Made by a program: the position numbers and the translations under genes
The notes under the pieces: model-generated
What the model was told of the DNA's origin: nothing
What the model saw: the letters and a program-made list of their open reading frames with translations, nothing else
The model's database searches: none
NCBI GenBank assembly: GCA_963840255.1
Contig: CAWIYB010000003.1
Location: 193,314-257,313 of the forward strand
From: an uncultured Chloroflexia bacterium
GTDB lineage: Bacteria; Chloroflexota; Anaerolineae; Anaerolineales; UBA4823
DNA length: 64,000 nucleotides
Direction: 5' to 3'
In this document: positions 1-64,000 of the stretch, one piece after another
How the letters are laid out: the number at the start of each line of letters is the position of its first letter
How positions within the stretch are numbered: the first letter of the stretch is position 1

Positions 1-1879
1 GCCGCAATCGCGTGCCGGTAGAAACAACCGGCTCATAGTTCACCCAGGTACCGGCGATGGTTCCAGCATCGGTGATCAGGAACGATATATCAGATCGTTG
101 GATGCGAGCATGGAGCCCTTCTATTGAAGGGTCGGTGATAACGTGACTAGCAAGGTGCGGATCACTACCTAGAGAAATAGCCTCGGTGGTCATCTGCAAT
201 GGAGCAGGAATAGTAGGCTCGTCAAACCCCACCAGGGGGATCAAATAAGCAATGGCAGGGATGGGTAGTTCTTCTTGCCTGAACCAGGGCAATCGTTCAA
301 ACCAACCTTTTAAACGCGGACTTACTATAACAGATTCAATGACAGCGGTTTTGATTGGGCTATTTACCAGGTTCTCCGGCTGGCCTGAGCTGGTGTGAGA
401 TCCCACCGGGCGGGTTTTTTCAGTCCCGCCCATACCATTTCTAACCTGTCCAGGATGCGGCTTGGGGCGGATGTGCCCACCTAAGATAAGCACCAACAAC
501 AGTAGAGATGCTGAAACAACAACGCCTGCGACCAATAACAAGGGTCTTTTTTGTGAAACCGCGATAAACATACCTTGAGCGGTGGATGGAACGATGATCC
601 TCACCGACGTAGCACTGGTCTTCCCAGCCAGTCCCAGATTGTCTATAGCTTCGACCACCAGGGTATGCACACCTGCCTGGGTATAGGGTCGCAAATCCCA
701 TACAAACCTATCAAAAGGAGCTTGGGAGTTTTCAACGTTAACGACTCCGTCAACATAGAGGCGCGTAAGGGTGAGCGGACGGGCATAACCATCCGGGAAA
801 GCTACGTTAATGTTCAAGACTTGCTCATCGGGCAGTAGATCAGCACTTATCGCCGCCGTCCCGGGGGTTGGTTGAGCAGCGAAGGTGCGTACAATTTCAC
901 TGGGTGCATCCAGCAGGGTTGGGGCGGGTAATTTTAAATTGAGCTCATAGGATTGGGGTGAAGAGGTGACTAGCTCGGTGGGAGTGGTCACCTGACCAAC
1001 CACCTGGTGGGTGCCTGGGGCAGTGACCTGCGAGCTGAACCCGAGCTGGTAGATATAACGTAGAGGTTCGAGCAAGGTTTCCAGATCGGGGACAGGCTCG
1101 TCGCGCGAAAAAGCGAAAAAAGCTCCATGCGTCTGGTCTGCCAGGCTGCGCAACTGGTTGATTTCGGGCGATTCAAAAACCTCTGGGGCGGCGAGTAGCC
1201 ACACATAGATATGAATATTTTGCTTATTCGCACTGGAAATGATCGACTGAAGACCCAATGAAACGTCGGTTCCTTGGGGAGGGGTAATAAACAGGATGGC
1301 GCGTTCCATTCCATACCTGGCGGTGGGATCAGAGGCAACCTGCAAGGCTGCGGCAAGCACTTCAAGACTGGGAACGGCATCCTGTTCCCCAGGTAAATAA
1401 TCTTCAAGGGCAGTTAAAAGCAAAGCCGGGTCGGATGAATGGGTTAGCTGCGGGCCACCCATGCTAAGTAAGCTGAAGTCATCCACCCCCGCAGGCTGGT
1501 TGAACCAGGTGCCGGCAAGGAGACCCTGTAGCAAATGCTCATAGCGCGAGACACCCATGGAATCACGGATGCTAAACGCAGCACCAGGAGACGTGGCAAC
1601 CACAAACTGGACGCCTGGAGCTAGCTCTACCAGCTCAGCAACTGGCACGGATACTCCGTCCTCCAGGATGCTGACATCCTGAGGAGTGAGGTCATGGACG
1701 AATCCACCGGACGGGTCATGGACATCCAGGTAGGTAATTAGATGAGGAAAATCTCCGGTATCCGGAGGAGATAAGACGGCAGTAGTCCCAGATTGGGCAG
1801 AAGCACTGCCCACGCAGACAAGGAAGATGGTTAACAGGGTGGTGACAATGGGTAAAAAGCGCCCAGGGCTAACAGACAT
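1..1879 (-). CDS. FHA-domain membrane protein, C-terminal (3') end cut by the window edge (signal peptide, extracytoplasmic domain, one TM, C-terminal FHA)
   Basis: Absent from the supplied ORF track, because it has no stop codon inside the window. Hand translation of the reverse strand from the ATG at 1879 (MSVSPGRFLPIVTTLLTIFLVCVGSASAQ...) stays open to nt 1. There is a TM-like stretch LLLVAGVVVSASLLLLVLIL. The tail ISLGSDPHLASHVITDPSIEGLHARIQRSDISFLITDAGTIAGTWVNYEPV is FHA-like. Confidence 0.7.
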   Translation of the reverse strand, partial: MSVSPGRFLPIVTTLLTIFLVCVGSASAQSGTTAVLSPPDTGDFPHLITYLDVHDPSGGFVHDLTPQDVSILEDGVSVPVAELVELAPGVQFVVATSPGAAFSIRDSMGVSRYEHLLQGLLAGTWFNQPAGVDDFSLLSMGGPQLTHSSDPALLLTALEDYLPGEQDAVPSLEVLAAALQVASDPTARYGMERAILFITPPQGTDVSLGLQSIISSANKQNIHIYVWLLAAPEVFESPEINQLRSLADQTHGAFFAFSRDEPVPDLETLLEPLRYIYQLGFSSQVTAPGTHQVVGQVTTPTELVTSSPQSYELNLKLPAPTLLDAPSEIVRTFAAQPTPGTAAISADLLPDEQVLNINVAFPDGYARPLTLTRLYVDGVVNVENSQAPFDRFVWDLRPYTQAGVHTLVVEAIDNLGLAGKTSATSVRIIVPSTAQGMFIAVSQKRPLLLVAGVVVSASLLLLVLILGGHIRPKPHPGQVRNGMGGTEKTRPVGSHTSSGQPENLVNSPIKTAVIESVIVSPRLKGWFERLPWFRQEELPIPAIAYLIPLVGFDEPTIPAPLQMTTEAISLGSDPHLASHVITDPSIEGLHARIQRSDISFLITDAGTIAGTWVNYEPVVSTGTRLR

Positions 1880-1945
1880 GCACGGTATTGTAGCACAACA
1901 GGAATCAAAAAGGCACGGCGATTCGACCACCGTGCCCAGGGACAA

Positions 1946-3205
1946 TTATGGAATAGGTGTTACTTCGGGTGTCACCTGTGGAGTGACTTCCAGCGGAACC
2001 TCTGTCGTTACAGAACCGGTTGAGACCGGGGTGCCAATGGCAGCTGGTGTCGCTGAACCTGCGGATAGAGCCGCGGCATCGGCGGCTGTATTAGGCATAC
2101 CAGCAGTGATCCAGGCCTGATATATGGCGACTAATTCCGGCGGAAGAGCGCGGGTGGGGGGCATTGGGTTTCCAGCATCAAGCCCCTCGACGCGGTTCAG
2201 CATCTGCATGGTGTTGCACAGCAGATCACCCGCAATCAGGTTTGGAGCATGGTCGCCAGTTTTGATCGTGTTGTCATAGTTATCCATGATGTAATTATTG
2301 TTCTTCTTGCCCGCACGGTGGCAGGAGACACAATAGCGTTTCTGAATAGCGGAGATATGTACTTCATAGGAGGGCACCTCGCCCGCGGCAAGCGTTGGGA
2401 TGGCGTTGGCAGAAGAAACCTCCTGAGGTAGCTCAACCCGGTCATCCCAGGAGTAGCGCATGAAGGTGACCATGGCATCAATGTCGGATGGTCCCAGCGC
2501 GCCTCCAAAAGCACGCGCAAAGGGCTGCATACCCAAATCCTGCTGACCATAAGAAATAATATCCGCCAAAGTCTGGTCATCACGGGTGTACATTTCATCC
2601 TTGCTGTTGATGGGCTTCATGATGAAACCTTCGAGCCCTTCGACCCCCTTGACCTCTCCGCCTTCACCTTCTGGACCATGGCATTCCGTGCAATTTACCG
2701 AATAGAGGTCTTGCCCGGCGAGGATTTGTTCGGGGACGGTTCCGGCGATAGTGCCGGTCACCTCCTGGGCCGGGGTGGTGGCAACCGCCATAACGGTGAG
2801 GACTACGATACCAACCACCATCACCGTCATGATACCGATAGCCCATGGGCGGGCCTTCCAATAGCGGCGCGAATTGCGATCGAAGAAGGGCAGCAAGATT
2901 AATGCCAGTACTGCAAGGATCGGAATGATAGTTGTACCAAGCCATTCCAGCGTTCCGGGGAAATATTTGAGCATTTGGAAGAGGAACAGGAAGTACCATT
3001 CAGGGCGAGGAACGTAGGCAGAATCGGACGGGTCAGCTTTTGGCTCCTGGGAGACACCGATCCAGGTGGCAAGGATGACCAGGATGATAAAGAGAGCCAG
3101 AGTGATAACGACGTCTTTGTAGATTATATCGGGCCAGAACTTGACCCCGTTCTGTTTTTCCTGGGAATATTTTTCTTTGTATTGTTTCTTTTGCTCTTCG
3201 TTCAC
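1946..3205 (-). CDS. cytochrome bc complex subunit IV (cytochrome b C-terminal part) fused to a c-type cytochrome domain with two CxxCH motifs
   Basis: The N-terminal half is PetD/QcrC-like (PEWYFLFLFQMLKYFPG, three TM segments). The C-terminal half carries the heme-c motifs CTECH and CVSCH. It lies directly downstream of the cytochrome b6-like gene. Confidence 0.85.
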   Translation of the reverse strand: MNEEQKKQYKEKYSQEKQNGVKFWPDIIYKDVVITLALFIILVILATWIGVSQEPKADPSDSAYVPRPEWYFLFLFQMLKYFPGTLEWLGTTIIPILAVLALILLPFFDRNSRRYWKARPWAIGIMTVMVVGIVVLTVMAVATTPAQEVTGTIAGTVPEQILAGQDLYSVNCTECHGPEGEGGEVKGVEGLEGFIMKPINSKDEMYTRDDQTLADIISYGQQDLGMQPFARAFGGALGPSDIDAMVTFMRYSWDDRVELPQEVSSANAIPTLAAGEVPSYEVHISAIQKRYCVSCHRAGKKNNNYIMDNYDNTIKTGDHAPNLIAGDLLCNTMQMLNRVEGLDAGNPMPPTRALPPELVAIYQAWITAGMPNTAADAAALSAGSATPAAIGTPVSTGSVTTEVPLEVTPQVTPEVTPIP

Positions 3206-3220
3206 GGCAGTCTCCTTTTT

Positions 3221-3880
3221 CTAGTCTTCTTCTTTGGGGACTGAAGAGATTCCCAGGCGAATGACCATGTAGAGATGAACGCCGATCAAGCCAGCAATCA
3301 TGGCGGGGAACCACCAGATATGAACCGAGAAGAAACGAGCCAGGGTAACAGCAGAGAGGTCGCTGCCACCCCGCAGTACTTGATTAATGAAATTGCCGAT
3401 AAAAGGTACGGTGCCAGCGATGGATGTGGCAACCGTGGTAGCCCAGTAAGCACGTTGGTTCCAGGGGAGCAAGTAGCCGGTAAAACCCATGCCCAAGGTG
3501 AGGAGGAGTAAGAATACACCAGTGACCCAAGTGAATTCGCGTGGATATTTATAAGCACCAAAGTAAAATGTGCGCAACATATGGAAGAAAACGATCAACA
3601 CCATCAAGCTGGCGCCCCAATGGTGGATGCCGCGGATCAACCAGCCGTAGCTGACGCCAGTCATAATGTATTGGATGCTGTCATAAGCATGGTCGGGCGA
3701 GGGGACATAATAAACGGTGAGCATGATACCCGTGATTCCCTGGAGGACGAAAAGGAACAGACTGGCACTCCCCAGGGTGAACCACCAATTAACTTTAGGC
3801 ACTTTACGGTCAAGGACTGTGGAATAGATCGTCTTGAGCCCGAGCCGTTCATCTAACCAGTTGAAGGTCTTTTGGAACAT
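3221..3880 (-). CDS. cytochrome b6-type cytochrome b (N-terminal four-helix part)
   Basis: Translation has VNWWFTLGSASLFLFVLQGITGIMLTVYY, GIHHWGASLMVLIVFFHMLRTF and LPWNQRAYWATTV, which are typical split cytochrome b signatures. Confidence 0.9.
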   Translation of the reverse strand: MFQKTFNWLDERLGLKTIYSTVLDRKVPKVNWWFTLGSASLFLFVLQGITGIMLTVYYVPSPDHAYDSIQYIMTGVSYGWLIRGIHHWGASLMVLIVFFHMLRTFYFGAYKYPREFTWVTGVFLLLLTLGMGFTGYLLPWNQRAYWATTVATSIAGTVPFIGNFINQVLRGGSDLSAVTLARFFSVHIWWFPAMIAGLIGVHLYMVIRLGISSVPKEED

Positions 3881-3882
3881 AC

Positions 3883-4368
3883 CTAACTCCCCACGAAGTG
3901 GATGTAGAGAATATCTTCCTCGATCTTGGTTTCGTACGCTTCCAGAGGTCGAGGTTGAGGACCTTTAATGATCTGCCCGTCGATATCAAAATAAGCATCG
4001 TGGCAGGGGCAGATATAGACGGTTAATTCAGGCTTCCAGTTTACACGGCAGCTCAGATGGGTGCATTTGTTGGAGAGCGCCACACATGTACCATCATCCT
4101 GTTTGACGATATAAACGCCGTAACTATTGACGGTTTTCTCCCAGCCATTGACTTTTGTGCGGTTGAAATTAAATAAAGTTGGAGTACCGACCGGGTAATT
4201 CGCTACCGGACCCACTGGTATCCAGGCATCGGCAGCTACCTTTTGGAGAGATGGGGCAACCAGGTAACCGATGGCGGGTATACCGATTAAGGCACCCATA
4301 ACCGTGCCTGTGGCAGCAGTTACAATGGCGACGAATTCGCGGCGGCTCATATGGGGGGAACTGGGCAT
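3883..4368 (-). CDS. Rieske [2Fe-2S] subunit of the bc complex
   Basis: Rieske boxes CTHLSC and CPCHDAYF. A Tat-like/TM N-terminus (MSRREFVAIVTAATG). I chose the internal ATG at 4368, which is preceded by AGGAGG, rather than the track start at 4518. Confidence 0.85.
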   Translation of the reverse strand: MPSSPHMSRREFVAIVTAATGTVMGALIGIPAIGYLVAPSLQKVAADAWIPVGPVANYPVGTPTLFNFNRTKVNGWEKTVNSYGVYIVKQDDGTCVALSNKCTHLSCRVNWKPELTVYICPCHDAYFDIDGQIIKGPQPRPLEAYETKIEEDILYIHFVGS

Positions 4369-4648
4369 GTGTACCTCCTGGTGAGCAGTGTGTTTATGCC
4401 AATGATTAAAACCGGGAAGACGATCTTCCTGTTGGGTGCGATGAGCAGCTTGGTATGCATATTGTACATCAATGACACAGGAAGACCGTCTTATCCCGCA
4501 CATATAATTGTAGAACATATCATGTTATGATGATAAGGATAAGTAATATGAATAATCCATGAGTTTCATCACTAATACCTAATGTAGGACAAATGGGATA
4601 ATTGGGAAACCCAATTTCGTAATTTTTGTGAGGATAAAGGAGGAGAAC

Positions 4649-5038
4649 ATGGCTTATGGTAAGTACTCTGGCTTCAGGGGTTTGTTCTACAACGCAGGCG
4701 GTTCGTATCATTCCTTCTCACTCCACCGCCTCACCGCAATGGGGATTTGCTTATTCGTTGGGATGCATGTGCTCTCATCCTTCTCAATGCAGCAATTACT
4801 AGGCACCTGGGGGACAACGATCAATATCATCTACGAATCATGGTGGTTCCAAATTTTGGTCGTCTTCTGTGTGCTCTTCCATACAATCAATGGCGTGAGG
4901 GTCGTCATCCTAGATATATGGCCTAAACTGCTTAAGTATGAAAGGGATGCAGTCTACCTTGAATGGGCGATCTTTATCCCAATTTACGCCCTGACGGTGT
5001 TTATCATTGTCACAAATGCCCTGACCCCCGCGGCTTAG
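4649..5038 (+). CDS. sdhC: succinate dehydrogenase cytochrome b subunit
   Basis: Small polytopic membrane protein at the head of the sdhCDAB order. The ATG at 4649 is preceded by AAGGAGGAG. Confidence 0.7.
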   Translation: MAYGKYSGFRGLFYNAGGSYHSFSLHRLTAMGICLFVGMHVLSSFSMQQLLGTWGTTINIIYESWWFQILVVFCVLFHTINGVRVVILDIWPKLLKYERDAVYLEWAIFIPIYALTVFIIVTNALTPAA

Positions 5039-5054
5039 CAAAGGAGATAAGGAT

Positions 5055-5483
5055 ATGCGACCTCGTTACGTCCCACAACGCGGCATTAACCTTGATTACC
5101 TGATGTGGCTGTTTACCCGTATCTCCGGGCTGGGGATCGTGGTTCTGGCATTGATCGGGCTAATTTTGGCGATGTATATGGGGGCTCGCCTGCAGATGGA
5201 CCTGCCCACCGTTTTGCGCTGGACATTCTTCCCCAACTCAAGCCATGTGGTCAACAGCAACATCCCCGACGTGACCCTGGGATGGGCAAATGCTTTCTGG
5301 CAGATCATGCAGTTCTTGATCATCTTCCTGGCGTTCACCCACGCAGCCAACGGTCTGCGCATGATCGCTGAGGACTATATCGGTCACACGTTATGGCAGC
5401 CATTCGTTCGGGCGTTATTTGCACTGCTCTGGATGGCAATGATCATTATCGCCGTCTACGTAGTAATCGGTTCTGCTTATTAA
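5055..5483 (+). CDS. sdhD: succinate dehydrogenase membrane anchor subunit
   Basis: Hydrophobic 142-aa protein lying between sdhC and sdhA. Confidence 0.65.
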   Translation: MRPRYVPQRGINLDYLMWLFTRISGLGIVVLALIGLILAMYMGARLQMDLPTVLRWTFFPNSSHVVNSNIPDVTLGWANAFWQIMQFLIIFLAFTHAANGLRMIAEDYIGHTLWQPFVRALFALLWMAMIIIAVYVVIGSAY

Positions 5484-5515
5484 CGCAGACACAGGATGTG
5501 AGGAGCCATAACATT

Positions 5516-7309
5516 ATGAAAAAACACCAATTTGAGGTCATCGTAATCGGAGCGGGAGGTGCTGGCTTAATGGCAGCTCTCTATGCTTCGAAGACTGCCA
5601 ATACTGCCGTGATCAGCAAGCTGTACCCGACCCGCTCGCACACCGGAACTGCCCAGGGAGGGGTGGGGGCAGCTCTGGGAAACGAAGAAGAGGACCATTG
5701 GGAATGGCACACCTTTGATTCGGTCAAAGGAAGCGACTATTTAGGTGATCAGGATGCTATCGAGTTCATGTGTTACGAAGCGGTGCAGGCAGTGTATGAG
5801 CTCGAGCATTATGGTTTACCATTTTCTCGCACGCCTGAGGGCAAGATCGCCCAGCGCCCATTCGGTGGACATACCAATAACGTGACCGGCAAGCCAGTCA
5901 GGCGGGCATGCTACGCAGCTGACCGTACCGGGCACATGATCCTGCAGACCCTCTACCAGCAGTGCCTGAAGAATAACGTCAATTTCTTCGATGAATTCCA
6001 GGTGGTGGATTTGCTGGTGGTCAACGGGGCGGCTGCCGGGGTGGTAGCAATCGAGCTCGGGACATCCGAATTACACGTATTCCATGCAAAATCAGTCATC
6101 CTGGCTACAGGCGGTCACGGAAGGGTGTGGGACATCACCTCTAACGCCTATGCTTACACCGGAGATGGAATTGCCATCGCCATGCGGCATGGCATCCCAA
6201 CGGAAGACATGGAATTCTTCCAGTTCCACCCCACCGGAATTTATAAGCTGGGCATCCTGATCACCGAAGGAGTGCGAGGTGAAGGAGGGGTGCTGATCAA
6301 TGGAAAAGGCGAACGCTTCATGGAGAGATACGCACCCAGAGTGAAGGACCTAGCTTCACGGGATGTGATCAGCCGCGCCATGTATCTGGAGATTAAAGCT
6401 GGCAACGGCGTCAACGGTCAAAATTACTTGTACTTGGACGTCCGACCGGAGACGGTGAACAAATACGCAGCCTTGGATGGTCGTAAACGCCCGGATGGCT
6501 CAGAGTATAAAATGACCGGCGAAGAGATCATCGCCAAATTGCCGGATATTGTAGACTTTGCTCGAACTTACCTGGGCGTAGACCCGGTAGCACAGCCCAT
6601 GCCTGTCCAGCCGACAGCTCACTACACAATGGGTGGGATCCCCACTAATAAATATGGTGAAGCGGTGGTCGATGAGAACAATACCGTCATGCCGGGGTTG
6701 TATGCGGCAGGTGAAGTGGCATGCGTTTCTGTCCACGGGGCTAATCGCCTGGGGACGAATTCTCTGCTGGACCTGATCGTATTCGGAAAACACGCAGGGC
6801 TTCGGGCGGCTGAGTTTGCCAGAGGCGCAGATTTTCAATCCCTGCCCACCGACCCAACCGAGTTCTCCCAGACCCAGTTCGACCTCATCCGCAACGCCCA
6901 GGGCAATGAGAAAATACTGGAAATTTCCAGCAAGATGAAAGCCATCATGATGGATTGCGTGGGGATGTTCCGCACCGGTGACGGGATGCAGTCGGCATTG
7001 GAGACCGTGCGTGAGCTGCGCGAGCGTTACAAGCACATCCCACTGCACGACCAGGGGAAAATCTTCAACACAGAGATGATCAACTTGTGGGAGCTGGGCA
7101 ACTTATTGGAGATTGCTGAGCTCGTGACAGTGTGCGCTCTTGCACGCATGGAAAGCCGTGGGGCACATGCTCGTGATGATTACCCCAAACGCGATGACGC
7201 CAACTGGCTGAAGCATACATTATCCTGGATAAAACCGGATGGCGCGATTGAGCTGCGCTACAAACCAGTTGTAATCACAAATTACCAGCCTAAAGAGCGA
7301 GTTTATTAG
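5516..7309 (+). CDS. sdhA: succinate dehydrogenase/fumarate reductase flavoprotein subunit
   Basis: FEVIVIGAGGAGLMAAL FAD-binding fold, RSHTGTAQGG (site of the covalent-FAD His) and HPTG...GEGG motifs. Start taken at the MKKHQFEV ATG. Confidence 0.95.
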   Translation: MKKHQFEVIVIGAGGAGLMAALYASKTANTAVISKLYPTRSHTGTAQGGVGAALGNEEEDHWEWHTFDSVKGSDYLGDQDAIEFMCYEAVQAVYELEHYGLPFSRTPEGKIAQRPFGGHTNNVTGKPVRRACYAADRTGHMILQTLYQQCLKNNVNFFDEFQVVDLLVVNGAAAGVVAIELGTSELHVFHAKSVILATGGHGRVWDITSNAYAYTGDGIAIAMRHGIPTEDMEFFQFHPTGIYKLGILITEGVRGEGGVLINGKGERFMERYAPRVKDLASRDVISRAMYLEIKAGNGVNGQNYLYLDVRPETVNKYAALDGRKRPDGSEYKMTGEEIIAKLPDIVDFARTYLGVDPVAQPMPVQPTAHYTMGGIPTNKYGEAVVDENNTVMPGLYAAGEVACVSVHGANRLGTNSLLDLIVFGKHAGLRAAEFARGADFQSLPTDPTEFSQTQFDLIRNAQGNEKILEISSKMKAIMMDCVGMFRTGDGMQSALETVRELRERYKHIPLHDQGKIFNTEMINLWELGNLLEIAELVTVCALARMESRGAHARDDYPKRDDANWLKHTLSWIKPDGAIELRYKPVVITNYQPKERVY

Positions 7310-7323
7310 AAGAGGTGCCAGCC

Positions 7324-8028
7324 ATGGAAGTAAAAGTCAAAGTCTTCCGCTTTAATCCTGAAAAAGACAAACGACCGCATTACGAAACCTATAAACTGGA
7401 AGCTCAGCCCACGGACCGCGTTCTGGATATGCTGGAATATATCAAAGGATATTATGACGGCACACTTTCATTCCGGCGTTCTTGCGCCCATGGAATTTGC
7501 GGCTCTGATGCGATGCGCATCAATGGGCGCAACCACCTGGCCTGCAAGGCATTACTCAAGGACATGCATTCAAAGCATATTACCGTCGAACCGATACTTG
7601 GGCTAAAAGTGATCAAAGACCTGATCGTTGACATGGACCAGTTTTTCAGCCACTATAAATCGGTGATGCCGTATTTCGTCAATGATGAGCCAGCCCCGCC
7701 CCAGGAGCGGCTGCAAAGTATTGATGAACGCGAACGCTTCGACGATACCACCAAGTGCATCCTGTGCGCCTGCTGCACCACCTCCTGCCCGTCTTTTTGG
7801 GCAAGCGACCAATATATGGGACCAGCAGCAATCGTGGCGGCACACCGCTTCATATTTGACAGCCGCGATAGAGCAGCCGCTGAGCGGTTGAGGATTCTAA
7901 ATGATCAGTTTGGTGTATACCGCTGTCACGTGATTTTTAACTGCACCGAGTGCTGCCCGCGCGAAATTGAGATCACCCAGGCGATCGGGGAGGTAAAAGC
8001 TGCCATCGTCACGGGTCGGTTACGATAG
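7324..8028 (+). CDS. sdhB: succinate dehydrogenase iron-sulfur subunit
   Basis: Cys clusters SCAHGICGSDAMRING, CILCACCTTSCP and CTECCP. A GTG at 7315 is an alternative start. Confidence 0.92.
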   Translation: MEVKVKVFRFNPEKDKRPHYETYKLEAQPTDRVLDMLEYIKGYYDGTLSFRRSCAHGICGSDAMRINGRNHLACKALLKDMHSKHITVEPILGLKVIKDLIVDMDQFFSHYKSVMPYFVNDEPAPPQERLQSIDERERFDDTTKCILCACCTTSCPSFWASDQYMGPAAIVAAHRFIFDSRDRAAAERLRILNDQFGVYRCHVIFNCTECCPREIEITQAIGEVKAAIVTGRLR

Positions 8029-8052
8029 AAATCCATCCACAGAAATCCAACT

Positions 8053-8081
8053 TCTCGGGAGGTTAAGCTCCCGGGATTTTT
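8053..8081 (+). terminator. rho-independent terminator after sdhB
   Basis: CTCGGGAG-gttaag-CTCCCGGG stem followed by ATTTTTT. Confidence 0.7.
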
Positions 8082-8119
8082 TATATGTCTATGTTTCCAT
8101 GCTATAATTTCGGGCGATA

Positions 8120-8195
8120 GCCCCCGTAGCTCAAAGGATAGAGCGAGGCTCTCCTAAGGCCGAGGTTGTGGGTTCGACTCCCGCCGGGGGCGCCA
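8120..8195 (+). tRNA. tRNA-Arg (anticodon CCT)
   Basis: Hand-folded cloverleaf. Acceptor GCCCCCG/CGGGGGC, D arm GCTC..GAGC, anticodon loop CTCCTAA, T arm GTGGG-TTCGACT-CCCGC, and an encoded CCA. Confidence 0.85.
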
Positions 8196-8258
8196 AAAGT
8201 TGTCTTACAATTTGCTTTTAACCCTTGTCAAAATTGATACTATCGTGTATTATTAAAT

Positions 8259-8301
8259 ATGATGAATGTCTGGGTGCCCCCCTCACCCAGGCATTCATCA
8301 T
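8259..8301 (-). terminator. long hairpin downstream of rimO (possibly a bidirectional terminator)
   Basis: ATGATGAATGTCTGGGTG-cccccc-TCACCCAGGCATTCATCAT, an inverted repeat of about 19 bp between the tRNA and the rimO stop codon. Confidence 0.55.
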
Positions 8302-8323
8302 TTAAATCCACCTTGAAGCCCCA

Positions 8324-9661
8324 TTACCGACTCACAACCATCACCCCACTCAGATCGTAGGTCATCGCGCCGTTTATTCGGACGGGTACAAGCTCACCAA
8401 CAGGTGCACTGCCTTCCACGATGACCAACCCATCAATCTCAGGTGCATCCCGGTAGCTACGACCGAGGGATAACCCATCACCCTGTCCTTCGAAGAGCAC
8501 GTCCAGGGTCTTGCCTATATAGCGCTGGTTGCGCTCAAGAGAAATATCCTGCTGAAGTGCCATCAACCTATCGTAGCGCTCTTCCTTGACCTCCGGCGGA
8601 ACCGGGTCTCCTAATGGCTCACTGGCTGTACCCGGTTCGAAGGAGAATTGAAACGTCCCAACCCGGTCAAAGCGGATCTCTTTAACGAAATCCATCAGGG
8701 TCTGGAATTCAGCTTCAGTTTCGCCGGGATAACCGACGATAAAAGTCGTCCGTAGTGCCAGATCCGGCATGGCGATCCGCATTTTTTCCAGGGTGCGGTG
8801 CACCCAATCCATATTGGCAGGTCGCTTCATGCGCTGGAGTGTATCGGGGTGAGCGTGCTGCAGGGGCATATCCAGGTAGTGCAGGATATGCGGGGTGGTT
8901 GCCATCACCTCGATCAGCCGGTCGGTCACATAACCGGGGTAAGCGTACATGATTCGCACCCAATCCAATTGAGGCACAGCCTGTGTAATTTTTTCGAGCA
9001 GGCGGGCGAGACCATCCTTCAATCCGAGATCATAACCATAATCGGTGGTATCCTGAGCAATCAGGTTGATCTCATGCATCCCCATGGCGCCTAATTGGTG
9101 CACCTCATCGACAATGACATCCATCGGCCGGCTGACAGCGGGACCCTTGATGAGCGGAATGGCGCAAAATGCACACGGACGGCGACAGCCATCGGCAATC
9201 TTCACAAATGCGCTTTTCCCTTGAATACCGGCGCGCAGCACGCCATGCTCATCGGTGCCCACTGTAGCAACGTCCGGCAGGTGATAGAGCGGTTTGGGAT
9301 GTTGTCCATGCCGCAAAGCATCTACCACATCGAGGATATCCATCCAGCGTCGCGTCCCGAGAATGCCATCGATCCCATGCACCCGTTGGGCAACTTCAGC
9401 CCCATAGCGTTGAGTTAGGCAACCTGCGGCGATTAATATCTGCCCCGCCTGCTTCTTATCTGCCAGCTCCTGGAGGACCCCGAAGGACTCTTCCTTCGCC
9501 GGACCGATGAAACCGCAAGTGTTTACTATCAACACCCTGGCTTTAGACGGCTCGTCGGTGGACTGATACCCCGCAGAGGCTAAAATTTGAGCCATCGAGG
9601 CTGAATCAACAGTATTCTTGGCACAACCAAGTGAAATCATGTGGAAAGATTTATTCTTCAT
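8324..9661 (-). CDS. rimO: ribosomal protein S12 methylthiotransferase (radical SAM, MiaB/RimO family)
   Basis: N-terminal SLGCAKNTVDS, radical-SAM motif CRRPCAFCAIP, and a C-terminal TRAM-like GRSYRDAPEIDGLV...YDLSG. Confidence 0.8.
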   Translation of the reverse strand: MKNKSFHMISLGCAKNTVDSASMAQILASAGYQSTDEPSKARVLIVNTCGFIGPAKEESFGVLQELADKKQAGQILIAAGCLTQRYGAEVAQRVHGIDGILGTRRWMDILDVVDALRHGQHPKPLYHLPDVATVGTDEHGVLRAGIQGKSAFVKIADGCRRPCAFCAIPLIKGPAVSRPMDVIVDEVHQLGAMGMHEINLIAQDTTDYGYDLGLKDGLARLLEKITQAVPQLDWVRIMYAYPGYVTDRLIEVMATTPHILHYLDMPLQHAHPDTLQRMKRPANMDWVHRTLEKMRIAMPDLALRTTFIVGYPGETEAEFQTLMDFVKEIRFDRVGTFQFSFEPGTASEPLGDPVPPEVKEERYDRLMALQQDISLERNQRYIGKTLDVLFEGQGDGLSLGRSYRDAPEIDGLVIVEGSAPVGELVPVRINGAMTYDLSGVMVVSR

Positions 9662-9683
9662 TTCTATTTCGAGTAGAAATTAA

Positions 9684-11201
9684 TTATGGTCGCGGCGTCG
9701 GTGAAGGCGTGGCGGTTGGACCGTTCAAAGTGCCCGTGGGAGTGGGAGTGATCGTGCCAGTGGGGACGGGGGTATTCGTCGACGGGAAAGCAGGCGTGGC
9801 AGTCTCGACCCCACTAATGGTAAAGATGCGTTCAACCACTTCACCTACTGCTCCCAACTGGCCAAGGTCATCCTGGTTGAAAAAAACCTTGAGGCTGGAG
9901 CCATCCCCAGTCAGCAGCTCGATGCGTTCATTACCGGCAAATGTATATGCACTGCCCGGCGTCACCCTGCCTTCAAACACGGTCTCTCCATCCACTATCA
10001 CACGCATCCAGGCACGCTGGTTAGCGATTATGTTCACTTGAATGGGGGCGTTCTCGAGACCTGGGGTGGAAGCAATTAAGACCGGCGTTGCTGTCTGCTG
10101 CAGAGTCCCGCTAATCGTTATGGAATCAATGACTTCCGTCGCGACAGCTGAAACCGCAATGCCGGGTGTGAGGCCGGGAGTGCCGGTCAAAGCCGCTTCT
10201 GGCGAAGACAGCAAGATTACGGATACGGGAGGCGCAGTTGGCGATGGTTGCTTAGCTGAATTCAGCTTCGAGATACGCAGGGCACCCCAGATGGAAAACC
10301 CCAGCAGGAAAACGATAATGAACCCGCCAACGAATAAATCCATGGAGAATAAACGTTTCAGCTGCGAAGGCCGCGCAGGAAGCCTGCCATCATCTTTTTG
10401 ACTCTGGGAGGTTGTGGAGGGGTTCCTGGCAGCCTGGCGATCGTAAAGATCGGCTTGCAAGCCATCGGCAAAGCGCAGCAAGACGGCTTCGGTATTGAGA
10501 CCTAGGAAAGAAGCGTAATTACTTAGCATGCCCCTTCCCTGGACCGGGGATGGTAAATGGGATATATCCCCAGATTCAAGGGCCTGGATATAGTGCATGC
10601 GGATATGGGTATGCCGCTCGACATCCCCAAGAGATAAGCCCATCAACTCACGCTGTGATTTAAGCGTGCTGCCAAGCTCTGTAAAAATAGCCTCCGAGCT
10701 GGTAGGTGATGCGCTGATTTCATTTGTGATTGAAGGAGAAGCGACCAAAGGCTGGCTTGATGATGCGTCGTTTTCCAGCAGGCGGATGAGCGTAGACGAA
10801 TCCAGCTTTAAATAATCCCCATAGGCGCGTAAAAAACCTCGTAGCTGGGCTGTTGAGGGCAGTGATGCGAACTTATCGGATTCCAAGGCTTCCAGGTAGT
10901 GCAAGCGGATATGCGTCGCTTGAGCTGCCTGGTCCAGACTCAAAGATTGTGATTCACGCCTGCCTGGCGGAGCTGAGTACCAATGGACATCGACTGTATT
11001 ATACAGCAGGCTTAAACGATAACACGGGTGCTGTATGGAGAGGTTGCGCCCATCCAGTACCCGTTTTATGATTATCTGAACTGCAAGATCATTCAGTTTC
11101 GGATTCGGTTTCGATTTCCGCTTCGGATTCGTCGGCAGGTTCAGGCTCGACTTCAACTTCCTCAACCACCTGAACGGCAGCCTTGCCTGGAACAGGGGCA
11201 A
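9684..11201 (-). CDS. RodZ-like protein with two HTH modules, a TM segment and a PT-rich tail
   Basis: Two RodZ-type HTH modules are present (THIRLHYLEALESDKFASLPSTAQLRGFLRAYGDYL and THIRMHYIQALESGDISHLPSPVQGRGMLSNYASFLGL). One TM segment (FVGGFIIVFLLGFSIWGAL) and a DUF4115-like C-terminal part follow. The start is uncertain: the only ATG (11201) overlaps rplI by 113 nt. Confidence 0.7.
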   Translation of the reverse strand: MPLFQARLPFRWLRKLKSSLNLPTNPKRKSKPNPKLNDLAVQIIIKRVLDGRNLSIQHPCYRLSLLYNTVDVHWYSAPPGRRESQSLSLDQAAQATHIRLHYLEALESDKFASLPSTAQLRGFLRAYGDYLKLDSSTLIRLLENDASSSQPLVASPSITNEISASPTSSEAIFTELGSTLKSQRELMGLSLGDVERHTHIRMHYIQALESGDISHLPSPVQGRGMLSNYASFLGLNTEAVLLRFADGLQADLYDRQAARNPSTTSQSQKDDGRLPARPSQLKRLFSMDLFVGGFIIVFLLGFSIWGALRISKLNSAKQPSPTAPPVSVILLSSPEAALTGTPGLTPGIAVSAVATEVIDSITISGTLQQTATPVLIASTPGLENAPIQVNIIANQRAWMRVIVDGETVFEGRVTPGSAYTFAGNERIELLTGDGSSLKVFFNQDDLGQLGAVGEVVERIFTISGVETATPAFPSTNTPVPTGTITPTPTGTLNGPTATPSPTPRP

Positions 11202-11655
11202 CGTATGCCTCGCCTTCGCGGTAAACGATCACATCAATGGTGGGGATGAGATCCACCGTGAGGCGGATATGGACCTTATACTCACCTAACATGCGTAATG
11301 GTTGAGAATCAATCTGGCGGCGGGCAACTTCCACGCCTGATTTTGCCTTCACGGCATCGGCAATCATTTGGGAGGTCACAGACCCGTATAATTTGCCCGT
11401 CTCGGAAGCTTTGGCAGGAAAGACCAGGGTAAGCCCGGCAAGCTGCTTGGCAACAGCGTCCATCTCTTGATTAACGATCGCGCGCTGGACGTTGGCTTTT
11501 TCTTTGATGCGCTCAGACATTTTAAGCGACTCGGCAGTCGCCAAAATTGCCATGCCTTGAGGAAGCAGATAATTACGACCGTAACCGTCTGCAACCCGCT
11601 TTACGTCGCCAGCGCGACCCAATTTATACACATCTTTCAGGAGGAGTACTTTCAT
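11089..11655 (-). CDS. rplI: 50S ribosomal protein L9 with an acidic C-terminal extension
   Basis: MKVLLLKDVYKLGRAGDVKRVADGYGRNYLLPQGMA is a canonical L9 N-terminus. The tail is VEEVEVEPEPADESEAEIETESETE. Confidence 0.9.
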   Translation of the reverse strand: MKVLLLKDVYKLGRAGDVKRVADGYGRNYLLPQGMAILATAESLKMSERIKEKANVQRAIVNQEMDAVAKQLAGLTLVFPAKASETGKLYGSVTSQMIADAVKAKSGVEVARRQIDSQPLRMLGEYKVHIRLTVDLIPTIDVIVYREGEAYVAPVPGKAAVQVVEEVEVEPEPADESEAEIETESETE

Positions 11656-11770
11656 TTTCTCAAGCCCTTTCGTTATCTGCAAAATTTTGCCTGGGCGAAG
11701 GGTACAACGCCGCAGGCAAGGTGGGATTTTACCAGGAATATGGAGGTGAGTCAACGATTATAATAAACTG

Positions 11771-12556
11771 ATGCCCAGCCGTTCACGCTCACAGAGGGTT
11801 GAAGCGATCGTCCTGCGCCACACAGATTGGGGTGAGGCAGACCGCCTTCTCTGGTTGTTCACGCGCGAAATTGGGAAAGTGAAGGTGGTGGCAAAAGGAG
11901 TGCGTAAGCCGCGCTCACGAAAAGCCGGACACCTGGAACCATTTACCCGCGTGGATCTGCAGCTGGCACATGGACGGGATTTACTCATCGTGACCCAGGC
12001 TGAGGCGAAAGAGGCGTACCAGTGGCTGCGCGAGGACCTTGTACGCATGGGGTATGCCTCATATATTATCGAATTATTGGACCGGTTCACCTACGAGGAA
12101 GGTGAGAATATCGGTTTGTATCGCCTGTTAAGTGAGACTCTGAGGCGAATAAATGAGGAACCCGATCCGGCGTTCGCGGTACGTTATTACGAGGTCAGGC
12201 TGCTTGACCTGGTTGGTTTTCGCCCGCAGCTGATCCACTGCGTAAATTGTGGAGAGGAAATTCGGGCTGAAGACCAATACTTCTCGTTTGAGAAGGGTGG
12301 GGTGATTTGCCCAAAATGCGGGGCTAAAGAAGCGGGAGTACGCCTTGTGACCATGCCGGCTTTACATATACTCAGGCATTTCCAGAGATCAAATTACGCT
12401 GAAGCACAACGCGCCAGGCTATCAGTAGGGGTAGACCTGGAGCTTGAAAACCTGATGGGGAATTATCTTACCTATCTCCTCGAGCGAGGGTTGAATACAC
12501 CAGAATTCCTGAAACGGGTGCGCAAGTTGGCTGATACTGGGGATGATTTAAGCTAA
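11771..12556 (+). CDS. recO: DNA repair protein RecO
   Basis: VEAIVLRHTDWGEADRLLWLFTREIGKVKVVAKGVRKPRSR OB-fold N-terminus and a zinc motif CVNCG...CPKCG. Confidence 0.9.
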   Translation: MPSRSRSQRVEAIVLRHTDWGEADRLLWLFTREIGKVKVVAKGVRKPRSRKAGHLEPFTRVDLQLAHGRDLLIVTQAEAKEAYQWLREDLVRMGYASYIIELLDRFTYEEGENIGLYRLLSETLRRINEEPDPAFAVRYYEVRLLDLVGFRPQLIHCVNCGEEIRAEDQYFSFEKGGVICPKCGAKEAGVRLVTMPALHILRHFQRSNYAEAQRARLSVGVDLELENLMGNYLTYLLERGLNTPEFLKRVRKLADTGDDLS

Positions 12557-12700
12557 CCTTCCAATATAGAGCTTCACAACAATCGTTGTGTACCGTACAT
12601 GTGAGGTTGTGATGCAATCATGTGAGGGTGGGTTCTCTATATATCTTTCTTTTTTGTGGAGCTATACCTGTAGATTTCTGCTTGATATTTTTACATAAAA

Positions 12701-12740
12701 CACTTGACTTAGAGTCAACTCCAAGTGATACACTATAAAT
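12701..12740 (+). promoter_or_regulatory. candidate MerR-type promoter/operator
   Basis: TTGACT (12704-12709), a 19-nt spacer, then TACACT. The spacer holds the dyad TTGACTtagAGTCAA, nested within CACTTG...CAAGTG. It lies directly upstream of the MerR gene. Confidence 0.45.
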
Positions 12741-12753
12741 AAGAGGTGAATAT

Positions 12754-13158
12754 ATGAAGATCGCGGAAGTAAGTGAACGATATTCTATTTCGTCAGATAC
12801 GCTGCGTTATTATGAGCGGATTGGTTTAATCCCACCGGTAAATCGCAATGGAAGCGGTATCAGAGATTATATCGATACTGATGTGAAGCGGGTTGAATTT
12901 ATCAAGTGCATGAGGAGCGTGGGGTTGCCCATTGAAGTGCTGATTGAATATGTCAGATTGGTTCAACAAGGTGACGCCACCATCGAAGCCAGAAAAGATA
13001 TTTTAAAGGATCAGCGAGACTTGCTCGCGGCTAAAATGAAAGAAATGCAAAAAACTTTAGACTTGTTGGATTATAAGATAAACGTATATGAACACACGGT
13101 ACTGGAAAAAGAGAAAGAAATAATTCATACTGATGATCAAGCCTTAGAAATTATCTAA
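12754..13158 (+). CDS. MerR family transcriptional regulator
   Basis: MKIAEVSERYSISSDTLRYYERIGLIPPVNRNGSGIRDY winged-HTH region followed by a coiled-coil. Confidence 0.9.
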   Translation: MKIAEVSERYSISSDTLRYYERIGLIPPVNRNGSGIRDYIDTDVKRVEFIKCMRSVGLPIEVLIEYVRLVQQGDATIEARKDILKDQRDLLAAKMKEMQKTLDLLDYKINVYEHTVLEKEKEIIHTDDQALEII

Positions 13159-13166
13159 TAAAATAA

Positions 13167-14183
<1,017 letters not shown>

Positions 14184-14211
14184 GCAAGCCACTGTATAAG
14201 GAATTTTGAAA

Positions 14212-14599
14212 ATGGCAACTTGGACGAACGACGAGCTCAACAAGCTCGGAAGTGCAGAAGAAATGGAGCTCACATCTCTCCGTGGTGATGGCACGTGGCG
14301 AAAGCCGGTGACGATTTGGGTCAGTCCGCTACGGTGATGATCTTTACGTCCGCTCAGTAAACGGTCGCACCGGCGCCTGGTTCCGTGGCACACAGGTGCG
14401 TCACGAAGGCCATATCCATGCTGGTGGCGTTGACAAAGATGTCACCTTCGTGGACGCCGACCCAGGTATTAACAACCAGATTGACGAAGCTTACCGCACA
14501 AAGTACCGCCGCTATGGGCCGAGTATTGTCAACACAATCATTACTCCGGAAGCACGCTCCTCAACAATCAAACTAGTGCCGTGTGCAACCAACGCTTAA
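14212..14599 (+). pseudogene. DUF2255-like gene interrupted by a +1 frameshift near 14333
   Basis: Frame 1 reads MATWTNDELNKLGSAEEMELTSLRGDGTWRKPVTIWVSPLR and stops at TGA 14335-14337. The next frame continues GDDLYVRSVNGRTGAWFRGTQVRHEGHIHAGGVDKDVTFVDAD...IKLVPCATNA. The two pieces together look like one small conserved protein. Confidence 0.6.
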
Positions 14600-14649
14600 T
14601 CAATTTTATTAGTGAGATCTCGCACCCATGCAACTAAAAGGAGAAGGCC

Positions 14650-15633
14650 ATGGAATATGTACGATTAGGTTCAACCGGGATGAAAGTCTCACGCATCTGC
14701 CTCGGTTGCATGGGGTTTGGGGATGCGGAGCGGTGGGTTCACAAATGGGTTCTCACCGAGGAAAATAGCCGGCCGATCATTAAGAAAGCCCTCGAGCTGG
14801 GGATCAACTTCTTCGATACAGCCAACGTTTATTCCATTGGAAAGAGTGAGGAGATCCTCGGACGCGCTTTGAAGGATTTCGCCAATCGGGACCAGGTCGT
14901 CATTGCCACCAAGGTACGCGGTAAAATGCACGACGGACCGAATGGCGAAGGTCTGTCGCGCAAGGCGATCCTAAGCGAGATCGACAAAAGCCTGAAGCGG
15001 CTTGAGGTGGATTATGTCGACCTTTACCAGATCCATCGCTGGGATTACGAAACTCCAATTGAGGAGACGATGGAAGCGCTACATGACGTGGTGAAGGCCG
15101 GCAAGGTCCGTTACATCGGAGCTTCTGCCATGTTCGCCTGGCAGTTCCAGAAAGCGCTGTATGTTGCTGAGAAGCATGGGTGGACCCGCTTCGTCTCGAT
15201 GCAGGATCATCTGAACCTCATCTACCGTGAAGAGGAACGTGAGATGCTGCCACTTTGCCGCGAGGAGAAGATCGGTGTGATCCCGTATAGTCCACTCGCA
15301 TCGGGAAGATTGACGCGTGACTGGTCATCGGAAAGCACTCTTCGTTCCGAAACCGATCAAATCGCGAAAAGCAAATACGATGCGACAGCCGAAACGGATC
15401 GACGAGTGGTGGTGCGGGTCGCGGAGATTGCAGAAAAGTATGGGGTTCCGCGCGTGCATATCGCACTCGCCTGGTTGTTACAGAAAGAGCCTGTGACCGC
15501 GCCCATCATTGGGGCAACGAAGATCACCCATTTGGAAGATGCCGTCGGCGCTCTGTCCGTTAAACTGACGCAGGAAGATGTGGCATACCTGGAAGAACCT
15601 TATGTTCCGCATCACATCGTTGGTCATCAATAA
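14650..15633 (+). CDS. aldo/keto reductase (paralog 2)
   Basis: MEYVRLGSTGMKVSRICLGCM, FFDTANVYS and DLYQIHRWD motifs. Confidence 0.9.
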   Translation: MEYVRLGSTGMKVSRICLGCMGFGDAERWVHKWVLTEENSRPIIKKALELGINFFDTANVYSIGKSEEILGRALKDFANRDQVVIATKVRGKMHDGPNGEGLSRKAILSEIDKSLKRLEVDYVDLYQIHRWDYETPIEETMEALHDVVKAGKVRYIGASAMFAWQFQKALYVAEKHGWTRFVSMQDHLNLIYREEEREMLPLCREEKIGVIPYSPLASGRLTRDWSSESTLRSETDQIAKSKYDATAETDRRVVVRVAEIAEKYGVPRVHIALAWLLQKEPVTAPIIGATKITHLEDAVGALSVKLTQEDVAYLEEPYVPHHIVGHQ

Positions 15634-15659
15634 AAAGGATCAGGAATCAGGAGAAAGCA

Positions 15660-16637
15660 ATGGAGTTTGTTAGGTTTGGATCAACCGGTATGAAAGTATC
15701 GCGCATCTGCCTGGGCTGCATGAGCTACGGAGGGTCAACTGAGCGCTGGCCATGGGCGTTGGATGAAAAAAACAGCCTGCCGTTCATCAAACAAGCGCTG
15801 GAATTGGGGATCAATTTTTTCGATACCGCTAATGTTTACTCTAATGGGCTGAGCGAACATGTGGTTGGTAAAGCACTGCGTGAGTATGCTTCCCGCGAAG
15901 AGGTGGTGATCGCCACCAAGGTGTATTTCGATATAGGTCCTGGACCCAACGATCGCGGCCTCTCCCGAAAACATATCCTAAGCTCGATCGATGCCAGCCT
16001 CAAACGGCTGGGGACGGATTACGTCGATCTGTACCAAATCCACCGCTGGGATTATGAAACCCCGATTGAGGAGACTCTGGAAGCCCTGAATGACGTAGTA
16101 AGGGCTGGAAAAACCCGCTACATCGGTGCCTCATCCATGTATGCCTGGCAGTTTGCCAAAGCCCTTTACATCTCGGAGTTGCATGGTTGGGCGCGTTTCG
16201 TTTCCATGCAGCCCCATTACAACCTGATTTACCGGGAGGAGGAACGCGAAATGCTCCCCCTCTGCAACGATCAGAAGGTCGCCGTTATTCCCTGGGCACC
16301 GCTGGCCAAAGGGAGATTGGCGCGTAAACCATCGAATGAACAGGATGAATCATATCGTGCCCAGACGGATGCCATTGGTAAACGTTTGTATAATGATGGA
16401 GACTTAACCATCGCACAAGCGGTCAGTGATGTGGCAGAAGCCCGTAAAGTGCCCATGGCTCAGGTAGCCCTGGCCTGGATGCTCTCTAAACCGGTGATCA
16501 CCGCCCCAATCATTGGCGCTACCAAGCCTCATCATCTGGACGATGCTGTTGCTGCCATCTCTGTGCAGCTCTCTCCAGATGAAATCCGTTATTTGGAACA
16601 AGCTTATCAACCTCATCCAATACTCGGTTATGCGTAA
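15660..16637 (+). CDS. aldo/keto reductase (paralog 3)
   Basis: MEFVRFGSTGMKVSRICLGCM. Colinear with the preceding paralog along its whole length. Confidence 0.9.
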   Translation: MEFVRFGSTGMKVSRICLGCMSYGGSTERWPWALDEKNSLPFIKQALELGINFFDTANVYSNGLSEHVVGKALREYASREEVVIATKVYFDIGPGPNDRGLSRKHILSSIDASLKRLGTDYVDLYQIHRWDYETPIEETLEALNDVVRAGKTRYIGASSMYAWQFAKALYISELHGWARFVSMQPHYNLIYREEEREMLPLCNDQKVAVIPWAPLAKGRLARKPSNEQDESYRAQTDAIGKRLYNDGDLTIAQAVSDVAEARKVPMAQVALAWMLSKPVITAPIIGATKPHHLDDAVAAISVQLSPDEIRYLEQAYQPHPILGYA

Positions 16638-17154
16638 TTAGCAAAACCAAGCCGCGCTTCTACAACGGAACGTGCGTCCTGGTTTCTATAACTGTGATCA
16701 GGGCACCCAAATTGGTTGAAGGTGAAACGCAGAATGATATGATAGTTTTTAACTAGAATTGAGCAAAAGTAGTTTTTGAATGCAATATTGCATGAGGGTA
16801 TAGGTTCTCCGGTTTTTATGCATACACCGGTAATATAAAAATCCATTTCCTCTCCTAATGACAACTCTTGTCTGCGAATTTGCTTGCCTCAGACTTATGT
16901 CACTTTCATCCTATCTAATTTGTGCTAAATTACACTATTTTGTGCATCCTGGCACAAGTATGCTATAGATGAAACCTGAGGAGAAATCGGGATCCATGCG
17001 AGGAAAGTTGCATAGTTTCGCCCATTGTGTCGCTTTATTGTAATTAAAGATTGCTAAGCGACGATTTTGCATTATTGTACAGGTAACAATTTGTGTCCGG
17101 ATTATCAGGTGCCCTTTTTATCGAAGTGACACATTGTTCGAGGAGAAACACCGG

Positions 17155-19179
17155 ATGAGACCAACCAGTAGAGGCAGCCCCAAGATCGGTGTGTATATAT
17201 GCCATTGTGGCACCAACATTGCCGGCATGGTGGATGTGGAAGCAGTCACCAACCATGCAGCTGCATTGGATAACGTGTTGGTTGCCCGCCATTACACCTA
17301 TATGTGTTCAGACCCAGGCCAGGCTCTTATTAAGGATGATATCCGCAGTGAGGGCCTGAATCGTATCGTGGTGGCTTCTTGCTCACCGTTGATGCATGAG
17401 ACCACATTCCGCAGGGCATGTGCCGAGGCAGGGCTCAACCCATTCTTGTTCCAAATGACCAATATCAGGGAGCACTGCTCGTGGGTGTCGGAAGACCCAG
17501 CCGGTGCGACGCAAAAAGCCATGGCGCTGGTATCTGCCGCGGTGAACAGGGTGCAGTACCAGGCGCCACTCGAGGCTCGCCAGGTGGATATGAAACAGTC
17601 TGCCGTGGTGGTGGGGGCAGGGATCGCGGGGATTGAGGCCGCCCTGCGACTGGCAGATGCGGGCAAACACGTCTACCTGGTAGAGCGGCAGCCCAGCATC
17701 GGCGGGCACATGGCGCAGCTGTACAAGACCTTCCCAACGTTAGACTGCGCCGCCTGAATTCTCACTCCCAAGATGGTGTCCGTTGGACGCCACGAAAACA
17801 TCACCCTGCTGAGCTACAGTGAAGTCGAATCAGTCTCCGGGTACGTGGGCAATTTTACCGTGCGGGTGCGCCGTAAACCACGCTATGTTGATGAAGACTC
17901 ATGTACTGGTTGTGGAACCTGCGTTGAAAAATGCCCGTGGAAAAAGATCCCATCAGAGTTTGACCTGGGGTTGGGGAACCGGGCTGCAATCTACTTCCCC
18001 TTTGCGCAGGCAGTGCCACGCGTGCCTGTGATCGATACCCAAAATTGTGCCTACTTCCAAAAGGGCAAATGCCGGGCATGTGAAAAATTCTGCCTGACCG
18101 GGTCGATCAATTTCGAGCAGAAGGAAGAGTTGCTCGATATCGATGTAGGGGCGATCGTCCTGGCAACGGGGTTCAAGGATTTTGATGCCCGCCGCATCCA
18201 ACAGTATGGCTATGGCGAGCTAGAAAACGTCGTGACCAGCATGGAGCTGGAACGGTTGATTAATACCGGTGGACCGACGATCGGTGAGGTGCGGCTCAAA
18301 GACGGCCGTAAACCGGAAAGTGTCGCCATCGTGCACTGCGTTGGCAGCCGCAATAAAGACTACCACGAATACTGTTCACGGGTGTGCTGTATGTATTCGC
18401 TCAAGCTGGCACAGCTGGTTCGCGACTATGTGGGTGCAGAAGTGCATGAGTATTATCGCGACATGCGCGCTTTCGGCAAGGGCTATGAAGCTTTCTTCGA
18501 GCGCGTGGAAAGAGCGGGGGTCCATTTCGCCCGTTTTGATCAGGAAATGGCGGACGGAGGCCTGCAAATCAGCAAGCACAACGGACAATTAAAAATATCC
18601 ACAACGGATGTATACACCGGTCAGCTGTCCGAGCTGCTGGTGGATATGGTTGTATTGAGCACCGGGGTTGAGCCCCAGTCAGATGCCGCCCACGTGGCAC
18701 AAACTTTCAGCATCAGCCGGGGTCCGGATGGATTCTTCCTGGAGAAGCATCCCAAGCTGGCACCGGTGGAAACAACCACAGATGGAGTATACCTGGCAGG
18801 CGCCTGCCAGAGCCCGAAAGACATCCCCGACAGTGTGGCGCAAGGCGGGGCGGCTGCCTCGGCAGCACTTTCTTTAATGGATGCCGGGCACGTCACCCTG
18901 GAACCGTTCACTACCTATATTGACCAGTCGAAATGCGGGGGCTGCCGCACTTGTGAAGGGTTGTGCCCATATCATGCCATCGAGATGGTTGTCCTCGATG
19001 GACGAATGGTGGCTTATGTTAATGAGGTGTTGTGTAAAGGGTGCGGAGCGTGCGCGGCGGCTTGCCCTGCCCAGGCAGCCATCCAGAATGGCTTTACCCA
19101 GGACCAAATCCTGGCTGAAATAGATGGAATCCTATCGGTTGCGAGTTTATCCGTAATGCCTCAACAGGAGGTGGTATGA
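17155..19179 (+). CDS. hdrA: HdrA-like flavoprotein with an in-frame TGA (17755-17757), a probable selenocysteine codon
   Basis: Track ORFs 17134..17757 and 17773..19179 are in the same frame, separated only by the TGA plus 5 sense codons. The joined sequence reads [34 protein letters not shown], where non-Sec HdrA proteins have Cys. Other signatures are the N-terminal VYICHCGTNIAG, the FAD fold VVVGAGIAGIEAAL and C-terminal 2x[4Fe-4S] (CGGCRTCEGLCP, CKGCGACAAACP). Start at 17155 follows GAGGAG. Confidence 0.8.
17774..17792 (+). promoter_or_regulatory. candidate bacterial SECIS hairpin for hdrA copy 1
   Basis: UGGUGUCC-GUU-GGACGCCA, an 8-bp stem that includes one G-U pair. It starts 17 nt after the UGA and is identical in sequence in the paralog. 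Confidence 0.5.
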
Positions 19180-22100
19180 ACCTCTCCAAGATAAAGACGG
19201 GAGTCTACATCTGCCACTGCGGGACAAACATCGCCGGAAAAGTGGATGTTAAAGCCGTAGTGGAATTTGCCCAGACGCTTGATGGAGTCGTGCTGGCACG
19301 CGATTACACTTACATGTGTTCAGACCCAGGTCAGGATTTGATCAAGCAGGATATTCGTGAACAGGGACTGAACCGGGTGGTGGTAGCTTCTTGTACGCCC
19401 CTGATGCACGAACCGACTTTCCGCAGGGCATGCCGGGAAGGGGGATTGAACCCGTTCTTCTTCCAGATGGCAAATATCCGCGAGCATTGCTCGTGGGTTG
19501 TAGATGACCCCGGGATGGCAACAGATAAAGCCAAGCACATGGTCAGCGCAGCGGTCAGCCGAGTTCACCACCACCGCCCCCTGAACATGCGCTCAGTGGA
19601 TATGGACCAAAGTGCGCTGGTGGTGGGTGGGGGCATCGCCGGGATTGAAGCTGCCCTTCGCCTGGCAGATGCCGGCAAGAAGGTATACATGGTGGAGCGT
19701 GAGCCAAATATCGGTGGGCACATGGCTCAACTTTATAAGACATTTCCCACTCTAGACTGTGCAGCCTGAATACTTACACCGAAAATGGTGTCCGTTGGAC
19801 GCCACGAAAACATCAGCCTGCTGAGCTACAGTGAAGTTGAAAATATTTCCGGGTACGTGGGCAACTACCAGGTGCGGGTGCGCCGAAAGGCACGCTTTGT
19901 GGATGAAAGCCAATGCACCGGCTGTGGGAAGTGCGCTGACGTCTGCCCAGTGGATGTGATAAACACTTTTGACAAAGGGTTGAGCACCCGTAAAGCCACC
20001 TACCGTAATTCAGCCCAGGCAGTGCCCGGCGCGTTCGTGATCGAGAAACGCGGCATCGCACCCTGCCGGGCTGCCTGCCCCACCGACCAGCGCGCCCAGG
20101 GATACATTGCCCTGATCAAACAAAAGCGCTACGCGGATGCTTATTGGGCCATCCGGCGGGAGCATCCATTCCCTTCGGTGTGCGGGCGGGTATGCAACCG
20201 GCGCTGTGAGGAGCAATGCAGCCGGGGCTTGTATGACGAACCGGTAAGTATCATGAAGCTGAAGTGGTTCGTCGCCGATTGGGCATATGAACACCGGGAT
20301 GAGCTGCCCAACATGCGCGATAAGTCATTGGTGGGCACGCCGTTCTCCCACGACCCAACTCCAACGGGCAAGAAAGTCGCCATCATCGGTGCAGGACCGG
20401 CGGGAATGACGGCAGCCTTGGACCTGGTGCGCATCGGTCACCAGGCAACGGTATTTGATTCACTACCCATCGCGGGCGGGATGATGCGGGTGGGTATCCC
20501 ACCGCACCGCCTGCCGTACGACCGCCTGGATTGGGAAATCCAGCAAATTGTGGATGAAGGCGTTGAGATGAAGTTAAGCACGCGGGTGTACGACATCCCC
20601 GGCTTGTTTACCAAAGGCTATAACGCCGTGGTCATCGCAACCGGCGCCCACAGTGCCTGGAAGCTGAACATCCCCGGCACCGAGCACCCCGATAACTGGC
20701 TGAGCCTGGATTTACTTCGCAGGGCGTGCCTGGGGGAGAAAATTGACCTGAGTGGGCGCGACATTGCCGTGATCGGGGCGGGGGATGTCGCCCTTGATGC
20801 AGCACGAGTATCCGTCAGGCTGGGAAGCCCTAAGGTAAAAATAGTGTGCCGCGGTATGCGTGCCTCATTCAATGAGCTCGACGAAGCAAATAAGGAAGGG
20901 GTGGAAATCATCCGCAACCGGGTGTTCAAGGAAGTGGTCATCCGGGAGAATAAAATTATTGGCATCCGCTGCGTGGAAGCCAAGGTGGGGGCGATCGTCA
21001 ATGGTAAACGTCAGGTGGAGGAGATTCCCGGCACCGACCATGTGATCCCATGTGACCTGGTGATCTGGGCAGTCGGGCAGCAGCCAGACTTCAGCTTCTT
21101 ACCAGAAGGCTCGCACATCCGCAAGCTCAGCTCCATGGGACTCGAGACGGATGATGAGATGATGACCAGCATGCCGGGAGTATTTGTCGCGGGTGATGTA
21201 CGCCGGGGAACCACCTTCTTTGTGGTGGACGCAATCGGCGAAGGTCACCACGTGGCAAGGTGCATCGACCGATTCCTGCGTGGACCAGAAGGGATTCAGG
21301 AACCACCCAGGCTACCCACGGCCACCTTTACGAAAGACGAAGTGGGTAAATTGATGGAGACCGGTTGGGCGGCGGAGAACCCACGGGCTAAAACTCGCAC
21401 CATCCCAGCAGAAGAACGAGTGAACAATTTTAAGGAAGTCGACCTGACGCTAAGCGAAGAAGAGGCACTTGCTGAAGCGGAGCGGTGTTTACGGTGCGGC
21501 ATTTGTTCGGAATGCCTTGAATGCCTGTCAGCGTGCGAGCGCGGGGCGATTGACCATGACATGAAAGACAGCATCCTTGACTTGAAGGTAGGTACGATCG
21601 TCCTGGCAACCGGTTTCAAGGATTTTGATCCATCACGGATCCCCGAGCTGGGCTACGGTCAATTGGAAAATGTGCTCACCTCGATGGAATTCGAGCGCTT
21701 GATCAATGCCAGCGGTCCCACCAGTGGCAAGGTGATGCTTAAAAATGGCGAGGCACCAACAAAGGTCGCTATTGTGCATTGCGTTGGCAGCCGGGACGAT
21801 AAATACAATGAATACTGCTCGCGAGCGTGCTGCATGTACTCGCTTAAACTGGCTCAGCTGGTGCACGATTATATGGGTGCCGAAGTACACGAAATCTACA
21901 GAGATATGCGCACATTCGGTAAAGATTATGAAGAGTTTTATAACCGCACACGCAGCAAAGGGGTTAATTTCTACCACGGGCGGGTGAAAAGCATCAAAGC
22001 GCAGGACGGGCAGCTGGTGGTCAAATGGGACGAGAGCTTCTTCAACCAGCCTGACCACATCGAGGTGGATATGGTTATCCTTTCCACCGGTTTCGAAGCC

Positions 22101-22586
22101 CAGGCGGATGCCGCCAAAGTGGCGAGCATGTTCGGAGTCAGCCGCAGTCCTGATGGGTTCTTCCTTGAGAAGCACCCCAAGCTGGCACCGGTGGAGACCT
22201 CGACGGAGGGCATTTATATCGCCGGGGCCTGCCAAAGCCCCAAGGATATCCCTGATAGTGTAGCCCAAGCCGGGGGTGCAGCCGCAGCAGCCCTATCCCT
22301 GCTCGACCAGGGGACGATTGCACTTGACCCGTCGGTGGCTTCGGTGAACCTGCTGCGCTGCGCAGGCTGCGGCTTATGTGTCAATGCCTGCCCGTACAGC
22401 GCCATCGAGTTGAAGGAGAGTGTAGCTTCGGTGAATACCTACCTGTGTAAAGGCTGCGGCACCTGCGCCTCAACCTGTCGTGACAAAGCCATCACCTTGA
22501 TCCATTTCGATGACTCACAAATCGTCAACGAGATGATCGGCGCGCTGGCTTTTGAACCGGTTGTTCCCGGGATCCTCAATCAATAG
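19176..22586 (+). CDS. HdrA-like flavoprotein with an in-frame TGA (19767-19769) and an inserted GltD/NfnB-like NAD(P)H-FAD module
   Basis: Track ORFs 19176..19769 and 19785..22586 share a frame, and the junction reads TLDCAA-U-ILTPKMVSVGRHENI. An insertion (about 20055-21480) carries GRVCNRRCEEQC, KKVAIIGAGPAGMTAALDL, RDIAVIGAGDVALDAARV and PGVFVAGDV, resembling the glutamate synthase small subunit. The start overlaps the upstream stop codon (ATGA). Confidence 0.8.
19786..19804 (+). promoter_or_regulatory. candidate bacterial SECIS hairpin for hdrA copy 2
   Basis: The same UGGUGUCC-GUU-GGACGCCA hairpin, also 17 nt after the UGA. Confidence 0.5.
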
Positions 22587-22596
22587 GAGGTGGTGC

Positions 22597-24015
22597 ATGG
22601 CATTTGAACCCAAGATCATCGCCTATCTTTGCACCTGGTGCAGTTACACCGGGGCTGATACAGCAGGCATCGCCCGGTTGAAGTCTCCGGCTAATATTCG
22701 CGATATCCGCGTACCATGTTCTGGGAGGGTCTCCCCTGAGATCATCATGCGCACCTTTGAGCAGGGGGCAGATGGTGTGTTGGTGTTGGGCTGCCACATC
22801 GGCGAGTGCCACTACAATACGGGCAACCACCGGGCAGCCAAGCGCCTGCCTGTTTTACAGGCACTACTGGCTTACGCAGGCCTGGAACCGGAAAGAGTGC
22901 GGTTGGATTGGGTGTCGGCCTCAGAGGGAGAACGTTATTCACGCATCGCCATAGATTTCACCGAGACGGTGCGTGCCCTCGGACCGATCCACTGGAAGGT
23001 GGCCGAGCGAGGGGCACACTTTGTGTGGGAACGCGAGCCGATCAGCCACCGTTATTCGGCTTTCAGTGACGAACAACCAAAGCATGCCGTTTATCACACC
23101 TCCCTCCATGATGAGCAAACCAGCACACTTCAGGCGGCAGCCCGAGAATTACTGACCAATAAACTGGTGGATAGTGTAATCGGGTTCGAAGTTGGTCCCA
23201 GAGGGCGCACACGACCGGCATTCATCCACCAGGCGGAAAATGTGGAGCGACTGGTATGGAACCAGGACTGTACGCATAATCTATCAGCTTATTTAAGTAA
23301 GAAATTAGGCTGGGGCACGGATGGCGGCAAGAAAAAGCAGCCGGACAAGCTGCCGAAGGCGGCAGTAGTGGTGAAACCCTGCGACAGCCGTTCGATCAAT
23401 GTGCTGCTGGCAGAAAACCGCTTCCTGCGTGACCAGGTATACATCATCGGTATGGCGTGTGACGGCATCAGGCAGGGGGCCGGATTCGGCAATGATAAAA
23501 GCGGACCCATCCAAACGCGCTGTGCGGCGTGTAATGTACGCACTCCGGTCATCTATGACACACTGATTGGAGACCCAGAGGCGACTTACCGTGAAATCCC
23601 ACCCGAACATATCTATCCGGGGATAGACCACCTGGAGGCCCTGACACCGGTGGAAAGGATGAACTTTTGGCTCAGCCAGTTCGACCGCTGCATCCGCTGT
23701 TACGCCTGCCGGCAGGCATGCCCGATGTGCGATTGTCCGATCTGCTTGTACGAGCGGGACGATTCGCTGTGGGTGGGGATGGGGATCGACGTCGACGAGA
23801 AGAGGGCATTCCATCTGGGAAGGGCATACCACCTGGCAGGGCGCTGCGTGGGCTGCAATGAGTGCGAACGTGCCTGTCCAATGGATCTACCTCTCAGCCT
23901 GATCCACCGCAAGATGGCCCAGGAGATGGACACCATATTTGGTTTCCGGGCTGGTATGGCGGCAGTACCGCCTCCTTTCGTCACTATCCTGGGCGGAGAG
24001 GAGAACCTCCCATGA
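22597..24015 (+). CDS. MvhD/FlpD-like domain fused to an Fe-S protein
   Basis: The N-terminus KIIAYLCTWCSYTGADTAG...IRVPCSGRV...GADGVLVLGCHIGECHY is MvhD-like. The C-terminus has VVVKPCDSR plus CIRCYACRQACPMCDC and CVGCNECERACP. The ATG at 22597 follows AGGAGG. Confidence 0.8.
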   Translation: MAFEPKIIAYLCTWCSYTGADTAGIARLKSPANIRDIRVPCSGRVSPEIIMRTFEQGADGVLVLGCHIGECHYNTGNHRAAKRLPVLQALLAYAGLEPERVRLDWVSASEGERYSRIAIDFTETVRALGPIHWKVAERGAHFVWEREPISHRYSAFSDEQPKHAVYHTSLHDEQTSTLQAAARELLTNKLVDSVIGFEVGPRGRTRPAFIHQAENVERLVWNQDCTHNLSAYLSKKLGWGTDGGKKKQPDKLPKAAVVVKPCDSRSINVLLAENRFLRDQVYIIGMACDGIRQGAGFGNDKSGPIQTRCAACNVRTPVIYDTLIGDPEATYREIPPEHIYPGIDHLEALTPVERMNFWLSQFDRCIRCYACRQACPMCDCPICLYERDDSLWVGMGIDVDEKRAFHLGRAYHLAGRCVGCNECERACPMDLPLSLIHRKMAQEMDTIFGFRAGMAAVPPPFVTILGGEENLP

Positions 24016-25013
24016 ACTACCTTACCCAACGGGAGTTAGCCACCTGGCTCGACCACCTGGCGACGGAACAAACCCTGATTGCCCCGCTTAATATTGCCGG
24101 TAACATCCTTTACCGACCGGTGCCAGATACCCGGGAAGTAGTATGGGATTTTGTGCGATCTTTTATGTCAGTCAAGGATGCTTTCTTCCCTCCCACCGAG
24201 CGATTGATGCTGATCGAAAAGATGAATGGACAGGTGAAGCTGACTGAAACCCTGCCGGAGGGTGAGGCGATCATCTTCGGAGTGCGCCCTTGCGATGCAC
24301 GCGGACTGCTCACACTGGATGCGTTGTTCATCGAGAATGAACCCGTGGACCCGTATTATGCCCGCCGGAGAGAAAACACCACCCTGATTGGACTGACTTG
24401 CCAATCGGTGGGCGCCAGCTGTTTTTGCACCAATGTGGGGGGAGCACCAGATGACCCCACCGGGATGGATATCATGCTAACCGCTGCAAATGGTGGTTTT
24501 GTGGCTGAGATCATCACTGAGAAAGGCGAGAAGATCAGCAAAAAGTTCCCTGTATTCGATGGGTTATCTGAGATCCGTCCGCACCCCACGCATGCCAGGA
24601 AACGTGAGTTATCGGTGCCTGCAAAGGAAGTGTGGCCTGCCAGGTTTAATGATGACTATTGGGCCGAGTTAGCTGAACGCTGCCTCAGCTGCCGCATCTG
24701 CGCCTATGTATGCCCCAGCTGCCGCTGTTTCGACGTGCGCGATGAAGCCCTTCCGGGTGGGAATGGACAGAACCAGTCCGAGCGGATCCGCTGTTGGGAT
24801 TCATGCAACGGCATCCCCTACCGGCGGGTAGCAGGCGGTCACAACCCACGCTTTATGAAGAACCAACGGCTGCGCAACCGCTTCTTCTGCAAATTCTATT
24901 ATTTCCCATTGCACTACGGACCCGTCTCGTGCACAGGCTGTGGGCGCTGCATCGATGCCTGCCCGGTGAATGTGGATATCACCGAGGTACTGGTGCACGT
25001 GAGCAGGAGGTAA
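24012..25013 (+). CDS. Fe-S subunit resembling AsrA / sulfhydrogenase beta
   Basis: IFGVRPCDARGL, CLSCRICAYVCPSCRCF and CTGCGRCIDACP. The start overlaps the upstream stop codon (ATGA). Confidence 0.7.
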   Translation: MNYLTQRELATWLDHLATEQTLIAPLNIAGNILYRPVPDTREVVWDFVRSFMSVKDAFFPPTERLMLIEKMNGQVKLTETLPEGEAIIFGVRPCDARGLLTLDALFIENEPVDPYYARRRENTTLIGLTCQSVGASCFCTNVGGAPDDPTGMDIMLTAANGGFVAEIITEKGEKISKKFPVFDGLSEIRPHPTHARKRELSVPAKEVWPARFNDDYWAELAERCLSCRICAYVCPSCRCFDVRDEALPGGNGQNQSERIRCWDSCNGIPYRRVAGGHNPRFMKNQRLRNRFFCKFYYFPLHYGPVSCTGCGRCIDACPVNVDITEVLVHVSRR

Positions 25014-25016
25014 GCG

Positions 25017-25868
25017 ATGAGCGATAAACTGGTTAACAACCCCATGTTGCCTTACCTGGGTAAACTGGTGGAGGTGAAAGACATCGCCACCGAGATCAAG
25101 CTGTTTCGGATTGAAATGCTCAACGGGGGTTGCGAAGCCTTCCATGATTACAAGCCCGGGCAGTTTGCCTTCGTGTCAGCCTTTGGAGTGGGCGAGGCAC
25201 CCTTCGGGATTGCCAACATCCCCAATAATGGTGATGCAACCCTCGATTTCGCCATCAACCGCCTGGGCTCAGTGACCACTGACCTGCATGAGCTGGGAGT
25301 GGGTGACATGGTGGGGGTGCGCGGTCCGATGGGTAACGGCTTCCCGATGGACAAGTTCAAGGGGAAAAACCTGGTAGTGATTGGTGGAGGCATAGGTGGT
25401 GCACCTTTACGTCCGGTAATCCAAACGGTGATGGCTAACCGGGGCGATTATGGAGACTTCCTCATCCTATGGGCAGCGCGCAACCCATCCCTATTGGTGT
25501 TCACCGATGAATACGACCAGTGGCGGGCAACTCCTAACTCCGAGCTACACCTGACGGTTGACCAGGCTGACAGCACCTGGACTGAGGGCGTGGGGTTGAT
25601 CACCCAGCTGCTGGAGAAGGTGGCTCCCTCGCCGCGCAACACGATCACCATTACCTGCGGACCGCCGATCATGATCCACTTCGTCAACCGGGTGCTGGTG
25701 GAAAAGCTGAACTTCAAACCTGAGCAGAATTACGTCACATTGGAAGCGCGCATGCACTGTGGGATCGGCAAGTGCGGGCGCTGCAACCTGGGCACCAAGC
25801 TGGTGTGCGTGGATGGACCGGTGTTCACCATGGCGGAAGTGGGAGCGTTACTGGAAAGCTTCCTGTAG
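25017..25868 (+). CDS. FAD/NAD(P)-binding oxidoreductase with a C-terminal [2Fe-2S] motif (AsrB/HydG/PyrK-like)
   Basis: KPGQFAFVS, GPMGNGF, LVVIGGGIGGAPLRP and C-terminal CGIGKCGRC. Confidence 0.8.
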   Translation: MSDKLVNNPMLPYLGKLVEVKDIATEIKLFRIEMLNGGCEAFHDYKPGQFAFVSAFGVGEAPFGIANIPNNGDATLDFAINRLGSVTTDLHELGVGDMVGVRGPMGNGFPMDKFKGKNLVVIGGGIGGAPLRPVIQTVMANRGDYGDFLILWAARNPSLLVFTDEYDQWRATPNSELHLTVDQADSTWTEGVGLITQLLEKVAPSPRNTITITCGPPIMIHFVNRVLVEKLNFKPEQNYVTLEARMHCGIGKCGRCNLGTKLVCVDGPVFTMAEVGALLESFL

Positions 25869-26012
25869 ATATAGATATACTTTCATAACTGGCTTGTCTT
25901 AAGTTATTAGGACCTGCCAGTTTTATTTTTAACAACACAGGCAAGAAAACCAGCGATAAGACGAAAATCTGGGGTAGAATTCTCCGCAACCTGAGTCTGA
26001 ATGGAGCCGCGC

Positions 26013-26345
26013 ATGGCTTACAACCAACAACTCGCTGAGCGCATCCGTATTGCGCTGCAAGCTTACCCAACCATCGTCGAGAAGAAAATGTTCGGGGGAG
26101 TAGGTTTTATGCTCAACGGCAACCTGGCGTGTGGCGTGCAGGGAGAGGACATGATCGTGCGGGTGGGTGTCGATCATAATGATGCGGCATTAGCCCAACC
26201 CCACGTGCGTCCTTTTATGGTCATGCCTGGGAAGCCCATGGCAGGTTGGGTGCTGGTAGCTCCTGAAGGCACCACGATCGATCAAGACCTCGAGAGCTGG
26301 GTTCAAGCCGGGTATGATTATGCCTCCAGCCTGCCAAAAAAGTAA
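26013..26345 (+). CDS. TfoX N-terminal domain family protein
   Basis: KKMFGGVGFMLNGNLACGVQGEDMIVRV...MAGWVLV pattern. Confidence 0.65.
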   Translation: MAYNQQLAERIRIALQAYPTIVEKKMFGGVGFMLNGNLACGVQGEDMIVRVGVDHNDAALAQPHVRPFMVMPGKPMAGWVLVAPEGTTIDQDLESWVQAGYDYASSLPKK

Positions 26346-26379
26346 TGCGCATACTCCTGCTCCATAAACTTACAGGGCG

Positions 26380-27270
26380 ATGAAGGGTTCAATGAAGTAC
26401 CAGGGATATTGGCTGGTGTTGGTGGCTGCCTGCCTGTGGGGCACCAACGGCACCGCCCAGGCACTGGCACCACCCGGAGCGCAACCCATCATTATCGGCA
26501 CGCTGCGCATCGCCGTGGGTGGGCTGACCTTGCTGGCAATCGCACTGATGCGAGGAACCCTGCGTGATGGGAAACCCTGGTCGTTCTGGCCGACCCTGGC
26601 GGGGGCAGTGAGTATGGCGGCATACCAGCTCTTTTTCTTCGCCGGAGTGGCACGTGCGGGTGTGGCTGTAGGCACCATCGTGGGGATCGGCAGCACACCG
26701 ATCCTGGCAGGTTTGATCGGATTCATCGTGCGAGGCGAGCGCCCCAGCCGGCGTTGGGGAATTGCCACCTTGCTGGGGATCATTGGCTGTGCGCTACTGG
26801 TGGCGGTGGGCGAGAAAATCAATATCGACCCATATGGCATCTTCCTGGCGATCTGTGCGGGGGGTTCATATGCCATTTTTACCACAGTCAGTAAAGGCTT
26901 GATCGAAACCCATTCGCCCGAGTCGGTGATGGCAGTCACTTTCTGCCTGGGAGCCTGCTTCGTGCTGCCGCTGTTGTTCAAGGCCAACCTGGACTGGCTG
27001 AAGGAACCGGCAGGAGTGCTGGTGGTGCTGCACCTGGGTGTGATCACCGCTGGATTGGCGTATACCCTGTTTGCACGCGGGCTGCGCCTGGTGCCGGTGG
27101 CTACCGCCGCCAGCCTCACCCTGGGGGAGCCGCTGACTGCGGGAATATTGGGGGTGGTATTCCTGCATGAAACATTAACCATGGCGGGTGCTTTCGGAAT
27201 CTTTTTGATATTTGCCGGGCTGGTGGTGTTGGTGACGGAAAGATTAGAACCCAATATCTTACCCACCTGA
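26380..27270 (+). CDS. EamA/DMT family transporter
   Basis: About ten hydrophobic segments in two similar halves. The antisense 306-aa ORF is a shadow. Confidence 0.75.
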   Translation: MKGSMKYQGYWLVLVAACLWGTNGTAQALAPPGAQPIIIGTLRIAVGGLTLLAIALMRGTLRDGKPWSFWPTLAGAVSMAAYQLFFFAGVARAGVAVGTIVGIGSTPILAGLIGFIVRGERPSRRWGIATLLGIIGCALLVAVGEKINIDPYGIFLAICAGGSYAIFTTVSKGLIETHSPESVMAVTFCLGACFVLPLLFKANLDWLKEPAGVLVVLHLGVITAGLAYTLFARGLRLVPVATAASLTLGEPLTAGILGVVFLHETLTMAGAFGIFLIFAGLVVLVTERLEPNILPT

Positions 27271-27329
27271 GTGGGCTGTCCCGAATTCAAGGCTGAAAAC
27301 CTTTACTAAAAACGACATATTGAACAAGG

Positions 27330-28484
27330 TCATTCGCCTTTATAGATACGCGGCACGCGGGTGTTGATATTGGTCAGGATTTCGTATGGGATGGTACCAG
27401 CCCAGCTCGCCAAATCTTCGCAGGTGATCGACTCAGTACCCGATTCTCCGATCAGGATGACCTCGTCGTCGTTATAACCGCTATCCCACTCAATATTGAT
27501 CACGATCTGGTCCATGGATATGCGCCCAACCACCGGGTATTTTTTACCGCGCAGGAGCACGCTGGCTTTATGCGACATGCTGCGGAAGTAGCCGTCACCA
27601 TAACCCACCGGGGCAGTGACCGCCCGCACCATATGATCGGATTGCCAGGTGGAACCATATCCCACCGGGTGCCCAGGCAGGATGACTTTGAAATACACCA
27701 CGCGGCTTTTCCAGCTGAGAGCAGGGCGGACGATGACTGAATGCGGGATCTCAAAGGACGGATAAACTCCATAAAGGAGCAGCCCGGGTCGGACGAGATC
27801 AAATTTGGCTTCGGGTAGCTGAAGGATGGCGGGGGAGTTCGACATATGCCGCAGAGGTGGGAGCGGCAAGCTGTGCTTTTCAAAGTAAAAAAGCACTTCC
27901 TGGAAGCGATCAAGCTGGACACGAGCATCATGCAGGTCGGGCTGGTCGGCATTGGCAAAATGCGAATAGATGCCTTCCAGGTTGATCGATCTACATCTGA
28001 GGGCAGTCTCCAGGAAATCGTGGGCGTGGTAATAATGTACCCCGATGCGCTCCATGCCTGTGTCTATCTTCAGGTGAACTTTAGCCTTAACTCCCATTTG
28101 GGCAGCTATATCATCCACCTGGGAGAGTTTATCGATGGAGGAGGCGGTGATGGTCAGGTCATATTTCAGGAAACCCGGCACCTGGTTGCCCAGGATGCCT
28201 CCCAAGACCAGGATGGGGATACGGATGCCATTTTCACGCAGCAGGATGCCCTCTTCCAAGACGGCCACACCGATGTAATCGGCTCCAAGCGATTCCATCA
28301 GCTGCGCCACGCGCAATAGTCCATGACCATAAGCGTTTGCTTTAAGGATGGGCATCACCCTGGCAGGAGAGACGTGCTGGCGGATGGCGGTGAAGTTGTC
28401 TGAAAGGCGGGTTAAGTCCACCTCCACCAGGGTTGGGCGGACGATGTCATTGGAGCTGATGGTGGGGTCATTGATGGATGGCAT
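27330..28484 (-). CDS. alr: alanine racemase
   Basis: VMPILKANAYGHGL (PLP-binding Lys motif), GIRIPILVLGG and YGDGY. Start is uncertain: ATG at 28484 versus TTG at 28541. Confidence 0.88.
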   Translation of the reverse strand: MPSINDPTISSNDIVRPTLVEVDLTRLSDNFTAIRQHVSPARVMPILKANAYGHGLLRVAQLMESLGADYIGVAVLEEGILLRENGIRIPILVLGGILGNQVPGFLKYDLTITASSIDKLSQVDDIAAQMGVKAKVHLKIDTGMERIGVHYYHAHDFLETALRCRSINLEGIYSHFANADQPDLHDARVQLDRFQEVLFYFEKHSLPLPPLRHMSNSPAILQLPEAKFDLVRPGLLLYGVYPSFEIPHSVIVRPALSWKSRVVYFKVILPGHPVGYGSTWQSDHMVRAVTAPVGYGDGYFRSMSHKASVLLRGKKYPVVGRISMDQIVINIEWDSGYNDDEVILIGESGTESITCEDLASWAGTIPYEILTNINTRVPRIYKGE

Positions 28485-28596
28485 TGGAACAAAATCCAGA
28501 GTCGAAGGATCTCCTTCACTCAATCTAAAGTATACCAACAAATCGACAGCGAGCAGATGACGGGCAACTGCTCGCTGTATCTATATTACCAATTTA

Positions 28597-29436
28597 CTAC
28601 GGGGTCGGGGTTATCGGGTTGGGGGTAACCGGGTTGAGAATTCCTTCGATGATCTTTTGGAAGGCATCAAAAGGCTGCGCGCCAGTAACACCCTGACCAT
28701 TGACGGCAAATGTGGGTGTGGATTGAACACCCAATTCACGTGCCCTGCTGGTCTGGTCCTGGACGAACTGGGTGTATTTGCCTGAGTCAAGGCAGGTGTT
28801 GAAAGCTTTGGTATCCAATCCCATGGCAACTGCAAACCCTTTCAGGTTGTCTTTGCTGAATGACCCCTGGTTCTCACCATTTTGGTGGGAGAAAAGATAA
28901 TCGTGGTATTCCCAGAAGGCATCCTGATCTCCGGCACACTCAGCTGCTTCAGCTGACCACACCGATTCATCACCCAGGAAGGCGAAGTTAAAATACCCAA
29001 GACGTACCTTGCCTGTATCTACGTATGTTGTTTGTATCTGACGACCCGCGTCAGCGGCGAAACGCCCGCAGTAGGGTCACTGATAGTCGCTAAATTCGAT
29101 AATGGTGACCTTGGCGTTGGGGTCGCCCTCGAAGTGGGTGGTGTTGCTCACCAGGTAAGCCATCAGCTCATCACTGGTGGTAATGGCTGCCACGGTTGGG
29201 TTGACTGTGGGTGTTGGGCCGGAAGCCACGTCAGCCTGAAGTGTAGCCGCTGAGGTTGCCACGGGCGTAGTCACAGCTGCGACTTCTCCGGTGGGGTCAG
29301 CATTCTTATTCAATAACGGGCGACCAAGATAGCCTACCAATAACCCAACCACCAGCATGATCACAGCCAGAGCTGGAGTCCACCATGACTGGATGATTAC
29401 GGTCAGGGCAGGCTTTTGTCCTTGAGGTTGGTCCAT
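28597..29436 (-). CDS. DsbA/BdbD-like thiol:disulfide oxidoreductase with an in-frame TGA (29077-29079) at the first position of the CxxC motif
   Basis: Track ORFs 29077..29436 and 28597..28962 share a frame. Hand translation across the gap has no other stop codon and reads VTIIEFSDYQ-U-PYCGRFAADAGRQIQTTYVDTGKVRLGYFNFAFLGDESVWSAEAAECAG... An N-terminal TM anchor and a PT tail are present. Confidence 0.7.
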
Positions 29437-29774
29437 GATTAATTTTGCTCCTTTTACTAGAATGCGGTCAATTTTATCATATCCCTAGAGGGATTCACGC
29501 CAGGAGGGAGGTGATGAGGAATGTTCCGGGCTGATAAGAAACAGGGCGTTTATTCTCCGCGAATGGCTGGATATCGATTCGTTCGGTAAAAAAAACGAAG
29601 AGGAACGACCCGATTTTTCAAGATCACAGCATGGAATTGTTTCAACAAAAAAATAATTCGGAACAATTCGGGGGAACCAGGAGAAGGTAATCATACGGAG
29701 AAGACCACTCGGTATCCGGGGCAAGCCATACCAAGCCAGAAGGAGCAGGCTCGGCTATAAGACCAGGTAGATTG

Positions 29775-29822
29775 GGTAATTAGGTAATTAGGTAATTAGG
29801 TAATTAGGTAATTAGGTAATTG
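29775..29822. repeat. tandem 8-mer GGTAATTA, about 6 copies
   Basis: Read directly from the sequence. The last copy is GGTAATTG. Confidence 0.95.
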
Positions 29823-29862
29823 GTACATTAGAGTAGGGGTGAGCATCTATACCGTGGAAGAT

Positions 29863-29930
29863 CATTATCGGTATAGAAATGCATATCGGTATAGAATCAT
29901 ATCGGTCAGAGATCATATCGGTATAGATCA
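29863..29930. repeat. about four tandem 16-nt units of the type CATATCGGTATAGAAT
   Basis: cattATCGGTATAGAaatg / catATCGGTATAGAat / catATCGGTcAGAgat / catATCGGTATAGAt. Confidence 0.85.
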
Positions 29931-30036
29931 ACCGATACAGGAGGGCACTTACCGATACAGGAGGGCACTGACCGATACAGGAGAGCACTGACCGATACAG
30001 GAGAGCACTGACCAGATACAGAAGGAGAGCACTTCC
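29931..30036. repeat. four exact-length 20-nt tandem units ACCGATACAGGAG(G/A)GCACT(T/G) plus one degenerate unit
   Basis: Units lie at 29931, 29951, 29971 and 29991, with a degenerate copy at 30011-30036. The CCGATAC core is the reverse complement of the upstream ATCGG repeat core. Confidence 0.9.
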
Positions 30037-30400
30037 TTACGGTAAAGACCATACTGGTATACGACTGCCTTTTACGGATACAACCCAATCGGTACAGAAG
30101 ACCACTGATTGATGTCTGTAGATTGGCACCTATACCGGTAAAGACCATACGGGTATACGGACATTACTTATCTGAAATGATAAAATGAAGATGTCCTAAC
30201 ATCGGTACAGACCAACCGATGTGGAAGAATAAGCACTTCCATTATAGCACATAAGTTCTAATCTCACAAGAGGGTTAAGAAGATTTAAGGAAAGCGTAGA
30301 GTAACGGGTAGCGATCAGAATATGATCCCTTCGATGTATGACCAACTGGTTTTACCTGATTTATGCTATATTTAGCATCATTGTCGCAGCTGGCATCACC

Positions 30401-30422
30401 GAGACGCCCGGTGGGGCGTCTC
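30401..30422. repeat. REP-like palindrome, family A
   Basis: GAGACGCCC-ggtg-GGGCGTCTC. Confidence 0.8.
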
Positions 30423-30442
30423 TACCAGGAGGAATTCACCTT

Positions 30443-30874
30443 GTGACCATTTCTCCTCCAAAATATAAGAATAAATATCGAATTGCGTCCAGCAGGTTGA
30501 AGGGTTGGGATTACACTGCTGTGGGGTGGTATTTCATTACGATTTGTAACCGCGCCCGGATTCCGTTTTTTGGGGAGATTGAAGATGGTGATGTTCGTCG
30601 ATCACCCCTGGGTAAGATTGCTCTACAGTGCTGGATAGAGATACCCAACCATTTTTCGCAGGCTTCATTAGATGAATTTATCATCATGCCCAATCATGTG
30701 CACGGTATCATTGTGATCGATGTACCCGAAATTCGTGAGGGTACGGTAGAGACGCAGCATGCTGCGTCTCTACCCAACGAGCTGGGAGACCATTCCCTCG
30801 TGCCTCGGGACAGGTTAGGCAGCAATGCGATCACGACCAGCAGCAGCGGGAGATGGTATCAAGGTGGAAACTGA
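30443..30874 (+). mobile_element. REP-associated tyrosine transposase (RAYT / IS200-like HUH) gene, apparently truncated at the C-terminus
   Basis: KYKNKYRIASSRLKGWDYTAVGWYFITICNRARIPFFGEI...FIIMPNHVHGIIVI (HUH motif). No C-terminal catalytic-Tyr helix is visible before the stop codon. The GTG at 30443 follows AGGAGG; the track start at 30338 reads through a REP hairpin. Confidence 0.6.
30746..30773. repeat. REP-like palindrome, family A, inside the RAYT coding sequence
   Basis: A perfect 28-nt palindrome GTAGAGACGCAGCATGCTGCGTCTCTAC, which encodes VETQHAASL. Confidence 0.9.
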
Positions 30875-31025
30875 TGATCAACGATCACCCCTAGCATAAA
30901 ACAATCTCAATAATCGAAGATCTCTAAATTGGGTCAATCTCAACCAATACCCCCCATGACGGTCTGGCAATCTTCCCCATACGCAGGGTAAAATAGGGCG
31001 TATTGATCGATTAGAGGAGCATGCC

Positions 31026-31871
31026 ATGCCTGACTGGTCTGACGGCTACGTGACCGCCAACAATCTCAAGATCCACTACTACCGCACCGGGGGCAGCAAA
31101 CCGCCGATGGTGATCAACCATGGGGCGGGTGATGACGGGCTGTGCTTCACCCACGTGGCGAAGCAATTGGAGCAAGACTATGACGTGATCATGCCGGATG
31201 GGCGCGGTCACGGCAAATCGTCCAGCGGGAAGAAGGATTACTGCTCCCAGCAGCGGGTGGAAGACCTGGCGGGGCTAATCAGGGCGCTCAAGCTCGATCA
31301 ACCGGTGGTAGGCGGGCATTCGCTGGGTGCCGACACCTCGATGAACCTGGCTGCCTGTTACCCCGAGCTGACGCGCGGCATTTTCTTGGAAGACCCACCG
31401 ATCATCCTGCCGGGGGAAACCTTCGGCGATGGCTCACAGACCATCAAGAGTGAGGATATCGGCAAGATGATGGCTAAATTCATGCGTATGTTCAAGCTGA
31501 TGCCAAAGTTCATCGGGGTGCCGATGGCGCGCAAAGCCTCTCCCACCTACCCGGAGGACGAGATCCAACCCTGGGTGGAGGCCAAGAAACGGGTGAGTTA
31601 CGACTTCCTGGGCTCGATGGCTACCATGCAGATACACCTGGTGGATCCCTTCGCCGTGTTCGAGAAGATCACCGTCCCCACGCTGCTGATCATCGGCGAC
31701 CGTGAAAAGATGTCCATCGTCTCGCAGGAGGCGGCGCAGGAAGCGAGGCGAGTGAACGATAAGGTGCGGGTGGTGCACCTGGCAGGCGCCAGCCATGACA
31801 TCCGCCGCACCCGTTTCGACGGCTATCTGCCGGCACTCAAACAGTTCCTGGGAGAGATGTACTCTGGCTGA
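31026..31871 (+). CDS. alpha/beta hydrolase
   Basis: HGAGDDG, the nucleophile elbow GGHSLGAD, and a C-terminal GASHD. Confidence 0.8.
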   Translation: MPDWSDGYVTANNLKIHYYRTGGSKPPMVINHGAGDDGLCFTHVAKQLEQDYDVIMPDGRGHGKSSSGKKDYCSQQRVEDLAGLIRALKLDQPVVGGHSLGADTSMNLAACYPELTRGIFLEDPPIILPGETFGDGSQTIKSEDIGKMMAKFMRMFKLMPKFIGVPMARKASPTYPEDEIQPWVEAKKRVSYDFLGSMATMQIHLVDPFAVFEKITVPTLLIIGDREKMSIVSQEAAQEARRVNDKVRVVHLAGASHDIRRTRFDGYLPALKQFLGEMYSG

Positions 31872-31883
31872 AATACAGTATTT

Positions 31884-31913
31884 GTAGAGGCGTCCCACCG
31901 AAACGTCTCCACA
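31884..31913. repeat. REP-like palindrome, family A (degenerate)
   Basis: GTAGAGGCGTcccaccgaaACGTCTCCAC. Confidence 0.55.
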
Positions 31914-31966
31914 GGCTATAATTGGCTTCAACCCGAATATACTTATATATCAATATGGAGGAGCGG

Positions 31967-32449
31967 ATGAGCAACACAAACTTGTTGGATGCCATCAGGA
32001 TCGTCAAAGAGAATGAAAGGATTGCCGCTGAGACCTACGCCAGCAATGCTAAAAATATATCCAACCCGTTGGGTAGGCAGCTGTTCGAGCAGCTGAGCGA
32101 GTTCGAGAAATTCCATTTCACCAAGATCAGCGAGCTGGAGAAATCATTGGCCGAAAAAGGCGCCTTTATATCTTATGACGGGAAAAACTTCCCCCTACCG
32201 CCGATATTTGAGGTAAAAGCCGCTCAAGAAACCGATCGAAAAAGTGCCGCTGGCATTGTATTGGATGCGATTGACCTGGAGAAAAGGACAGAAAAAACCT
32301 ACGCTGACCTGGCTGAGCAGATCAGCGACCCCGAAGGTCATGCCATGTTCAGCCGGCTCTCGGAAGAGGAACACAAACATTACCTGCTCCTCAGAGAAGC
32401 GTATTGGACCCTGTCTAACCTGGGTGTTTGGAAGTGGTCCCCTCCGTAA
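31967..32449 (+). CDS. ferritin-like / rubrerythrin-family protein
   Basis: Two E...ExxH-type helices (ENERIAAETY...EFEKFH and EKRTEKTY...EEEHKHY). An ATG at 31955 is an alternative start. Confidence 0.6.
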   Translation: MSNTNLLDAIRIVKENERIAAETYASNAKNISNPLGRQLFEQLSEFEKFHFTKISELEKSLAEKGAFISYDGKNFPLPPIFEVKAAQETDRKSAAGIVLDAIDLEKRTEKTYADLAEQISDPEGHAMFSRLSEEEHKHYLLLREAYWTLSNLGVWKWSPP

Positions 32450-32486
32450 TCTAAATAGTCCCAGAAGTCAATTTTTGCTGTCTTCT

Positions 32487-32517
32487 GGTAGAGATGCCCC
32501 GCCGGGGTGTCTCTACC
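32487..32517. repeat. REP-like palindrome, family A
   Basis: GGTAGAGATGCCCCgccGGGGTGTCTCTACC. Confidence 0.8.
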
Positions 32518-32549
32518 GACGAACAAGATGAACCCCACATAATACCGCT

Positions 32550-33284
32550 ATGAACATCCAGGAAATCCAGTCCAAGACCATCCTCTCCGCCTCCAAGATT
32601 TACCCCTATGTGATCAACCCCTTCGTGGGTTGCCAGCATAGCTGCGTGTACTGTTATGCCCACTTCATGAAGCGCTTCACCGGGCACAAGGAAGCGTGGG
32701 GACAGTTTGTCGACGTCAAGCTGAACGCCCCTGAGCTGTTGAAGCGGGAGATCACCCGCAAAAGACCTGACCGGGTGTGGGTGAGCGGGGTGTGTGACCC
32801 ATACCAGCCGCTGGAGGGGAAATATAAGCTCACCCGCCAGTGCCTGCAGATCCTGGCGGAAAATGATTGGCCGGTAACCGTCCAAACCCGCTCGCCGATG
32901 GTGCTGCGCGACCTGGACGTGCTGAAAATGGGGAAATATTTCGAGGTCGGGCTGAGCATCACCACTGCTGACGATGACATGCGCAAGCTGTTCGAGCCCA
33001 ATGCACCCTCCATCAACGAAAGGCTGCGGGCACTGGGCGAGCTGCACCAGGCGGGGATCCGCACCTATGCTATGATCGCCCCCATCCTGCCACATGCCGA
33101 GAGCCTGGCGAACGAGCTTATGGATAAAGTGGATTATGTGTGCCTCGACCGGATGAACTATCACTATGCCGATAAGGTGTACCGCAACCATGGACTGGAA
33201 GAATTCCTAAGCGAGGAGTATTTCTCCCGCACAGTAAGTGAGCTTGGTTTGGGGTTCGACCGCCTCGGCATCCCCTGCCTGTAA
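32550..33284 (+). CDS. radical SAM protein (small, SplB-related class)
   Basis: CQHSCVYCYA is a CxxxCxxC motif near the N-terminus. Confidence 0.7.
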   Translation: MNIQEIQSKTILSASKIYPYVINPFVGCQHSCVYCYAHFMKRFTGHKEAWGQFVDVKLNAPELLKREITRKRPDRVWVSGVCDPYQPLEGKYKLTRQCLQILAENDWPVTVQTRSPMVLRDLDVLKMGKYFEVGLSITTADDDMRKLFEPNAPSINERLRALGELHQAGIRTYAMIAPILPHAESLANELMDKVDYVCLDRMNYHYADKVYRNHGLEEFLSEEYFSRTVSELGLGFDRLGIPCL

Positions 33285-33368
33285 ATACCGACTGAAACAT
33301 GATAAAATGACCACGGGGGCAGCATCTTTGGGGGTGTTGTGTTTTACACACATAGGAGGATATAAATA

Positions 33369-33752
33369 ATGGCGAAAGTGCTTGGTGTTGGGGGAGTCTT
33401 TTTCAAATCACCCGACCCTCAGAAGCTCTGCGATTGGTATTCGCAGTGGCTCGGTCTCAACATTGAATCAGAATCGGGCATGTCCTTCGTCCCTTTCCAA
33501 CTAAACAGCATGCCCAAAAATGGCTACACGGTGTGGAGCGCATTCAACGCCACTACCTGCTACTTCTCACCCTCAGACAAGGAGTTCATGTTCAACCTGG
33601 TGGTGGATAACCTGGAAGAGGCCCTTCGCCAGGTGACGGAGGGTGGTGCCCAGCCGGTCGGTGATATCGAGAAGAGTGAATATGGCCGATTCGGTTGGTT
33701 CATGGACCCCGACAGGAACAAGGTGGAATTGTGGCAGCCGCCGGAGGCATAA
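33369..33752 (+). CDS. VOC/glyoxalase family protein
   Basis: LGVGGVFFKSPDP...GRFGWFMDPDRNKVELWQP. Confidence 0.75.
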   Translation: MAKVLGVGGVFFKSPDPQKLCDWYSQWLGLNIESESGMSFVPFQLNSMPKNGYTVWSAFNATTCYFSPSDKEFMFNLVVDNLEEALRQVTEGGAQPVGDIEKSEYGRFGWFMDPDRNKVELWQPPEA

Positions 33753-33762
33753 GGAGGTTAGC

Positions 33763-35118
33763 ATGAGAGAATTATTGCAAGATGCCGCGCAGCGCGCGAT
33801 CCGTTATCTCGAAGGTCTTGACTCTCGGGGCGTGGGACCAACCCCGGAAGCGGTGGCTAAACTCGCCGCACTAAACCAGCCGCTTCCCGAACAGGCGGGC
33901 GACCCAGAGCTGGTGCTCAAACAGCTGGATGAGGTTTGCTCTCCGGCGACCATGGCCATGGCTGGTCCCCGCTTTTTCGGCTTTGTGATCGGCGGGTCGT
34001 TGCCTGTGACCCTGGCTGCCAACTGGCTGGCGGGAGCCTGGGACCAGAACTCAGCTTATTACAACGCCATGCCAGCCACCTCATACCTTGAGCAAATCGC
34101 CCAGGGTTGGATCCTTGACCTGTTCGGCCTACCGCCTGAGTGTGAAGGGGCTTTCGTCACCGGGGCAACCATGGCCAACTTCACCGCTCTGGCAGCCGCC
34201 CGCCATGCCGTGCTCACGCGCATCGGCTGGAATGTTGAGGCCGACGGTCTGTTCAACGCTCCGCCGATCACGGTGGTCGTTGGCGCCGAAGCCCATCCCT
34301 CGCTGATCAAATCACTGGGGATGTTGGGTCTCGGCCGCAGCCGCACGGTGAAGGTGCCCACCGACTCTCAGGGCCGGTTAAACGCCAAGGCACTGCCGGC
34401 TTTGTCGGGTCCCACCATTGTGTGCGTGCAGGCCGGCAACGTCAACACCGGCGCGTTTGACCCGATTGCTGAGATCTGTGCAGTGGCGCACCGCCAGGGA
34501 GCGTGGGTGCATGTGGACGGTGCCTTCGGTCTGTGGGCTATGGCCGTCCCATCCATGGCGCAGCTCACTGCCGGCATTAACCAGGCCAATTCGTGGGCTA
34601 CCGACTTCCACAAGTGGCTCAACGTGCCCTATGACAGCGGGTTGGCGCTGGTGCGCGATGCCGATGCGCTGTGCGCCGCCATGGCCGTCACCGCCGAATA
34701 CCTCCCCACCGACAGCCCCTTCCGCAACCCGTCTGACTTCGTGCCCGAGTTGTCGCGGCGCGCCCGCGGGGTGGAAGTGTGGGCTGCCTTGCAGACGCTT
34801 GGGCGGAGCGGCGTGGCTGACCTGGTCGACCGCAACTGCCGCCAGGCCCGGCGGTTTGCCGAAGGATTGCAGTCAGCCGGTTACGAGGTGCTCAACGACG
34901 TGGTGCTCAACCAGGTGTTGGTGGCATTCGGCGATGCCGAGCAGACCCACCGGGTGATCTCAGGCATCCAGAGCGATGGCACCAGCTGGTGTGGAGGCAC
35001 GGTGTGGCACGGTCGCACGGCAATGCGCATCAGCGTCTCGTCCTGGGCGACCACCGACGAGGATGTGGAGCGGTCGTTGGAGGCAATGGTGAGGGTGGCG
35101 GGGAAGAGTAGCGGGTAA
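33763..35118 (+). CDS. PLP-dependent decarboxylase (group II, aspartate aminotransferase fold)
   Basis: GATMANFTALAAAR, HVDGAFGLWA and ATDFHKWLNVPYDSG (PLP-binding Lys). The ATG follows AAGGAGG. Confidence 0.8.
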   Translation: MRELLQDAAQRAIRYLEGLDSRGVGPTPEAVAKLAALNQPLPEQAGDPELVLKQLDEVCSPATMAMAGPRFFGFVIGGSLPVTLAANWLAGAWDQNSAYYNAMPATSYLEQIAQGWILDLFGLPPECEGAFVTGATMANFTALAAARHAVLTRIGWNVEADGLFNAPPITVVVGAEAHPSLIKSLGMLGLGRSRTVKVPTDSQGRLNAKALPALSGPTIVCVQAGNVNTGAFDPIAEICAVAHRQGAWVHVDGAFGLWAMAVPSMAQLTAGINQANSWATDFHKWLNVPYDSGLALVRDADALCAAMAVTAEYLPTDSPFRNPSDFVPELSRRARGVEVWAALQTLGRSGVADLVDRNCRQARRFAEGLQSAGYEVLNDVVLNQVLVAFGDAEQTHRVISGIQSDGTSWCGGTVWHGRTAMRISVSSWATTDEDVERSLEAMVRVAGKSSG

Positions 35119-35150
35119 TGAACAGGCAGTTGGGATGAGGCTTTTAAACA

Positions 35151-35583
35151 ATGAATTCACCGAAACGAACTATCAAAGCTCTGGGTGAGGTATCCATCCG
35201 CGTGACGGACCTCGATGCAATGCACAAATTTTACGCAGAAGTGGTGGGGCTCGAGATGTTGAGGCGGGAAGAGAATTTCGTGTTCTTCAAGATCGCCGAG
35301 GGTTATGGCGGTCATCCACAGGTGCTCAACCTGTTTATTGCCACCGATCGCTGGTTGCTAGAAAACAAATCTCCACTGCTCAGCCCGGAAGGGACGACAC
35401 TGCACCACGTCGCCCTAAACATCGCCCTGGAAGACTACGAAGCCGAAAATGAAGCGCCTCGAGGGGCTGGGGTTGAAGGTACATGCGGTAGAACATGAAT
35501 GGTTGCACGTCCGCTCGCTGTACTTCACAGACCCCGAGGGGAACCTGCTGGAGCTGGTGTGCTACGATAGAAGCGTGGGATAG
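35151..35583 (+). pseudogene. VOC/glyoxalase family gene with an apparent frameshift in the A-run at 35446-35449
   Basis: Frame 1 reads ...TLHHVALNIALEDYEAEN and then runs into nonsense and a stop at 35496-35498. The +1 frame starting from 35449 reads MKRLEGLGLKVHAVEHEWLHVRSLYFTDPEGNLLELVCYDRSVG*, a typical VOC C-terminus. Confidence 0.65.
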
Positions 35584-35664
35584 GCGCCCATGGTTCTTCG
35601 TGCTACCAGGCAAAGTAAATAGCGACGCCTGACCCGACTGTCTCAAATTATCGGGTATGCTGTG

Positions 35665-35699
35665 TTTGTAGAGACGCCCCGGTGAGACGTCTCTACAAA
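35665..35699. repeat. REP-like palindrome, family A
   Basis: TTTGTAGAGACGccccggtgagaCGTCTCTACAAA. Confidence 0.85.
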
Positions 35700-35714
35700 A
35701 TGAATAGAACATGC

Positions 35715-36494
35715 CTACCTGTTCTGGTCGGCATACTTCCACCACAGGTAGGTGGCCAGCATGCCCAGCAGGCAGGTAAACAACACGATCCAGATGCTGA
35801 CCGGTGCCAAAGGTGTTTTTCCCTGGGCGTACAGCATCGGCACCGCCCAGGGGAAGTATTCACCCCGCCCAAGTACCACCACCAGGTTCGCCGCCATCAC
35901 CGACAACACCGCCACACTGATGGGCAGCAGGTACCCCCGCCCAAGGCTGGCGAAGAACGCAAATGGCAGAGCCACCCCAATCACCAGGCAGGCGGTGATC
36001 AGCACGAGCCCACTGCCCTGCAGGACCACGCTGAGCGAGCCTCCTGGGAATCGGATCAGCGCCCCCATGACCAGGCTGGCGATGAAGATGACTGCTGTCA
36101 GCACCACCGACCAGATTGCCACCACGATAAATTTTGCCAGGATAATGCTCGCACGCTGCACCGGCACTGCCAGCAAGTCTTTCAGCGTGCCGTCCACAAA
36201 TTCGCGGCCAAATACCCAGCTAACCACCAACACGAGTATGAAGAACTCACCGGCAGACACAATCTGACCCAGCAATCCCATGTAGGTAGGCCAGTCGGTG
36301 GCCGCATATTGGACCAGGCTGGCTTTGGCACTGACCAACCCCAGCCTGCGGGAGATTTCCGGATTCTTCGCCACGAAAAGCAGGAAGGCGATCCCGAAGG
36401 GCATGAACAACGACCCCAATGCGGTCCACAGTGGCATTCGTGAACGGATGGCTTTGCGCAGCTCAATCCAAACCATATCGGTCAGGTTACTCAT
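35715..36494 (-). CDS. ABC-2 type transporter permease
   Basis: Polytopic 259-aa protein. Its start overlaps the stop codon of the upstream ATPase gene. Confidence 0.75.
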   Translation of the reverse strand: MSNLTDMVWIELRKAIRSRMPLWTALGSLFMPFGIAFLLFVAKNPEISRRLGLVSAKASLVQYAATDWPTYMGLLGQIVSAGEFFILVLVVSWVFGREFVDGTLKDLLAVPVQRASIILAKFIVVAIWSVVLTAVIFIASLVMGALIRFPGGSLSVVLQGSGLVLITACLVIGVALPFAFFASLGRGYLLPISVAVLSVMAANLVVVLGRGEYFPWAVPMLYAQGKTPLAPVSIWIVLFTCLLGMLATYLWWKYADQNR

Positions 36495-37416
36495 TTTGCG
36501 CCTCCCCTTCCATTCCCACCAGCCTTAGGAAGTACTGCTCCAGCTCTTCTTCCTCAACCAGCAGCTGGGTTGGAGGGTAGCCGGCCTCCACCAGCATCCG
36601 GTTGATGTCATCCGGGTGCTCGATTGAGGCTGCACTTTTGAGCGCGATGCTCCCATCGGTCAGGATTTCGGCCGCCTCACCGCTGGCAAGCAACACTCGC
36701 CGGGCTGATTCGGTATCGACCGCCCTTATCAGCAGCCGACGCCTGCGGTTGCGCTCCAGCTCATCGATATTCAATTCTTTTAACAGGTGCCCCTGGTGGA
36801 TGATCCCGATCCGCCCGGCCAGCCGCGAGACTTCAGCCAGGATGTGGCTGGACATGAACACCGTCCCACCACGCTCACGGGTGAGCTCGAGCAGCAGCTG
36901 GCGGATCTCGACGATCCCCGCTGGGTCTAGCCCGTTGGCCGGCTCGTCAAGGATGAGCAGCCTGGGGTTGTGAAGCATCGCTTTGGCCAGTCCCAGCCGC
37001 TGGGCATTGCCGTGTGAAAGTGTGCCTGTCCGCCGGTTGGCATAGGCTGCCAGTCCCAGCCTATCGATGGTTTGCCCAACTGCCGATTTCGGGGTGCCCG
37101 GGTGCAGGCGCCTGCTCACCTCCAGGTTCTCGTAGACCGTCAGCTCCGGGTAGGCATGCGGATCCTCCACCATGTAGCCCACCGCTTCCCAGGGCTCACG
37201 GTTGCCGACGACCACCCTGGTTTCAAGCACATTGGCGTATCCGCTGGTAGGCTTGATCATCCCCAGCAGCATGCGGATGGTGGTGGTCTTGCCTGCGCCA
37301 TTCAGTCCCAGGAACGCATAAATCTCTCCCTCACTTACCTGCAGGGAGAGCTGCTCGACAGCTCTTACATCCCGGTAGCGCTTGCCGAGGTCGTAGGTCT
37401 CAATCGGTAATTTCAT
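36487..37416 (-). CDS. ABC transporter ATP-binding protein
   Basis: Walker A GLNGAGKTT, signature LSHGNAQRL and Walker B LLILDEPANGLD. Confidence 0.92.
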   Translation of the reverse strand: MKLPIETYDLGKRYRDVRAVEQLSLQVSEGEIYAFLGLNGAGKTTTIRMLLGMIKPTSGYANVLETRVVVGNREPWEAVGYMVEDPHAYPELTVYENLEVSRRLHPGTPKSAVGQTIDRLGLAAYANRRTGTLSHGNAQRLGLAKAMLHNPRLLILDEPANGLDPAGIVEIRQLLLELTRERGGTVFMSSHILAEVSRLAGRIGIIHQGHLLKELNIDELERNRRRRLLIRAVDTESARRVLLASGEAAEILTDGSIALKSAASIEHPDDINRMLVEAGYPPTQLLVEEEELEQYFLRLVGMEGEAQNE

Positions 37417-37702
37417 ATCCGCTTCCCTTCTCCTGGATCAGCCACGAAATGATTATAGTCGAATTTGTTGCAGCGGTACGTCAGCACGGCGCCTGGTCTC
37501 GCAGCCAGAATTGGAATGCACGTGCCCGTGTACTGGAGTGCTGCCTGTAAAGGGTATAAGTCAGCTGGCTCACCGCATTGACGAGGCGGTCGCCTGAACG
37601 AGTGATGAAAGGAGGCAAGTGATTCGTGATCACAGCGGTCAGATCTATTTCACCGGGAAACCTTAATCAATGAAGGTTTCCGTCCAACCAAAGGAGAATA
37701 GT

Positions 37703-38851
37703 ATGAAAATCGGCAATTTGGATTTCAAGGATTATGCGGCCAAGAAGCCGCTAACTTTTTCACCCACGGGTAAATTCCTCTATGCCAAAGACCTGGTAGA
37801 CGCACCCCGCCTGGGCCTGGGATCGCTGTTTGCCCTGCCTGCGGAGCAACAGACCACCCTCACCGTGGAGCGCTACGCCCTCGAACCGAACTTCTCGCTC
37901 GCCATCATCGGCGCCGGCGTGATCACCAAGGAAGATGCCATCGAAAATATCAAGGAGAGCACCCGCATCGGCAACCAGCTGGTGCAGGCTGAAATGGCAT
38001 ACTGCAACGAGCTCATCGCCAGCCTGGCCCCCGGCCCACTGCCTGAATACCCGGTCATGCCGCCGTTTCCGGTTATCCCCAAGCCCTATTGGAGACAAAA
38101 GGTCCGCTGCATCTGGCTCAAGCTGAAGACGCGGGCGTTGTTCTGCGAAAACACCACCGATGGCGTCACCACACCCTTTACCGTTTACCGTATCAAGAAC
38201 GTCCATCCTGAATTCACCGCCGCCGGCTACACGGTGATCGTGCTGCAGGGCATCAATGACACGCGAGCCAACTTCGTCCCCCAGGCGAAAAACGGCCTCA
38301 CCGTGTATATCAGCGGCATCGGTCATGGGAACTACACCACCTACACCGGGCATATGGGCGACCATATACTGGAAGTCTGCCAATACGACCCTGCAGAGGT
38401 CAAGGGCAAGGCGATCCATTTCCTCAGCTGCGAGACCGCCGGTCAGCTGGGACCCGACACCGTGGCGAAAGGTGCCAGGTGCTACGCCGGCTACACCGAG
38501 AACTTCATCCTGCAGTGGGATAGCCCCGCCACCCCGGCGGTGAATGAGTTCGAGTTGTTCGCCCGCTCCGACAGCACCTTCGATATCAGCATGGCTCATG
38601 GTGCCACCGCCCAGGACGCCTACAATGCGACCGTCGCCGCCTTCAACGCCTCCATCGCTACAGTGCCCGGCTCTGTGGCAGCCAGCTACCTCACCTACGA
38701 TCGCGACCATCTTAAGCTGTGCGGTGACCCAGCCACCAAGATCCTGCCCTACCGCTACGTGAAGATCTGCTTCCCGATGATGGAGATCGAGAAGGAATTC
38801 TGCGCTGGCGACGGCTGGAGAGCTGGTCGATTGATGCTCTCCTGGCTTTGA
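37703..38851 (+). CDS. uncharacterized protein with a clan-CD-like (gingipain/CHAT-like) His-Gly...Cys motif
   Basis: VYISGIGHGN, then 34 residues, then AIHFLSCETAGQ. The N-terminal domain of about 110 aa is paralogous to the next small gene. The ATG at 37703 follows AAGGAG. The 366-aa antisense ORF is judged a shadow. Confidence 0.45.
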   Translation: MKIGNLDFKDYAAKKPLTFSPTGKFLYAKDLVDAPRLGLGSLFALPAEQQTTLTVERYALEPNFSLAIIGAGVITKEDAIENIKESTRIGNQLVQAEMAYCNELIASLAPGPLPEYPVMPPFPVIPKPYWRQKVRCIWLKLKTRALFCENTTDGVTTPFTVYRIKNVHPEFTAAGYTVIVLQGINDTRANFVPQAKNGLTVYISGIGHGNYTTYTGHMGDHILEVCQYDPAEVKGKAIHFLSCETAGQLGPDTVAKGARCYAGYTENFILQWDSPATPAVNEFELFARSDSTFDISMAHGATAQDAYNATVAAFNASIATVPGSVAASYLTYDRDHLKLCGDPATKILPYRYVKICFPMMEIEKEFCAGDGWRAGRLMLSWL

Positions 38852-39067
38852 GAGTCGCACAATTCAAGCAACACACCACCCGAGGGGGCTGCCTGCACTG
38901 CCCGGAAGCCCCCTCCAGACAATTACCTGCTCCCATGATGCGCGTTTACACGGCGGGGTGGGCCCGGATGTTATAATGGAATTGCCGGGTAACTACATGA
39001 AACATAGCTAAATGGCGAGTATCTACCATGCAGATTGAGGCGGTAGAACCGGCGGAGGGTTTGTGCC

Positions 39068-39403
39068 ATGCCACTTCCCAAGCTCAATGCAGACGCTCAA
39101 AAACAGCCGCTGTGTTACGACCACGAACGGGATAAATTCATCTACTACCAGGAGATCATCACCCGCAAGGAGAAAATTATCCCGGTGGATGCGCTCTCCG
39201 ATGACGATTTTAAAAAGCTGGTGATCAAGCGCGTCCGCTCCAGCCTTGAGTTCACCGGAGGACCGATGACCGGCCCGTTTTACTCTCGCGACGATACCAT
39301 CAAGGCTATCAAGGGCAACACCAAGTTTGGCCAGCAAACCCTGGAAGCACAGAAGTCGATGCTGCGCGACCTGCTGGCGGACATCGAGCAGAACCTGGAG
39401 TAA
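39068..39403 (+). CDS. small protein paralogous to the N-terminal domain of the 37703..38851 product
   Basis: KQPLCYDHERDKFIYYQEI aligns with KKPLTFSPTGKFLYAKDLV, and YSRDDTIKAIKGNTKFGQQTLEAQKSMLRDLLADI aligns with ITKEDAIENIKESTRIGNQLVQAEMAYCNELIASL. Confidence 0.55.
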   Translation: MPLPKLNADAQKQPLCYDHERDKFIYYQEIITRKEKIIPVDALSDDDFKKLVIKRVRSSLEFTGGPMTGPFYSRDDTIKAIKGNTKFGQQTLEAQKSMLRDLLADIEQNLE

Positions 39404-39628
39404 CGGGGTAGCGTAGGCAGGCGGGTATAACAGCACCACGATGGTTTTGGATGTAAAACTGTAAAGCACACCTCCTCTTCTGGGGTGAGTTTTGGGAGGG
39501 GTTGGAGCATGTCAAGGAGAATAAAGGTCGTTCTACTGGCCGTGTTATTCGTTCTGGCAATCCCTGTTTATACTTCGGTCGCCCTTCCCTTCGCCTTCAC
39601 CAGTTATCTCCCGCAGGGACGCTCTTTT

Positions 39629-39659
39629 CCTCCCCCATTTAGTCTCTAAATGGGGGAGG
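39629..39659. repeat. G/C-capped hairpin, family C
   Basis: CCTCCCCCATTTAgtctcTAAATGGGGGAGG. Confidence 0.75.
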
Positions 39660-39698
39660 CCTGGTCCCCCCTGGGTTTGGGGGGAGAGGAGGGGGTGC

Positions 39699-40258
39699 TC
39701 ACTCCGCAGGCGGGTGCTCGGTCTTTTTCGCCAGCTTGCGGATGCGCTCCAGCTTGAGCTCGCCGGATGCGCCCCAACCGGCAGTCCCTTCGGGCACGCC
39801 GGGCGGAACTGCTCGTAGAGCCTGTAGGCGTGCTGCTCGAGCTCCAGCGGAGGGAAAGTCTCTGCCAGGCTTTCCAGGGCAGCCTGCACCTCACCCAGCG
39901 CATCACCGAACTTTTTCTCCAGGTAGCGCTCGACGCTTTTGGGATCGATGGCCTCACCTTTGGCGGTTGCCCGCAGCCCGCTCTCCGTTTGTATCGCCGG
40001 CACCATTCTGCCCACCACTTCCACCAGCCGCGTTTCGCCCGCCTGGGGTTGCCTGGAACTTTCGGCAATTTTCGCCTCCAACTCCATTTCGGACGGTGAA
40101 AAAATGCCCAGGCGCTGGCCTTTGGATTGGGCGTTTAGCCCCGCCACGGCTTTCCCGAGGGTCAGGGCTTCGTCATGCTGGTAGCCGAGCCTTTCCGCCA
40201 CGATGACGCCCCACAAAGTGAGTACCGGGGCGCGGTTGACCTTGATGGTATCTGCCAT
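39699..40258 (-). pseudogene. conserved hypothetical gene with a probable 1-nt frameshift near 39795-39800
   Basis: The N-terminal 165 aa (MADTIKVNRAPVLTLWGVIVAERLGYQHDEALTLGKAVAGLNAQSKG...AYRLYEQFRPA) look genuine. The same frame then gives low-complexity text that runs through repeat C. The shifted frame reads VPEGTAGWGASGELKLERIRKLAKKTEHPPAE and stops at 39699-39701. Confidence 0.5.
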
Positions 40259-40334
40259 GCTGCTGTCCTCCTGAGGTGCCTGTGGATGGATGGAATTGTA
40301 CCTCCGGCGACCTCATTCGGTCAGCTCGACCGCC

Positions 40335-41171
40335 TCAGGCACCCCAGACTTCTCGGCGAGGCTCGATTTCCATCCACACGGATAGGGCGGAGACCGCTAC
40401 CAGCATCAACACGATGGCGATGAAATAGGGGTTCATCAGGCTGCCATTATTGAAATCCTGGCGGTGGATGATGCTGCCGATCACCATCAGCACCTGCCCC
40501 AGGATAATTGCCTGCATGTTGTAACGCCAGGCACTCCAGCGCCTCTCCCCATACAAGACGATCCCATCCACTGCGGTGAGCGCCCCCCAGGCGCAGATCG
40601 TCCGGGCGGTGAGCGGGGTCAGCGTCCACGGCCAGATGGAAATCAGCCAGGGCGGGTTGATGAAGCTGACCAGCCAGAACAGCAGGGTGAGGATGCCGAT
40701 CAGGCCAGCGATCTGCCTGACAAGTTTTGGCACTTCCCTGTCGCGGGCTTCCAGCGTGCCGGGGTCAGTCACCCGGTTGTGGTACCACAGCCAGGGGACT
40801 AAAAATGGGGTGATGATGTAGATCACCAGCCATGCTATGAATGAGAAGTTGGAGTGGATGAACCGGTCGTAATGCAGCAGTGTCACCAGCAGCATGCTGG
40901 CCGCAAAGGCGGTCACCGGCAGCAGGCTGATGTGCACCCGGTGCCACAAGCGGCCGAAGATGGCGAACAGGAACATATAGGCACCCGATAGATAGCCGGC
41001 GCCCATAAACACCGCCATGATCTGGGGCTTGATCTCCCAGGCGAAGCTCGTGCGGGTGGTGTGTGGGAAGAAATACAGGATCACGAATGCCGTCACCAGC
41101 ACCAGGACGACGGCTGCCAGGACGATGCGGGTAATGGGGAAGATGCGGTCATCACGTAGGTTACGACTCAT
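40335..41171 (-). CDS. polytopic membrane protein of unknown function
   Basis: About eight hydrophobic segments. No motif recognized. Confidence 0.6.
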   Translation of the reverse strand: MSRNLRDDRIFPITRIVLAAVVLVLVTAFVILYFFPHTTRTSFAWEIKPQIMAVFMGAGYLSGAYMFLFAIFGRLWHRVHISLLPVTAFAASMLLVTLLHYDRFIHSNFSFIAWLVIYIITPFLVPWLWYHNRVTDPGTLEARDREVPKLVRQIAGLIGILTLLFWLVSFINPPWLISIWPWTLTPLTARTICAWGALTAVDGIVLYGERRWSAWRYNMQAIILGQVLMVIGSIIHRQDFNNGSLMNPYFIAIVLMLVAVSALSVWMEIEPRREVWGA

Positions 41172-41294
41172 TGTGTTTTCCTCCTGTTGAGTTTGTGGAT
41201 GGATGAAGTTGTGTGTCGGATATAAAAACCGATATCCGACTATTCAGATGAACTATATTATATAATAAAATTGTCAAGTGTGCTACGGGTGAAT

Positions 41295-41327
41295 GCGTGG
41301 AGGCCCCCCACTGTGGGACGTCTCTAC
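41295..41327. repeat. REP-like palindrome, family A (degenerate 5' arm)
   Basis: GCGTGGAGGCCCCCCactgtGGGACGTCTCTAC. Confidence 0.5.
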
Positions 41328-41360
41328 ACTGATAAATCCAGGTTGGGTTTCGGGCGTACC

Positions 41361-41452
41361 TGTAGGGGCGACCCGCCCGATAGCGTCGAGAAAACGCGGA
41401 CAGCCAGGATTGTGCGGTAGAACGGAACGAAGATGGTCTTGAAGGGTCGCCC
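41361..41452 (+). repeat. 92-nt MITE-like element, family B, copy 1
   Basis: Termini GGGCGACCC...GGGTCGCCC are inverted repeats. By hand count, 79 of 92 positions are identical, ungapped, to the copy at 50856. Confidence 0.85.
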
Positions 41453-41547
41453 ATTAAAAAAAACTGCCCCCCACTGCAACTGGAGAGGGCCTGCCCCTCA
41501 CTGAATCTAGAGGGGGGCCACCCCGCCGAAGCGTCTATCTTTTTTCT

Positions 41548-41583
41548 CCTCCCCTGATTCCCGTTTTTGGGAATCGGGGGAGG
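41548..41583. repeat. G/C-capped hairpin, family C
   Basis: CCTCCCCTGATTCCCgtttttGGGAATCGGGGGAGG. Confidence 0.75.
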
Positions 41584-41687
41584 CGGGAGGGGGGTACGGT
41601 CTTCATATTTTCGCTTTAGGCGTATGTTTATTTTTATAACCTCACCTCCTGGTTCCTTTTTTAGATTTCTCATCTTACGTAGGGAAC

Positions 41688-41715
41688 TTGACTATACATC
41701 AAACTGATGTATAGT
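41688..41715 (+). promoter_or_regulatory. sigma70-like promoter with an embedded dyad, upstream of the LTD gene
   Basis: TTGACT, 16 nt, then TATAGT. The spacer carries CTATACATC-aaact-GATGTATAG. Confidence 0.5.
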
Positions 41716-41774
41716 ATAAGGCAGTAGGATTATTCACCACGTTATTTCGCACAATATACAGGAGGGATGTAGCC

Positions 41775-42302
41775 ATGGTTAGGGGTAAAAAACCAGTTAT
41801 ATTGGCGTCTTTATGCATATTGATTTTAGCATTTCCAATTTATGTTACCTGGGCAGCCAGTGCCGCTGGACATAGTTTTTACCTACCGATCATCAATAAG
41901 GCGAAATCCTCTACGGCGACGTATAGCACGGTCTATCCAACGGTGATCGTCCCAACGAATACACCTCAACCGCCAAATACTGGAAACATTATTATTACAA
42001 ACATTATATATGAAGGTTCAGGACAAAATGAACCGGATGAGTACGTAGACATCCGGAATATTGAACCATACGGAATTCAACTATCCAACTGGACCCTCCG
42101 TGATAATGCCAATCACGTTTTTACTTTCCCAAGTTTTTCTATACTACCAAATCAGACGTGCCGTGTGTATACAAACCAGGATCATCCTGAATATTGTGGG
42201 TTTAATTATGGATCGGGGAATCCCATCTGGAATAATTCTGGCGGAGATTGCGCGTACTTACGCGACGCATCTGATGCGTTGATTGATGAATATTGTTATT
42301 AA
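41775..42302 (+). CDS. secreted lamin-tail-domain (LTD) protein
   Basis: A signal/TM segment, then NEPDEYVDIRNIEPYGIQLSNWTLRDNANHVFTFPSFSILPNQTCRVYT...IWNNSGGDCAYLRDASDALIDEY, which follows the LTD pattern. Confidence 0.7.
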   Translation: MVRGKKPVILASLCILILAFPIYVTWAASAAGHSFYLPIINKAKSSTATYSTVYPTVIVPTNTPQPPNTGNIIITNIIYEGSGQNEPDEYVDIRNIEPYGIQLSNWTLRDNANHVFTFPSFSILPNQTCRVYTNQDHPEYCGFNYGSGNPIWNNSGGDCAYLRDASDALIDEYCY

Positions 42303-42633
42303 TGCGAAAGGGAAATTAGCCTGTAACCATTTATTTGGAAAGACGGTCCACTGGGAAGCCTAATCTTGCGGGGATTGTCTATTTGTAGAGAAGCCATGGT
42401 GAGGCGTATTAGCTTACTAGCAGGTTTTAACATAACTGTTTATTATCTTCTGCTTTTCCCCAAATAATAATTTTCCTTTTCGCAGAAGATTGTTTAAGTA
42501 TTTTTTCGTCTGATGATTATAACAACATATAAATAATTTATATTCGCTAGAATTAAATACTCGAATTAATTGTATTTATTCTTGCATTATCGGAAAGAAT
42601 GTTACACCAACGAACGTAAATGATCTATTTATT

Positions 42634-43371
42634 TTACGGAGTGATAGACTCAATAAATAGATCATAGGTATCTAATACATCTACTGTGCGATTACCAAAA
42701 CTCAAATTCCATTTCTGGAACTCGGGAAATCGGTCCCAAACTTTCTTGTAAAAATTTTTGAATATAAAACGGATAAAGTGCCCAATTGAAATTGGCCCAT
42801 AGACAGGAATTCTGCACTCTCGATTTATTGTTGTTAAATGCGAATTTGGGTGACCCTTTTTTTTAATATTAATATCATAATCAAATCTAATTGGTGATGA
42901 TGCACGTAAAGCACCTTTATAACCAGAAAAATCTAGATCACTTAAACAATTATTCAATTGATCAGCTTCATCCTCTAGGTACGTGTCAAAATATAATAAA
43001 ACATCATCACTTGTTTTGAATTTTTGTTCATCAATTTCAGAAAATAATATTGGAGAAGGATAATACCAGTAACGGTGCTTAATCAATATCTCTCCTTCAA
43101 ACAGACAACAAATCTGAAGTATTGAACCATCATATAACAATCCATTAAAGTAACGATTTTGAATTAGGTATCGATATTCCTGTATTGATGCAAATTCTCC
43201 ACCAAGAATTGTAAATAATGAGTGCGGAGCGCCAGCCCATGTTATTGATGTAGTGTTGTCACCTTCATTATCTCGAATGATAGCCGGTATATAGTCAACA
43301 ATTATTTCTTTGTCGAGAAGTAGTATGAATATTTTATTTATCTCATCCACCATCGAATTTTTATTCATCAT
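42634..43371 (-). CDS. uncharacterized 245-aa partner of the helicase (possibly DUF2290-like)
   Basis: AT-rich gene whose start overlaps the helicase stop codon by 11 nt. No TM segments and no motif I can assign firmly. Its size and context fit the small partner of Helicase+DUF2290-type pairs. Confidence 0.4.
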   Translation of the reverse strand: MMNKNSMVDEINKIFILLLDKEIIVDYIPAIIRDNEGDNTTSITWAGAPHSLFTILGGEFASIQEYRYLIQNRYFNGLLYDGSILQICCLFEGEILIKHRYWYYPSPILFSEIDEQKFKTSDDVLLYFDTYLEDEADQLNNCLSDLDFSGYKGALRASSPIRFDYDINIKKKGHPNSHLTTINRECRIPVYGPISIGHFIRFIFKNFYKKVWDRFPEFQKWNLSFGNRTVDVLDTYDLFIESITP

Positions 43372-45499
43372 TTTCTATATTCTTCAAGAGATCAAGTAAT
43401 TTTGAACGCAATTCTCGCGGTAAATTTTCCGCTGACATGTTTCCCTTTTGTATTTGTTCCACGAAATAGCTCAGGTTCTCCTCAAATTTTTGGTATTTTT
43501 CTCTTTCTTGAGGTGTCATATCGCGATAGAGTTTTCTCATCCTTTCAAGTTCGGGTTCAGTAGGTACTTTGAATGTTAAATTGTAATCATTCTTTTTCAC
43601 TTGCTCAATCTCTAATTTCAACCCTTTCATACCTGATCCACAACCAAATAAGCGTACCCAAGCTTTTGATCGAGTTATTGCAGTGAAAATAATATTTCTG
43701 CGTCTGGTGAGTTCTGTACCTTCAAAGGCATAATCCGAATTGAGTATATATACCATGGGAGCTTCGTTACCTTTCGCTCTATATATACTAGATATAGCTA
43801 TCGCATCATCATTGAATAATTCATCGAGGCTACTTGTAACACCGGCTAAGTGTCCAGGTATACCTAGTTCATTCAACTCTTTTAAAATAGTTACAGCTTC
43901 TTGTTTTGCGGTATATGCTTCCGGAAGGACAATAAGGATGTCGCGCATCTCTAGTTCACCTTCGCTCAAATCTATTTTTATTTGTTTAGCGACGGCTTTT
44001 GCTTGGGCAAATTTATCTGGGAATATCTCGCACTTAATACAATCATTTGGTTCAATTAAACGAGTTATATAGTCTGGATACGAACCCGGACGCCGTTTCA
44101 AATTAACAATATTTCCAGATAAAAACTGACCAGCAACAAGCTCGTATCCAACTTCCTCCCATAGTCCTTTGGGATCATTAAAATATTGAATTAATCCACC
44201 ATCATGGTAGATTCCAAAACCTAGCGCATGTGCGATAGCTAAAGCCCATGGAGTATTTCTGTAGCACACAGGCAAGACAATATCTTGGGATGGATTACCC
44301 TTGATATTCCGCAGCTGTGATACATGAGGATTTCCCTCCTTATCAGATCCGAACAATTCTGATGGATATAACATTGTAAAATTACTTAGATTTTGTAGTT
44401 CATCATAAGCATATATAATTCGTTTCGGTTTTTTCGCGGCTAAATATGCAAGTCTAAAAAAAGAACCGGGAAAGTCTTGAGCTTCATCCACAAGGATTAC
44501 ATCAAATATTGGTTCAAATGCATCCTCATTTATTTCTGTAATTAATTCAGAGCATACTGCATCAAATGCAAAGGCTGTGCTTGTTAACTGTTTTCCATAA
44601 TTAAAATTTTTTGGAGTGATACCTTGTGCTTTAGCCACTTCAGAATAAAATCCCGGTTGACTAACACCTCCCCAAGCGTGGATTATTCTCAAGCGGTTCC
44701 AATCCGGCTCATCATGAATCTGATCCCATGTAAACCGCCTAACCAATTCCTCAAACTGTTGATACAGAGACCGTGTTTGAAAAGTTATAGCTATCGTCCA
44801 ATCCTCATGTATTGCATACAGATATGCGGCCTTGAGAGCTAACACAATTGTTTTCCCAGAGCCGGCCAAGCCGCGGATGCGTTGAACACCATCTGGAGTT
44901 TCAATAGCTGCGTTATTCTGCCATTTATCAAGGTTGTATACTTCTTTTTCAATTGTTTTTAATATTGCGCCTCTTGAGTCATCTTTCTTAATATTTGATC
45001 TTTTTCTTGGAGGCCTAACGTTTGTAACTCTCTCGATAGCGGCATTAATATCTTTTAGCAAATTGTTATCAATCGGATCAAAGCATGTAATTAATTCAAG
45101 AAAGTTATCTAGTCCAGAAATTAATAAATCCTCTTCTTGGATGATTTCGTGAATTTCCGGAACCAAAGTAACAATTTTCACAGGAAATGCTAATTCCCTA
45201 CCATTCATAAGAGATTTATAGCCCTTAAGTTTTATTTCGAGGATTCGATAAAGATCATCTTGTTTTTGCCTAATCGGTTCAAAATTAATTTGTTCCGCGG
45301 TTCTATCATCGAAATCGATGACTATAAGCCCATGTTCTTTACAGATTAATAGAGCGTCTATCACAATTTTATTATCCAAATCTGTTAGAACGGGATATCC
45401 GATGAATAACATCCCATTCAAGTCAGCCTCAGAAAGGAGCGTAATCAATTGCTCTACAGCAAGGGGATTTTTCTTCTGACCAACGGATAAATTAAGCAT
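43361..45499 (-). CDS. NERD-like N-terminal domain fused to an SF1 (UvrD/Rep-like) helicase/ATPase
   Basis: The N-terminus NKIVIDALLICKEHGLIVIDFDD resembles the NERD core but lacks the Lys. Other motifs are Walker A GLAGSGKT, motif II VILVDEAQDF, PVCYRNT, SIYRAKGNEAPMVYI and IFTAITRSKAWVRLFG. Confidence 0.7.
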   Translation of the reverse strand: MLNLSVGQKKNPLAVEQLITLLSEADLNGMLFIGYPVLTDLDNKIVIDALLICKEHGLIVIDFDDRTAEQINFEPIRQKQDDLYRILEIKLKGYKSLMNGRELAFPVKIVTLVPEIHEIIQEEDLLISGLDNFLELITCFDPIDNNLLKDINAAIERVTNVRPPRKRSNIKKDDSRGAILKTIEKEVYNLDKWQNNAAIETPDGVQRIRGLAGSGKTIVLALKAAYLYAIHEDWTIAITFQTRSLYQQFEELVRRFTWDQIHDEPDWNRLRIIHAWGGVSQPGFYSEVAKAQGITPKNFNYGKQLTSTAFAFDAVCSELITEINEDAFEPIFDVILVDEAQDFPGSFFRLAYLAAKKPKRIIYAYDELQNLSNFTMLYPSELFGSDKEGNPHVSQLRNIKGNPSQDIVLPVCYRNTPWALAIAHALGFGIYHDGGLIQYFNDPKGLWEEVGYELVAGQFLSGNIVNLKRRPGSYPDYITRLIEPNDCIKCEIFPDKFAQAKAVAKQIKIDLSEGELEMRDILIVLPEAYTAKQEAVTILKELNELGIPGHLAGVTSSLDELFNDDAIAISSIYRAKGNEAPMVYILNSDYAFEGTELTRRRNIIFTAITRSKAWVRLFGCGSGMKGLKLEIEQVKKNDYNLTFKVPTEPELERMRKLYRDMTPQEREKYQKFEENLSYFVEQIQKGNMSAENLPRELRSKLLDLLKNIENDE

Positions 45500-45694
45500 T
45501 TAAACCACTCCTGTTAGGATAAAAGCAATTTAAATTACAATCGGGTAGTTATTAATGAAATCATTTTTATCTATGCCTAATAATAAATAACGTTTCTCAA
45601 TAAAGCGCACTATCTGCTGTGTGCCTTAAAAATAAATACATCCAAATTTAGAGTGTGAATCAACTTTTTACGGCAATTGCCATCAATTTATTTA

Positions 45695-45799
45695 TCAGTT
45701 TAAAATGGTCTTACGCGGCACGCTCTCGTTGCGCGTCCCACCATACCGGATCATCTGGTCGACCTTGGCATAATACTGCTGTATTAACTGAATGGACAT
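45695..45799 (-). pseudogene. 34-codon remnant resembling the N-terminus of large RM/DNA-methyltransferase-helicase proteins
   Basis: MSIQLIQQYYAKVDQMIRYGGTRNESVPRKTILN*. It sits in a locally G+C-richer patch inside the AT-rich island. The assignment is from memory of the pattern only. Confidence 0.25.
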
Positions 45800-45988
45800 G
45801 GTGTTGTCTTATCGAAAAGAAATTCGGATGGAGAATTATCGGCTGATTCCAGTATAGCATGATTCTTATAACACCCTCAACTTCCTCTCATACTCTTACT
45901 GGAATGATCACTAATTGGGATATATCTATTAGTTGATTTATTTTTCCCCGTTAATTCACCTTTATTTTGGTCATTGGCAAGGCTTTTA

Positions 45989-46912
45989 TTATTTTTCTGT
46001 ATTCTTATGTAATTGAATTAACAATCGTATAAAATTTCCAGTCAGATAAATCATAAACTCAATCTCCTCAGGAGACCAATAATCACCATGTTTCACATTC
46101 TCATTTTGATATATTCGGTAATTTTGGAATAATAACTCATTGAACATATTAACAATCTGTTGATTAATATTTTTTTCTTTTATCCAATATAGTAGTTCCA
46201 TTTTTTGGTTCTCTAATGTCTTCTTATTACCGAGAATGGTTCTTAGTAATTGCTCAAGAGCTAGTCTTAAATTATCCAGCAAATTGCGATATTTATCTAC
46301 ATCTCTCATGCCATAAATTAGAAGTGCTTCTTCAAAATGCTTTAAAACTTTTGGATAATCTTCCAACCATAGAAGATTATCGTTAACCAATTTATCGTCA
46401 AGTAGTTTGGCTCCAGCCGGGTAAAATAAAATTCCTGAATCGCGCTTTATAAGTCTGACATTTAGAGATGGACTTAGGTAAATGGCTTTCTGTACATCTT
46501 CAATAAAGGCATCAACGATATTCCGTGCTTCTGATTCTTCTTCTAGCACCCAAACTAAATATTGTAAAGCAGTAATTAATTGAATAAGCGATGAAGAGTT
46601 TTTTAATGTTATATAGACAATATTTTGAATAAATATACTGTTTTGTTGTTCTTCTTCCCATAACTGGAGTACTGCTCTGCTACCGATAACCGATCTAGGT
46701 TGTATAGGACTACCCATTAAGTATGCGAATTTATCACTAACACCTCTTCTAGATAACAAAAAATTTCCAAGTATCTTATCGGTAGAAAAAAGAATATGAT
46801 TTTGAAAAGATTCAAAATCATTTCTTTCCGAATAATTGATATTCCATCTGCTCCGAAATTGTTTTATTTTTTTTGAAATTTCCATATGAAACCAATTCCT
46901 TTCAATTTTCAA
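45989..46912 (-). CDS. uncharacterized alpha-helical protein (orphan in the island)
   Basis: A 307-aa AT-rich ORF with no TM segments. An alternative start lies at 46885 (MEISKK). No catalytic motif recognized. Confidence 0.5.
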   Translation of the reverse strand: MKIERNWFHMEISKKIKQFRSRWNINYSERNDFESFQNHILFSTDKILGNFLLSRRGVSDKFAYLMGSPIQPRSVIGSRAVLQLWEEEQQNSIFIQNIVYITLKNSSSLIQLITALQYLVWVLEEESEARNIVDAFIEDVQKAIYLSPSLNVRLIKRDSGILFYPAGAKLLDDKLVNDNLLWLEDYPKVLKHFEEALLIYGMRDVDKYRNLLDNLRLALEQLLRTILGNKKTLENQKMELLYWIKEKNINQQIVNMFNELLFQNYRIYQNENVKHGDYWSPEEIEFMIYLTGNFIRLLIQLHKNTEK

Positions 46913-47353
46913 GGATTTCTAGTATAGATTCGACGACTTATTCTCTTGATCAATCCTACCCTCAGAGTATACATATTGTATAGAGTATTATTAGTTTCAA
47001 GCTTTGTCAACCACGAAAAATTTCTTTGAAAAATATAATCTAGATTATTTATAGCCGTAAAAAGTCAGAAATCATAATAATATAATAAACCTTAAATCTT
47101 CATCGCCCTTGTGTTATCAGAATTAGTAATCTCCCAGGTCGGTCAGCGTTCTCCCATATCGCTATAAGTACTTTTGATCATCAAAATCCGTATTTGCGTC
47201 AATATAAAAACCCTGGTGAAGAATCAGCATTTTTCTTTAAAAAGCGAACTTTTTCTCCTGTAAATTCCTTCTTCAACTCGATATAATTCCATATTAAATG
47301 GTATCATATGATTAATAAGATATCTAGAATCGCTATATATCGAGGGGTTTCCA

Positions 47354-49267
47354 ATGGAATCAAAACAATTTAATAAGGCTCCTTTACTATCACGCTATGT
47401 GGTTTTTATCCTCGTTGCCTTTAATTTGCTCGTTTTAATCATCGGGCTATGCATATTATTTTTTTCAAAAAACCCATTCCGTCTTCCTCTCCTGCTTATT
47501 ATTTTCTTTTCTCTACTAATCTCATTATTTGGTGTTGCAATATTGAGTTATTTTTACAATAAGCAAGTTACCGTAAAAGAAAAACAGCATATATTACGTA
47601 CTTCTAAAAAGTTGGATTCGGAAATCGGGAGAATTGCGAGTGATGTTAATCTTCATATTACTAAAAAGTCTAATCTGCTTCAAGACAGAGATGCCGCATT
47701 ATCTAAACGCAGGAATGAATTCTCACAAAAAATTCGACATCTAAATAGGCATCGAAACGAGATTTCCTTATCTGAAAGTAATGAGATATCTTCGACCCTA
47801 TCTCACCTTCAGAATTCTTATATCAATCAGGGTTTACGTTTAGCCTTAATTAAGGATGCCAATATCTCAGGGATTGGGCCCAAGTTCAAGGAGCGCCTTA
47901 TAAAAAATGGTGTTATATGTGCCGCTCAGGTATCCTCTGAACGACTGAGTAACATTCCAGGGTTTGGAGAAGCAAAAGTTAGCAGTGTTGTTGCATGGCG
48001 GAGATATGTTGAAGCTGGCTTAGCTTCTTCTAAACCTGTTCGCGTGCCACCGGAAGTTGAAGAAAAGATTAGATCAAAACATGCGCAAGAACAATTAAAA
48101 GTCAATCAGGAAGAAAATATTGCTAAATTAGACCTGGAGACTGATTTAACAACGATTAAACAACGATATGATCATATGATCGTCGAAAACGATCAGGCCA
48201 GGTCGTTGGCTATAAAAAAACTAGCCACACATAGAGAAAATGCTGTTTATCTTGGAAACCAACTTAGGCTTTACGAGAAAATCACTCCAATAAGCTATTT
48301 GAGACACTTACTGTCTATTGATTCATCAATATCTGGTAAATTATTATTTGGCGCATACTCCTCAGTATTAATCTTGATTCCTCTTACCTTCATATTCCTA
48401 GGTACTGGGACAACTTTTTCTATGATCGTTGACTCGATTCCAACCCATACTTCAACACCAACAATAACACCTACAGCTACTTCAACCCAAACTCACACTC
48501 CAACATATACATTTACACCCTCAAAAACTCCAACGATAACCCTCACACCTACTCCATCTAACACTCCCACGATTACTCCCACTCCAACAATAACACCCAC
48601 CCCTACTCCAACTCTTATTCCTACCGAGACTCAAAGACCTTTGCCAACTTTACCCATCAATGTCGAATCTTGTATACCACGAAATACCCTTCGTCAGGTT
48701 GGTTATGTTGTCGGGGTAACAGACGGAGACACCATTGTGGTCACTCTCGAAGATGGTAATAATTATGAGGTTCGTTATATTGGTATGGATACTCCTGAAC
48801 AAGGAGATGTTGGTTATGGACCAGCTACGGTCCGAAATACCGAGCTTGTCTATGGAAAGAACGTTACATTGGTTCGTGATGTCTCTGAAATTGATCAATA
48901 CAAACGTCTTCTTCGATATGTGATCGTCGGTAACACGTTTGTAAATTACGAATTAGTAAAATCTGGTCTGGCGACCGCATATCGATATCCGCCGGATGTT
49001 TCATGTGCCTCAGCGTATTCAGAGGCTGAAAACTATGCAAGAACAAATCAGTTAGGTTTGTGGATTCCTGCTCCTGCTCCACTTCCGACAAATCCTCCGG
49101 GCAATGGTGGTGGAAATTGTGATCCTGCCTATCCGACAGTGTGTATACCTTCTCCACCACCTGATCTTGATTGCCCAGATATTCAATATCGTCGATTTCA
49201 AGTCCTTCCGTCTGATCCGCATAATTTTGACGGGGATCATGATGGAATCGGTTGCGAGTCAGGTTAA
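47354..49267 (+). CDS. membrane-anchored modular nuclease: 2 TM, coiled coil, HhH, TM, PT linker, SNase (thermonuclease) domain, Excalibur-like Ca-binding tail
   Basis: HhH-like GIGPKFKERLIKNGV...IPGFGEAKVSSV, a PT linker TPTITPTATSTQTHTPT...TPTPT, an SNase core VTDGDTIVVTLEDGNNYEVRYIGMDTPE...YKRLLRYV...ELVKSGLA, and the tail DGDHDGIGCES. Confidence 0.75.
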   Translation: MESKQFNKAPLLSRYVVFILVAFNLLVLIIGLCILFFSKNPFRLPLLLIIFFSLLISLFGVAILSYFYNKQVTVKEKQHILRTSKKLDSEIGRIASDVNLHITKKSNLLQDRDAALSKRRNEFSQKIRHLNRHRNEISLSESNEISSTLSHLQNSYINQGLRLALIKDANISGIGPKFKERLIKNGVICAAQVSSERLSNIPGFGEAKVSSVVAWRRYVEAGLASSKPVRVPPEVEEKIRSKHAQEQLKVNQEENIAKLDLETDLTTIKQRYDHMIVENDQARSLAIKKLATHRENAVYLGNQLRLYEKITPISYLRHLLSIDSSISGKLLFGAYSSVLILIPLTFIFLGTGTTFSMIVDSIPTHTSTPTITPTATSTQTHTPTYTFTPSKTPTITLTPTPSNTPTITPTPTITPTPTPTLIPTETQRPLPTLPINVESCIPRNTLRQVGYVVGVTDGDTIVVTLEDGNNYEVRYIGMDTPEQGDVGYGPATVRNTELVYGKNVTLVRDVSEIDQYKRLLRYVIVGNTFVNYELVKSGLATAYRYPPDVSCASAYSEAENYARTNQLGLWIPAPAPLPTNPPGNGGGNCDPAYPTVCIPSPPPDLDCPDIQYRRFQVLPSDPHNFDGDHDGIGCESG

Positions 49268-49400
49268 ATACCTATATGGTGTGTCTTCCAGGCTTGTAGC
49301 TAGTAATATTCTAGCTGATAAGAATCCTACCGTTAATCGAAGCAGCATTCACGAGGACAGCCCTCACCCCTCCTCCTGATATAATATTCCCACATCCAGT

Positions 49401-50252
49401 GTGCGCATGAAAACCGAGGCTTCAAGCCGTCACCACCACCCTACACGGAATTTGATCAAGGACTGGCTGTTCACCGTCAACCTGTTCTTCATCCTCTATT
49501 CGCTGGTGATGCTGGCGCAATTTATGATGGGACCAGAATCCGGGCGGGTGTCCACTTTGGTATGCAAGCCGGACCCGTGGGGAAAAGTGGTCTGCACGGT
49601 GAAGATCTACGGCGTCCATAAGCTGTTCCGGCTGGACTTCTACGCCGACGATTACATCAGGACGTTTACCTCGAGTAACTTTAACCTCCACTCATACCCA
49701 GGTCACTACCTCGACGACCTGTCCCTGCCCTGGAGCGGTCACTTGGAGGCTACCACTTCATATGATCATGTGTGTGCGGTTTCCATCCAAATCCAGTCGC
49801 AGGCGGTTGACTTCGTGCCCCCCTATCAGAGCGGGTCAGCCTGTTCCCGGGCGCAAAAGATGGTCGAGCAGGCTTTTGCCGGCGACCGGACGGCGATCGA
49901 TATCCGCTTCAACGGCCTCAACCCCAACCTGTACTGGCGGCTCGCCCTGCTGGGTATCGCCAGCCTGTTGTTTCTCGCCCAATGTGCCGTCAGGCTCAAG
50001 CACCGTCAGCGTCAGAAAAACGCCCTGCGCTTGGCTGATGATCAACCGATCACAGCTCAGCCTGCAACCGTAGGCGCCTTGGCAGACTCAGGCGTGCAGC
50101 CCGCCGGAGCAGGTCTCTCAAACGGGCTAGGCAGGGTGCGGTTTGTACTGTTTTGGTGGGCGGCCGCGGCCCTGGTGATTGCATTCGCAGTACTATCAGA
50201 CTTGCTGAATGAGCTGATCAGGACGAGATTTTATGCGGGAGGATGTTTTTAA
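49401..50252 (+). CDS. membrane protein of unknown function
   Basis: G+C-rich ORF with three hydrophobic segments. Confidence 0.5.
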   Translation: MRMKTEASSRHHHPTRNLIKDWLFTVNLFFILYSLVMLAQFMMGPESGRVSTLVCKPDPWGKVVCTVKIYGVHKLFRLDFYADDYIRTFTSSNFNLHSYPGHYLDDLSLPWSGHLEATTSYDHVCAVSIQIQSQAVDFVPPYQSGSACSRAQKMVEQAFAGDRTAIDIRFNGLNPNLYWRLALLGIASLLFLAQCAVRLKHRQRQKNALRLADDQPITAQPATVGALADSGVQPAGAGLSNGLGRVRFVLFWWAAAALVIAFAVLSDLLNELIRTRFYAGGCF

Positions 50253-50860
50253 ACATTCATGACTATCAGAAACTGTATTTACAGTACCCGTTCACGAATC
50301 TAATCTGCATCCTTCCCTTCATCATTCTTATCACCCTGGGGGCGGTGCTGCAGTGGCAGCTGATCAGGACGGAGGTGCCTGTCTCCCGCTGGTGGATCGC
50401 TGCCCCCACCCTCGCCGGCTTCCCCTTGCTGATCGGGGTGGTCATCCGTACGAGCTGTAGTGATTGCTCTGCCTTCAGCTACCCCTTCTTGCTGCTGGCT
50501 CAATCCGACCAGATTGAGGGCATTGTGTGGTGGACCATATCCTATTTTCTGATCCTCGGAGGCATGCAGTGGCTGATCTTGTGGTATGCCTTACGCATTT
50601 CCATCGTCTGGTCCATCTTCCCCCTGGTAGGAGCAGCTGTGGCAGACATCCTGTTTTTCCCCATGGTTTATGTGCTGATGTTTTATCTTTCCCCGCCGCG
50701 GATCATCATTGCCAGTTCGCCGCTCATTATTTTGGTCACTGCAATACTATCGCTGTTGGCGTCCATATTTAGCCTTGTGACGGGGTTCTACCTGCACCGG
50801 GCGATCCGGAAGCGGAAGACCAGCCTTGTGCAAGCGGTGCCTGATCAGGTGGATCTGTAG
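50243..50860 (+). CDS. polytopic membrane protein of unknown function
   Basis: Overlaps the upstream gene by 10 nt. Its stop codon lies inside repeat B copy 2. Confidence 0.5.
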   Translation: MFLNIHDYQKLYLQYPFTNLICILPFIILITLGAVLQWQLIRTEVPVSRWWIAAPTLAGFPLLIGVVIRTSCSDCSAFSYPFLLLAQSDQIEGIVWWTISYFLILGGMQWLILWYALRISIVWSIFPLVGAAVADILFFPMVYVLMFYLSPPRIIIASSPLIILVTAILSLLASIFSLVTGFYLHRAIRKRKTSLVQAVPDQVDL

Positions 50861-50947
50861 GGGCGACCCACTCGATAATGTCGAGAAAAAGCGGATAACC
50901 AGGATCGTGCGCTAGAACGGAACGAGGATTATCTTGAAGGGTCGCCT
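50856..50947 (+). repeat. 92-nt MITE-like element, family B, copy 2
   Basis: See copy 1. Same orientation. Confidence 0.85.
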
Positions 50948-51174
50948 GTACAAGTAAAAAAGGCAGGCGAATATCGGATATAATAGATTTTCTTTGTGTA
51001 ATTAAAAATACTGCCAACCTGCCCTGAAGTGTAACCGTTTTTTTGAAGGTATGTCAATGTTGGCAATCAGGGGTATGAGTAGCTCACGGCAGAGAAAGCA
51101 GCGGTCATTAAAGACACTCCTGTACCCTCCTACGGATATGCATTCTCAGACTGATCGAAAGGATAAAAAGGACT

Positions 51175-52092
51175 ATGAAAATGAAAACCAGATCATTTAT
51201 TAGTATCGCAATTACCATTACTTCAGTTCTGTTGCTTATTCTCACCATGACAGCCGCTGCTCAGGGGTCGACGGACAAGGCATACAGCGGATTTGCATCT
51301 GACCTTTCAAGAGTCCGTCAAAACACAACCGGTTCAGCTTATACTGCCGAAACCTTCACTCTGGCCAACCCAAGGTATCTACCCCTTGTATACAGAGACT
51401 ATGGGGTCTGCTCAAGAACCCCCACGCTGGTTTTCCCCGGAAATGGAGGCCAGCTGGTCACCCTTAGTCCTCTGTTTACCTGGGACGACGGCAGTCATCC
51501 GGAAGCCGACGCTGTATATTTGGATGTAGCGACTGACTCTGCATTCAATAACATGTGGAACAGTTTAGCCAGCTATGCAAGTCCCGGAATTCAACAATTC
51601 CGCTTTTCCACCAACTTAAATCCAGCCACGATTTATTACTACCGCGCCTGGTTCCAATGCGGCAACCTCCAAGGTCCATTTTCAGCCACCTGGTCTTTTA
51701 GATCAGGTTCAGGCGGAGTTGTCTTGCCTGCTCCGGCTCTAATTGCACCCGCAAATGGGAGCCTGACTCCAAGCACCACCGTAACTTTACAATGGTCAGC
51801 TGTACCTGATGCCATCGAGTATCTGCTGAAGTGGGGCGAAATTGGGGGATTTTCGTACTACTTCACCTGGGTAAGCGGCACCCAGGACACGATTTCTATG
51901 GACCCAAGTAAAGTCTACGAGTGGACGGTGGCTGCGCGGAACGATTACGCCGTGGGTACTGTGTCGGAGACCTGGCAGTTCACGACACCGCCCGGGTTAT
52001 CCGATCTCTCACCTCAGACGCTAAACCCCATTTTCAGGATAGAAAATGGCACTCCAAGCATAACATTTGAGCTGCCAGCGCAGGAGAAGTAG
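51175..52092 (+). CDS. secreted protein with two Fn3-like repeats
   Basis: Signal peptide, then two similar modules (LVFPGNGG...LFTWDDG...YYYRAW and LIAPANGS...TLQWSAVPDAIEY...YEWTVAARN). Confidence 0.55.
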   Translation: MKMKTRSFISIAITITSVLLLILTMTAAAQGSTDKAYSGFASDLSRVRQNTTGSAYTAETFTLANPRYLPLVYRDYGVCSRTPTLVFPGNGGQLVTLSPLFTWDDGSHPEADAVYLDVATDSAFNNMWNSLASYASPGIQQFRFSTNLNPATIYYYRAWFQCGNLQGPFSATWSFRSGSGGVVLPAPALIAPANGSLTPSTTVTLQWSAVPDAIEYLLKWGEIGGFSYYFTWVSGTQDTISMDPSKVYEWTVAARNDYAVGTVSETWQFTTPPGLSDLSPQTLNPIFRIENGTPSITFELPAQEK

Positions 52093-52213
52093 CCTCAATC
52101 GGAGCGAGCTTAATCCTTTGCTTTCCAGCCCACTTGCAAAGAGCGTGAGTCCCCTTCCCGGCGTCCCAGATCGTTCTCCCCGACGCTCGGAATCGACCTC
52201 GCAGTGTTAACAC

Positions 52214-52240
52214 GGAGACGCCCCGCCGGGGCGTCTCTCC
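52214..52240. repeat. REP-like palindrome, family A
   Basis: GGAGACGCCCCgccGGGGCGTCTCTCC. Confidence 0.85.
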
Positions 52241-52334
52241 ACAACATGATCATAGTTCTTCCTTTGTGTCCTTAGTGTACTTCGTGGTTATCTATTTCTC
52301 TTTTTTATTCATCATTGCACAACCAGTTGGAATT

Positions 52335-52363
52335 AAAAAAGGGACGGTCATTTCAACCGTCCC
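52335..52363 (-). terminator. rho-independent terminator of groEL
   Basis: On the minus strand: GGGACGGT-tgaaatg-ACCGTCCC followed by TTTTTT. Confidence 0.75.
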
Positions 52364-52389
52364 TGCTAGCGAACTTTTAAATATTCGAC

Positions 52390-54033
52390 TTAGTAATCCA
52401 TGCCACCACCACCAGGCGGCATCATCGGGGCCTTTTCCTTCTCAGGCACGTCGGTGACGAGCGCTTCGGTGGTCAGGATCATGGCGGCGATGGAAGCTGC
52501 ATTCTCGAGCGCACCACGGGTGACCTTGGCGGGGTCGATGACACCGTCTTTGATCATGTCCACGTAGGCTTCGCTGATCACGTTGAAGCCGATGTTCTTG
52601 TTCTTCTTATCCTTCTGGGTGCGGCGGACGGTATCCAAAATGACGGAACCATCTTTGCCGGCGTTCTCGGCGATCTTGCGCATCGGTACTTCCAGCGCCT
52701 TGCGGACGATGCTGACGCCGATCTGGGCATCTTCATTGTCCATCTTCAGGCTTTCAAGGGCTTTCATGGCGTTGATCAGGGCAACTCCACCACCCGGCAC
52801 GATCCCGTCTTCGACGGCGGCACGGGTTGCAGACAGGGCGTCTTCCACGCGATGCTTCTTCTCTTTCAGCTCGGTCTCGGTGGCTGCACCCACACGGATG
52901 ATGGCGACGCCGCCCGAAAGCTTGGCCAGGCGTTCCTGCAGTTTTTCCTTGTCATAATCGCTGGTGCTTTTGTCGATCTCCACACGGATCTGGTCGATGC
53001 GGCCCTTGATCAGGGCTGCGTCACCCTTGCCACCCACCACGGTGGTGTCGTCCTTGGTGATGACCACCTTCTCGGCACGACCGAGGTCGGCGATGGTGGT
53101 GCTTTCCAGCTTGCGGCCGGTCTCTTCGGAGATCACCTGACCATTGGTCAGCACGGCGATGTCTTGCATCATAGCCTTGCGGCGGTCACCGAAACCAGGG
53201 GCTTTGACGGCGACAGCGTTGAGCATGCCGCGGATCTTGTTCAGCACCAGGGTAGCCAGGGCTTCACCGTCCACGTCCTCGGCGATGATCACCAGGTCAC
53301 GCTTGCCGATCTGCACCAGCTTCTCGAGCAGCGGGACAATATCAGCCGCGGCGGAGATCTTCTTGTCGTAGATCAGGATGTAAGCGTCTTCGATGGAGGC
53401 TTCCATGTGCTCGGGGTCGGTGATGAAATAAGGTGAGACGTAGCCACGGTCGAACTGCATACCTTCGACGTACTCGGTCTCGAATTCCAGGCCCTTGGAT
53501 TCTTCCACGGTGATGACGCCGTCTTTACCGACCTTGTCCATCACATCGGCGATCAGCTCACCGATCACACGGTCTTGGGCGGAAATGGAGGCCACATTGC
53601 CGATCTCAGCCTTGGTGGTCACTTCGATGGCATCCTCGCCAATCTGCTTGACCACGGCCTTGGTGGCGGCCTCGATGCCGTGCTTGAGCAGCATCGGGTT
53701 GAAGCCGGCAGCCAGGTTCTTCATGCCTTCGGCGACGATGGCGTGGGCGAGCACGGTGGAGGTGGTGGTTCCGTCACCGGCAATATCGTTGGTCTTGGTG
53801 GCGGCTTCCTTGAGTAATTGGGCACCCATATTCTCAAACGGGTCTTCCAGCTCAATTTCCTTGGCGACGGTGACGCCGTCATGGGTGATGGTGGGTGAGC
53901 CGAATTTGCGGTCTAACGCCACGTTGCGTCCCTTAGGACCAAGCGTGGTGGTGACGGCGGTGGCAAGGACGTCCATACCCTTGCTCAGCTTGCGGCGGGC
54001 TTCTTCAGAAAATTGCAGTTGTTTTGCTGCCAT
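52390..54033 (-). CDS. groEL: chaperonin GroEL
   Basis: [16 protein letters not shown]..., [12 protein letters not shown], and the C-terminal [11 protein letters not shown]. Confidence 0.98.
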
Positions 54034-54060
54034 AATTCAATACTCCTTCATTAACCTTGG

Positions 54061-54366
54061 TTATTTATCTTCGACAATTGCTAACAAGTCAGATTCACGC
54101 AGGATGAGCAGTTTCTTGCCATCCACCTTGATCTCGGTGCCGGAATACTTGGCGAACAGGACCACATCACCTTTTTTGACATCCATGGCGATGCGCTTGC
54201 CTTCGTCATCACGGTCACCCGGGCCAACGGCCAGGACGGTGCCTTTTTGGGGTTTTTCTTTTGCAGTTTCGGGGAGAACGATGCCGCTCGGGGTGATCTC
54301 ATCACTTTCGATGGGTTCAACCACCACGCGGCTGCCTAACGGTTTGAAATTGATGGACATAGCCAC
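54061..54366 (-). CDS. groES: co-chaperonin GroES
   Basis: [15 protein letters not shown]...[22 protein letters not shown]. Confidence 0.97.
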
Positions 54367-54408
54367 CTCCTATTGTGGAATAGATTGGATTAAGAGACAG
54401 TTTGCGGT

Positions 54409-54435
54409 TTAGCACTCTTCCCGAACGAGTGCTAA
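54409..54435. promoter_or_regulatory. CIRCE operator (HrcA binding site)
   Basis: A perfect TTAGCACTC-N9-GAGTGCTAA upstream of groES. Confidence 0.9.
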
Positions 54436-54644
54436 ACCGTACTGAATAATACCCAATTTTGGGCAGGACGTCAAGAGGAAAACGCTGATTCTAACAAAAT
54501 TCTGATATTGATAAACAGGGATATCCAGGATTTTCAGGATAGGAAACATAATTTGTAGCTGTGATCGGTGATCACGGCCCGAAAAGATTACCGCTATCAA
54601 CGATAGCGGCTACAAGACCGACGGCTACAAATGATGGCGAAAGA

Positions 54645-56072
54645 TCAAGGGGTGGCGGTTTGGGAGGGTTGGGCGGTCGGAGAAGGGACATCCGACGAGG
54701 GGGTGCCCATCAGCGAGCGGCAGGTGGCTTCGTTGTCCGCCACGTTCTGCATCAGGACGGGGTCGTCGGGGTAGGTCAGGCGCAGCTGAGTCATCAGCTC
54801 GAGCGAGTGCGAGCAGTAGCCGTTATCGGGCGAGCTGAGGTAAGCCAGCACCGAACCGTAGCGCACGTAATAGTAAGCCACGTTCAGGTTGGTGAGCGGC
54901 AGGGGCTTCACATCGGCGTTTAGGGCAGCCTCCTCACCCAGGGTACCGTTTTTCACGAACTGGGCGACGGTCTCGTTGTCCTTGGCGGCGCAGCCGTCCA
55001 CGGCGCACTTCAGGGCGGGTAGGGCGGTCTCGTAGTTGCGCGCTTGCACATAGACCATGCCCAGCTGCCCGTAGGTATCGGCGTTGGAGGGGTCGAAGGC
55101 GAGGGCTTTCTCGGCATTGCGCGAGGCGATGAAGAACTCACCCTGCTGGGCGTAGGTTTTGGCGATGGCGATGTATGGGTAGGGGTCCTTGATCCCCAGC
55201 TGCTGGTTGATGGTGGCGGCTTTTTCAAAGTATTCCAGGGCGGTGTTGTACACCTGCAGCTGGCGGTAGCCGAGACCGATGCGCAAGTACAGGAAGGTGA
55301 GGTTGGGGGTGAGCTGCGAAGCCTTGATGTACTCATCGATGGCATCGCGGTAATAGCCCCAGCCCTCGAGCACGGTGCCCAGCACGCGGTGGGCATCCAT
55401 CGAGTCGGGGGCGAGCTCGACTGCCTGTTTGGCATACTGCTGAGCCTGGTCCCACTTCTGCTGGTCGAGCAGCACTTCGGCGTAGAAGGCAAGCGCCAGG
55501 GCATTCTGCGGGTCGAGCAGGTAAGCCCGCGTGGCAGACGTCTCAGCCTTGGCCAGGTAGGCCTCGCTGTCGCCGGCAGTGACCAGGTTGCTGGAGGCGT
55601 TCCAGTCCAACACGAAGGCGTAGATCGCGGCGACAGTGCTGTCATCGGGGGCCAGCTCAACCGCCTTCTCGGCCGAGGTCAGGGCGTCTTGCAGACGGTC
55701 CAGGCGTTCCTGGTCGGTGCTGAGCGTGCTGGAGGAATAGGTCTGGATGCGGGCCAGCTCAGCCCACACCAGGGCGTTGGTAGGGTCAACCTGGAGCGCC
55801 TGCTGGTAGGCACCGATGGCGTCCTGGTCGGTAGCCGGGTCATCCAGCTTACCGGCGGCAAAGTAAGCCTGGGCAGCCATGATGTAAGACTGGGGCGAGC
55901 GCGTGGGGGTGGGTGTGGGGTTGAACGGAGACTGCACCTCCCCGCGGCCCAGCGAGAGCAGCAGCCAGATGCCGCCCAGGATCAGGAAAGCCAGCACCAT
56001 GATGCGGTACGGGTTGGACTTGCTCCTGACCGGGTGGAGATTGAAGGTTTTACCGTCCTGTATCTGGCCCAT
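54645..56072 (-). CDS. TM-anchored TPR repeat protein
   Basis: The start at 56072 (MGQIQDGK...) lies 1 nt after the upstream stop codon. A TM segment IMVLAFLILGGIWLLL is followed by many TPR-like A..Y..AL..DP repeats. Confidence 0.75.
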   Translation of the reverse strand: MGQIQDGKTFNLHPVRSKSNPYRIMVLAFLILGGIWLLLSLGRGEVQSPFNPTPTPTRSPQSYIMAAQAYFAAGKLDDPATDQDAIGAYQQALQVDPTNALVWAELARIQTYSSSTLSTDQERLDRLQDALTSAEKAVELAPDDSTVAAIYAFVLDWNASSNLVTAGDSEAYLAKAETSATRAYLLDPQNALALAFYAEVLLDQQKWDQAQQYAKQAVELAPDSMDAHRVLGTVLEGWGYYRDAIDEYIKASQLTPNLTFLYLRIGLGYRQLQVYNTALEYFEKAATINQQLGIKDPYPYIAIAKTYAQQGEFFIASRNAEKALAFDPSNADTYGQLGMVYVQARNYETALPALKCAVDGCAAKDNETVAQFVKNGTLGEEAALNADVKPLPLTNLNVAYYYVRYGSVLAYLSSPDNGYCSHSLELMTQLRLTYPDDPVLMQNVADNEATCRSLMGTPSSDVPSPTAQPSQTATP

Positions 56073-56073
56073 A

Positions 56074-57210
56074 TCAGGGGGTTGCCGTCTCGGTTGCGGT
56101 GGGGGTGGCAGCCGGAGGTGTGCCGGAAGCGGTCTTGCAGTAGTCCATCCCCTGGCTGGCATTGTAATACGCCACCTGGTCTTCGGCAATATTGGTCAGG
56201 ATCAGGTGCAGGATGGGGATGGCCTCGGGGCAGCGGTCCAGCTGGGTGAGCGAGAGGGCGTAGATGGAATAGTAATCATCGGCGATGCGCCCCGGTGCCA
56301 GCGGGAGACCCTCCACCACCGTCCCGTCGGCGGTGGTGCCGCCGTGGACCACCAGGGTGAGCTCATCTGCTGCCCGGGCGTAGTCGTCATTCTGGTAGAG
56401 CATGACCCCCAGGTTGCCGTGCAGACGGGCGCTGGTCGGGTCTAGGCTGAGAGCCTGTTCAGAGAACTGGATCGCCTTGCCGTACTGACCTTCGGTGGCA
56501 TAGGTGCGTGAGATCTCGGTGAGGATATCGGGGTTGGTGGGGTTGAGCGCCACCCCGGTGAGCATCTCCTGGATGGCCTTATCATACTCGCCCTGCATCT
56601 TGTAGACCGCCCCCAGGGAGTAATGAAGGTCCCACAGCTTGTCGTTGATGGAGATGGCTGCCAGGTATTCGGAAATGGCGTCAGCGTAGTTGCCGGTGTT
56701 GAAGAGCACATAGCCGCGTGCCCGGTGGGTTTCAAGCGAGTTCGGGTCGAGCGTCTTGGCTTTCTGCGACAGGTCGATGGCGGCCTGGATGTCTTCGTAG
56801 TTGCCCTGGTCGAGCAGGATCTCGGTATAGTAGGCATAAGCCGAGGCGTTGTTCGGGTCGAGCTCGATGGCCTTGTTGACTGCCAGGGTGGCTTCGTCGA
56901 ATTTACCCAGGAAATCGAGGGCGGAAGCCTTGATGGCATATGCCATGGAGTTGTTTGGGTTGAGCAGCAGGGCATTCTCGGCATTGGTGACCGCATCCTG
57001 GTACAGCCCGGCGAAGATTTGGGTGCGGGCGAGGTCGATGAAGGTGGCAGGGTTGCGCGGGTCAGCCAGGACGGCTTGTTTGTAAGAATCGATGGCTTGC
57101 GACAGCTTGCCATCCTTGAAGAAAGCCTGGGCTTCGTTCAGCACCGACTCCTGGCTGCGGGTGGGCGTGGGAGACGCCATGAAGAGCGTGGGCATCTCAG
57201 GCACCACCAC
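56074..57210 (-). CDS. TPR repeat protein (its TM anchor is apparently detached by a frameshift)
   Basis: TPR repeats throughout. A 27-codon ORF at 57215..57298 (MKKRTRRPSNPLLIAFLVVAIGGLIYF*) in another frame matches the anchor of the downstream paralog. Confidence 0.7.
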   Translation of the reverse strand: MVVPEMPTLFMASPTPTRSQESVLNEAQAFFKDGKLSQAIDSYKQAVLADPRNPATFIDLARTQIFAGLYQDAVTNAENALLLNPNNSMAYAIKASALDFLGKFDEATLAVNKAIELDPNNASAYAYYTEILLDQGNYEDIQAAIDLSQKAKTLDPNSLETHRARGYVLFNTGNYADAISEYLAAISINDKLWDLHYSLGAVYKMQGEYDKAIQEMLTGVALNPTNPDILTEISRTYATEGQYGKAIQFSEQALSLDPTSARLHGNLGVMLYQNDDYARAADELTLVVHGGTTADGTVVEGLPLAPGRIADDYYSIYALSLTQLDRCPEAIPILHLILTNIAEDQVAYYNASQGMDYCKTASGTPPAATPTATETATP

Positions 57211-57579
57211 CTGGTTAAAAATAAATCAGCCCCCCGATGGCCACCACCAGGAAGGCGATCAGGAGCGGGTTCGAAGGGCGCCGGGTGCGCTTCTTCATGT
57301 TCAGTTTCCCGCCGCGCAGGTACATGCGTTCATATTACCACTGCCTGGAGTGAGAATCAAGAGACGTGAGAAGTAGATTAATGGTTTCTAGTTTGGTAAA
57401 TTACCGCTCGTCGAGGCAGAAATGGGCTCATGCTAAAGATTAAAAAATTGTCACCTGCGTACCTTTTTCCATAGTTATTGCGACTTATAAATAAACGTCA
57501 ATTAAATTTTCAGATTCTTCGAGAATAGCGGTAACCTGCGGATGTCTTTGCGAATAAAACAAAGAAAATGGAGGTAACT

Positions 57580-58569
57580 ATGTCTTCTGAAAATGACCGT
57601 TCGACGGAGAATGTGGCGCGCCAGAATATTAACCGCCGCAGCTTCATCAAGTTCTGCAGCCTGATGGCCGGTGCCCTTGCACTGCCTGTCACATACGTCA
57701 ACCGCATTGCCGAGGCGCTGAGTACGGCGACCCGTGTGCCTGTGGTGTGGCTGGAATTCCAAGACTGCACCGGGGACAGCGAATCGTTCCTGCGCGCAGG
57801 GAGCCGACCCGACCCGTTGCAACCTGGTGTCACTGACCCGGGACTGGTCGACCTGCTGCTCGACTTCATCTCGGTTGAATATCACGAGACGCTCATGGCG
57901 CCTTCTGGATTCGCAGCAGAGAAATCACTGAACGATGTGCTGGCGACGTATCCCAACCAATTCGTGTGTGTTGTCGAAGGTGCGATCCCACAGGCGCAGG
58001 ATGGGATCTACTGCACGATCCGCGGGCGCACAGCTTTGAGCATTGCCCAGCAGGTGCTACCCAATTCGCTGGCAACGATCGCCCTGGGCTCCTGTGCCGT
58101 GGATGGCGGGTTGGCGGCTGCGCTGCCCAATCCGACGGGTGCAGTGGGGGTGAGCGATATCCTTCCAGGACTGACCAATTTGGTCAACCTGCCCGGTTGC
58201 CCAGCCAATGTAGTCAACCTGGTAGCGACCATTGTTTACCTGATCACTTTTAACACATTACCGGATATGGATTCTGCTCGTCGCCCGTACTTTGCCTACG
58301 GAGAAGAAATACATGATGATTGCGAGCGCGAAGATTATTACGAGGAACACCAGTTTGTGCTCGAATGGGGTGACGAAGGTCACAAGAATGGCTGGTGCCT
58401 GTACAGGATGGGCTGCAAGGGTCCTGATACACGTGCTAACTGCCGGCAAGTGAAATGGAATGGCGGCACAAACTGGGATATCGGCGCCGGGCATGGCTGT
58501 ATTGGCTGTACCATGCCCCATTTCTGGGACACGATGACGCCGTTCTACCAGCCTGTAGAGGACGTTTAG
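57580..58569 (+). CDS. [NiFe] hydrogenase small subunit (Tat signal)
   Basis: RRSFIKFCSLMAGALALP, WLEFQDCTGDSES, GSCAVDGG, LPGCPAN and GHGCIGC. The ATG at 57580 follows GGAGG. Confidence 0.9.
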   Translation: MSSENDRSTENVARQNINRRSFIKFCSLMAGALALPVTYVNRIAEALSTATRVPVVWLEFQDCTGDSESFLRAGSRPDPLQPGVTDPGLVDLLLDFISVEYHETLMAPSGFAAEKSLNDVLATYPNQFVCVVEGAIPQAQDGIYCTIRGRTALSIAQQVLPNSLATIALGSCAVDGGLAAALPNPTGAVGVSDILPGLTNLVNLPGCPANVVNLVATIVYLITFNTLPDMDSARRPYFAYGEEIHDDCEREDYYEEHQFVLEWGDEGHKNGWCLYRMGCKGPDTRANCRQVKWNGGTNWDIGAGHGCIGCTMPHFWDTMTPFYQPVEDV

Positions 58570-58584
58570 AGAGGAGAATTCAAA

Positions 58585-60363
58585 ATGTCAGACATCTATA
58601 TACCCCTGGTCGGGAAGGACAACAGTTACGGGAATCCCACTCCTCCGGGCAGCAACCGGATCGTGATCGATCCTCTTACCCGGATTGAAGGTCACCTGCG
58701 CATCGAAGCCAACGTGGAGGGCGGTAAAGTGACAGACGCCTGGAGCGCCAGCACCATGTTCCGCGGCGTTGAAACGATTTTGAAAGGGCGCGACCCACGC
58801 GAAGCCTGGCTGTTCACCCAGCGGATTTGCGGGGTCTGTACTACGGTGCATGCCATTTCGTCAGTGCGAGCGGTGGAAGATGCGCTGGGGATCACCATTC
58901 CAGATAATGCCCGCCTGGTGCGAAACCTGCTGGAGGCCGCCCAATACGTACAAGACCATGTAATCCATTTTTTCCACCTGCATGCCTTGGATTGGGTCGA
59001 CGTGGTCAGTGCGTTATCAGCTGACCCAGCTCAAACCAGTGCCCTGGCGCGCTTGATCTCGCCATGGCCCAACTCCAGCCCGGAATATTTCTCCGGCGTT
59101 CGCAGCCGCCTGCAGGGTCTGGTCGACAGCGGCCAGTTAAGCCTGTTTGCCAATGGATATTGGGGTCACCCGGCGTACATTTTGCCGCCCGAAGGAAACC
59201 TTCTGGCTGTAGCGCACTACCTGGAAGCACTGGATTGGCAGCGCGAATTTATCAAGTTTCATGCCCTGCTGGGCGGTAAGAACCCTCATCCGCAGACCTA
59301 CCTGGTTGGTGGGATGGCCATCCCGGTGAACCCAGTTGGGAACCACGCCATAAACCCCCAGGTGATCGCCCAGCTGCGCGATCTCACTGCCAAGGCAACC
59401 GACTTTGTGACCCAGGTCTACCTCCCTGACCTAAAGCTGATCGCTTCTTTCTATAAAGATTGGGCGAATTACGGCGCGGGTGTGGGCAACTTCCTAACCT
59501 ACGGTGATTTTCCGGCGAACGGGAATGACCCAAATTCCTATTGGCTGCCGCGAGGGGTAATCTTCAACAGCAATATAAGCGAACCCAGCCAGCCGATGGA
59601 CCAGCAGGTGATCCAGGAATTCGTCACCCGCTCATGGTACAGCTATAGTGCAGGCGATTCCGGCGGTCTGCACCCTTCGGTAGGCGAAACCCAACCCACA
59701 TATACCGGGCCGCAGCCGCCTTATGATAATCTGAATGTGGATGGGAAATATTCCTGGCTCAAGGCGCCGCGCTACAATGGCTACCCGATGGAGGTTGGAC
59801 CGCTGGCGCGCATGCTGGTGGCATACTCCAATGGTCATCCACAGGTAAGAGCAAAGGTGGATGAGATGCTGGGCGCGCTGGGCCTCGAGGCGGGGGCACT
59901 CGTCTCCACGTTGGGACGTGTGGCAGCCCGTGGAGTTGAGACCCAGCTGGTGGTCGAAGAGATGGGCAGCTGGATCGACCAGCTGGAAGGCAATATGAAC
60001 AGCGGCAACCTTGACATCCATAATGGTGCACTGTGGGATCCAGCCACGTGGCCATCGACGGCGATTGGCTGGGGTACCACCGAAGCACCGCGCGGCGCAC
60101 TTGGTCATTGGGTGAACATTGCCAATGGCAAGATTGAAAACTACCAGACGGTGGTTGCCACCACGTGGAATGGATCGCCGCGCGATACAGCCGGCCTGTC
60201 TGGCCCGTTCGAACGAGCCCTGATCGGCACTCCCATTGCCGATCCGGAACGACCGGTCGAGATCTTGCGGACGATCCATTCATTCGATCCCTGTATGGCT
60301 TGCTCTGTCCACCTGGTGGATGCGAGAGGCAAACCGTCAGGCATCGGGGTGACGGTGCGCTGA
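58585..60363 (+). CDS. [NiFe] hydrogenase large subunit
   Basis: N-terminal RICGVCTTVH and C-terminal DPCMACSVH Ni-binding motifs. Confidence 0.95.
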   Translation: MSDIYIPLVGKDNSYGNPTPPGSNRIVIDPLTRIEGHLRIEANVEGGKVTDAWSASTMFRGVETILKGRDPREAWLFTQRICGVCTTVHAISSVRAVEDALGITIPDNARLVRNLLEAAQYVQDHVIHFFHLHALDWVDVVSALSADPAQTSALARLISPWPNSSPEYFSGVRSRLQGLVDSGQLSLFANGYWGHPAYILPPEGNLLAVAHYLEALDWQREFIKFHALLGGKNPHPQTYLVGGMAIPVNPVGNHAINPQVIAQLRDLTAKATDFVTQVYLPDLKLIASFYKDWANYGAGVGNFLTYGDFPANGNDPNSYWLPRGVIFNSNISEPSQPMDQQVIQEFVTRSWYSYSAGDSGGLHPSVGETQPTYTGPQPPYDNLNVDGKYSWLKAPRYNGYPMEVGPLARMLVAYSNGHPQVRAKVDEMLGALGLEAGALVSTLGRVAARGVETQLVVEEMGSWIDQLEGNMNSGNLDIHNGALWDPATWPSTAIGWGTTEAPRGALGHWVNIANGKIENYQTVVATTWNGSPRDTAGLSGPFERALIGTPIADPERPVEILRTIHSFDPCMACSVHLVDARGKPSGIGVTVR

Positions 60364-60421
60364 CCGCTGACGTGAATTCCATTCTGACCCGCCATTCACA
60401 TACAGGTTATCAGTGGGGTGA

Positions 60422-60925
60422 ATGGCGGGTTGGAACTTCGATATGACTGAATTTGATTACCCCAACAGGAAAGTGGTACTCGGCCTGGGGAACTTGCTCC
60501 TGGGTGATGAAGGCTTTGGGATCCATGCCTTACAATATCTTCAAATCAGGGTGGGTGCACAATTTCCAGTCGAGTGGGTGGATGGCGGCGTGCTGGGATT
60601 AAACCTGCTGCCATTGGTGGAAGCGTGCAGCCACCTGCTGGTGTTGGACGCGGTGGATGCCGGTAAACCAGGCGGCGCCCTGGTCGAGATGGCGCAGGAT
60701 GAGATCCAACTATACAACGGCATGAAACTATCTGAGCACCAGGTAGGGTTCCAGGAGGTGCTGGGTGTAGCTAAATTCCGGGGGTGTTATCCCACCCACC
60801 TGCACCTGATCGGCGTCCAATCCGTCGACCTGTCCACCGGCATCGAGCTCAGTCCAGCAGTCTCGGCGGCTTTGCCCGAAGTTTTTGAGCGGGTTAAGAT
60901 ACTCTTGCAGAGCTGGTTCCCATAA
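60422..60925 (+). CDS. hydrogenase maturation endopeptidase (HyaD/HybD family)
   Basis: VVLGLGNLLLGDEGFG...LLVLDAVD...SEHQ. An ATG at 60443 is an alternative start. Confidence 0.85.
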   Translation: MAGWNFDMTEFDYPNRKVVLGLGNLLLGDEGFGIHALQYLQIRVGAQFPVEWVDGGVLGLNLLPLVEACSHLLVLDAVDAGKPGGALVEMAQDEIQLYNGMKLSEHQVGFQEVLGVAKFRGCYPTHLHLIGVQSVDLSTGIELSPAVSAALPEVFERVKILLQSWFP

Positions 60926-60997
60926 TATCCCAAACAGGACTCCTGGTACCACTTCATTGATTTATTAATAGATGGTGGTAAAATTATTGGCGCAAAC

Positions 60998-61071
60998 GTC
61001 CCTGTAGCTCAGCGGATTAGAGCATTTGCTTGCGGAGCAAAGGGTCGGGCGTTCGAATTGCCCCAGGGACG
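60998..61071 (+). tRNA. tRNA-Arg (anticodon GCG)
   Basis: Hand-folded. Acceptor GTCCCTG/CAGGGAC, anticodon stem TTTGC/GCAAA with loop TTGCGGA, and T arm GGGCG-TTCGAAT-TGCCC. The CCA end is not fully encoded. Confidence 0.8.
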
Positions 61072-61089
61072 CCTAAATAACGAATTACG

Positions 61090-61128
61090 AAGAGCGCTTC
61101 TTGATTAGAATTCGCGCTCTTTTATTTT
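61090..61128 (+). terminator. rho-independent terminator after the tRNA
   Basis: AAGAGCGC...GCGCTCTT followed by TTATTTT. Confidence 0.65.
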
Positions 61129-61143
61129 CCCACGAGGGTGAGA

Positions 61144-61956
61144 ATGATGGAAAAACCAATCCAAATCCTGCTGACTAATGATGATGGCATCCAATCCCCA
61201 GGGCTGTGGGCTGCGGCGGGGGCGCTTTCGGAGCTGGGATACGTGCACGTGGTATCACCCCGCAACCAGTCCTCGGGTATGGGGCGCAGCTTACCATCGA
61301 CATCGGATGGGATCATCACCCCGCAGCAGATGCATGTGAACGGCAAGCTATGGACGGTTTACAGCGTGGGTGGCTCACCCGCCCAGGCGGTGCTGCATGC
61401 GGTGTGTGAGATCATGCCAGAGCCACCCCGCCTGGTGGTCTCGGGGATCAACTACGGCGAGAACATGGGGGTGGGGGTAACCGTTTCGGGGACGGTGGGG
61501 GCAGCGCTGGAGGGAGCGGGCAACGGAATACCGGCGCTGGCCGTCTCATTGGAGACTGATACGGCCGAGCACCTGTCCTATTCTACAAAGATAGACTTTT
61601 CTGCCGCAGCCTTCTTCACTGCCCTGTTCGGGCGCATGATGTTGGAACGCCATCTGCCCGAGGATGTGGATTTACTCAAGGTGGATGTGCCGTGGAATGC
61701 CACAAGAGAAACAGCGTGGGAGGTCACCCGCCTGTCACACCAGGCGTACTTCCTGCCGGTCACACCGAAACGTGTTTCGTGGGATAAGCCGGAGACGGTT
61801 GGCTACCGGCGAATCGAGGAGTTCAGCGGCAGTGCAGATGATACAGATGTGTATGCCCTGCGGGTGAAGCACGTCGTGGCTGTGACGCCGCTCAGCCTTG
61901 ACCTGACTTCCAGGGTGAGCCTGAAGGATTTCGAGAGGCTGCTGCGAAACGAATGA
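61144..61956 (+). CDS. surE: 5'/3'-nucleotidase SurE
   Basis: ILLTNDDGIQSPGL, GINYGEN and GTVGAA motifs. Confidence 0.9.
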   Translation: MMEKPIQILLTNDDGIQSPGLWAAAGALSELGYVHVVSPRNQSSGMGRSLPSTSDGIITPQQMHVNGKLWTVYSVGGSPAQAVLHAVCEIMPEPPRLVVSGINYGENMGVGVTVSGTVGAALEGAGNGIPALAVSLETDTAEHLSYSTKIDFSAAAFFTALFGRMMLERHLPEDVDLLKVDVPWNATRETAWEVTRLSHQAYFLPVTPKRVSWDKPETVGYRRIEEFSGSADDTDVYALRVKHVVAVTPLSLDLTSRVSLKDFERLLRNE

Positions 61957-62031
61957 GGCAAAATTTAGAATTAATCTACAGGGATAGACAGGATAAAGAC
62001 GGATTAGATAAATCAGCTAAAAAGCAGCTGA

Positions 62032-62835
62032 TCAGCGAGACCTGTTCAGCTGGCGCAGCAGCAACGGGTGGAGCTGGGGGTTGGAAGCCAGGACGGATTG
62101 AGGCGGGGTCATAAAGTTGGGTCCGCCGTTCATATCGGTGACGGCAGCCCCAGCCTGCAAGGCAACCAAAGCACCCGCGGCCACATCCCAAGACTTCAAA
62201 CGCAGCTCCCAAAACCCATCGAAGCGACCGCAGGCAACATAGCACAGGTCGAGGGCGGCAGAACCGAGACGACGCACCCCCTGTGAATGCAGGGCGAGGT
62301 GTGTGTAGTGGTCAAGGTTGTTATCTGGAGCCGTGCGGATATCGTAGGGGAAACCTGTGACAAGCAGGGCATGGTCGAGGTCAGAAGTGACGGAGGGGTA
62401 GATGGGCGCACCATTCAACCAGGCGCCGGCACCTGATGCTCCGGCTGTGCCGGATAGAGCACTGAAGCACTCGTCGCGCATTGGGTCGTAGACCACGCTC
62501 AGGCGCAGTGCACCAGCCTCGGCGTAGGCGATCGAGACGGCGTAAATGGGGATGCCGTGGACGTAGTTAATCGTGCCGTCCAGCGGGTCGATATACCAGG
62601 TGTGGTCAGCAGTACCGGCGAGCTCGCCGCTTTCCTCGGCTACGATGCGATCGGCTGGGAAGCGCCGGCGGATATAGCTGAGCAGGAACTTTTCCGACTG
62701 ACGGTCGGCTTCGCTGACCAGGTCGATCACGCCCTTGTGGTCCACCTGCAGGTGCAGGCCGAAGTTGGAGCGCAGGATATCCCCCGCCTGGCGGGCGAGG
62801 GTGATGAGCTCGGTGAGGGTGGGAGGCATGTACAC
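62032..62835 (-). CDS. suhB: inositol monophosphatase family protein
   Basis: VAEESG, WYIDPLDGTINYVHG and WDVAAG motifs. Confidence 0.88.
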   Translation of the reverse strand: MYMPPTLTELITLARQAGDILRSNFGLHLQVDHKGVIDLVSEADRQSEKFLLSYIRRRFPADRIVAEESGELAGTADHTWYIDPLDGTINYVHGIPIYAVSIAYAEAGALRLSVVYDPMRDECFSALSGTAGASGAGAWLNGAPIYPSVTSDLDHALLVTGFPYDIRTAPDNNLDHYTHLALHSQGVRRLGSAALDLCYVACGRFDGFWELRLKSWDVAAGALVALQAGAAVTDMNGGPNFMTPPQSVLASNPQLHPLLLRQLNRSR

Positions 62836-62991
62836 AATTTTAACAGGGATGGACAGGATGAACAGGATAAGGATTGAGATTTAATAGAAATAATAGAAGG
62901 GATACAAAGAAGTATTAGATTCTTTCAACTATAACTAAGCTGATTACTTATCCGTGTTTATCCGCACATATCCCTGTAAATTCATATATTT

Positions 62992-64000
62992 TTACAACTC
63001 CACCGACAACAGCGGCACGATCATCTCCTCAGCGGAGAGACCACCGTGGCGACCGACGAGGGGGTTCTCCTTTTCTGCCCACCATAAGTAGGCGTCATCA
63101 TGGGCTGCCACGATCAGGTCACCCAGGCGGTCTGACAGGTGCGGGTGAGGCGTGCCGGGTCCGAACAGCCCCTTCGATACGGTTTCAGCCGGGTCGATGA
63201 AGGAGAACTGCCCGGGCCAGGTCTGGTCGAAGTAGTTACGCACCTGTTCCGTCTGACCGGGTTTGATGAACAGGTACATCAGGCGGCTTTCACCGGTGGG
63301 CAGGATATGCAGCAGGCGGGTGAGCTCGGGATGGTTACGCAGGTCATAATTGCCTGACCTTTGGGTGGCGATCATGCCATGGTCAGCAGTCAGCAGGACG
63401 AGCGTGCCCTGGCGGATGGATGGTGAGAGCTTATCCAGGAACTGCTGCTGGAAGGTATAGCTGAAATCGCCAAACTCGGCTGCAGTGCGCTCATCATCCG
63501 GGTGGTAGTAATGGGAGAAATGGTCGATTTGACCGGTGTAGACCCAAAAATACTGGCGCTGGCGGGGATTGGATTCCACCAGGTGGCGCAGATTGACCCA
63601 CAGCTCGGAGGGGGTGAGGAAGCCGTGCAGGCTTACATCCTTGAAGTACATCTGCGATAAACCCGAGTGGAGGATGCTGCGGTGCTGAAGGGCATAGCTG
63701 CGGATGCCGGATGCAGCCAGGTGGGTGCCCAGGGTGGGCAGGCTCAGAAATTGTTCGGGGTTGAAACCCGCCCTAACCAGGCTGCAGGCGTCATTGGCGA
63801 AGCTCATCGGTGAGTGGGTGATCATGTTGCTGACGATGCCATATTCCTTCAGCCACAGCTCATAGCCCACGATGCCATGCTCGGCGGGGCTGCGCCCGGT
63901 CCATAGGGAGGTGAGGGCGGCAGCAGTGGTTGAAGGAACAAGCGAAGTAATAGCGGAAAGCCTGCCCTGCTCCACCAGAGGCGACCAAACCGGGGCAGTA
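62992..64000 (-). CDS. alkaline phosphatase / nucleotide pyrophosphatase family protein, N-terminal (5') end outside the window
   Basis: STTAAALTSLWTGRSPAEHGIVGY...LLTADHGM. The frame stays open to the window edge. Confidence 0.7.
   Translation of the reverse strand, partial: TAPVWSPLVEQGRLSAITSLVPSTTAAALTSLWTGRSPAEHGIVGYELWLKEYGIVSNMITHSPMSFANDACSLVRAGFNPEQFLSLPTLGTHLAASGIRSYALQHRSILHSGLSQMYFKDVSLHGFLTPSELWVNLRHLVESNPRQRQYFWVYTGQIDHFSHYYHPDDERTAAEFGDFSYTFQQQFLDKLSPSIRQGTLVLLTADHGMIATQRSGNYDLRNHPELTRLLHILPTGESRLMYLFIKPGQTEQVRNYFDQTWPGQFSFIDPAETVSKGLFGPGTPHPHLSDRLGDLIVAAHDDAYLWWAEKENPLVGRHGGLSAEEMIVPLLSVEL

Follow-up and report, generated by a model that had tools for sequence, protein, structure and literature searches.

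A conserved Anaerolineae operon pairs HdrA and HdrL homologues with a predicted NAD(P)H dehydrogenase arm

Results

Five genes form a single operon

Open reading frame calls place five co-directional genes on the + strand, running from hdrA to a sulfhydrogenase-γ-like gene, which fill positions 17155-25868 of the window (the whole 64-kb stretch of DNA that was analysed). The features of the locus are the following.

16638-17154, + strand: AT-rich non-coding leader/promoter region; no ORF with a family match
16920-16957, no strand: a pair of neighbouring Rex/CRP-type palindromes; the one at 16940-16957 is an exact TTGTGCATCCTGGCACAA, and the copy at 16920-16937 has one mismatch
17155-19179, + strand: G1, hdrA (Sec), 674 aa; in-frame TGA at 17755-17757
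17774-17792, + strand: SECIS-type hairpin of G1; 8-bp stem, GUU loop, beginning 19 nt after the UGA
19176-22586, + strand: G2, hdrL/type III hdrA (Sec), 1136 aa; in-frame TGA at 19767-19769
19786-19804, + strand: SECIS-type hairpin of G2, with the same sequence as the G1 hairpin
20049-21485, + strand: NfnB/GltD/NfnL-like module, G2 residues 292-770 (479 aa); Pfam Fer4_20 and Pyr_redox_2
22597-24015, + strand: G3, fusion of MvhD and an FdhB/ElpB/HydB-like Fe-S protein, 472 aa
24012-25013, + strand: G4, sulfhydrogenase-β/AsrA-like Fe-S subunit, 333 aa
25017-25868, + strand: G5, sulfhydrogenase-γ/AsrB/PyrK-like FAD, [2Fe-2S], NAD(P)H subunit, 283 aa
25887-25932, + strand: terminator-like hairpin and U-run directly after the G5 stop codon

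The genes are packed tightly and overlap in part, as the original prediction had it: ATGA overlaps occur at two of the four junctions (G1/G2 and G3/G4), and the 10-nt G2/G3 and 3-nt G4/G5 spacers both carry GGAGG-type ribosome-binding sites. The AT-rich stretch described ahead of the cluster is also there, with a GC content of 0.42 at 16500-16999 compared with about 0.55 in the genes. The hairpin behind G5 (-18.6 kcal/mol, z-score -3.0) is followed by UUUUAUUUUU. Read from these elements, the operon is a unit with its own predicted leader and terminator, both boundaries lying inside the window. Three aldo/keto reductase genes upstream were rejected as operon partners because they are missing from an otherwise syntenic locus, L001, which has recO directly before the operon instead. 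The leader also contains one sigma-70-like match (16716-16743), a consensus match only.

G1 and G2 are HdrA homologues with predicted selenocysteines

G1 matches the HdrA structures 8rvu_a and 5odc_A end to end (E ~1e-213) and is ~55-60% identical, over its full length, to HdrA of the Mvh-, Fdh- and Elp-HdrABC complexes. The complete HdrA domain set and its motifs are present: an N-terminal Cys-cluster domain, a thioredoxin-reductase-like FAD domain with GxGxxG, the HA4 motif CxGSRDx6-8CSxxCC, an inserted ferredoxin domain and a C-terminal 2x[4Fe-4S] ferredoxin domain. G2 aligns to HdrA as two stretches flanking its insert, and these HdrA parts share 63% identity with G1. Against the NCBIfam equivalogs for methanogen CoB-CoM HdrA (NF041778, NF040770), G1 scores 615.6 bits with a cut-off of 1400 and 819.7 with a cut-off of 1100; G2 scores similarly and also reaches neither. 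Hence G1 is a member of the HdrA superfamily and not the methanogenic enzyme.

HA4 (CVGSR...CSRxCCMY), the cluster motif from which HdrC receives the high-potential electron in HdrABC, is intact in both proteins, so a docked HdrC-like partner stays plausible. In 5ODC, Lys409 forms a hydrogen bond to FAD N5 (PMC6405883); the equivalent lysine follows CCMY(S/A)(L/M) in G1 and G2 and is invariant in alignment A1 (K891). Both paralogs retain all the features of a bifurcating HdrA.

Both copies had been read as selenocysteine proteins. For this reading we required an in-frame UGA where homologues have Cys and, behind it, a SECIS hairpin whose apical loop contains a G; each gene has both. In an alignment, the Sec of G1 takes the place of the Cys in the DCS(M/I)CIL motif. 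In related loci such a hairpin follows every TGA site (124/124), with compensatory changes in the stem, and none of the nine TGC (Cys) sites. G1 and G2 are therefore predicted selenoproteins. A pseudogene or assembly artefact as the source of the split ORFs was rejected because the TGAs lie at the Sec/Cys position, the hairpin is conserved and full-length homologues with Cys exist (P0011, P0024, L002 and L004). Natural Cys variants such as L002 and L004 offer a practical route to heterologous expression without selenocysteine machinery.

An NfnL-like module interrupts the inserted ferredoxin domain of G2

The GltD/NfnB-like insertion foreseen in the second HdrA (~475 aa, ~20055-21480) measures 479 aa. 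Pfam assigns Fer4_20 and Pyr_redox_2 to G2 residues 295-690, and the insert matches NfnB (4ylf_B, 3e-53) and GltD (2vdc_G, 4e-38). It is colinear with the NfnL-like domain of NfnA(Bfu) (9bov_A, 2.8e-79) and with StnC (8oh5_C), and keeps the permuted C-terminal segment NNFKEV..EA.RCL.CG, as in NfnA/StnC. Sites for two [4Fe-4S] clusters, FAD (GAGPAG) and NAD(P)H (GAGDVA) are present; all the cluster cysteines and both glycine motifs are invariant. The module lies inside HdrA's inserted ferredoxin domain, between CTGCGKCADVCP and CxxCxxCxxxC (C777-C787). G2 therefore has the insert position of HdrL/type III HdrA together with the sites of the NfnAB/NfnABC NADPH module, and from its Cys motifs a row of four [4Fe-4S] clusters is expected between the two flavins. 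An assembly artefact was rejected as the origin of the fusion, which a search found in over 120 protein clusters and at 79 independent loci.

The nucleotide-specificity motifs of the insert are less uniform. GxGxxA and an Arg are present, and the canonical 2'-phosphate-binding YRR(T/S)xxEMPA is lost; G2 reads VCRGMRASF at this point, most of its clade reads CLEPRGEMPGF and individual members differ, whereas the HdrBC-linked HdrL clade retains YRRT..MPA. The two nucleotide sites of the complex may not differ in specificity.

G3, G4 and G5 resemble an NAD(P)H dehydrogenase arm

G3 joins an FlpD/MvhD domain ([2Fe-2S], residues 1-131) to a 2x[4Fe-4S] FdhB/ElpB/HydB-like domain (residues ~165-472). 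Its MvhD domain is ~50% identical to MvhD of the methanogen Mvh-, Fdh- and Elp-HdrABC complexes. The AF2 model of G3 is mediocre (pLDDT 66, pTM 0.48) and was used in Foldseek at family level, giving MvhD (1e-12), ElpB/FdhB (4e-10) and sulfhydrogenase I (SHI) β (2e-3); G3 is distantly related to G4. G4 contains Fer4_22 and matches Pyrococcus furiosus SHI β (9nez_B, 3.4e-43), while G5 contains NAD_binding_1 and DHODB_Fe-S_bind (Pfam) and matches SHI γ (9nez_C, 2.5e-49). Pfam and solved structures thus agree with the proposed MvhD-Fe-S fusion, AsrA/HydB-like subunit and AsrB/HydG-like subunit. An exact look-up of G4 in the assembly collection gave no record, and relatives were reached by homology search. 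G4 also draws an NCBIfam ShyB match, below the curated cut-off. Taken together, the three genes are predicted to encode a sulfhydrogenase-βγ/Flx-type NAD(P)H dehydrogenase arm that ends in the fused MvhD.

We considered whether G5 might instead be an NfnA-like small subunit docked on the insert, as an embedded NfnAB. This was set aside because G5 is far closer to sulfhydrogenase γ than to NfnA-type 5jca_S (only 1.6e-14) and pairs with a sulfhydrogenase-β-like neighbour, and because the HdrBC-linked HdrL clade has the insert without a G5-like gene. G4 and G5 could also be the βγ diaphorase of a cryptic hydrogenase- or sulfite/sulfur-reductase-linked module, with the catalytic subunit encoded elsewhere. 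Their best solved matches are indeed SHI β and γ, NCBIfam lists AsrA and AsrB for them, and a [NiFe]-hydrogenase is encoded in the window at 57568-60363. That hydrogenase, however, lies 32 kb from the operon and comes with a small subunit of its own, which carries a NiFe_hyd_SSU_C domain, and no hydrogenase α-δ or AsrC gene stands beside the module in the loci examined. The NCBIfam scores also fall far below the equivalog cut-offs (G4: HydB 164 vs 750, AsrA 156 vs 323; G5: HydG 175 vs 650, AsrB 183 vs 289), and the arm ends in MvhD, an HdrA adaptor. We regard a diaphorase of this kind as highly improbable.

The five genes are conserved as a module in Anaerolineae

A pattern search gave 587 positive genome stretches, not all with a callable HdrL, and the best 80 of these 587 were inspected. 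All five genes occur together and in the same order in 46 of the 50 informative related loci, almost all from Anaerolineae MAGs, and the flanks vary between loci. The five-gene set is a real operon and a common, conserved Anaerolineae module. Two nucleotide-entry modules in one HdrA assembly had been called unusual; the two modules stand, but as a common trait of these operons and not as a one-off oddity. In a neighbour-joining tree computed without support values, the two HdrA copies fall into sister clades, HdrA and HdrL, whose topologies run parallel. This fits a pair that has long been inherited together.

Orphan HdrL genes with no partner also exist (L045 and L046). These, and the divergence of the nucleotide-specificity motifs between clades, would suit a non-bifurcating NAD(P)H:ferredoxin oxidoreductase, an electron wire in which the HdrA flavins would only convert between 2e- and 1e- transfer, with the nucleotide modules as alternative inputs (NADH or NADPH) to one ferredoxin pool. 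Ferredoxin reduction by NAD(P)H alone is endergonic, which counts against such a wire, as do the bifurcating HdrA features that are kept. The elaborate and strictly conserved five-subunit architecture argues for coupling, and we consider the wire improbable. In its favour is NfnABC, where the NfnL-like module merely lets the nucleotide's electrons into an Fe-S chain and does not bifurcate (PMC11829005).

hdrBC is missing from the locus and present in some relatives

The original prediction had found no CCG-domain HdrB or HdrC. Indeed, no plausible ORF of the 64-kb window has a CCG motif, and Pfam gave no CCG or HdrB/C match in the ~47 window ORFs scanned, which were all but a handful of smaller ones. 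Among ~50 informative loci, hdrCB lies within +/-8 kb in one only, L017, a member of the same clade (73% identity); here hdrC-hdrB (CCG x2) is on the same strand, 725 nt downstream and not overlapping. A second HdrL clade in the same class is organized as hdrCB-hdrL-mvhD(GA) operons and adjoins hdrCB or hdrD in every case examined. Since HdrL of this clade has hdrC-hdrB directly upstream (L063 and others), the absence of hdrCB from the window operon is informative. In several methanogens, though, hdrA and hdrCB lie apart, and the absence is to that extent weak evidence.

The main rival to a self-contained complex is a Flx-Hdr-type enzyme that needs HdrBC (or HdrD) from elsewhere in the genome. 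NAD(P)H electrons would pass through the Flx-like arm to the HdrA/HdrL flavins and on to ferredoxin, or to NAD(P)+ via the GltD module, while HdrBC would reduce a disulfide or a DsrC-like acceptor on the other branch. Conservation of HA4 and of the FAD-N5 lysine in both paralogs favours such an enzyme, as does the constant company of hdrCB or hdrD in the other HdrL clade, and the hdrC-hdrB pair ~0.7 kb downstream in L017 leaves room for HdrBC acting in trans. Set against this are the single linked locus among ~50 and the lack of CCG in the window; moreover, we know of no candidate disulfide substrate in Anaerolineae. A further point in its favour is that HdrABC or HdrD partners FlxABCD in sulfate reducers (PMC5947623). 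We judge dependence on HdrBC to be a serious possibility.

Palindromes upstream of hdrA resemble Rex operators

In 20 of 47 loci, the window being one of them, TTGTG-N8-CACAA half-sites with varying spacers precede hdrA; the TGTG-N8-CACA core is found in 25 of 47, where the background is 0.017 per 400 nt. For Rex operators, PMC2883068 gives the consensus TTGTGAAW4TTCACAA. Half-sites and spacing in the promoter region agree with a TTGTGAAnnnnTTCACAA-type Rex operator, and CRP-type sites fit too. Allowing one mismatch, the palindrome occurs three times across the window with 2.1 expected, which is not above chance; hence the case for it is its conserved position across loci and not the window-wide count. 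No rex gene was seen in the 64-kb window. The putative Rex-like operator would tie expression of the operon to NADH/NAD+.

Discussion

The likeness to Flox-Hdr/Mvh-Hdr bifurcating complexes that was first proposed is the best homology-based reading of the operon. More specifically, and tentatively (probability roughly 0.42), we suggest that its product is a self-contained, Rex-controlled, flavin-based bifurcating/confurcating complex that connects ferredoxin with two NAD(P)(H) sites. We favour this reading because of the composition and cofactor motifs, because the closest solved relatives of the insert are NADPH-entry NfnL-like domains, and because gene order is so widely kept and hdrCB so rarely near. 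Co-inheritance of HdrA and HdrL, the Rex-like operator and the operon boundaries within the window point the same way.

If the solved Mvh/Fdh/Elp-Hdr complexes are a guide, G1 and G2 would form the dimeric core of a soluble multi-flavin Fe-S complex built on the HdrA/HdrL pair. G5 would oxidise NAD(P)H and pass electrons through G4 to the Fe-S domain of G3, from which the N-terminal clusters of HdrA and then MvhD's [2Fe-2S] cluster would lead them to the bifurcating FAD of the partner. Elp-Hdr is wired in this manner, from donor arm through HA1/HA2 and MvhD to FAD', its low-potential branch being HA3, HA5' and HA6' in the inserted ferredoxin domain (PMC12350162). In G1 this domain would trade low-potential electrons with ferredoxin, and in G2 the same exit would be hard-wired to the second pyridine-nucleotide site. 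The net reaction would be reversible bifurcation/confurcation between ferredoxin and two NAD(P)(H) sites with no thiol/disulfide substrate. Its role could be that of an Nfn/Stn-like transhydrogenase or NADH-driven redox balancing, induced at high NADH/NAD+. Points against this best reading are the intact HA4, the hdrC-hdrB pair of L017, the unlinked hdrA and hdrCB of several methanogens and nucleotide sites that may share one specificity; in addition, the GltD module sits on the canonical HdrA low-potential branch and does not map simply onto an Nfn-type scheme.

A bolder version is unlikely. It would make the five proteins a third, HdrA-based class of bifurcating transhydrogenase or NAD(P)H:ferredoxin oxidoreductase, beside NfnAB/NfnSL and Stn/NfnABC and widespread in Anaerolineae, in which an HdrA/HdrL heterodimer bifurcates between ferredoxin and pyridine nucleotides, needs no thiol/disulfide substrate and has the NfnL-like module in the functional place of HdrBC.

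Few flavin-based electron-bifurcating modules are known, HdrA being one, and its re-plugging to new donors and acceptors is under active study. In this one operon the ferredoxin port of one HdrA is free, that of the other is hard-wired to NAD(P)(H), and a second arm serves NAD(P)H. If independent of HdrBC, it would have an HdrA core able to bifurcate without disulfide chemistry. Anaerolineae are abundant, poorly cultured and ubiquitous in sediments, soils and digesters, and the complex, again if HdrBC-independent, would supply a missing NADH/NADPH/ferredoxin balancing enzyme for these fermenters.

Comparison with known systems

The HdrA-GltD hybrid is not new: G2 matches HdrL and type III HdrA. 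HdrL of Desulfobacterium autotrophicum was described in 2009 as an HdrA with a GltD-like insert (PMC2702500). Reports from 2022 and 2025 cover the archaeal forms: HdrA9-11 of ANME-1 have an NfnB insertion (PMC9012536) and 'type III HdrA' of ANME-1/Bathyarchaeota is the same hybrid (PMC12054007). Like G2, these proteins and HdrL of Syntrophobacter fumaroxidans carry a ~500-aa GltD/NfnB-like FAD/NAD(P)H module, are often selenoproteins and have mvhD next; here the FlpD/MvhD domain of G3 starts 10 nt after the G2 stop codon. Known HdrL genes have hdrABC, dsr, mvhADG, formate-dehydrogenase-like or further hdrA genes as neighbours, whereas HdrL of the present module always follows a plain hdrA and precedes the MvhD-FeS gene and the sulfhydrogenase-βγ-like pair, without hdrBC. 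Its NADPH signature also differs from that of the HdrBC-linked clade.

Flx, as Ramos et al. reportedly described it in 2015, consists of FlxA (FAD/NAD(P)H, [2Fe-2S]), the Fe-S proteins FlxB and FlxC, and MvhD-like FlxD. At the level of domains, FlxABCD-HdrABC (Flox-Hdr; Desulfovibrio vulgaris and other anaerobes) shares with the operon a FAD/NAD(P) [2Fe-2S] subunit, two related Fe-S proteins and an MvhD leading to HdrA; by this likeness G5 would correspond to FlxA, G4 to FlxB and G3 to FlxD-FlxC. PMC5947623 cites Flx-Hdr as an NADH dehydrogenase/heterodisulfide reductase, with a variant in S. fumaroxidans that has two hdrA genes. Unlike Flx-Hdr, the operon has a reversed gene order, MvhD fused to the FlxC-like protein, no adjacent hdrB/hdrC or hdrD in the window and a second HdrA with its own nucleotide module.

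HdrA and MvhD are homologous to those of the methanogen Mvh-, Fdh- and Elp-HdrABC complexes (5ODC, 7BKB, 8RVU), and the C-terminal part of G3 has the FdhB/ElpB fold. Here, however, the donor would be an NAD(P)H flavoprotein and not H2, formate or F420H2, the core would be an HdrA + HdrL heteromer, and both HdrBC and CoM-S-S-CoB metabolism are missing. With NfnABC (Bfu-type)/Stn and NfnAB (NfnSL) the operon shares the NfnL-like NADPH-entry domain and the predicted substrates, two pyridine nucleotides and ferredoxin. It differs in that the bifurcating core would be an HdrA flavin rather than the Bfu flavobicluster or NfnB b-FAD, G5 is much nearer sulfhydrogenase γ than NfnA/NfnS, and the YRR NADPH motif is lost. 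The βγ pair of P. furiosus sulfhydrogenase I (9NEZ) and AsrAB are homologues of G4 and G5, but in the operon the pair is coupled to MvhD and HdrA, with no hydrogenase or siroheme catalytic subunit in the operon. We found no description of the Anaerolineae five-gene cluster in the open-access literature, which does not prove its absence from print. Each part is known already; the combination without HdrBC is uncharacterised, and the fixed five-gene module is its distinctive trait.

Organization of the operon

Five genes at 17155–25868 of the window share one direction and encode two selenocysteine (Sec)-containing HdrA proteins, the second of them an HdrL (an HdrA with an NfnB/GltD-like FAD/NAD(P)H module in its inserted ferredoxin domain), followed by three further redox proteins:

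G1, 17155–19179, + strand, hdrA; 674 aa, one in-frame TGA at 17755–17757
G2, 19176–22586, + strand, hdrL; 1136 aa, one in-frame TGA at 19767–19769
G3, 22597–24015, + strand, mvhD-FeS fusion
G4, 24012–25013, + strand, sulfhydrogenase-beta/AsrA-like
G5, 25017–25868, + strand, sulfhydrogenase-gamma/AsrB-like

The tight packing and AT-rich non-coding leader described in the original prediction are both borne out. ATGA overlaps join G1 to G2 and G3 to G4, G2/G3 and G4/G5 are 10 and 3 nt apart, with GGAGG-type ribosome-binding sites, and 517 nt of AT-rich DNA (GC 0.42 against ~0.55 in genes) lie 5′ of G1. A hairpin with a U-run stands immediately 3′ of the G5 stop codon (−18.6 kcal/mol, z −3.0). The neighbours, three aldo/keto reductases upstream and TfoX_N, EamA and alanine racemase downstream, have no kinship with Hdr-type redox chemistry. 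Leader, terminator-like hairpin and unrelated neighbours together place the transcription unit entirely within the window. The aldo/keto reductases, tandem paralogs between recO and the operon (13167–16637), are missing from the otherwise syntenic locus L001; they hence seem to have been inserted in this lineage alone and to have no tie to the Hdr module.

Paired palindromes of the Rex/CRP type, TTGTGC-N6-GCACAA, lie 5′ of the operon at 16920–16957: an exact copy, TTGTGCATCCTGGCACAA, at 16940–16957 and a one-mismatch copy at 16920–16937. Matching half-sites with variable spacers precede hdrA in 20 of 47 loci, and 25 of the 47 have the TGTG-N8-CACA core, against 0.017 expected per 400 nt. The palindrome sits at about −215 in close relatives; in distant ones, boxes that match Rex almost perfectly (TTGTGAAAAATGTCACAA is one) lie at −70 to −125 or at −363. 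Retention of half-sites while spacers vary is the pattern expected of a bound operator. The motif agrees with the Rex operator, TTGTGAAW4TTCACAA (PMC2883068), though CRP-type sites share its geometry; this suggests that the NADH/NAD+ ratio may control the operon.

G1 and G2 are selenoprotein genes

The hairpin that starts 19 nt past the UGA is identical in the two genes: an 8-bp stem closed by a GUU loop. Among related loci, AUGGUGUCCGUNGGACGCCAC follows the TGA at the Sec position in 124 of 124 cases, with compensatory stem changes in four loci (L008, L009, L031 and L044), and the hairpin is absent from all nine TGC (Cys) sites though the encoded peptide is nearly identical. Full-length Cys forms of both HdrA and HdrL exist (proteins P0011 and P0024; loci L002 and L004). 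On these sequence patterns G1 and G2 are true selenoprotein genes, as originally proposed; the hairpin after every TGA and the full-length Cys homologues rule out pseudogenes.

G1 matches solved methanogen HdrA proteins over its full length (8rvu_a, 4e-214; 5odc_A, 3e-213). All domains are found (N-terminal cluster domain, GxGxxG FAD site, inserted and C-terminal ferredoxin domains), as are the CVGSR..CSRxCCMY motif and the FAD-N5 lysine, and Sec takes the position of the second Cys in DCS(M/I)CIL. G2 aligns with these structures over two separate stretches, residues 5–291 and ~770–1124, and is 63% identical to G1 across the HdrA parts.

An NfnB/GltD-like module within G2

The insertion separating these stretches (residues 292–770; nt 20049–21485) falls inside the inserted ferredoxin domain, flanked by the two Cys motifs of that domain. 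Its predicted GltD/NfnB-like character survived the profile searches: it contains Pfam Fer4_20 and Pyr_redox_2 and matches NfnB (4ylf_B, 3e-53), GltD (2vdc_G, 4e-38) and NCBIfam PRK12771 (1e-135). The closest solved kin are NfnL-like domains in large subunits of flavobicluster (Bfu-type) transhydrogenases, the nearest structures being Caldicellulosiruptor NfnA (9bov_A, 2.8e-79), archaeal NfnA (9n5u_A) and Sporomusa StnC (8oh5_C). In NfnABC this module is a non-bifurcating entry port passing electrons from NADPH through FAD to an Fe-S chain (PMC11829005). G2 is colinear with NfnA(Bfu)/StnC up to and including NNFKEV..EA.RCL.CG (window ~21390–21500, residues ~744–775). Since this motif is N-terminal in NfnB/GltD and C-terminal in the insert, the module is circularly permuted relative to NfnB/GltD.

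Just past the insert G2 reads RC771LRC774GIC777SEC780LEC783LSAC787. Cys771 and Cys774 are counterparts of the NfnB RCLQC ligands, and in Cys777/780/783/787 the inserted ferredoxin domain has its second motif, CxxCxxCxxxC. Cys247/250/253/257, Cys297/301 and Cys336/340/344/348 are invariant in 12 homologues. From all these Cys motifs together, four [4Fe-4S] clusters in series are predicted to link the insert FAD to the HdrA part. GAGPAG marks the FAD site and GAGDVA the second Rossmann site. The NADPH signature YRR(T/S)..EMPA is replaced by VCRGMRASF in the window and by CLEPRGEMPGF in most of its clade; a second HdrL clade, linked to HdrBC, retains YRRT..MPA.

The arm proteins

The predicted fusion of an MvhD-like domain to an Fe-S protein is seen in G3, where MvhD (8rvu_F, 1e-45) is joined to a protein with an FdhB-like C terminus. 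Its AF2 model (pLDDT 66) matches MvhD, ElpB/FdhB (4e-10), FrhB-family proteins and sulfhydrogenase beta, and its C-terminal 340 residues are distant kin of G4. G4 and G5 best resemble P. furiosus sulfhydrogenase I beta (3e-43) and gamma (2.5e-49), with similarity also to AsrA/AsrB. Their assignment to these families thus holds at family level: all NCBIfam scores fall far under equivalog cut-offs, so they are not sulfhydrogenase or Asr enzymes themselves. A hidden link to a hydrogenase or sulfite reductase is very improbable.

Distribution and neighbourhood of the module

The HdrA–GltD fusion recurs in other genomes. A protein search turned up >120 clusters of ≥67% identity, and every one carries the insert; those with a name come from Anaerolineales or Chloroflexi metagenome-assembled genomes (MAGs). 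A GTDB species scan gave 79 loci, nearly all from Anaerolineae/Chloroflexota MAGs, among the best 80 of 587 pattern-positive stretches; each complete match covers the entire HdrL and several others end at a contig edge. The top loci are 91–94% identical, and the flanks of L001/L006 are syntenic with the window.

Among 50 loci of the window's clade, with insert identity of at least 57% and at least 4.7 kb of downstream sequence, G3-G4-G5 lie immediately 3′ of hdrL in 46 and after extra hdrA/hdrL copies in two; the remaining two hold an orphan hdrL. A plain hdrA precedes hdrL nearly everywhere. Flanks vary among lineages, so the five genes travel together. Extra tandem copies (hdrA-hdrL-hdrL or hdrL-hdrA-hdrL, each with its own Sec codon and hairpin) precede the MvhD/Flx-like genes in L005, L008, L011, L042, L047 and L083. 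The orphan paralogs, in L045 and L046, have no redox partner nearby; that of L046 (8004–11387) is flanked by GntR regulators, a radical-SAM/SPASM protein, a GH2 glycosidase and an ABC transporter.

The second HdrL clade, also in Anaerolineae (L063, L065, L067, L070, L071, L074, L075, L079, L080 and L082; 39–51% identity), has mvhD 3′ of hdrL in all ten loci. hdrC-hdrB or hdrD adjoins hdrL in all eight loci holding upstream or flanking sequence (L080 and L082 start inside hdrL), mostly directly 5′ and, in L079, 3′ of hdrL-mvhD. Operons of the form hdrC-hdrB-hdrL-mvhD occur in L063 (418–8301), L067, L070, L071, L074 and L075. In a neighbour-joining tree of 632 HdrA-core columns, computed without support values, the tandem HdrA and tandem HdrL proteins form sister clades with parallel internal topologies, and the HdrBC-linked clade branches outside both.

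Other genes in the window

[NiFe]-hydrogenase small and large subunits of non-Mvh type and a HycI-type maturation protease lie 32 kb from the operon (57568–60925). Rieske, cytochrome b and cytochrome b-c fusion genes (− strand) and succinate dehydrogenase/fumarate reductase A and B subunits occupy 1946–8028; the source organism probably respires besides fermenting. A defence-island-like stretch (42634–49267) holds a DUF2290 and helicase pair (PADLOC PDLC02998 and PDLC03002; helicase 1e-228), a PDC-S32 candidate (45989–46912) and an SNase+LTD protein (PADLOC C3a212); several nearby open reading frames (39545–41673 and 49401–52092) have no family match.

Possible electron flow

In the canonical wiring, known from the Elp-Hdr structure, electrons of the donor arm reach the partner FAD′ by way of HA1/HA2, the N-terminal clusters of HdrA, and then the [2Fe-2S] cluster of MvhD; the high-potential electron exits via HA4′ to HdrC, and ferredoxin or polyferredoxin receives the low-potential electron through HA3, HA5′ and HA6′ in the inserted ferredoxin domain (PMC12350162). 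By analogy, G5-G4-G3 would be a donor arm that oxidizes NAD(P)H, and G1 would provide the ferredoxin port. In G2 this port would be wired directly to another NAD(P)(H) site, and the HA4/HdrC port would have no occupant among the operon products.

We tentatively favour, at a probability of roughly 40%, a self-contained complex in which ferredoxin is coupled to a pair of pyridine-nucleotide sites for Nfn/Stn-like redox balancing. This compact, conserved module hardly ever has hdrCB linked to it, whereas HdrBC-dependent HdrL operons of the same class have hdrCB adjacent. The main rival, HdrBC acting in trans, is somewhat less probable; in its favour, HA4 keeps its motif intact, several methanogens have hdrA unlinked from hdrCB, and L017 carries hdrC and hdrB (two CCG domains) at 11900–13299, on the same strand and 725 nt 3′ of its G5 homologue. 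In a Pfam-backed CCG-motif scan of all loci, L017 is the only one of the window's clade with hdrC-hdrB near the module. A non-bifurcating oxidoreductase ranks lower and is unlikely. The five-gene module lends itself well to biochemical work, since its Cys variants could be used for expression.

Relation to known Hdr systems

The observation and interpretation of the original prediction stand, but the novelty is lower than it seemed, the parts being known already and the cluster common in one bacterial class. The fusion matches HdrL of Desulfobacterium autotrophicum, described in 2009 (PMC2702500). Proteomics of S. fumaroxidans detected it as HdrABC/HdrL (PMC5947623), ANME-1 has a 500-residue NfnB-like insertion in the HdrA ferredoxin domain (PMC9012536), and HdrA with such an insert was named type III HdrA in 2025 (PMC12054007). 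We found no published description of the Anaerolineae five-gene module among the open-access papers searched. L063, which adds mvhG-mvhA ([NiFe] hydrogenase) after mvhD, has the layout of classical Mvh-Hdr with HdrL replacing HdrA. Flx/Flox modules (FlxABCD NADH dehydrogenase arms) feeding HdrA, including variants with HdrD and with two hdrA genes, are also known (PMC5947623), and the operon is best called an uncharacterized new variant of this Flx/Hdr-HdrL theme.

What the first reader, a model, noticed from the sequence alone, without database searches (positions are those of the whole stretch)
28597..29436. DsbA-like oxidoreductase with TGA replacing the first Cys of CxxC (a UxxC selenoprotein candidate)
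- The two track ORFs are in one frame, and my translation across the gap has no other stop codon.
- The junction reads IIEFSDYQ-TGA-PYCGRF. DsbA/BdbD-type proteins have EFxDYQCPYC at this position.
- A GC-rich stem-loop can form 7 nt after the UGA (GCGGGCG-UUU-CGCCGC), nested inside ACCC...GGGU.
- Together with the two HdrA cases, this makes three independent TGA-for-Cys substitutions at redox-active sites in 12 kb.
Basis: partly seen in the sequence, partly recalled or inferred. Interest (0 to 1): 0.6.

Follow-up and report, generated by a model that had tools for sequence, protein, structure and literature searches.

The report
Selenocysteine DsbA-like oxidoreductase gene
The two ORFs are one gene for a membrane-anchored disulfide-exchange enzyme whose first active-site cysteine is almost certainly selenocysteine encoded by UGA; the call is sound, but this kind of bacterial selenoprotein is already known.

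Summary
Confirmed: window 28597-29436 (minus strand) is one 279-codon frame. Its only internal stop is TGA at 29077-29079, exactly where homologues carry the first Cys of CPYC/CPFC.

- **Fold.** The product is a membrane-anchored DsbA/BdbD-type thioredoxin-fold protein (Pfam 1e-39; model matches BdbD, TM-score 0.85 normalised to BdbD's length).
- **Machinery.** The genome has SelA, SelB, SelD and one tRNA-Sec, and uses TGA as an ordinary stop.
- **Conservation.** The same TGA is present in 33 other DsbA-like genes of 29 other genomes of the order. dN/dS after the TGA is 0.06-0.12.
- **SECIS.** The conserved element is a 6-bp hairpin, CUGACG-CGGGU-CGUCAG (29038-29054). It starts 22 nt after the UGA, is paired in 34/34 sequences with three covarying pairs, and has an invariant loop G.
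- **Novelty.** Low. UxxC DsbA-like and DsbG-like selenoproteins have been described since 2004-2005. The protein scores just under the cut-off of NCBIfam NF041057 and has no lipobox. This scan has already reported look-alike genes in other Anaerolineae genomes.

A second Sec-DsbA gene, fused to a cyclophilin, lies elsewhere in the genome.

The parts
28597..29436 (-). Complete selenoprotein gene: 279 codons (ATG 29434-29436, Sec-UGA at codon 120, stop TAG 28597-28599)
   Evidence: One frame with a single internal TGA. Full-length single-gene homologues of 253-313 aa. dN/dS of 0.06-0.12 for the 148 codons after the TGA.
29448..29452 (-). Shine-Dalgarno-like AGGAG, 11 nt before the ATG
   Evidence: Read from the sequence. 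Inference only.
29326..29388 (-). N-terminal transmembrane anchor (about residues 17-37, WWTPALAVIMLVVGLLVGYLG). There is no lipobox Cys.
   Evidence: Hydrophobic stretch in the translation. Modelled as a helix at residues 19-37. Conserved in homologues, several of which have a Lys/Arg-rich N-terminus before it.
29203..29307 (-). Pro/Thr/Ala-rich flexible linker (residues 44-78)
   Evidence: pLDDT below 50 for residues 50-70. Poorly conserved in alignment A2.
28645..29145 (-). DsbA/BdbD-type thioredoxin-fold domain (residues 98-264)
   Evidence: PF13462 at 1.1e-39 covering positions 3-164 of 165; PF01323 at 5e-19. PDB sequence hits to C. diphtheriae DsbA and B. subtilis BdbD at about 1e-19. 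Fold match to BdbD 3eu4 with TM-score 0.85 normalised to BdbD's length (0.57 to the 279-residue query) and rmsd 2.0 A.
29068..29079 (-). Active-site U-P-Y-C motif. The Sec codon UGA is at 29077-29079.
   Evidence: The position aligns with TGC/TGT of CPYC/CPFC in Cys-type homologues. It sits between strand 110-116 and helix 123-128 of the model.
29038..29054 (-). SECIS hairpin CUGACG-CGGGU-CGUCAG. The stem starts 22 nt after the UGA and the apical loop 28 nt after it.
   Evidence: 100% paired in 34 Sec-type sequences. Three of six pairs covary (C-G/A-U/U-A; U-A/C-G/A-U; G-C/A-U/G-U). None of 500 shuffles reaches the covariation score, and slid controls collapse to 21-55% pairing. RNAalifold recovers it. 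The second loop base is G in 34/34, followed by G or U.
28714..28719 (-). Thr240-Pro241, the cis-proline loop of the thioredoxin fold (STPTF)
   Evidence: S239, T240 and P241 are invariant in alignment A2. It aligns with GTPAF of C. diphtheriae DsbA.
28547..28577 (-). Terminator-like hairpin (10-bp stem CAGCGAGCAG/CUGCUCGCUG) followed by UCGAUUUGUUGG, between this gene and alr
   Evidence: MFE -22 kcal/mol, z = -3.87, 0 of 200 shuffles fold as well. The consensus terminator scan missed it because the loop exceeds 8 nt. Function is inferred.

Best explanation
Window 28597-29436 (minus strand) is a single gene for a 279-residue, membrane-anchored thiol-disulfide oxidoreductase of the Gram-positive DsbA/BdbD type. 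Its catalytic domain probably faces outward. The nucleophilic first residue of the CxxC motif is selenocysteine (U120-P-Y-C123).

**Proposed recoding mechanism.**
- Codon 120 is UGA.
- A short hairpin (6-bp stem, 5-nt loop CGGGU) lies inside the coding sequence, 22 nt downstream.
- This hairpin acts as the bacterial SECIS. It recruits SelB-GTP-Sec-tRNA(Sec) to the ribosome paused at the UGA, so that Sec is inserted instead of termination.
- SelD makes selenophosphate and SelA converts Ser-tRNA(Sec) to Sec-tRNA(Sec).

**Proposed protein function.**
- The mature protein is tethered by an N-terminal transmembrane helix and a Pro/Thr-rich linker.
- It exchanges a selenenylsulfide (Se-S) with substrate cysteines.
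- The only candidate recycling partner found in the genome is a thioredoxin-VKOR fusion protein. No DsbB was found.

**Shown here.** Frame continuity; position of the UGA; DsbA fold; presence of the Sec machinery; conservation of the UGA; purifying selection downstream; covariation in the hairpin.

**Inferred.** Actual Sec insertion; membrane topology; the redox direction (oxidase versus reductase or isomerase); the VKOR partnership.
For: 1. **Position of the TGA.** A single in-frame TGA sits exactly at the first Cys of CPYC.
2. **Fold.** Pfam Thioredoxin_4 1.1e-39 and DSBA 5e-19. PDB sequence matches to DsbA/BdbD at about 1e-19. AlphaFold model with mean pLDDT 84.6 matches BdbD 3eu4 (TM-score 0.85 normalised to BdbD's length, rmsd 2.0 A).
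3. **Sec machinery in the same genome.** SelA 438.8 bits; SelB 325.7 bits, over its 242 cut-off; SelD 360.9 bits, itself with one in-frame TGA; one tRNA-Sec(UCA).
4. **TGA is a normal stop here.** 381 of 1090 long frames end in TGA. Several Sec-type homologues end in TGA. No tRNA other than tRNA-Sec has a UCA anticodon.
5. **Conservation.** The same codon is TGA in all 7 genomes of the genus, and in 34 DsbA-like genes of 30 genomes in total. Each has about 150 open codons after it.
6. **Selection.** dN/dS for the 148 codons after the TGA is 0.06-0.12 against genus members.
7. **Hairpin.** The hairpin at 29038-29054 is 100% paired with 3 covarying pairs, including changes that alter the encoded amino acids on both arms (Ala/Gln to Lys/Leu in L041).
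8. **Fit to the published bacterial SECIS consensus** (PMC13188914). Stem 6-7 bp; loop 3-5 nt; G in the first two loop positions followed by G or U; 28 nt from the UGA to the loop.
9. **Machinery in relatives.** 29 of the 30 genomes with the TGA form have SelA.
Against: - There is no direct evidence of selenium incorporation.
- In this genus the 17-nt hairpin alone is only -6.0 kcal/mol. That is weaker than the -7.5 kcal/mol used in the published consensus model. It reaches -8.3 with the small upstream helix, and the median over all 34 sequences is -8.45.
- In the single-sequence MFE fold, a competing structure wins.
- Three of the six stem pairs never vary, so they carry no information.
- No Rfam family matched.
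- SelA is common in this order (155 of 201 genomes), so its co-occurrence with the TGA form discriminates weakly.
Confidence: 0.93

Rival explanations
1. The TGA is a nonsense mutation or an assembly error, so the gene is a pseudogene or the codon is really TGC/TGT.
For: Table-11 ORF calling splits the frame. Raw reads could not be checked.
Against: - The identical TGA and flanks occur in an independent assembly of a 93%-identical orthologue.
- The same TGA is present in 32 further genes across several families of the order.
- The downstream half is under strong purifying selection (dN/dS 0.06-0.12).
Confidence: 0.02
2. The UGA is decoded, but not as selenocysteine. It would be read as Trp, Gly or Cys, either through a variant genetic code or by near-cognate suppression. 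Public gene calls that show W at this site imply this reading.
For: - The closest database proteins read YQWPYC (P0002-P0014).
- The base after the UGA is always C, a leaky stop context.
Against: - TGA ends 35% of long frames in this genome.
- TGA ends several of the homologous genes themselves.
- The only tRNA with anticodon UCA is tRNA-Sec.
- The recoded position is the catalytic Cys. Trp or Gly there would inactivate a CxxC enzyme.
- A covarying hairpin at SECIS distance has no role in simple read-through.
Confidence: 0.04
3. These are two separate genes: a small membrane protein ending at the TGA, and an independently initiated C-terminal thioredoxin-like fragment.
For: A GTG at 28962 opens a 121-aa ORF in the same frame.
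Against: - The 38 codons between the TGA and that GTG are highly conserved as protein. They include the second active-site Cys and helix alpha-1.
- Cys-type homologues are single genes of 253-313 aa.
- A fragment starting at 28962 would lack strand beta-1, the CxxC motif and helix alpha-1 of the fold.
Confidence: 0.01

Closest known systems
'DsbG-like' selenoprotein family = NCBIfam NF041057, Rcas_1661 family thioredoxin-like (seleno)lipoprotein (Table in PMC13188914, where it is cited to that review's reference 12)
   Same: Best NCBIfam hit, matched almost end to end (178.7 bits, profile positions 29-245 of 247). It shares the UxxC active site, the DsbA-like thioredoxin fold, the mixed Sec/Cys membership and the Chloroflexota context.
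   Different: The score is below the curated 190-bit cut-off, and so are three other clade members tested (one Sec-type, two Cys-type; 162-173 bits). This protein has an uncleaved transmembrane anchor and no lipobox cysteine, so it is not a lipoprotein.
'DsbA-like protein' selenoprotein family (UxxC; PF01323/COG2761), Zhang, Fomenko and Gladyshev 2005, Sargasso Sea (PMC1088965); 'DsbA-like protein form 1' in PMC13188914
   Same: It shares the PF01323 DSBA domain, the UxxC motif with Sec as the first residue, and an in-frame bacterial SECIS with a loop G.
   Different: That family was assigned to COG2761 (FrnE type). Here the FrnE structures match only weakly and partially (E = 2.6e-7, residues 184-274). 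The best models are PF13462 and BdbD-type, with a membrane anchor.
BdbD of Bacillus subtilis (PDB 3eu3/3eu4) and DsbA/TsdA of Corynebacterium diphtheriae (4pwo/4pwp, 7unn)
   Same: Closest solved structures by sequence (about 1e-19) and by fold (TM-score to target 0.85 and 0.68, rmsd 2.0-2.1 A). They share the thioredoxin fold with a helical insertion, a CPxC-type motif and a Thr-cisPro loop. They are extracytoplasmic enzymes of monoderm bacteria.
   Different: Those enzymes use Cys at the nucleophilic position. Sequence identity is only 27-28%. BdbD works with the DsbB-type BdbC, whereas this genome has VKOR and no detectable DsbB.
Escherichia coli fdhF SECIS / consensus bacterial SECIS model (bSECISearch; summarised in PMC13188914)
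   Same: A hairpin inside the coding sequence just after the UGA. Upper stem of 4-16 bp, apical loop of 3-9 nt, G followed by G or U at the start of the loop, and 16-37 nt from the UGA to the loop. All are met (6-7 bp, 3-5 nt, invariant G, 28 nt).
   Different: The hairpin is very short. In this genus it is -6.0 kcal/mol on its own, below the model's -7.5 kcal/mol criterion. No long lower stem is supported by covariation.

Membership tests
Bacterial selenoprotein gene (SelB/SECIS-dependent UGA recoding) | In-frame UGA at a position occupied by a redox-active Cys in homologues | tested here: met
   TGA at codon 120 aligns with TGC/TGT of CPYC/CPFC in 11 of the 30 best loci and with TGA in 19.
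Bacterial selenoprotein gene (SelB/SECIS-dependent UGA recoding) | Complete Sec machinery in the same genome (SelA, SelB, SelD, tRNA-Sec) | tested here: met
   all are over the curated cut-offs. tRNA-SeC(tca) is at C1:334342-334437.
Bacterial selenoprotein gene (SelB/SECIS-dependent UGA recoding) | [quoted passage not shown] | tested here: met
   Hairpin 29038-29054 has a 6-bp stem, loop CGGGU, and 28 nt between the UGA and the loop. It is paired in 34/34 sequences with 3 covarying pairs. The loop G is invariant.
Bacterial selenoprotein gene (SelB/SECIS-dependent UGA recoding) | SECIS free energy of -7.5 kcal/mol or lower | tested here: inconclusive
   The hairpin alone is -6.0 kcal/mol in this genus. 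With the small upstream helix it is -8.3. The median over the 34 homologues is -8.45.
Bacterial selenoprotein gene (SelB/SECIS-dependent UGA recoding) | Protein-coding constraint continues after the UGA | tested here: met
   dN/dS is 0.06-0.12 over the 148 codons after the UGA. About 150 open codons follow the TGA in all 34 genes.
Bacterial selenoprotein gene (SelB/SECIS-dependent UGA recoding) | Selenium actually incorporated at the UGA | not testable with these tools
   This needs 75Se labelling or mass spectrometry.
DsbA/BdbD-type thiol-disulfide oxidoreductase (PF13462 / PF01323) | Thioredoxin fold with an inserted helical domain | tested here: met
   Pfam profiles are matched end to end. 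The model matches BdbD, C. diphtheriae DsbA, Wolbachia DsbA1 and S. aureus DsbA with probability 1.00.
DsbA/BdbD-type thiol-disulfide oxidoreductase (PF13462 / PF01323) | CxxC active site at the N-terminus of helix alpha-1, plus a cis-Pro loop | tested here: met
   U120-P-Y-C123 precedes helix 123-128. T240-P241 is invariant. The first Cys is replaced by Sec.
DsbA/BdbD-type thiol-disulfide oxidoreductase (PF13462 / PF01323) | Extracytoplasmic location and a membrane re-oxidant (DsbB/BdbC or VKOR) | tested here: inconclusive
   An N-terminal transmembrane helix is present. A Trx-VKOR fusion is present in the genome and DsbB was not found. Topology and partnership are inferred, not shown.
NCBIfam NF041057, Rcas_1661 family thioredoxin-like (seleno)lipoprotein ('DsbG-like' selenoprotein) | Score at or above the curated cut-off (190 bits) | tested here: not met
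   178.7 bits. Three other clade members tested (one Sec-type, two Cys-type) score 162-173 bits.
NCBIfam NF041057, Rcas_1661 family thioredoxin-like (seleno)lipoprotein ('DsbG-like' selenoprotein) | Lipoprotein signal peptide with a lipobox Cys | tested here: not met
   There is no Cys in residues 1-119. The N-terminus is a transmembrane anchor.
'DsbA-like protein form 1' selenoprotein (PF01323/COG2761, UxxC) | PF01323 domain with a UxxC motif | tested here: met
   PF01323 at 69.2 bits, over the 25.6 cut-off. The motif is UPYC.
'DsbA-like protein form 1' selenoprotein (PF01323/COG2761, UxxC) | Membership of the COG2761 / FrnE-type subfamily | tested here: inconclusive
   No COG library is available. 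FrnE structures match only weakly (E = 2.6e-7, partial), which suggests a different DsbA subfamily.

The most novel reading that the evidence does not exclude
Selenocysteine may be the ancestral state of this membrane-anchored DsbA clade in Anaerolineales, with Cys forms arising repeatedly.
- At least 5 Sec/Cys switches are needed on the tree.
- One Cys form, L030, still carries the SECIS hairpin as a fossil.
- The in-frame SECIS fixes the peptide motif A-[D/G]-A-G-R-Q in helix alpha-1.

Functionally, the Se-S active site might make these enzymes extracytoplasmic reductases or isomerases (or handlers of metals and metalloids, as ScsC-like proteins are) rather than DsbA-type oxidases.
Probability: 0.25. 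Interest if true: 0.4.

Novelty: new member of a known kind. Interest (0 to 1): 0.22.

Why it matters
The main value is for annotation. Standard gene callers split this gene in two or, as the public protein collection shows, read the UGA as Trp. Either way, the active-site residue of an abundant Anaerolineales cell-envelope redox enzyme is recorded wrongly.

The 34-sequence set also gives a compact SECIS with covariation support, and a peptide signature (FA-x-[D/G]-AGRQ). Both could be used to find further members.

Biologically it adds to the picture of a large, Sec-rich redox proteome in anaerobic Chloroflexota: HdrA, SelD and two DsbA-like proteins in this genome alone. It does not reveal a new mechanism.

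Tried and rejected
Rejected: 70.6% paired against 70.0% in shuffles, no excess covariation, and the single-sequence fold has z = -0.55.
- **Rfam scan of 28400-29700.** Only chance-level hits. Rfam has no model that caught this SECIS.
- **Consensus promoter/terminator scan.** Nothing convincing. The strong post-stop hairpin was found only by folding.
- **Synteny as a functional clue.** The alr neighbour is conserved only within the genus and one sister genus. It is uninformative.
- **Literature search for measured redox potentials of Sec-DsbA.** Nothing specific in the papers opened. The statement that Se-S sites are more reducing and faster in exchange rests on my general knowledge of seleno-glutaredoxin and thioredoxin studies and is marked as inference.
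- **Variant genetic code (TGA = Trp/Gly).** Rejected from stop-codon usage and the tRNA set.
- **Direction of Sec/Cys evolution.** Not settled. The tree is midpoint-rooted, and I picked rows L042-L061 from matches flagged with an in-frame TGA, so the sample is biased.

Full report
**1. Observation.**

On the minus strand, the ORFs 29077..29436 and 28597..28962 share one frame. Translating 28597-29436 gives 279 codons. The only internal stop is TGA at 29077-29079 (codon 120), and the frame ends at TAG 28597-28599.

**2. What the protein is.**

- **Domain hits.** With Cys placed at the TGA, the protein matches Pfam Thioredoxin_4 (PF13462, 1.1e-39, profile positions 3-164 of 165) and DSBA (PF01323, 5e-19).
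- **Solved structures.** The closest by sequence are DsbA/TsdA of Corynebacterium diphtheriae and BdbD of Bacillus subtilis, at about 1e-19.
- **Model.** An AlphaFold model built on 35 homologues has mean pLDDT 84.6. It shows:
  - an N-terminal helix at residues 19-37, which is the hydrophobic stretch WWTPALAVIMLVVGLLVGYLG;
  - a disordered Pro/Thr/Ala-rich linker;
  - a compact domain from about residue 80.
- **Fold match.** The domain superposes on BdbD with a TM-score of 0.85 normalised to BdbD's length (0.57 normalised to the 279-residue query) and rmsd 2.0 A.
- **Active site.** Residue 120 lies between strand 110-116 and helix 123-128, the usual CxxC position. Thr240-Pro241, the cis-Pro loop, is invariant.
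- **Anchor.** There is no cysteine before residue 120, so there is no lipobox. I read the protein as membrane-anchored with the domain outside, as in BdbD-type enzymes of monoderm bacteria. The topology is inferred.

**3. Is the UGA selenocysteine?**

- **Machinery.** The genome (4.13 Mb, 5 contigs, 95% complete) encodes:
  - SelA (438.8 bits);
  - SelB (325.7 bits, cut-off 242);
  - SelD (360.9 bits, itself with one in-frame TGA);
  - a single tRNA-Sec with anticodon UCA, which is also the only tRNA with that anticodon.
- **TGA as a stop.** TGA ends 381 of 1090 stop-to-stop frames of at least 400 codons. A variant genetic code is therefore excluded.
- **Conservation.** A six-frame search of 201 genomes of the same order found DsbA-like matches in 193.
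  - Among the 30 best loci, the codon aligned with residue 120 is TGA in 19 and TGC/TGT in 11.
  - All 7 genomes of the genus have TGA, including an independent assembly with a 93%-identical orthologue.
  - I then checked 20 more distant paralogues that had been flagged with an in-frame TGA. Fifteen have the TGA at this position.
  - In total, 34 genes in 30 genomes carry the TGA, and each has about 150 open codons after it. Several of these genes end in TGA, so TGA also terminates in them.
- **Selection.** For the 148 codons after the UGA, dN/dS against genus members is 0.06-0.12 at dS of 0.4-2. The downstream half is therefore translated in this frame.
- **SelA in relatives.** SelA is present in 29 of the 30 genomes with a TGA form. 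The exception is a 640-contig assembly. SelA is common in the order (155 of 201), so this is consistent with the call but only weakly discriminating.

**4. The SECIS.**

It appears in part in the single-sequence MFE fold, but that fold is no better than shuffles (z = -0.55). On an ungapped alignment of the 34 Sec-type sequences, it is paired in 70.6% of cells against 70.0% in shuffles, with no excess covariation.
- **Conserved hairpin.** The element immediately downstream is CUGACG-CGGGU-CGUCAG, window 29038-29054 on the minus strand.
  - It is paired in 100% of 204 cells.
  - Three of the six pairs covary: C-G/A-U/U-A, U-A/C-G/A-U and G-C/A-U/G-U.
  - None of 500 shuffles reaches the observed covariation score.
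  - Sliding the 3' partner by 1-3 columns drops pairing to 21-55%.
  - RNAalifold recovers it independently.
- **Compensatory changes.** Some alter the protein on both arms. In L041, GCU...CAG (Ala...Gln) becomes AAA...CUU (Lys...Leu). The Asp/Gly alternation (GAC/GGC) goes with the synonymous Arg codon CGU/CGC. This is hard to explain without an RNA constraint.
- **Loop.** The second loop base is G in 34/34 sequences, followed by G or U.
- **Fit to the published consensus.** The stem starts 22 nt, and the loop 28 nt, after the UGA. The consensus quoted in PMC13188914 asks for a 4-16 bp stem, a 3-9 nt loop, G in the first two loop positions followed by G or U, and 16-37 nt of spacing. All four are met.
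- **One weak point.** The hairpin alone is -6.0 kcal/mol in this genus, which is weaker than the model's -7.5. With the small upstream helix it is -8.3, and the median over the 34 sequences is -8.45.
- **Contrast with Cys forms.** They lack the hairpin and have different residues there (FFAQVEPE and similar). The exception is L030, which has TGC and the intact hairpin. I read that as a recent Sec-to-Cys replacement.

**5. Likely function.**

The protein is a DsbA/BdbD-type thiol-disulfide exchanger with a Se-S active site.

- The genome has no detectable DsbB.
- It does encode a 351-residue protein with an N-terminal thioredoxin-like CxxC domain and a C-terminal VKOR domain (PF07884, 90 bits). 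This is the only candidate recycling partner found, and the link is an inference.
- From general knowledge of seleno-glutaredoxin and seleno-thioredoxin chemistry (not tested or cited here), a selenenylsulfide is usually more reducing and faster in exchange than the disulfide. A role as reductase or isomerase is therefore as plausible as the classical oxidase role.
- Neighbouring genes give no clue. The pairing with alr is conserved only in the genus and one sister genus. A strong terminator-like hairpin separates the two genes.

**6. Comparison with what is known.**

- UxxC DsbA-like and DsbG-like selenoproteins are established families (PMC1088965; PMC1794560; the table in PMC13188914).
- The best NCBIfam model is NF041057, the Rcas_1661 family thioredoxin-like (seleno)lipoprotein. 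The 2026 review lists it as the 'DsbG-like protein'.
- This protein scores 178.7 bits against a cut-off of 190. Three other clade members tested (one Sec-type, two Cys-type) score 162-173.
- It also lacks the lipobox. It is therefore a close outlier of that family, not a certified member.
- The verdict is a new member of a known kind.
- The scan has already reported look-alike genes in other Anaerolineae genomes.

**7. Evolution.**

A maximum-likelihood tree of 50 domains needs at least 5 Sec/Cys switches, and Cys groups are nested among Sec forms. The root is only a midpoint. I also picked rows L042-L061 from matches that carried an in-frame TGA, so the direction of change is not established.

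**8. Other points seen.**

- The closest proteins in the public collection read YQWPYC. Gene callers translated the TGA as Trp there.
- The genome holds a second Sec-type DsbA-like gene.
  - It encodes a 428-residue lipoprotein with lipobox LSGC.
  - It carries FQ-UGA-PYC and is fused to a cyclophilin PPIase.
  - It has its own hairpin, UUGCUCC-CGUGAU-GGAGCAA, 16 nt after the UGA.
- The genome also holds a Cys-type paralogue with CPAC.

Noticed in passing
Own genome G000:C5 about 651496-652782 (+) = L063:697-1983: A second selenoprotein candidate. It is a 428-residue lipoprotein (lipobox LSGC) with a DsbA-like domain carrying FQ-UGA-PYC (U101), fused to a C-terminal cyclophilin-type PPIase (PF00160, 144 bits). 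A 7-bp hairpin, UUGCUCC-CGUGAU-GGAGCAA, lies 16 nt after the UGA. It scores only 71.7 bits against NF041057.
   Followed up: partly
Own genome G000:C3:533944-534999 (+) = L062:871-1926: A 351-residue protein with a signal peptide, a thioredoxin-like CxxC domain (SSGCTYC) and a C-terminal VKOR domain (CGPVGDC, CIWC). No DsbB was found in the genome. It is the candidate recycling partner for the DsbA-like proteins.
   Followed up: partly
Own genome G000:C3:690881-691813 (-) = L010: SelD itself contains one in-frame TGA, so it is a further likely selenoprotein of this genome.
   Followed up: no
L030 (G041:C95), Cys-type homologue: The active-site codon is TGC, yet the SECIS hairpin CUGACGCGGGGCGUCAG and the AADAGRQ peptide are intact. 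This looks like a 'fossil' SECIS after a recent Sec-to-Cys replacement. The genome still has SelA.
   Followed up: partly
Public protein collection, P0002-P0014: The closest database homologues (65-75% identity, short metagenome contigs) read YQWPYC. The Sec-UGA was translated as Trp by the gene callers, which is a systematic annotation error for this clade.
   Followed up: no
window 28547-28577 (-): A strong hairpin (10-bp stem, -22 kcal/mol, z = -3.87) 20 nt after the stop codon, followed by UCGAUUUGUUGG. It is probably a terminator or attenuator before alr (27330-28541).
   Followed up: partly
window 29780-30240: The stretch upstream of the gene yields only repetitive ORF translations on both strands (for example SVSALLYR repeated). 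A 178-aa ORF at 30338-30874 has no Pfam hit at 1e-5.
   Followed up: no
201 genomes of the same order: SelA is present in 155 of the 201 sampled genomes, including all 17 of the window's family. Selenocysteine use is the rule in this order.
   Followed up: partly

Follow-up and report, generated by a model that had tools for sequence, protein, structure and literature searches.

In the 64,000-nucleotide stretch of Chloroflexota chromosome analyzed here (hereafter the window), an AT-rich region probably represents a defense and accessory gene hotspot that is free of mobile elements and into which a foreign cargo of 7.07 kb was swapped, most likely through the conserved flanks. The region would be a defense hotspot of the ordinary sort rather than a novel type of element. 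The initial annotation of this DNA had assigned a nucleic-acid theme to the genes of the region; the matches to PADLOC models and the published work on one of the encoded systems (PMC9122126) point instead to anti-phage defense combined with an extracellular nuclease as the common theme.

A low-GC block of variable cargo between conserved genes

The GC content is 0.36 at 41.6-49.3 kb compared to 0.55 in the rest of the window. The 1-kb bins between 42 and 48 kb range from 0.31 to 0.39, and even the highest of the inside bins lies 4 standard deviations below the mean of the 56 bins outside the island (0.547, standard deviation 0.039). The GC3 is 0.24-0.31 in the four inner genes and 0.38 in the gene for a lamin-tail-domain (LTD) protein, as against 0.53-0.82 in every flanking gene, and the combined fraction of Lys, Asn and Ile is 0.18-0.25 inside and 0.07-0.16 outside, with the exception of GroEL (0.20). 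The sharp drop in base composition at about 41.65-49.35 kb that had been noticed by eye is confirmed by the GC bins, the GC3 values and a two-change-point likelihood fit, which places the shifts at 41601 and 49340; likewise, the proposed check of sliding GC and codon usage showed that the inside genes have low GC3 and are rich in Lys, Asn and Ile, unlike the flanks. The originally assigned edges (41640-49350) therefore hold for the shift in composition but not for the indel, which really spans 42304-49374, the LTD gene and its promoter being older.

For comparison, we used three related Chloroflexota metagenome-assembled genomes (MAGs), namely L001, L002 and L003, which are the nearest genomes found, and the more distant L015. 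Both flanks of the region are common to L001 and L002, with which they are collinear at 82-88% nucleotide identity, and L003 has the left flank gene in common; the flank protein is 83-90% identical at the amino acid level to that of the nearest genomes, which are different species. The segment 42304-49374 (7.07 kb, GC 0.361), which extends from the stop codon of the LTD gene to the promoter of the gene at 49401, has no homology in L001 and L002 (all blastn matches lie outside the interval) and is absent from all three relatives. The related-genome comparison called for in the initial annotation thus supports its reading of the region as accessory DNA of foreign composition within a resident chromosome: the block behaves as an indel, and none of the three nearest genomes found has the same one. 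Neither a donor of the block nor an empty site was found. Because the nearest genomes are different species, we infer gain here as opposed to loss in the relatives, and the number of events, from this comparison.

The cargo at the locus differs in every relative compared (L001, L002 and L003). At the same site, L002 has genes for an SNase-LTD fusion, a K+ channel and a 519-aa DUF4365/REase-like protein, the last of these genes being AT-rich (GC 0.30-0.38). In L003, a different gene set adjoins the flank gene, and the gene at the contig end looks, by eye, like a putative type-ISP RM fragment; in L015, a nuclease of the same family as the one in the window is followed by AT-rich AAA_21 and RloB genes. 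The defense-type cargo of the locus consists of one validated system type and one candidate in the window, the DUF4365/REase-like gene in L002 and AAA_21+RloB in L015, a sample that is too small for statistics on defense enrichment and in which nuclease and channel genes are also among the cargo.

The left part of the AT-rich region has a different history. The promoter and leader of the LTD/nuclease locus (41678-41774, plus strand; TTGACT-16-TATAGT at 41688-41715) are about 90% identical to L002 8608-8517, and a segment of this stretch (41678-41747) shows about 90% identity to L001 4596-4527, which lies directly 5' of the SNase-LTD gene there. The adjacent gene (41775-42302, plus strand) encodes a secreted LTD protein of 175 aa (Pfam LTD, E-value 1.6e-20) which, compared with its counterpart in L002 (7984-8511), shows 84% amino acid and 88% nucleotide identity, and its GC3 is 0.38 in both genomes. 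Given that the LTD gene and promoter (41678-42303) are equally AT-rich and 88% identical at the nucleotide level in L002, they are older residents that lie outside the recent indel. Upstream of them, there is a perfect G+C-rich hairpin (41549-41582; CTCCCCTGATTCCC-GTTTTT-GGGAATCGGGGGAG), present in one copy in the window; a similar sequence is found elsewhere in L002, at 11017-10962.

The Helicase+DUF2290 pair

The five genes originally listed in the island are all present in the places assigned to them, but the supposed helicase pair consists of one helicase and a DUF2290 protein. The first gene of the pair (43361-45499, minus strand) encodes a 712-aa SF1 UvrD-like helicase that matches the PADLOC 'Helicase' model PDLC03002 (E-value 1.1e-228) over the full length (residues 1-706 against positions 1-705 of 707) as well as Pfam UvrD_C_2 and UvrD-helicase, contains an uncharacterized N-terminal domain of about 180 aa and has more than 5500 relatives. 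The second gene (42634-43371, also on the minus strand), which shares its first 11 nt with the end of the helicase ORF, encodes a 245-aa DUF2290 protein (Pfam DUF2290, PF10053, 2.2e-33; PADLOC PDLC02998, 1.4e-33) that retains all the family-invariant residues, namely R161, F162, D163, H173, H177, C185 and R186 (numbering of the window protein). The helicase-first order and the gene overlap are also found in L017-L020. Both models match, and the genes are adjacent and co-oriented with the helicase upstream; hence the pair is a predicted Helicase+DUF2290 defense system (DefenseFinder 'Rst_HelicaseDUF2290', PADLOC 'Helicase-DUF2290'), with the same order, overlap and strand.

The anti-T7 activity of Helicase+DUF2290 has been published for enterobacterial homologs only (Rousset 2022, PMC9122126), and this published evidence shows that phage T7 is blocked, no more. 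The system was first found in P4-like satellites (PMC9122126), and in Pseudomonas aeruginosa its deletion gave phage-specific effects; the literature surveyed, PMC9122126 included, gives no mechanism for the family. Whereas the published systems belong to a P4-like satellite/prophage hotspot, the window pair resides in a Chloroflexota chromosome; it is about 39% identical to enterobacterial plasmid copies, and 49 plasmid records from many phyla contain relatives of the helicase. The nearest helicase-DUF2290 cassettes adjoin BREX genes, type I RM genes and GmrSD, and are AT-rich even where the flanks have a GC content of 0.66-0.68. Like these known relatives, the window pair sits among defense-type genes.

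The DUF2290 protein has a confidently predicted fold, for which the PDB yielded no match and which has no solved or viral structural relative. Hachiman (HamAB) and Gabija (GajAB) likewise combine a helicase with a small partner whose function was initially unknown, and GajB models give weak matches here; the DUF2290 partner, however, has no homology to HamA or GajA. The resemblance is one of analogy, not membership. By this analogy, the UvrD-like helicase would probably sense phage DNA or translocate along it, with the DUF2290 protein under its control as the effector.

The PDC-S32 protein and the membrane nuclease

The third gene of the block (45989-46912, minus strand) encodes a mostly helical protein of 307 aa which the initial annotation considered an orphan. 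This is not the case: the protein has 1037 representative homologs, with full-length relatives among them and with length and family conserved, and matches the PADLOC PDC-S32 model (PDLC04998, 9.3e-35), although the match spans only the C-terminal half (residues 150-304) and leaves the N-terminal 150 residues outside. It is a candidate single-gene defense protein, and a computational candidate only; PDC-S32 is not mentioned in the literature searched. The AlphaFold model (pLDDT 90.6) gives only a weak hint of a HEPN-like fold, and the best matches in the PDB are not significant (Csx1-Crn2, E-value 0.47; AF_0298, 1.0). HEPN ribonucleases carry an R-x4-6-H motif. The family-invariant residues of the protein (D172, R216, E220, K274, H275 and Y289) do not, by eye, make up this motif, and the assignment is not supported. 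A 34-codon ORF between this gene and the helicase (45695-45799, minus strand) had been suggested to be an RM-gene remnant, but it produced no Pfam hit, no tblastn hit in plasmids and no tblastx match to the BREX and RM genes beside the related cassettes.

The fourth gene (47354-49267, plus strand) encodes a membrane-anchored nuclease of 637 aa with two TM segments, a coiled coil, an HhH motif, another TM, a PT linker, an SNase domain and an Excalibur-like tail. The SNase domain (PF00565; residues 473-570, 3.4e-15) scores 56.8 bits against a cut-off of 21; the HHH_5 and Excalibur Pfam matches are weak, and the NucI and EcnA models also match. The protein belongs to a family of full-length proteins of about 590-650 aa that is conserved in Anaerolineales. 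It shares the SNase domain with staphylococcal-type thermonucleases but differs from them by the three-TM, coiled-coil and HhH anchor and the Excalibur-like tail. A true SNc+LTD fusion, as in the PADLOC 'SNc+LTD' candidate C3a212, is found at this locus in the relatives, whereas the window nuclease lacks the LTD, which is encoded by a separate gene 5 kb away. The SNase head would be located outside the cell, probably degrading extracellular DNA, and the SNase and LTD genes may be unrelated to defense.

The use of the same PT-type linker in the nuclease and in core genes had been taken as evidence of residence in this genome. This argument is weak, given that the GC3 of the linker is 0.24 (A/T-ending codons) in the nuclease, compared with 0.66 for a core PT linker, the whole nuclease gene being at 0.24-0.31. 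The linker shows Chloroflexota ancestry of the gene rather than long residence in this genome.

The four genes of the block are adjacent, have similar GC3 and are jointly missing from the relatives, and the existence of the SNc+LTD candidate family in PADLOC could also suggest that they form one co-evolved multi-gene system. We consider this unlikely because neither S32 nor SNase genes neighbor the helicase-DUF2290 cassettes that are closest to this one (77% and 64% identity), the relatives of S32 and of the SNase protein occur in unrelated contexts, and the genes lie on opposite strands with spacers of 440-490 nt.

Repeats, mobility and the origin of the block

The repeat cluster reported to the left of the island proved real with respect to repeat B, whereas the short 'C' motif (GCCCCCCACTG), with 3 local copies, does not exceed chance expectation in the window as a whole (4 found vs 1.9 expected). 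Repeat B is a structured 100-nt element with an invariant closing stem (GGGGCGACCC/GGGTCGCCC) and is present at 41357-41456 and, in G+C-rich resident DNA, at 50852-50951 (both plus strand; 113 and 107 bits, respectively, with covariance model R1). The two copies (41350-41451 and 50845-50946 in the alignment) are in direct orientation, 84% identical and 9.5 kb apart, and the second one indeed lies 1.5 kb past the right edge, as originally described. Repeat B adjoins variable cargo in four Anaerolineae genomes, with no other site in the 286 kb searched. It is conceivable, if rather improbable, that repeat B serves in this lineage specifically as a recombination or regulatory element, marking the hotspot and helping to reload it; if true, its role would be in a type of cargo exchange for which the island itself would not have to encode an integrase.

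The direct copies that bracket the region, and the first finding of Helicase+DUF2290 in P4-like satellites, could also be taken to indicate an integrative mobile element (a genomic island, prophage remnant, phage satellite or ICE) inserted site-specifically, with repeat B as the duplicated att site. This is very unlikely. In L002, repeat B occupies both matching positions (9718-9817 on the left, 175-274 on the right) with other cargo between them, so that it is resident sequence rather than an insertion scar and is not a mechanistic boundary of the island; in L001, one copy is in a third position. The copies in the window also enclose G+C-rich core genes (49401-50860), and the junction alignments show no repeat at the real breakpoints (42303/42304 and 49374/49375). 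The initial report of no integrase, tRNA or obvious att repeat at the edges is corroborated: the interval 41-51 kb has no gene for an integrase, recombinase, transposase or phage structural protein, the ORFs of 70 aa or more in 38-53.5 kb encode no integrase or recombinase domain, and the tRNAs of the window are at 8.1 and 61.0 kb only.

That assembly or binning has wrongly placed foreign DNA in a Chloroflexota contig might be suspected from the sharp change in composition, the apparent origin of the sequence from a metagenome-assembled genome and possible nearby frameshifts suggestive of error-prone reads. Such a chimera is nevertheless highly improbable: both junctions are at gene boundaries collinear with L002, L002 also has the AT-rich LTD gene, AT-rich cargo occurs at the locus in independent relatives as well, the nuclease family is named from Anaerolineales, and a single contig of 706,278 bp is recorded as the source of proteins identical to the helicase and to the DUF2290 protein. 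The case against a chimera comes from the collinear flanks in the relatives, not from the PT linker. Equally hard to credit is a long residence of the block at low GC under local constraint (expression, silencing or protein composition), followed by loss in the relatives: the LTD gene demonstrates that low GC can persist here, but the block is missing from the three relatives, the ancestral position beside the promoter or the LTD gene is occupied in two of them by a different nuclease allele (SNase-LTD, 334 aa), the SNase core of the window protein is only 56% identical to theirs vs 71% to a more distant genome, and the nearest relatives of the helicase cassette are in unrelated contexts.

We favor exchange of cargo at a resident hotspot. 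An older resident operon lies between two conserved core genes; its promoter is conserved, it encodes a secreted LTD protein and a nuclease of the SNase type that is also secreted, and different lineages keep different low-GC cargo there. In the window lineage, the interval 42304-49374, from the LTD stop codon up to the promoter of the core gene that follows, would have been replaced by the foreign block that brought in Helicase+DUF2290, the PDC-S32 candidate and a different, membrane-anchored SNase allele. Because integrase, tRNA, att site, transposase and phage genes are all absent, the most likely route appears to be recombination of incoming DNA by way of the conserved flanks, a route suggested earlier for the core defense hotspots of Pseudomonas. 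Hotspots of lower GC that lack mobile elements, and the idea of recombination in the flanks, are described in PMC10250203 and PMC10121019.

Implications

The locus resembles cDHS1 and cDHS2 of P. aeruginosa (PMC10250203) and the E. coli hotspots (PMC10121019) in the conserved flanking core genes, the variation of cargo between relatives, the GC content below that of the genome, the lack of obvious mobilization genes and the presence of a structured non-coding element beside the site. The element that neighbors the locus here is the 100-nt repeat B, whereas cDHS2 is flanked by the ssrA tmRNA (PMC10250203); the cargo is small (7 kb) compared with those hotspots, and the case here rests on only three or four related genomes as against hundreds.

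For discovery, this adds little beyond a catalog entry and a pointer to DUF2290, which, with its confidently predicted fold, is a worthwhile structural target. For annotation, this low-GC block is to be read as defense cargo rather than mis-assembly. The locus provides a clean example of a defense hotspot outside Proteobacteria that bears no mobile-element signature and extends Helicase+DUF2290, a validated but mechanistically unexplained system, to an uncultured lineage of Chloroflexota.

AT-rich region and its gene content

The six 1-kb bins between 42 and 48 kb of the window have a GC content of 0.31-0.39, against a mean of 0.547 (sd 0.039) for the 1-kb bins outside the region in the 64-kb window, so that even the highest of the six, at 0.39, lies 4 sd low. 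A finer profile places the drop at ~41.55 kb and the renewed rise at ~49.35 kb, and a two-change-point likelihood fit yields positions 41601 and 49340, in accurate agreement with the island coordinates read by eye in the initial annotation. The same contrast with the flanks, borne out at the level of coding sequence, is seen in GC3, which is 0.25 for the DUF2290 gene, 0.30 for the helicase, 0.24 for S32 and 0.38 for the LTD (lamin-tail domain) gene, and 0.24-0.31 across all three parts of the nuclease gene, compared with 0.53-0.82 in all flanking genes. The combined Lys, Asn and Ile fraction is 0.18-0.25 in the island genes and mostly 0.07-0.16 outside.

The region encodes a secreted LTD protein (41775-42302, forward strand), a DUF2290 protein (42634-43371, reverse strand; Pfam 2.2e-33, PADLOC 1.4e-33) whose gene overlaps by 11 nt that of a 712-aa SF1 UvrD-like helicase (43361-45499, reverse strand; matched end to end by the PADLOC 'Helicase' model of Helicase-DUF2290, 1.1e-228), the S32 protein (45989-46912, reverse strand; PADLOC candidate family PDC-S32, 9.3e-35) and an SNase nuclease (47354-49267, forward strand; SNase domain, 3.4e-15). 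The nucleic-acid theme originally ascribed to these genes missed their defence theme, which the matches to the Helicase-DUF2290 and PDC-S32 models bring out. The region is most likely a small defence hotspot with a known type of system.

Domain searches detected no integrase, transposase or phage structural families among the genes of the region, and the only tRNAs in the window are at 8.1 and 61.0 kb. A prophage or satellite origin was rejected, the PHROGs matches being just generic helicase, nuclease and LTD-type ones. A peptide once suspected to be a remnant of a restriction-modification (RM) gene may resemble type IIG or PglX methyltransferases at their N-terminal end; Pfam, plasmid tblastn and tblastx searches gave the remnant idea no support. 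Scanned against Rfam, the stretch 39-53 kb showed a single match, a sub-threshold skipping-rope hit within the S32 gene, which was put down to chance.

The locus in related genomes

When one genome from each species was searched with the protein encoded in the left flank (40335-41171), three close relatives emerged, all Chloroflexota MAGs labelled Chloroflexia or Anaerolineae, namely L001 (90% identity), L002 (88%) and L003 (83%). At the nucleotide level, the window is homologous to L002 in three stretches, 40302-41516, 41678-42303 and 49375-50843, the second of which comprises the LTD gene with its promoter (88% identity), and block 42304-49374 has no nucleotide match in L001 or L002. On the left, homology stops a few bases past the LTD stop codon; on the right, it restarts 26 nt ahead of gene 49401, in a stretch that contains TATAAT. 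The junction alignments at 42304 and 49374 revealed no repeat at either.

The relatives carry other content, in part AT-rich and of a defence-like kind, at this site or close to it, which makes the region a plastic locus. In L002, the LTD gene is directly followed at its 3' side by a gene for a lipoprotein-type SNase-LTD fusion of 334 aa and next by one for a K+ channel, beyond which the DNA is AT-rich (GC 0.30-0.38) and encodes a DUF4365/REase-like protein (519 aa; 3935-5494). L001 lacks a separate LTD gene, and the same promoter lies directly 5' of its SNase-LTD gene. A two-component system adjoins the flank gene in L003, and the end of that contig (72-776) holds an AT-richer gene that by eye resembles a C-terminal fragment of a type-ISP RM protein. 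In the more distant genome L015, the gene for the related nuclease likewise precedes one for a K+ channel, and an AT-rich AAA_21+RloB pair (5440-7375) comes after them.

Sequence comparison points to a longer residence of the LTD gene, which is AT-rich in the window and L002 alike (GC3 0.38). The view that the island is accessory, foreign-looking and resident is upheld, with a reduced extent: the recent indel spans 7.07 kb (42304-49374), a little less than the compositional island, and leaves out the LTD gene. Metagenomes searched with the LTD protein for same-species contigs or an empty site yielded a best match of 51% identity and no near relatives. Joining of foreign AT-rich DNA to this contig during assembly is unlikely, because the junctions are collinear with the relatives, the AT-rich LTD gene is common to the window and L002, and the relatives have parallel AT-rich cargo.

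Several further differences surround the locus. L002 contains an IS5-family transposase fragment (9166-9591), absent from the window, which separates the conserved intergenic DNA on the left from the promoter of the LTD gene. It also has a second LTD paralogue (14953-15468; ~52% identity to the window LTD) next to its orthologue of gene 39545. No intact second paralogue is present in the window, whose positions 39463-39617 are 84% identical to L002 15514-15360, the paralogue start and the DNA just upstream. The 237-aa ORF at 39545-40258 (reverse strand) has a low-complexity tail unlike its relatives (the L001 orthologue has 180 aa and another C-terminus), probably owing to a frameshift, real or a sequencing error. 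The overlapping ORFs 49401-50252 and 50243-50860 correspond to a single 484-aa ORF in L002 (936-2390), reflecting either a frameshift in the window or a gene fusion in L002.

The helicase-DUF2290 pair and the S32 protein

The closest relatives of the helicase (77% and about 64% identity) are encoded in short operons of matching layout that adjoin PglZ/BREX-type genes, a type I RM system and GmrSD; these cassettes have a GC content of 0.31-0.41 and stay AT-rich even beside DNA at 0.66-0.68. Remoter full-length relatives (39-45% identity) occur in 49 plasmid records from many phyla. As far as sequence similarity goes, this distribution is typical of mobile defence cassettes. A Helicase+DUF2290 homologue from P4-like satellites stops phage T7 (PMC9122126), and deletion of Helicase+DUF2290 renders P. 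aeruginosa more susceptible to subsets of phages. By analogy with Hachiman and Gabija, the helicase would be the sensor and DUF2290 the effector. The 187 N-terminal residues of the helicase, unmatched in domain searches, look NERD-like by eye.

The AlphaFold model of DUF2290 (42634-43371; pLDDT 91.5, pTM 0.89) has no significant fold match in the PDB or among predicted viral structures (BFVD) at E <= 0.001, and a sequence search against solved structures gave nothing significant; from the model, the fold of this component of a defence system appears to be uncharacterised so far. The family-invariant residues R161, F162, D163, H173, H177, C185 and R186 suggest a putative catalytic or metal-binding site.

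The S32 protein had been labelled an orphan, mistakenly given its PDC-S32 match and 1037 relatives (representatives at 50% identity), mostly full length. Its model is mostly helical (pLDDT 90.6). Similarity to HEPN is not significant, a fold search at E <= 0.001 and a sequence search against solved structures returned nothing significant, and the invariant residues, judged by eye, do not make up the HEPN motif. That the four inner genes form one single system is not supported, because the closest helicase cassettes lack S32 and the nuclease.

The membrane nuclease

The nuclease comprises two TM helices and a coiled coil, a region that weakly matches helix-hairpin-helix (HhH), another TM helix, a Pro/Thr linker, the SNase domain and an Excalibur-like tail. 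This whole architecture is common to about two dozen proteins of 590-650 aa, one of them named from Anaerolineales, and the possibility that the 637-aa protein is a fusion born at the island junction was accordingly discarded. With the SNase head predicted to face outward, the protein would degrade extracellular DNA. The head shares 71% identity with the L015 relative and only 56% with the SNase found in the closest genomes, which marks it as a replacement allele rather than a diverged resident gene.

Residues 1-364 (47354-48445), with the two TMs, coiled coil, HhH and third TM, recur in P0027 and P0029-P0032, and proteins sharing this anchor carry other outward-facing heads, DUF3761 and Excalibur. 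Within Anaerolineae, the anchor appears to act as a membrane module that can be reused.

Repeats and route of acquisition

Repeat B, a putatively structured element of about 100 nt, occurs in direct orientation at 41357-41456 and 50852-50951. A covariance model built from five copies and run on 286 kb of DNA detected six copies in all, every one beside the locus with variable cargo, in four Anaerolineae genomes: the two in the window, two at equivalent positions in L002 (9718-9817 and 175-274), one in L001 (3204-3303) with the SNase-LTD gene on one side and gene 49401 on the other, and a diverged one (65 bits) in L015 at the edge of AT-rich cargo (8723-8821). The closing stem is invariant (GGGGCGACCC/GGGTCGCCC); compensated changes affect 2 of 28 pairs, and covariation is uninformative because the copies are too alike. 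Repeat B has no Rfam match in the scan of 39-53 kb and none in viral contigs.

The initial annotation took the repeats for boundaries of the island. L002, however, has both copies with other cargo, and G+C-rich core genes lie between the copies, so the copies are not att sites of the present insertion. An integrative element as the source of the block is contradicted by these repeats, conserved in a relative with different cargo, and by the absence of an integrase, tRNA and att site. The window and its relatives have differing nuclease alleles, which contradicts a long residence of the block with later loss from the relatives. We favour recombination through the conserved flanks, by which the block would have arrived, because there is no mobility gene and the flanks are exactly collinear. 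Such a route has been proposed for the core defence hotspots of Pseudomonas, in which GC is likewise below that of the genome (PMC10250203; PMC10121019).

Among other repeats, the short C motif is no more frequent in the window than expected by chance, and the hairpin at 41549-41582 has one copy in it. A lower-GC intergenic stretch at 29868-30030 contains about 4-5 tandem copies of ACCGATACAGGAGGGCACTG (20 nt). Ahead of them lie several ATATCGGTATAGA motifs, in part the reverse complement of the 20-nt unit, and the arrangement resembles an iteron or an array for regulator binding. Three pairs of diverged direct repeats at 17279-22297 (68-74% identity over 234-300 nt) indicate paralogous genes that arose by tandem duplication.

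Conclusions

New from the present analysis are confident models of DUF2290 and S32, together with the set of invariant DUF2290 residues. The system itself is of a known type, now found in an understudied phylum, the Chloroflexota.
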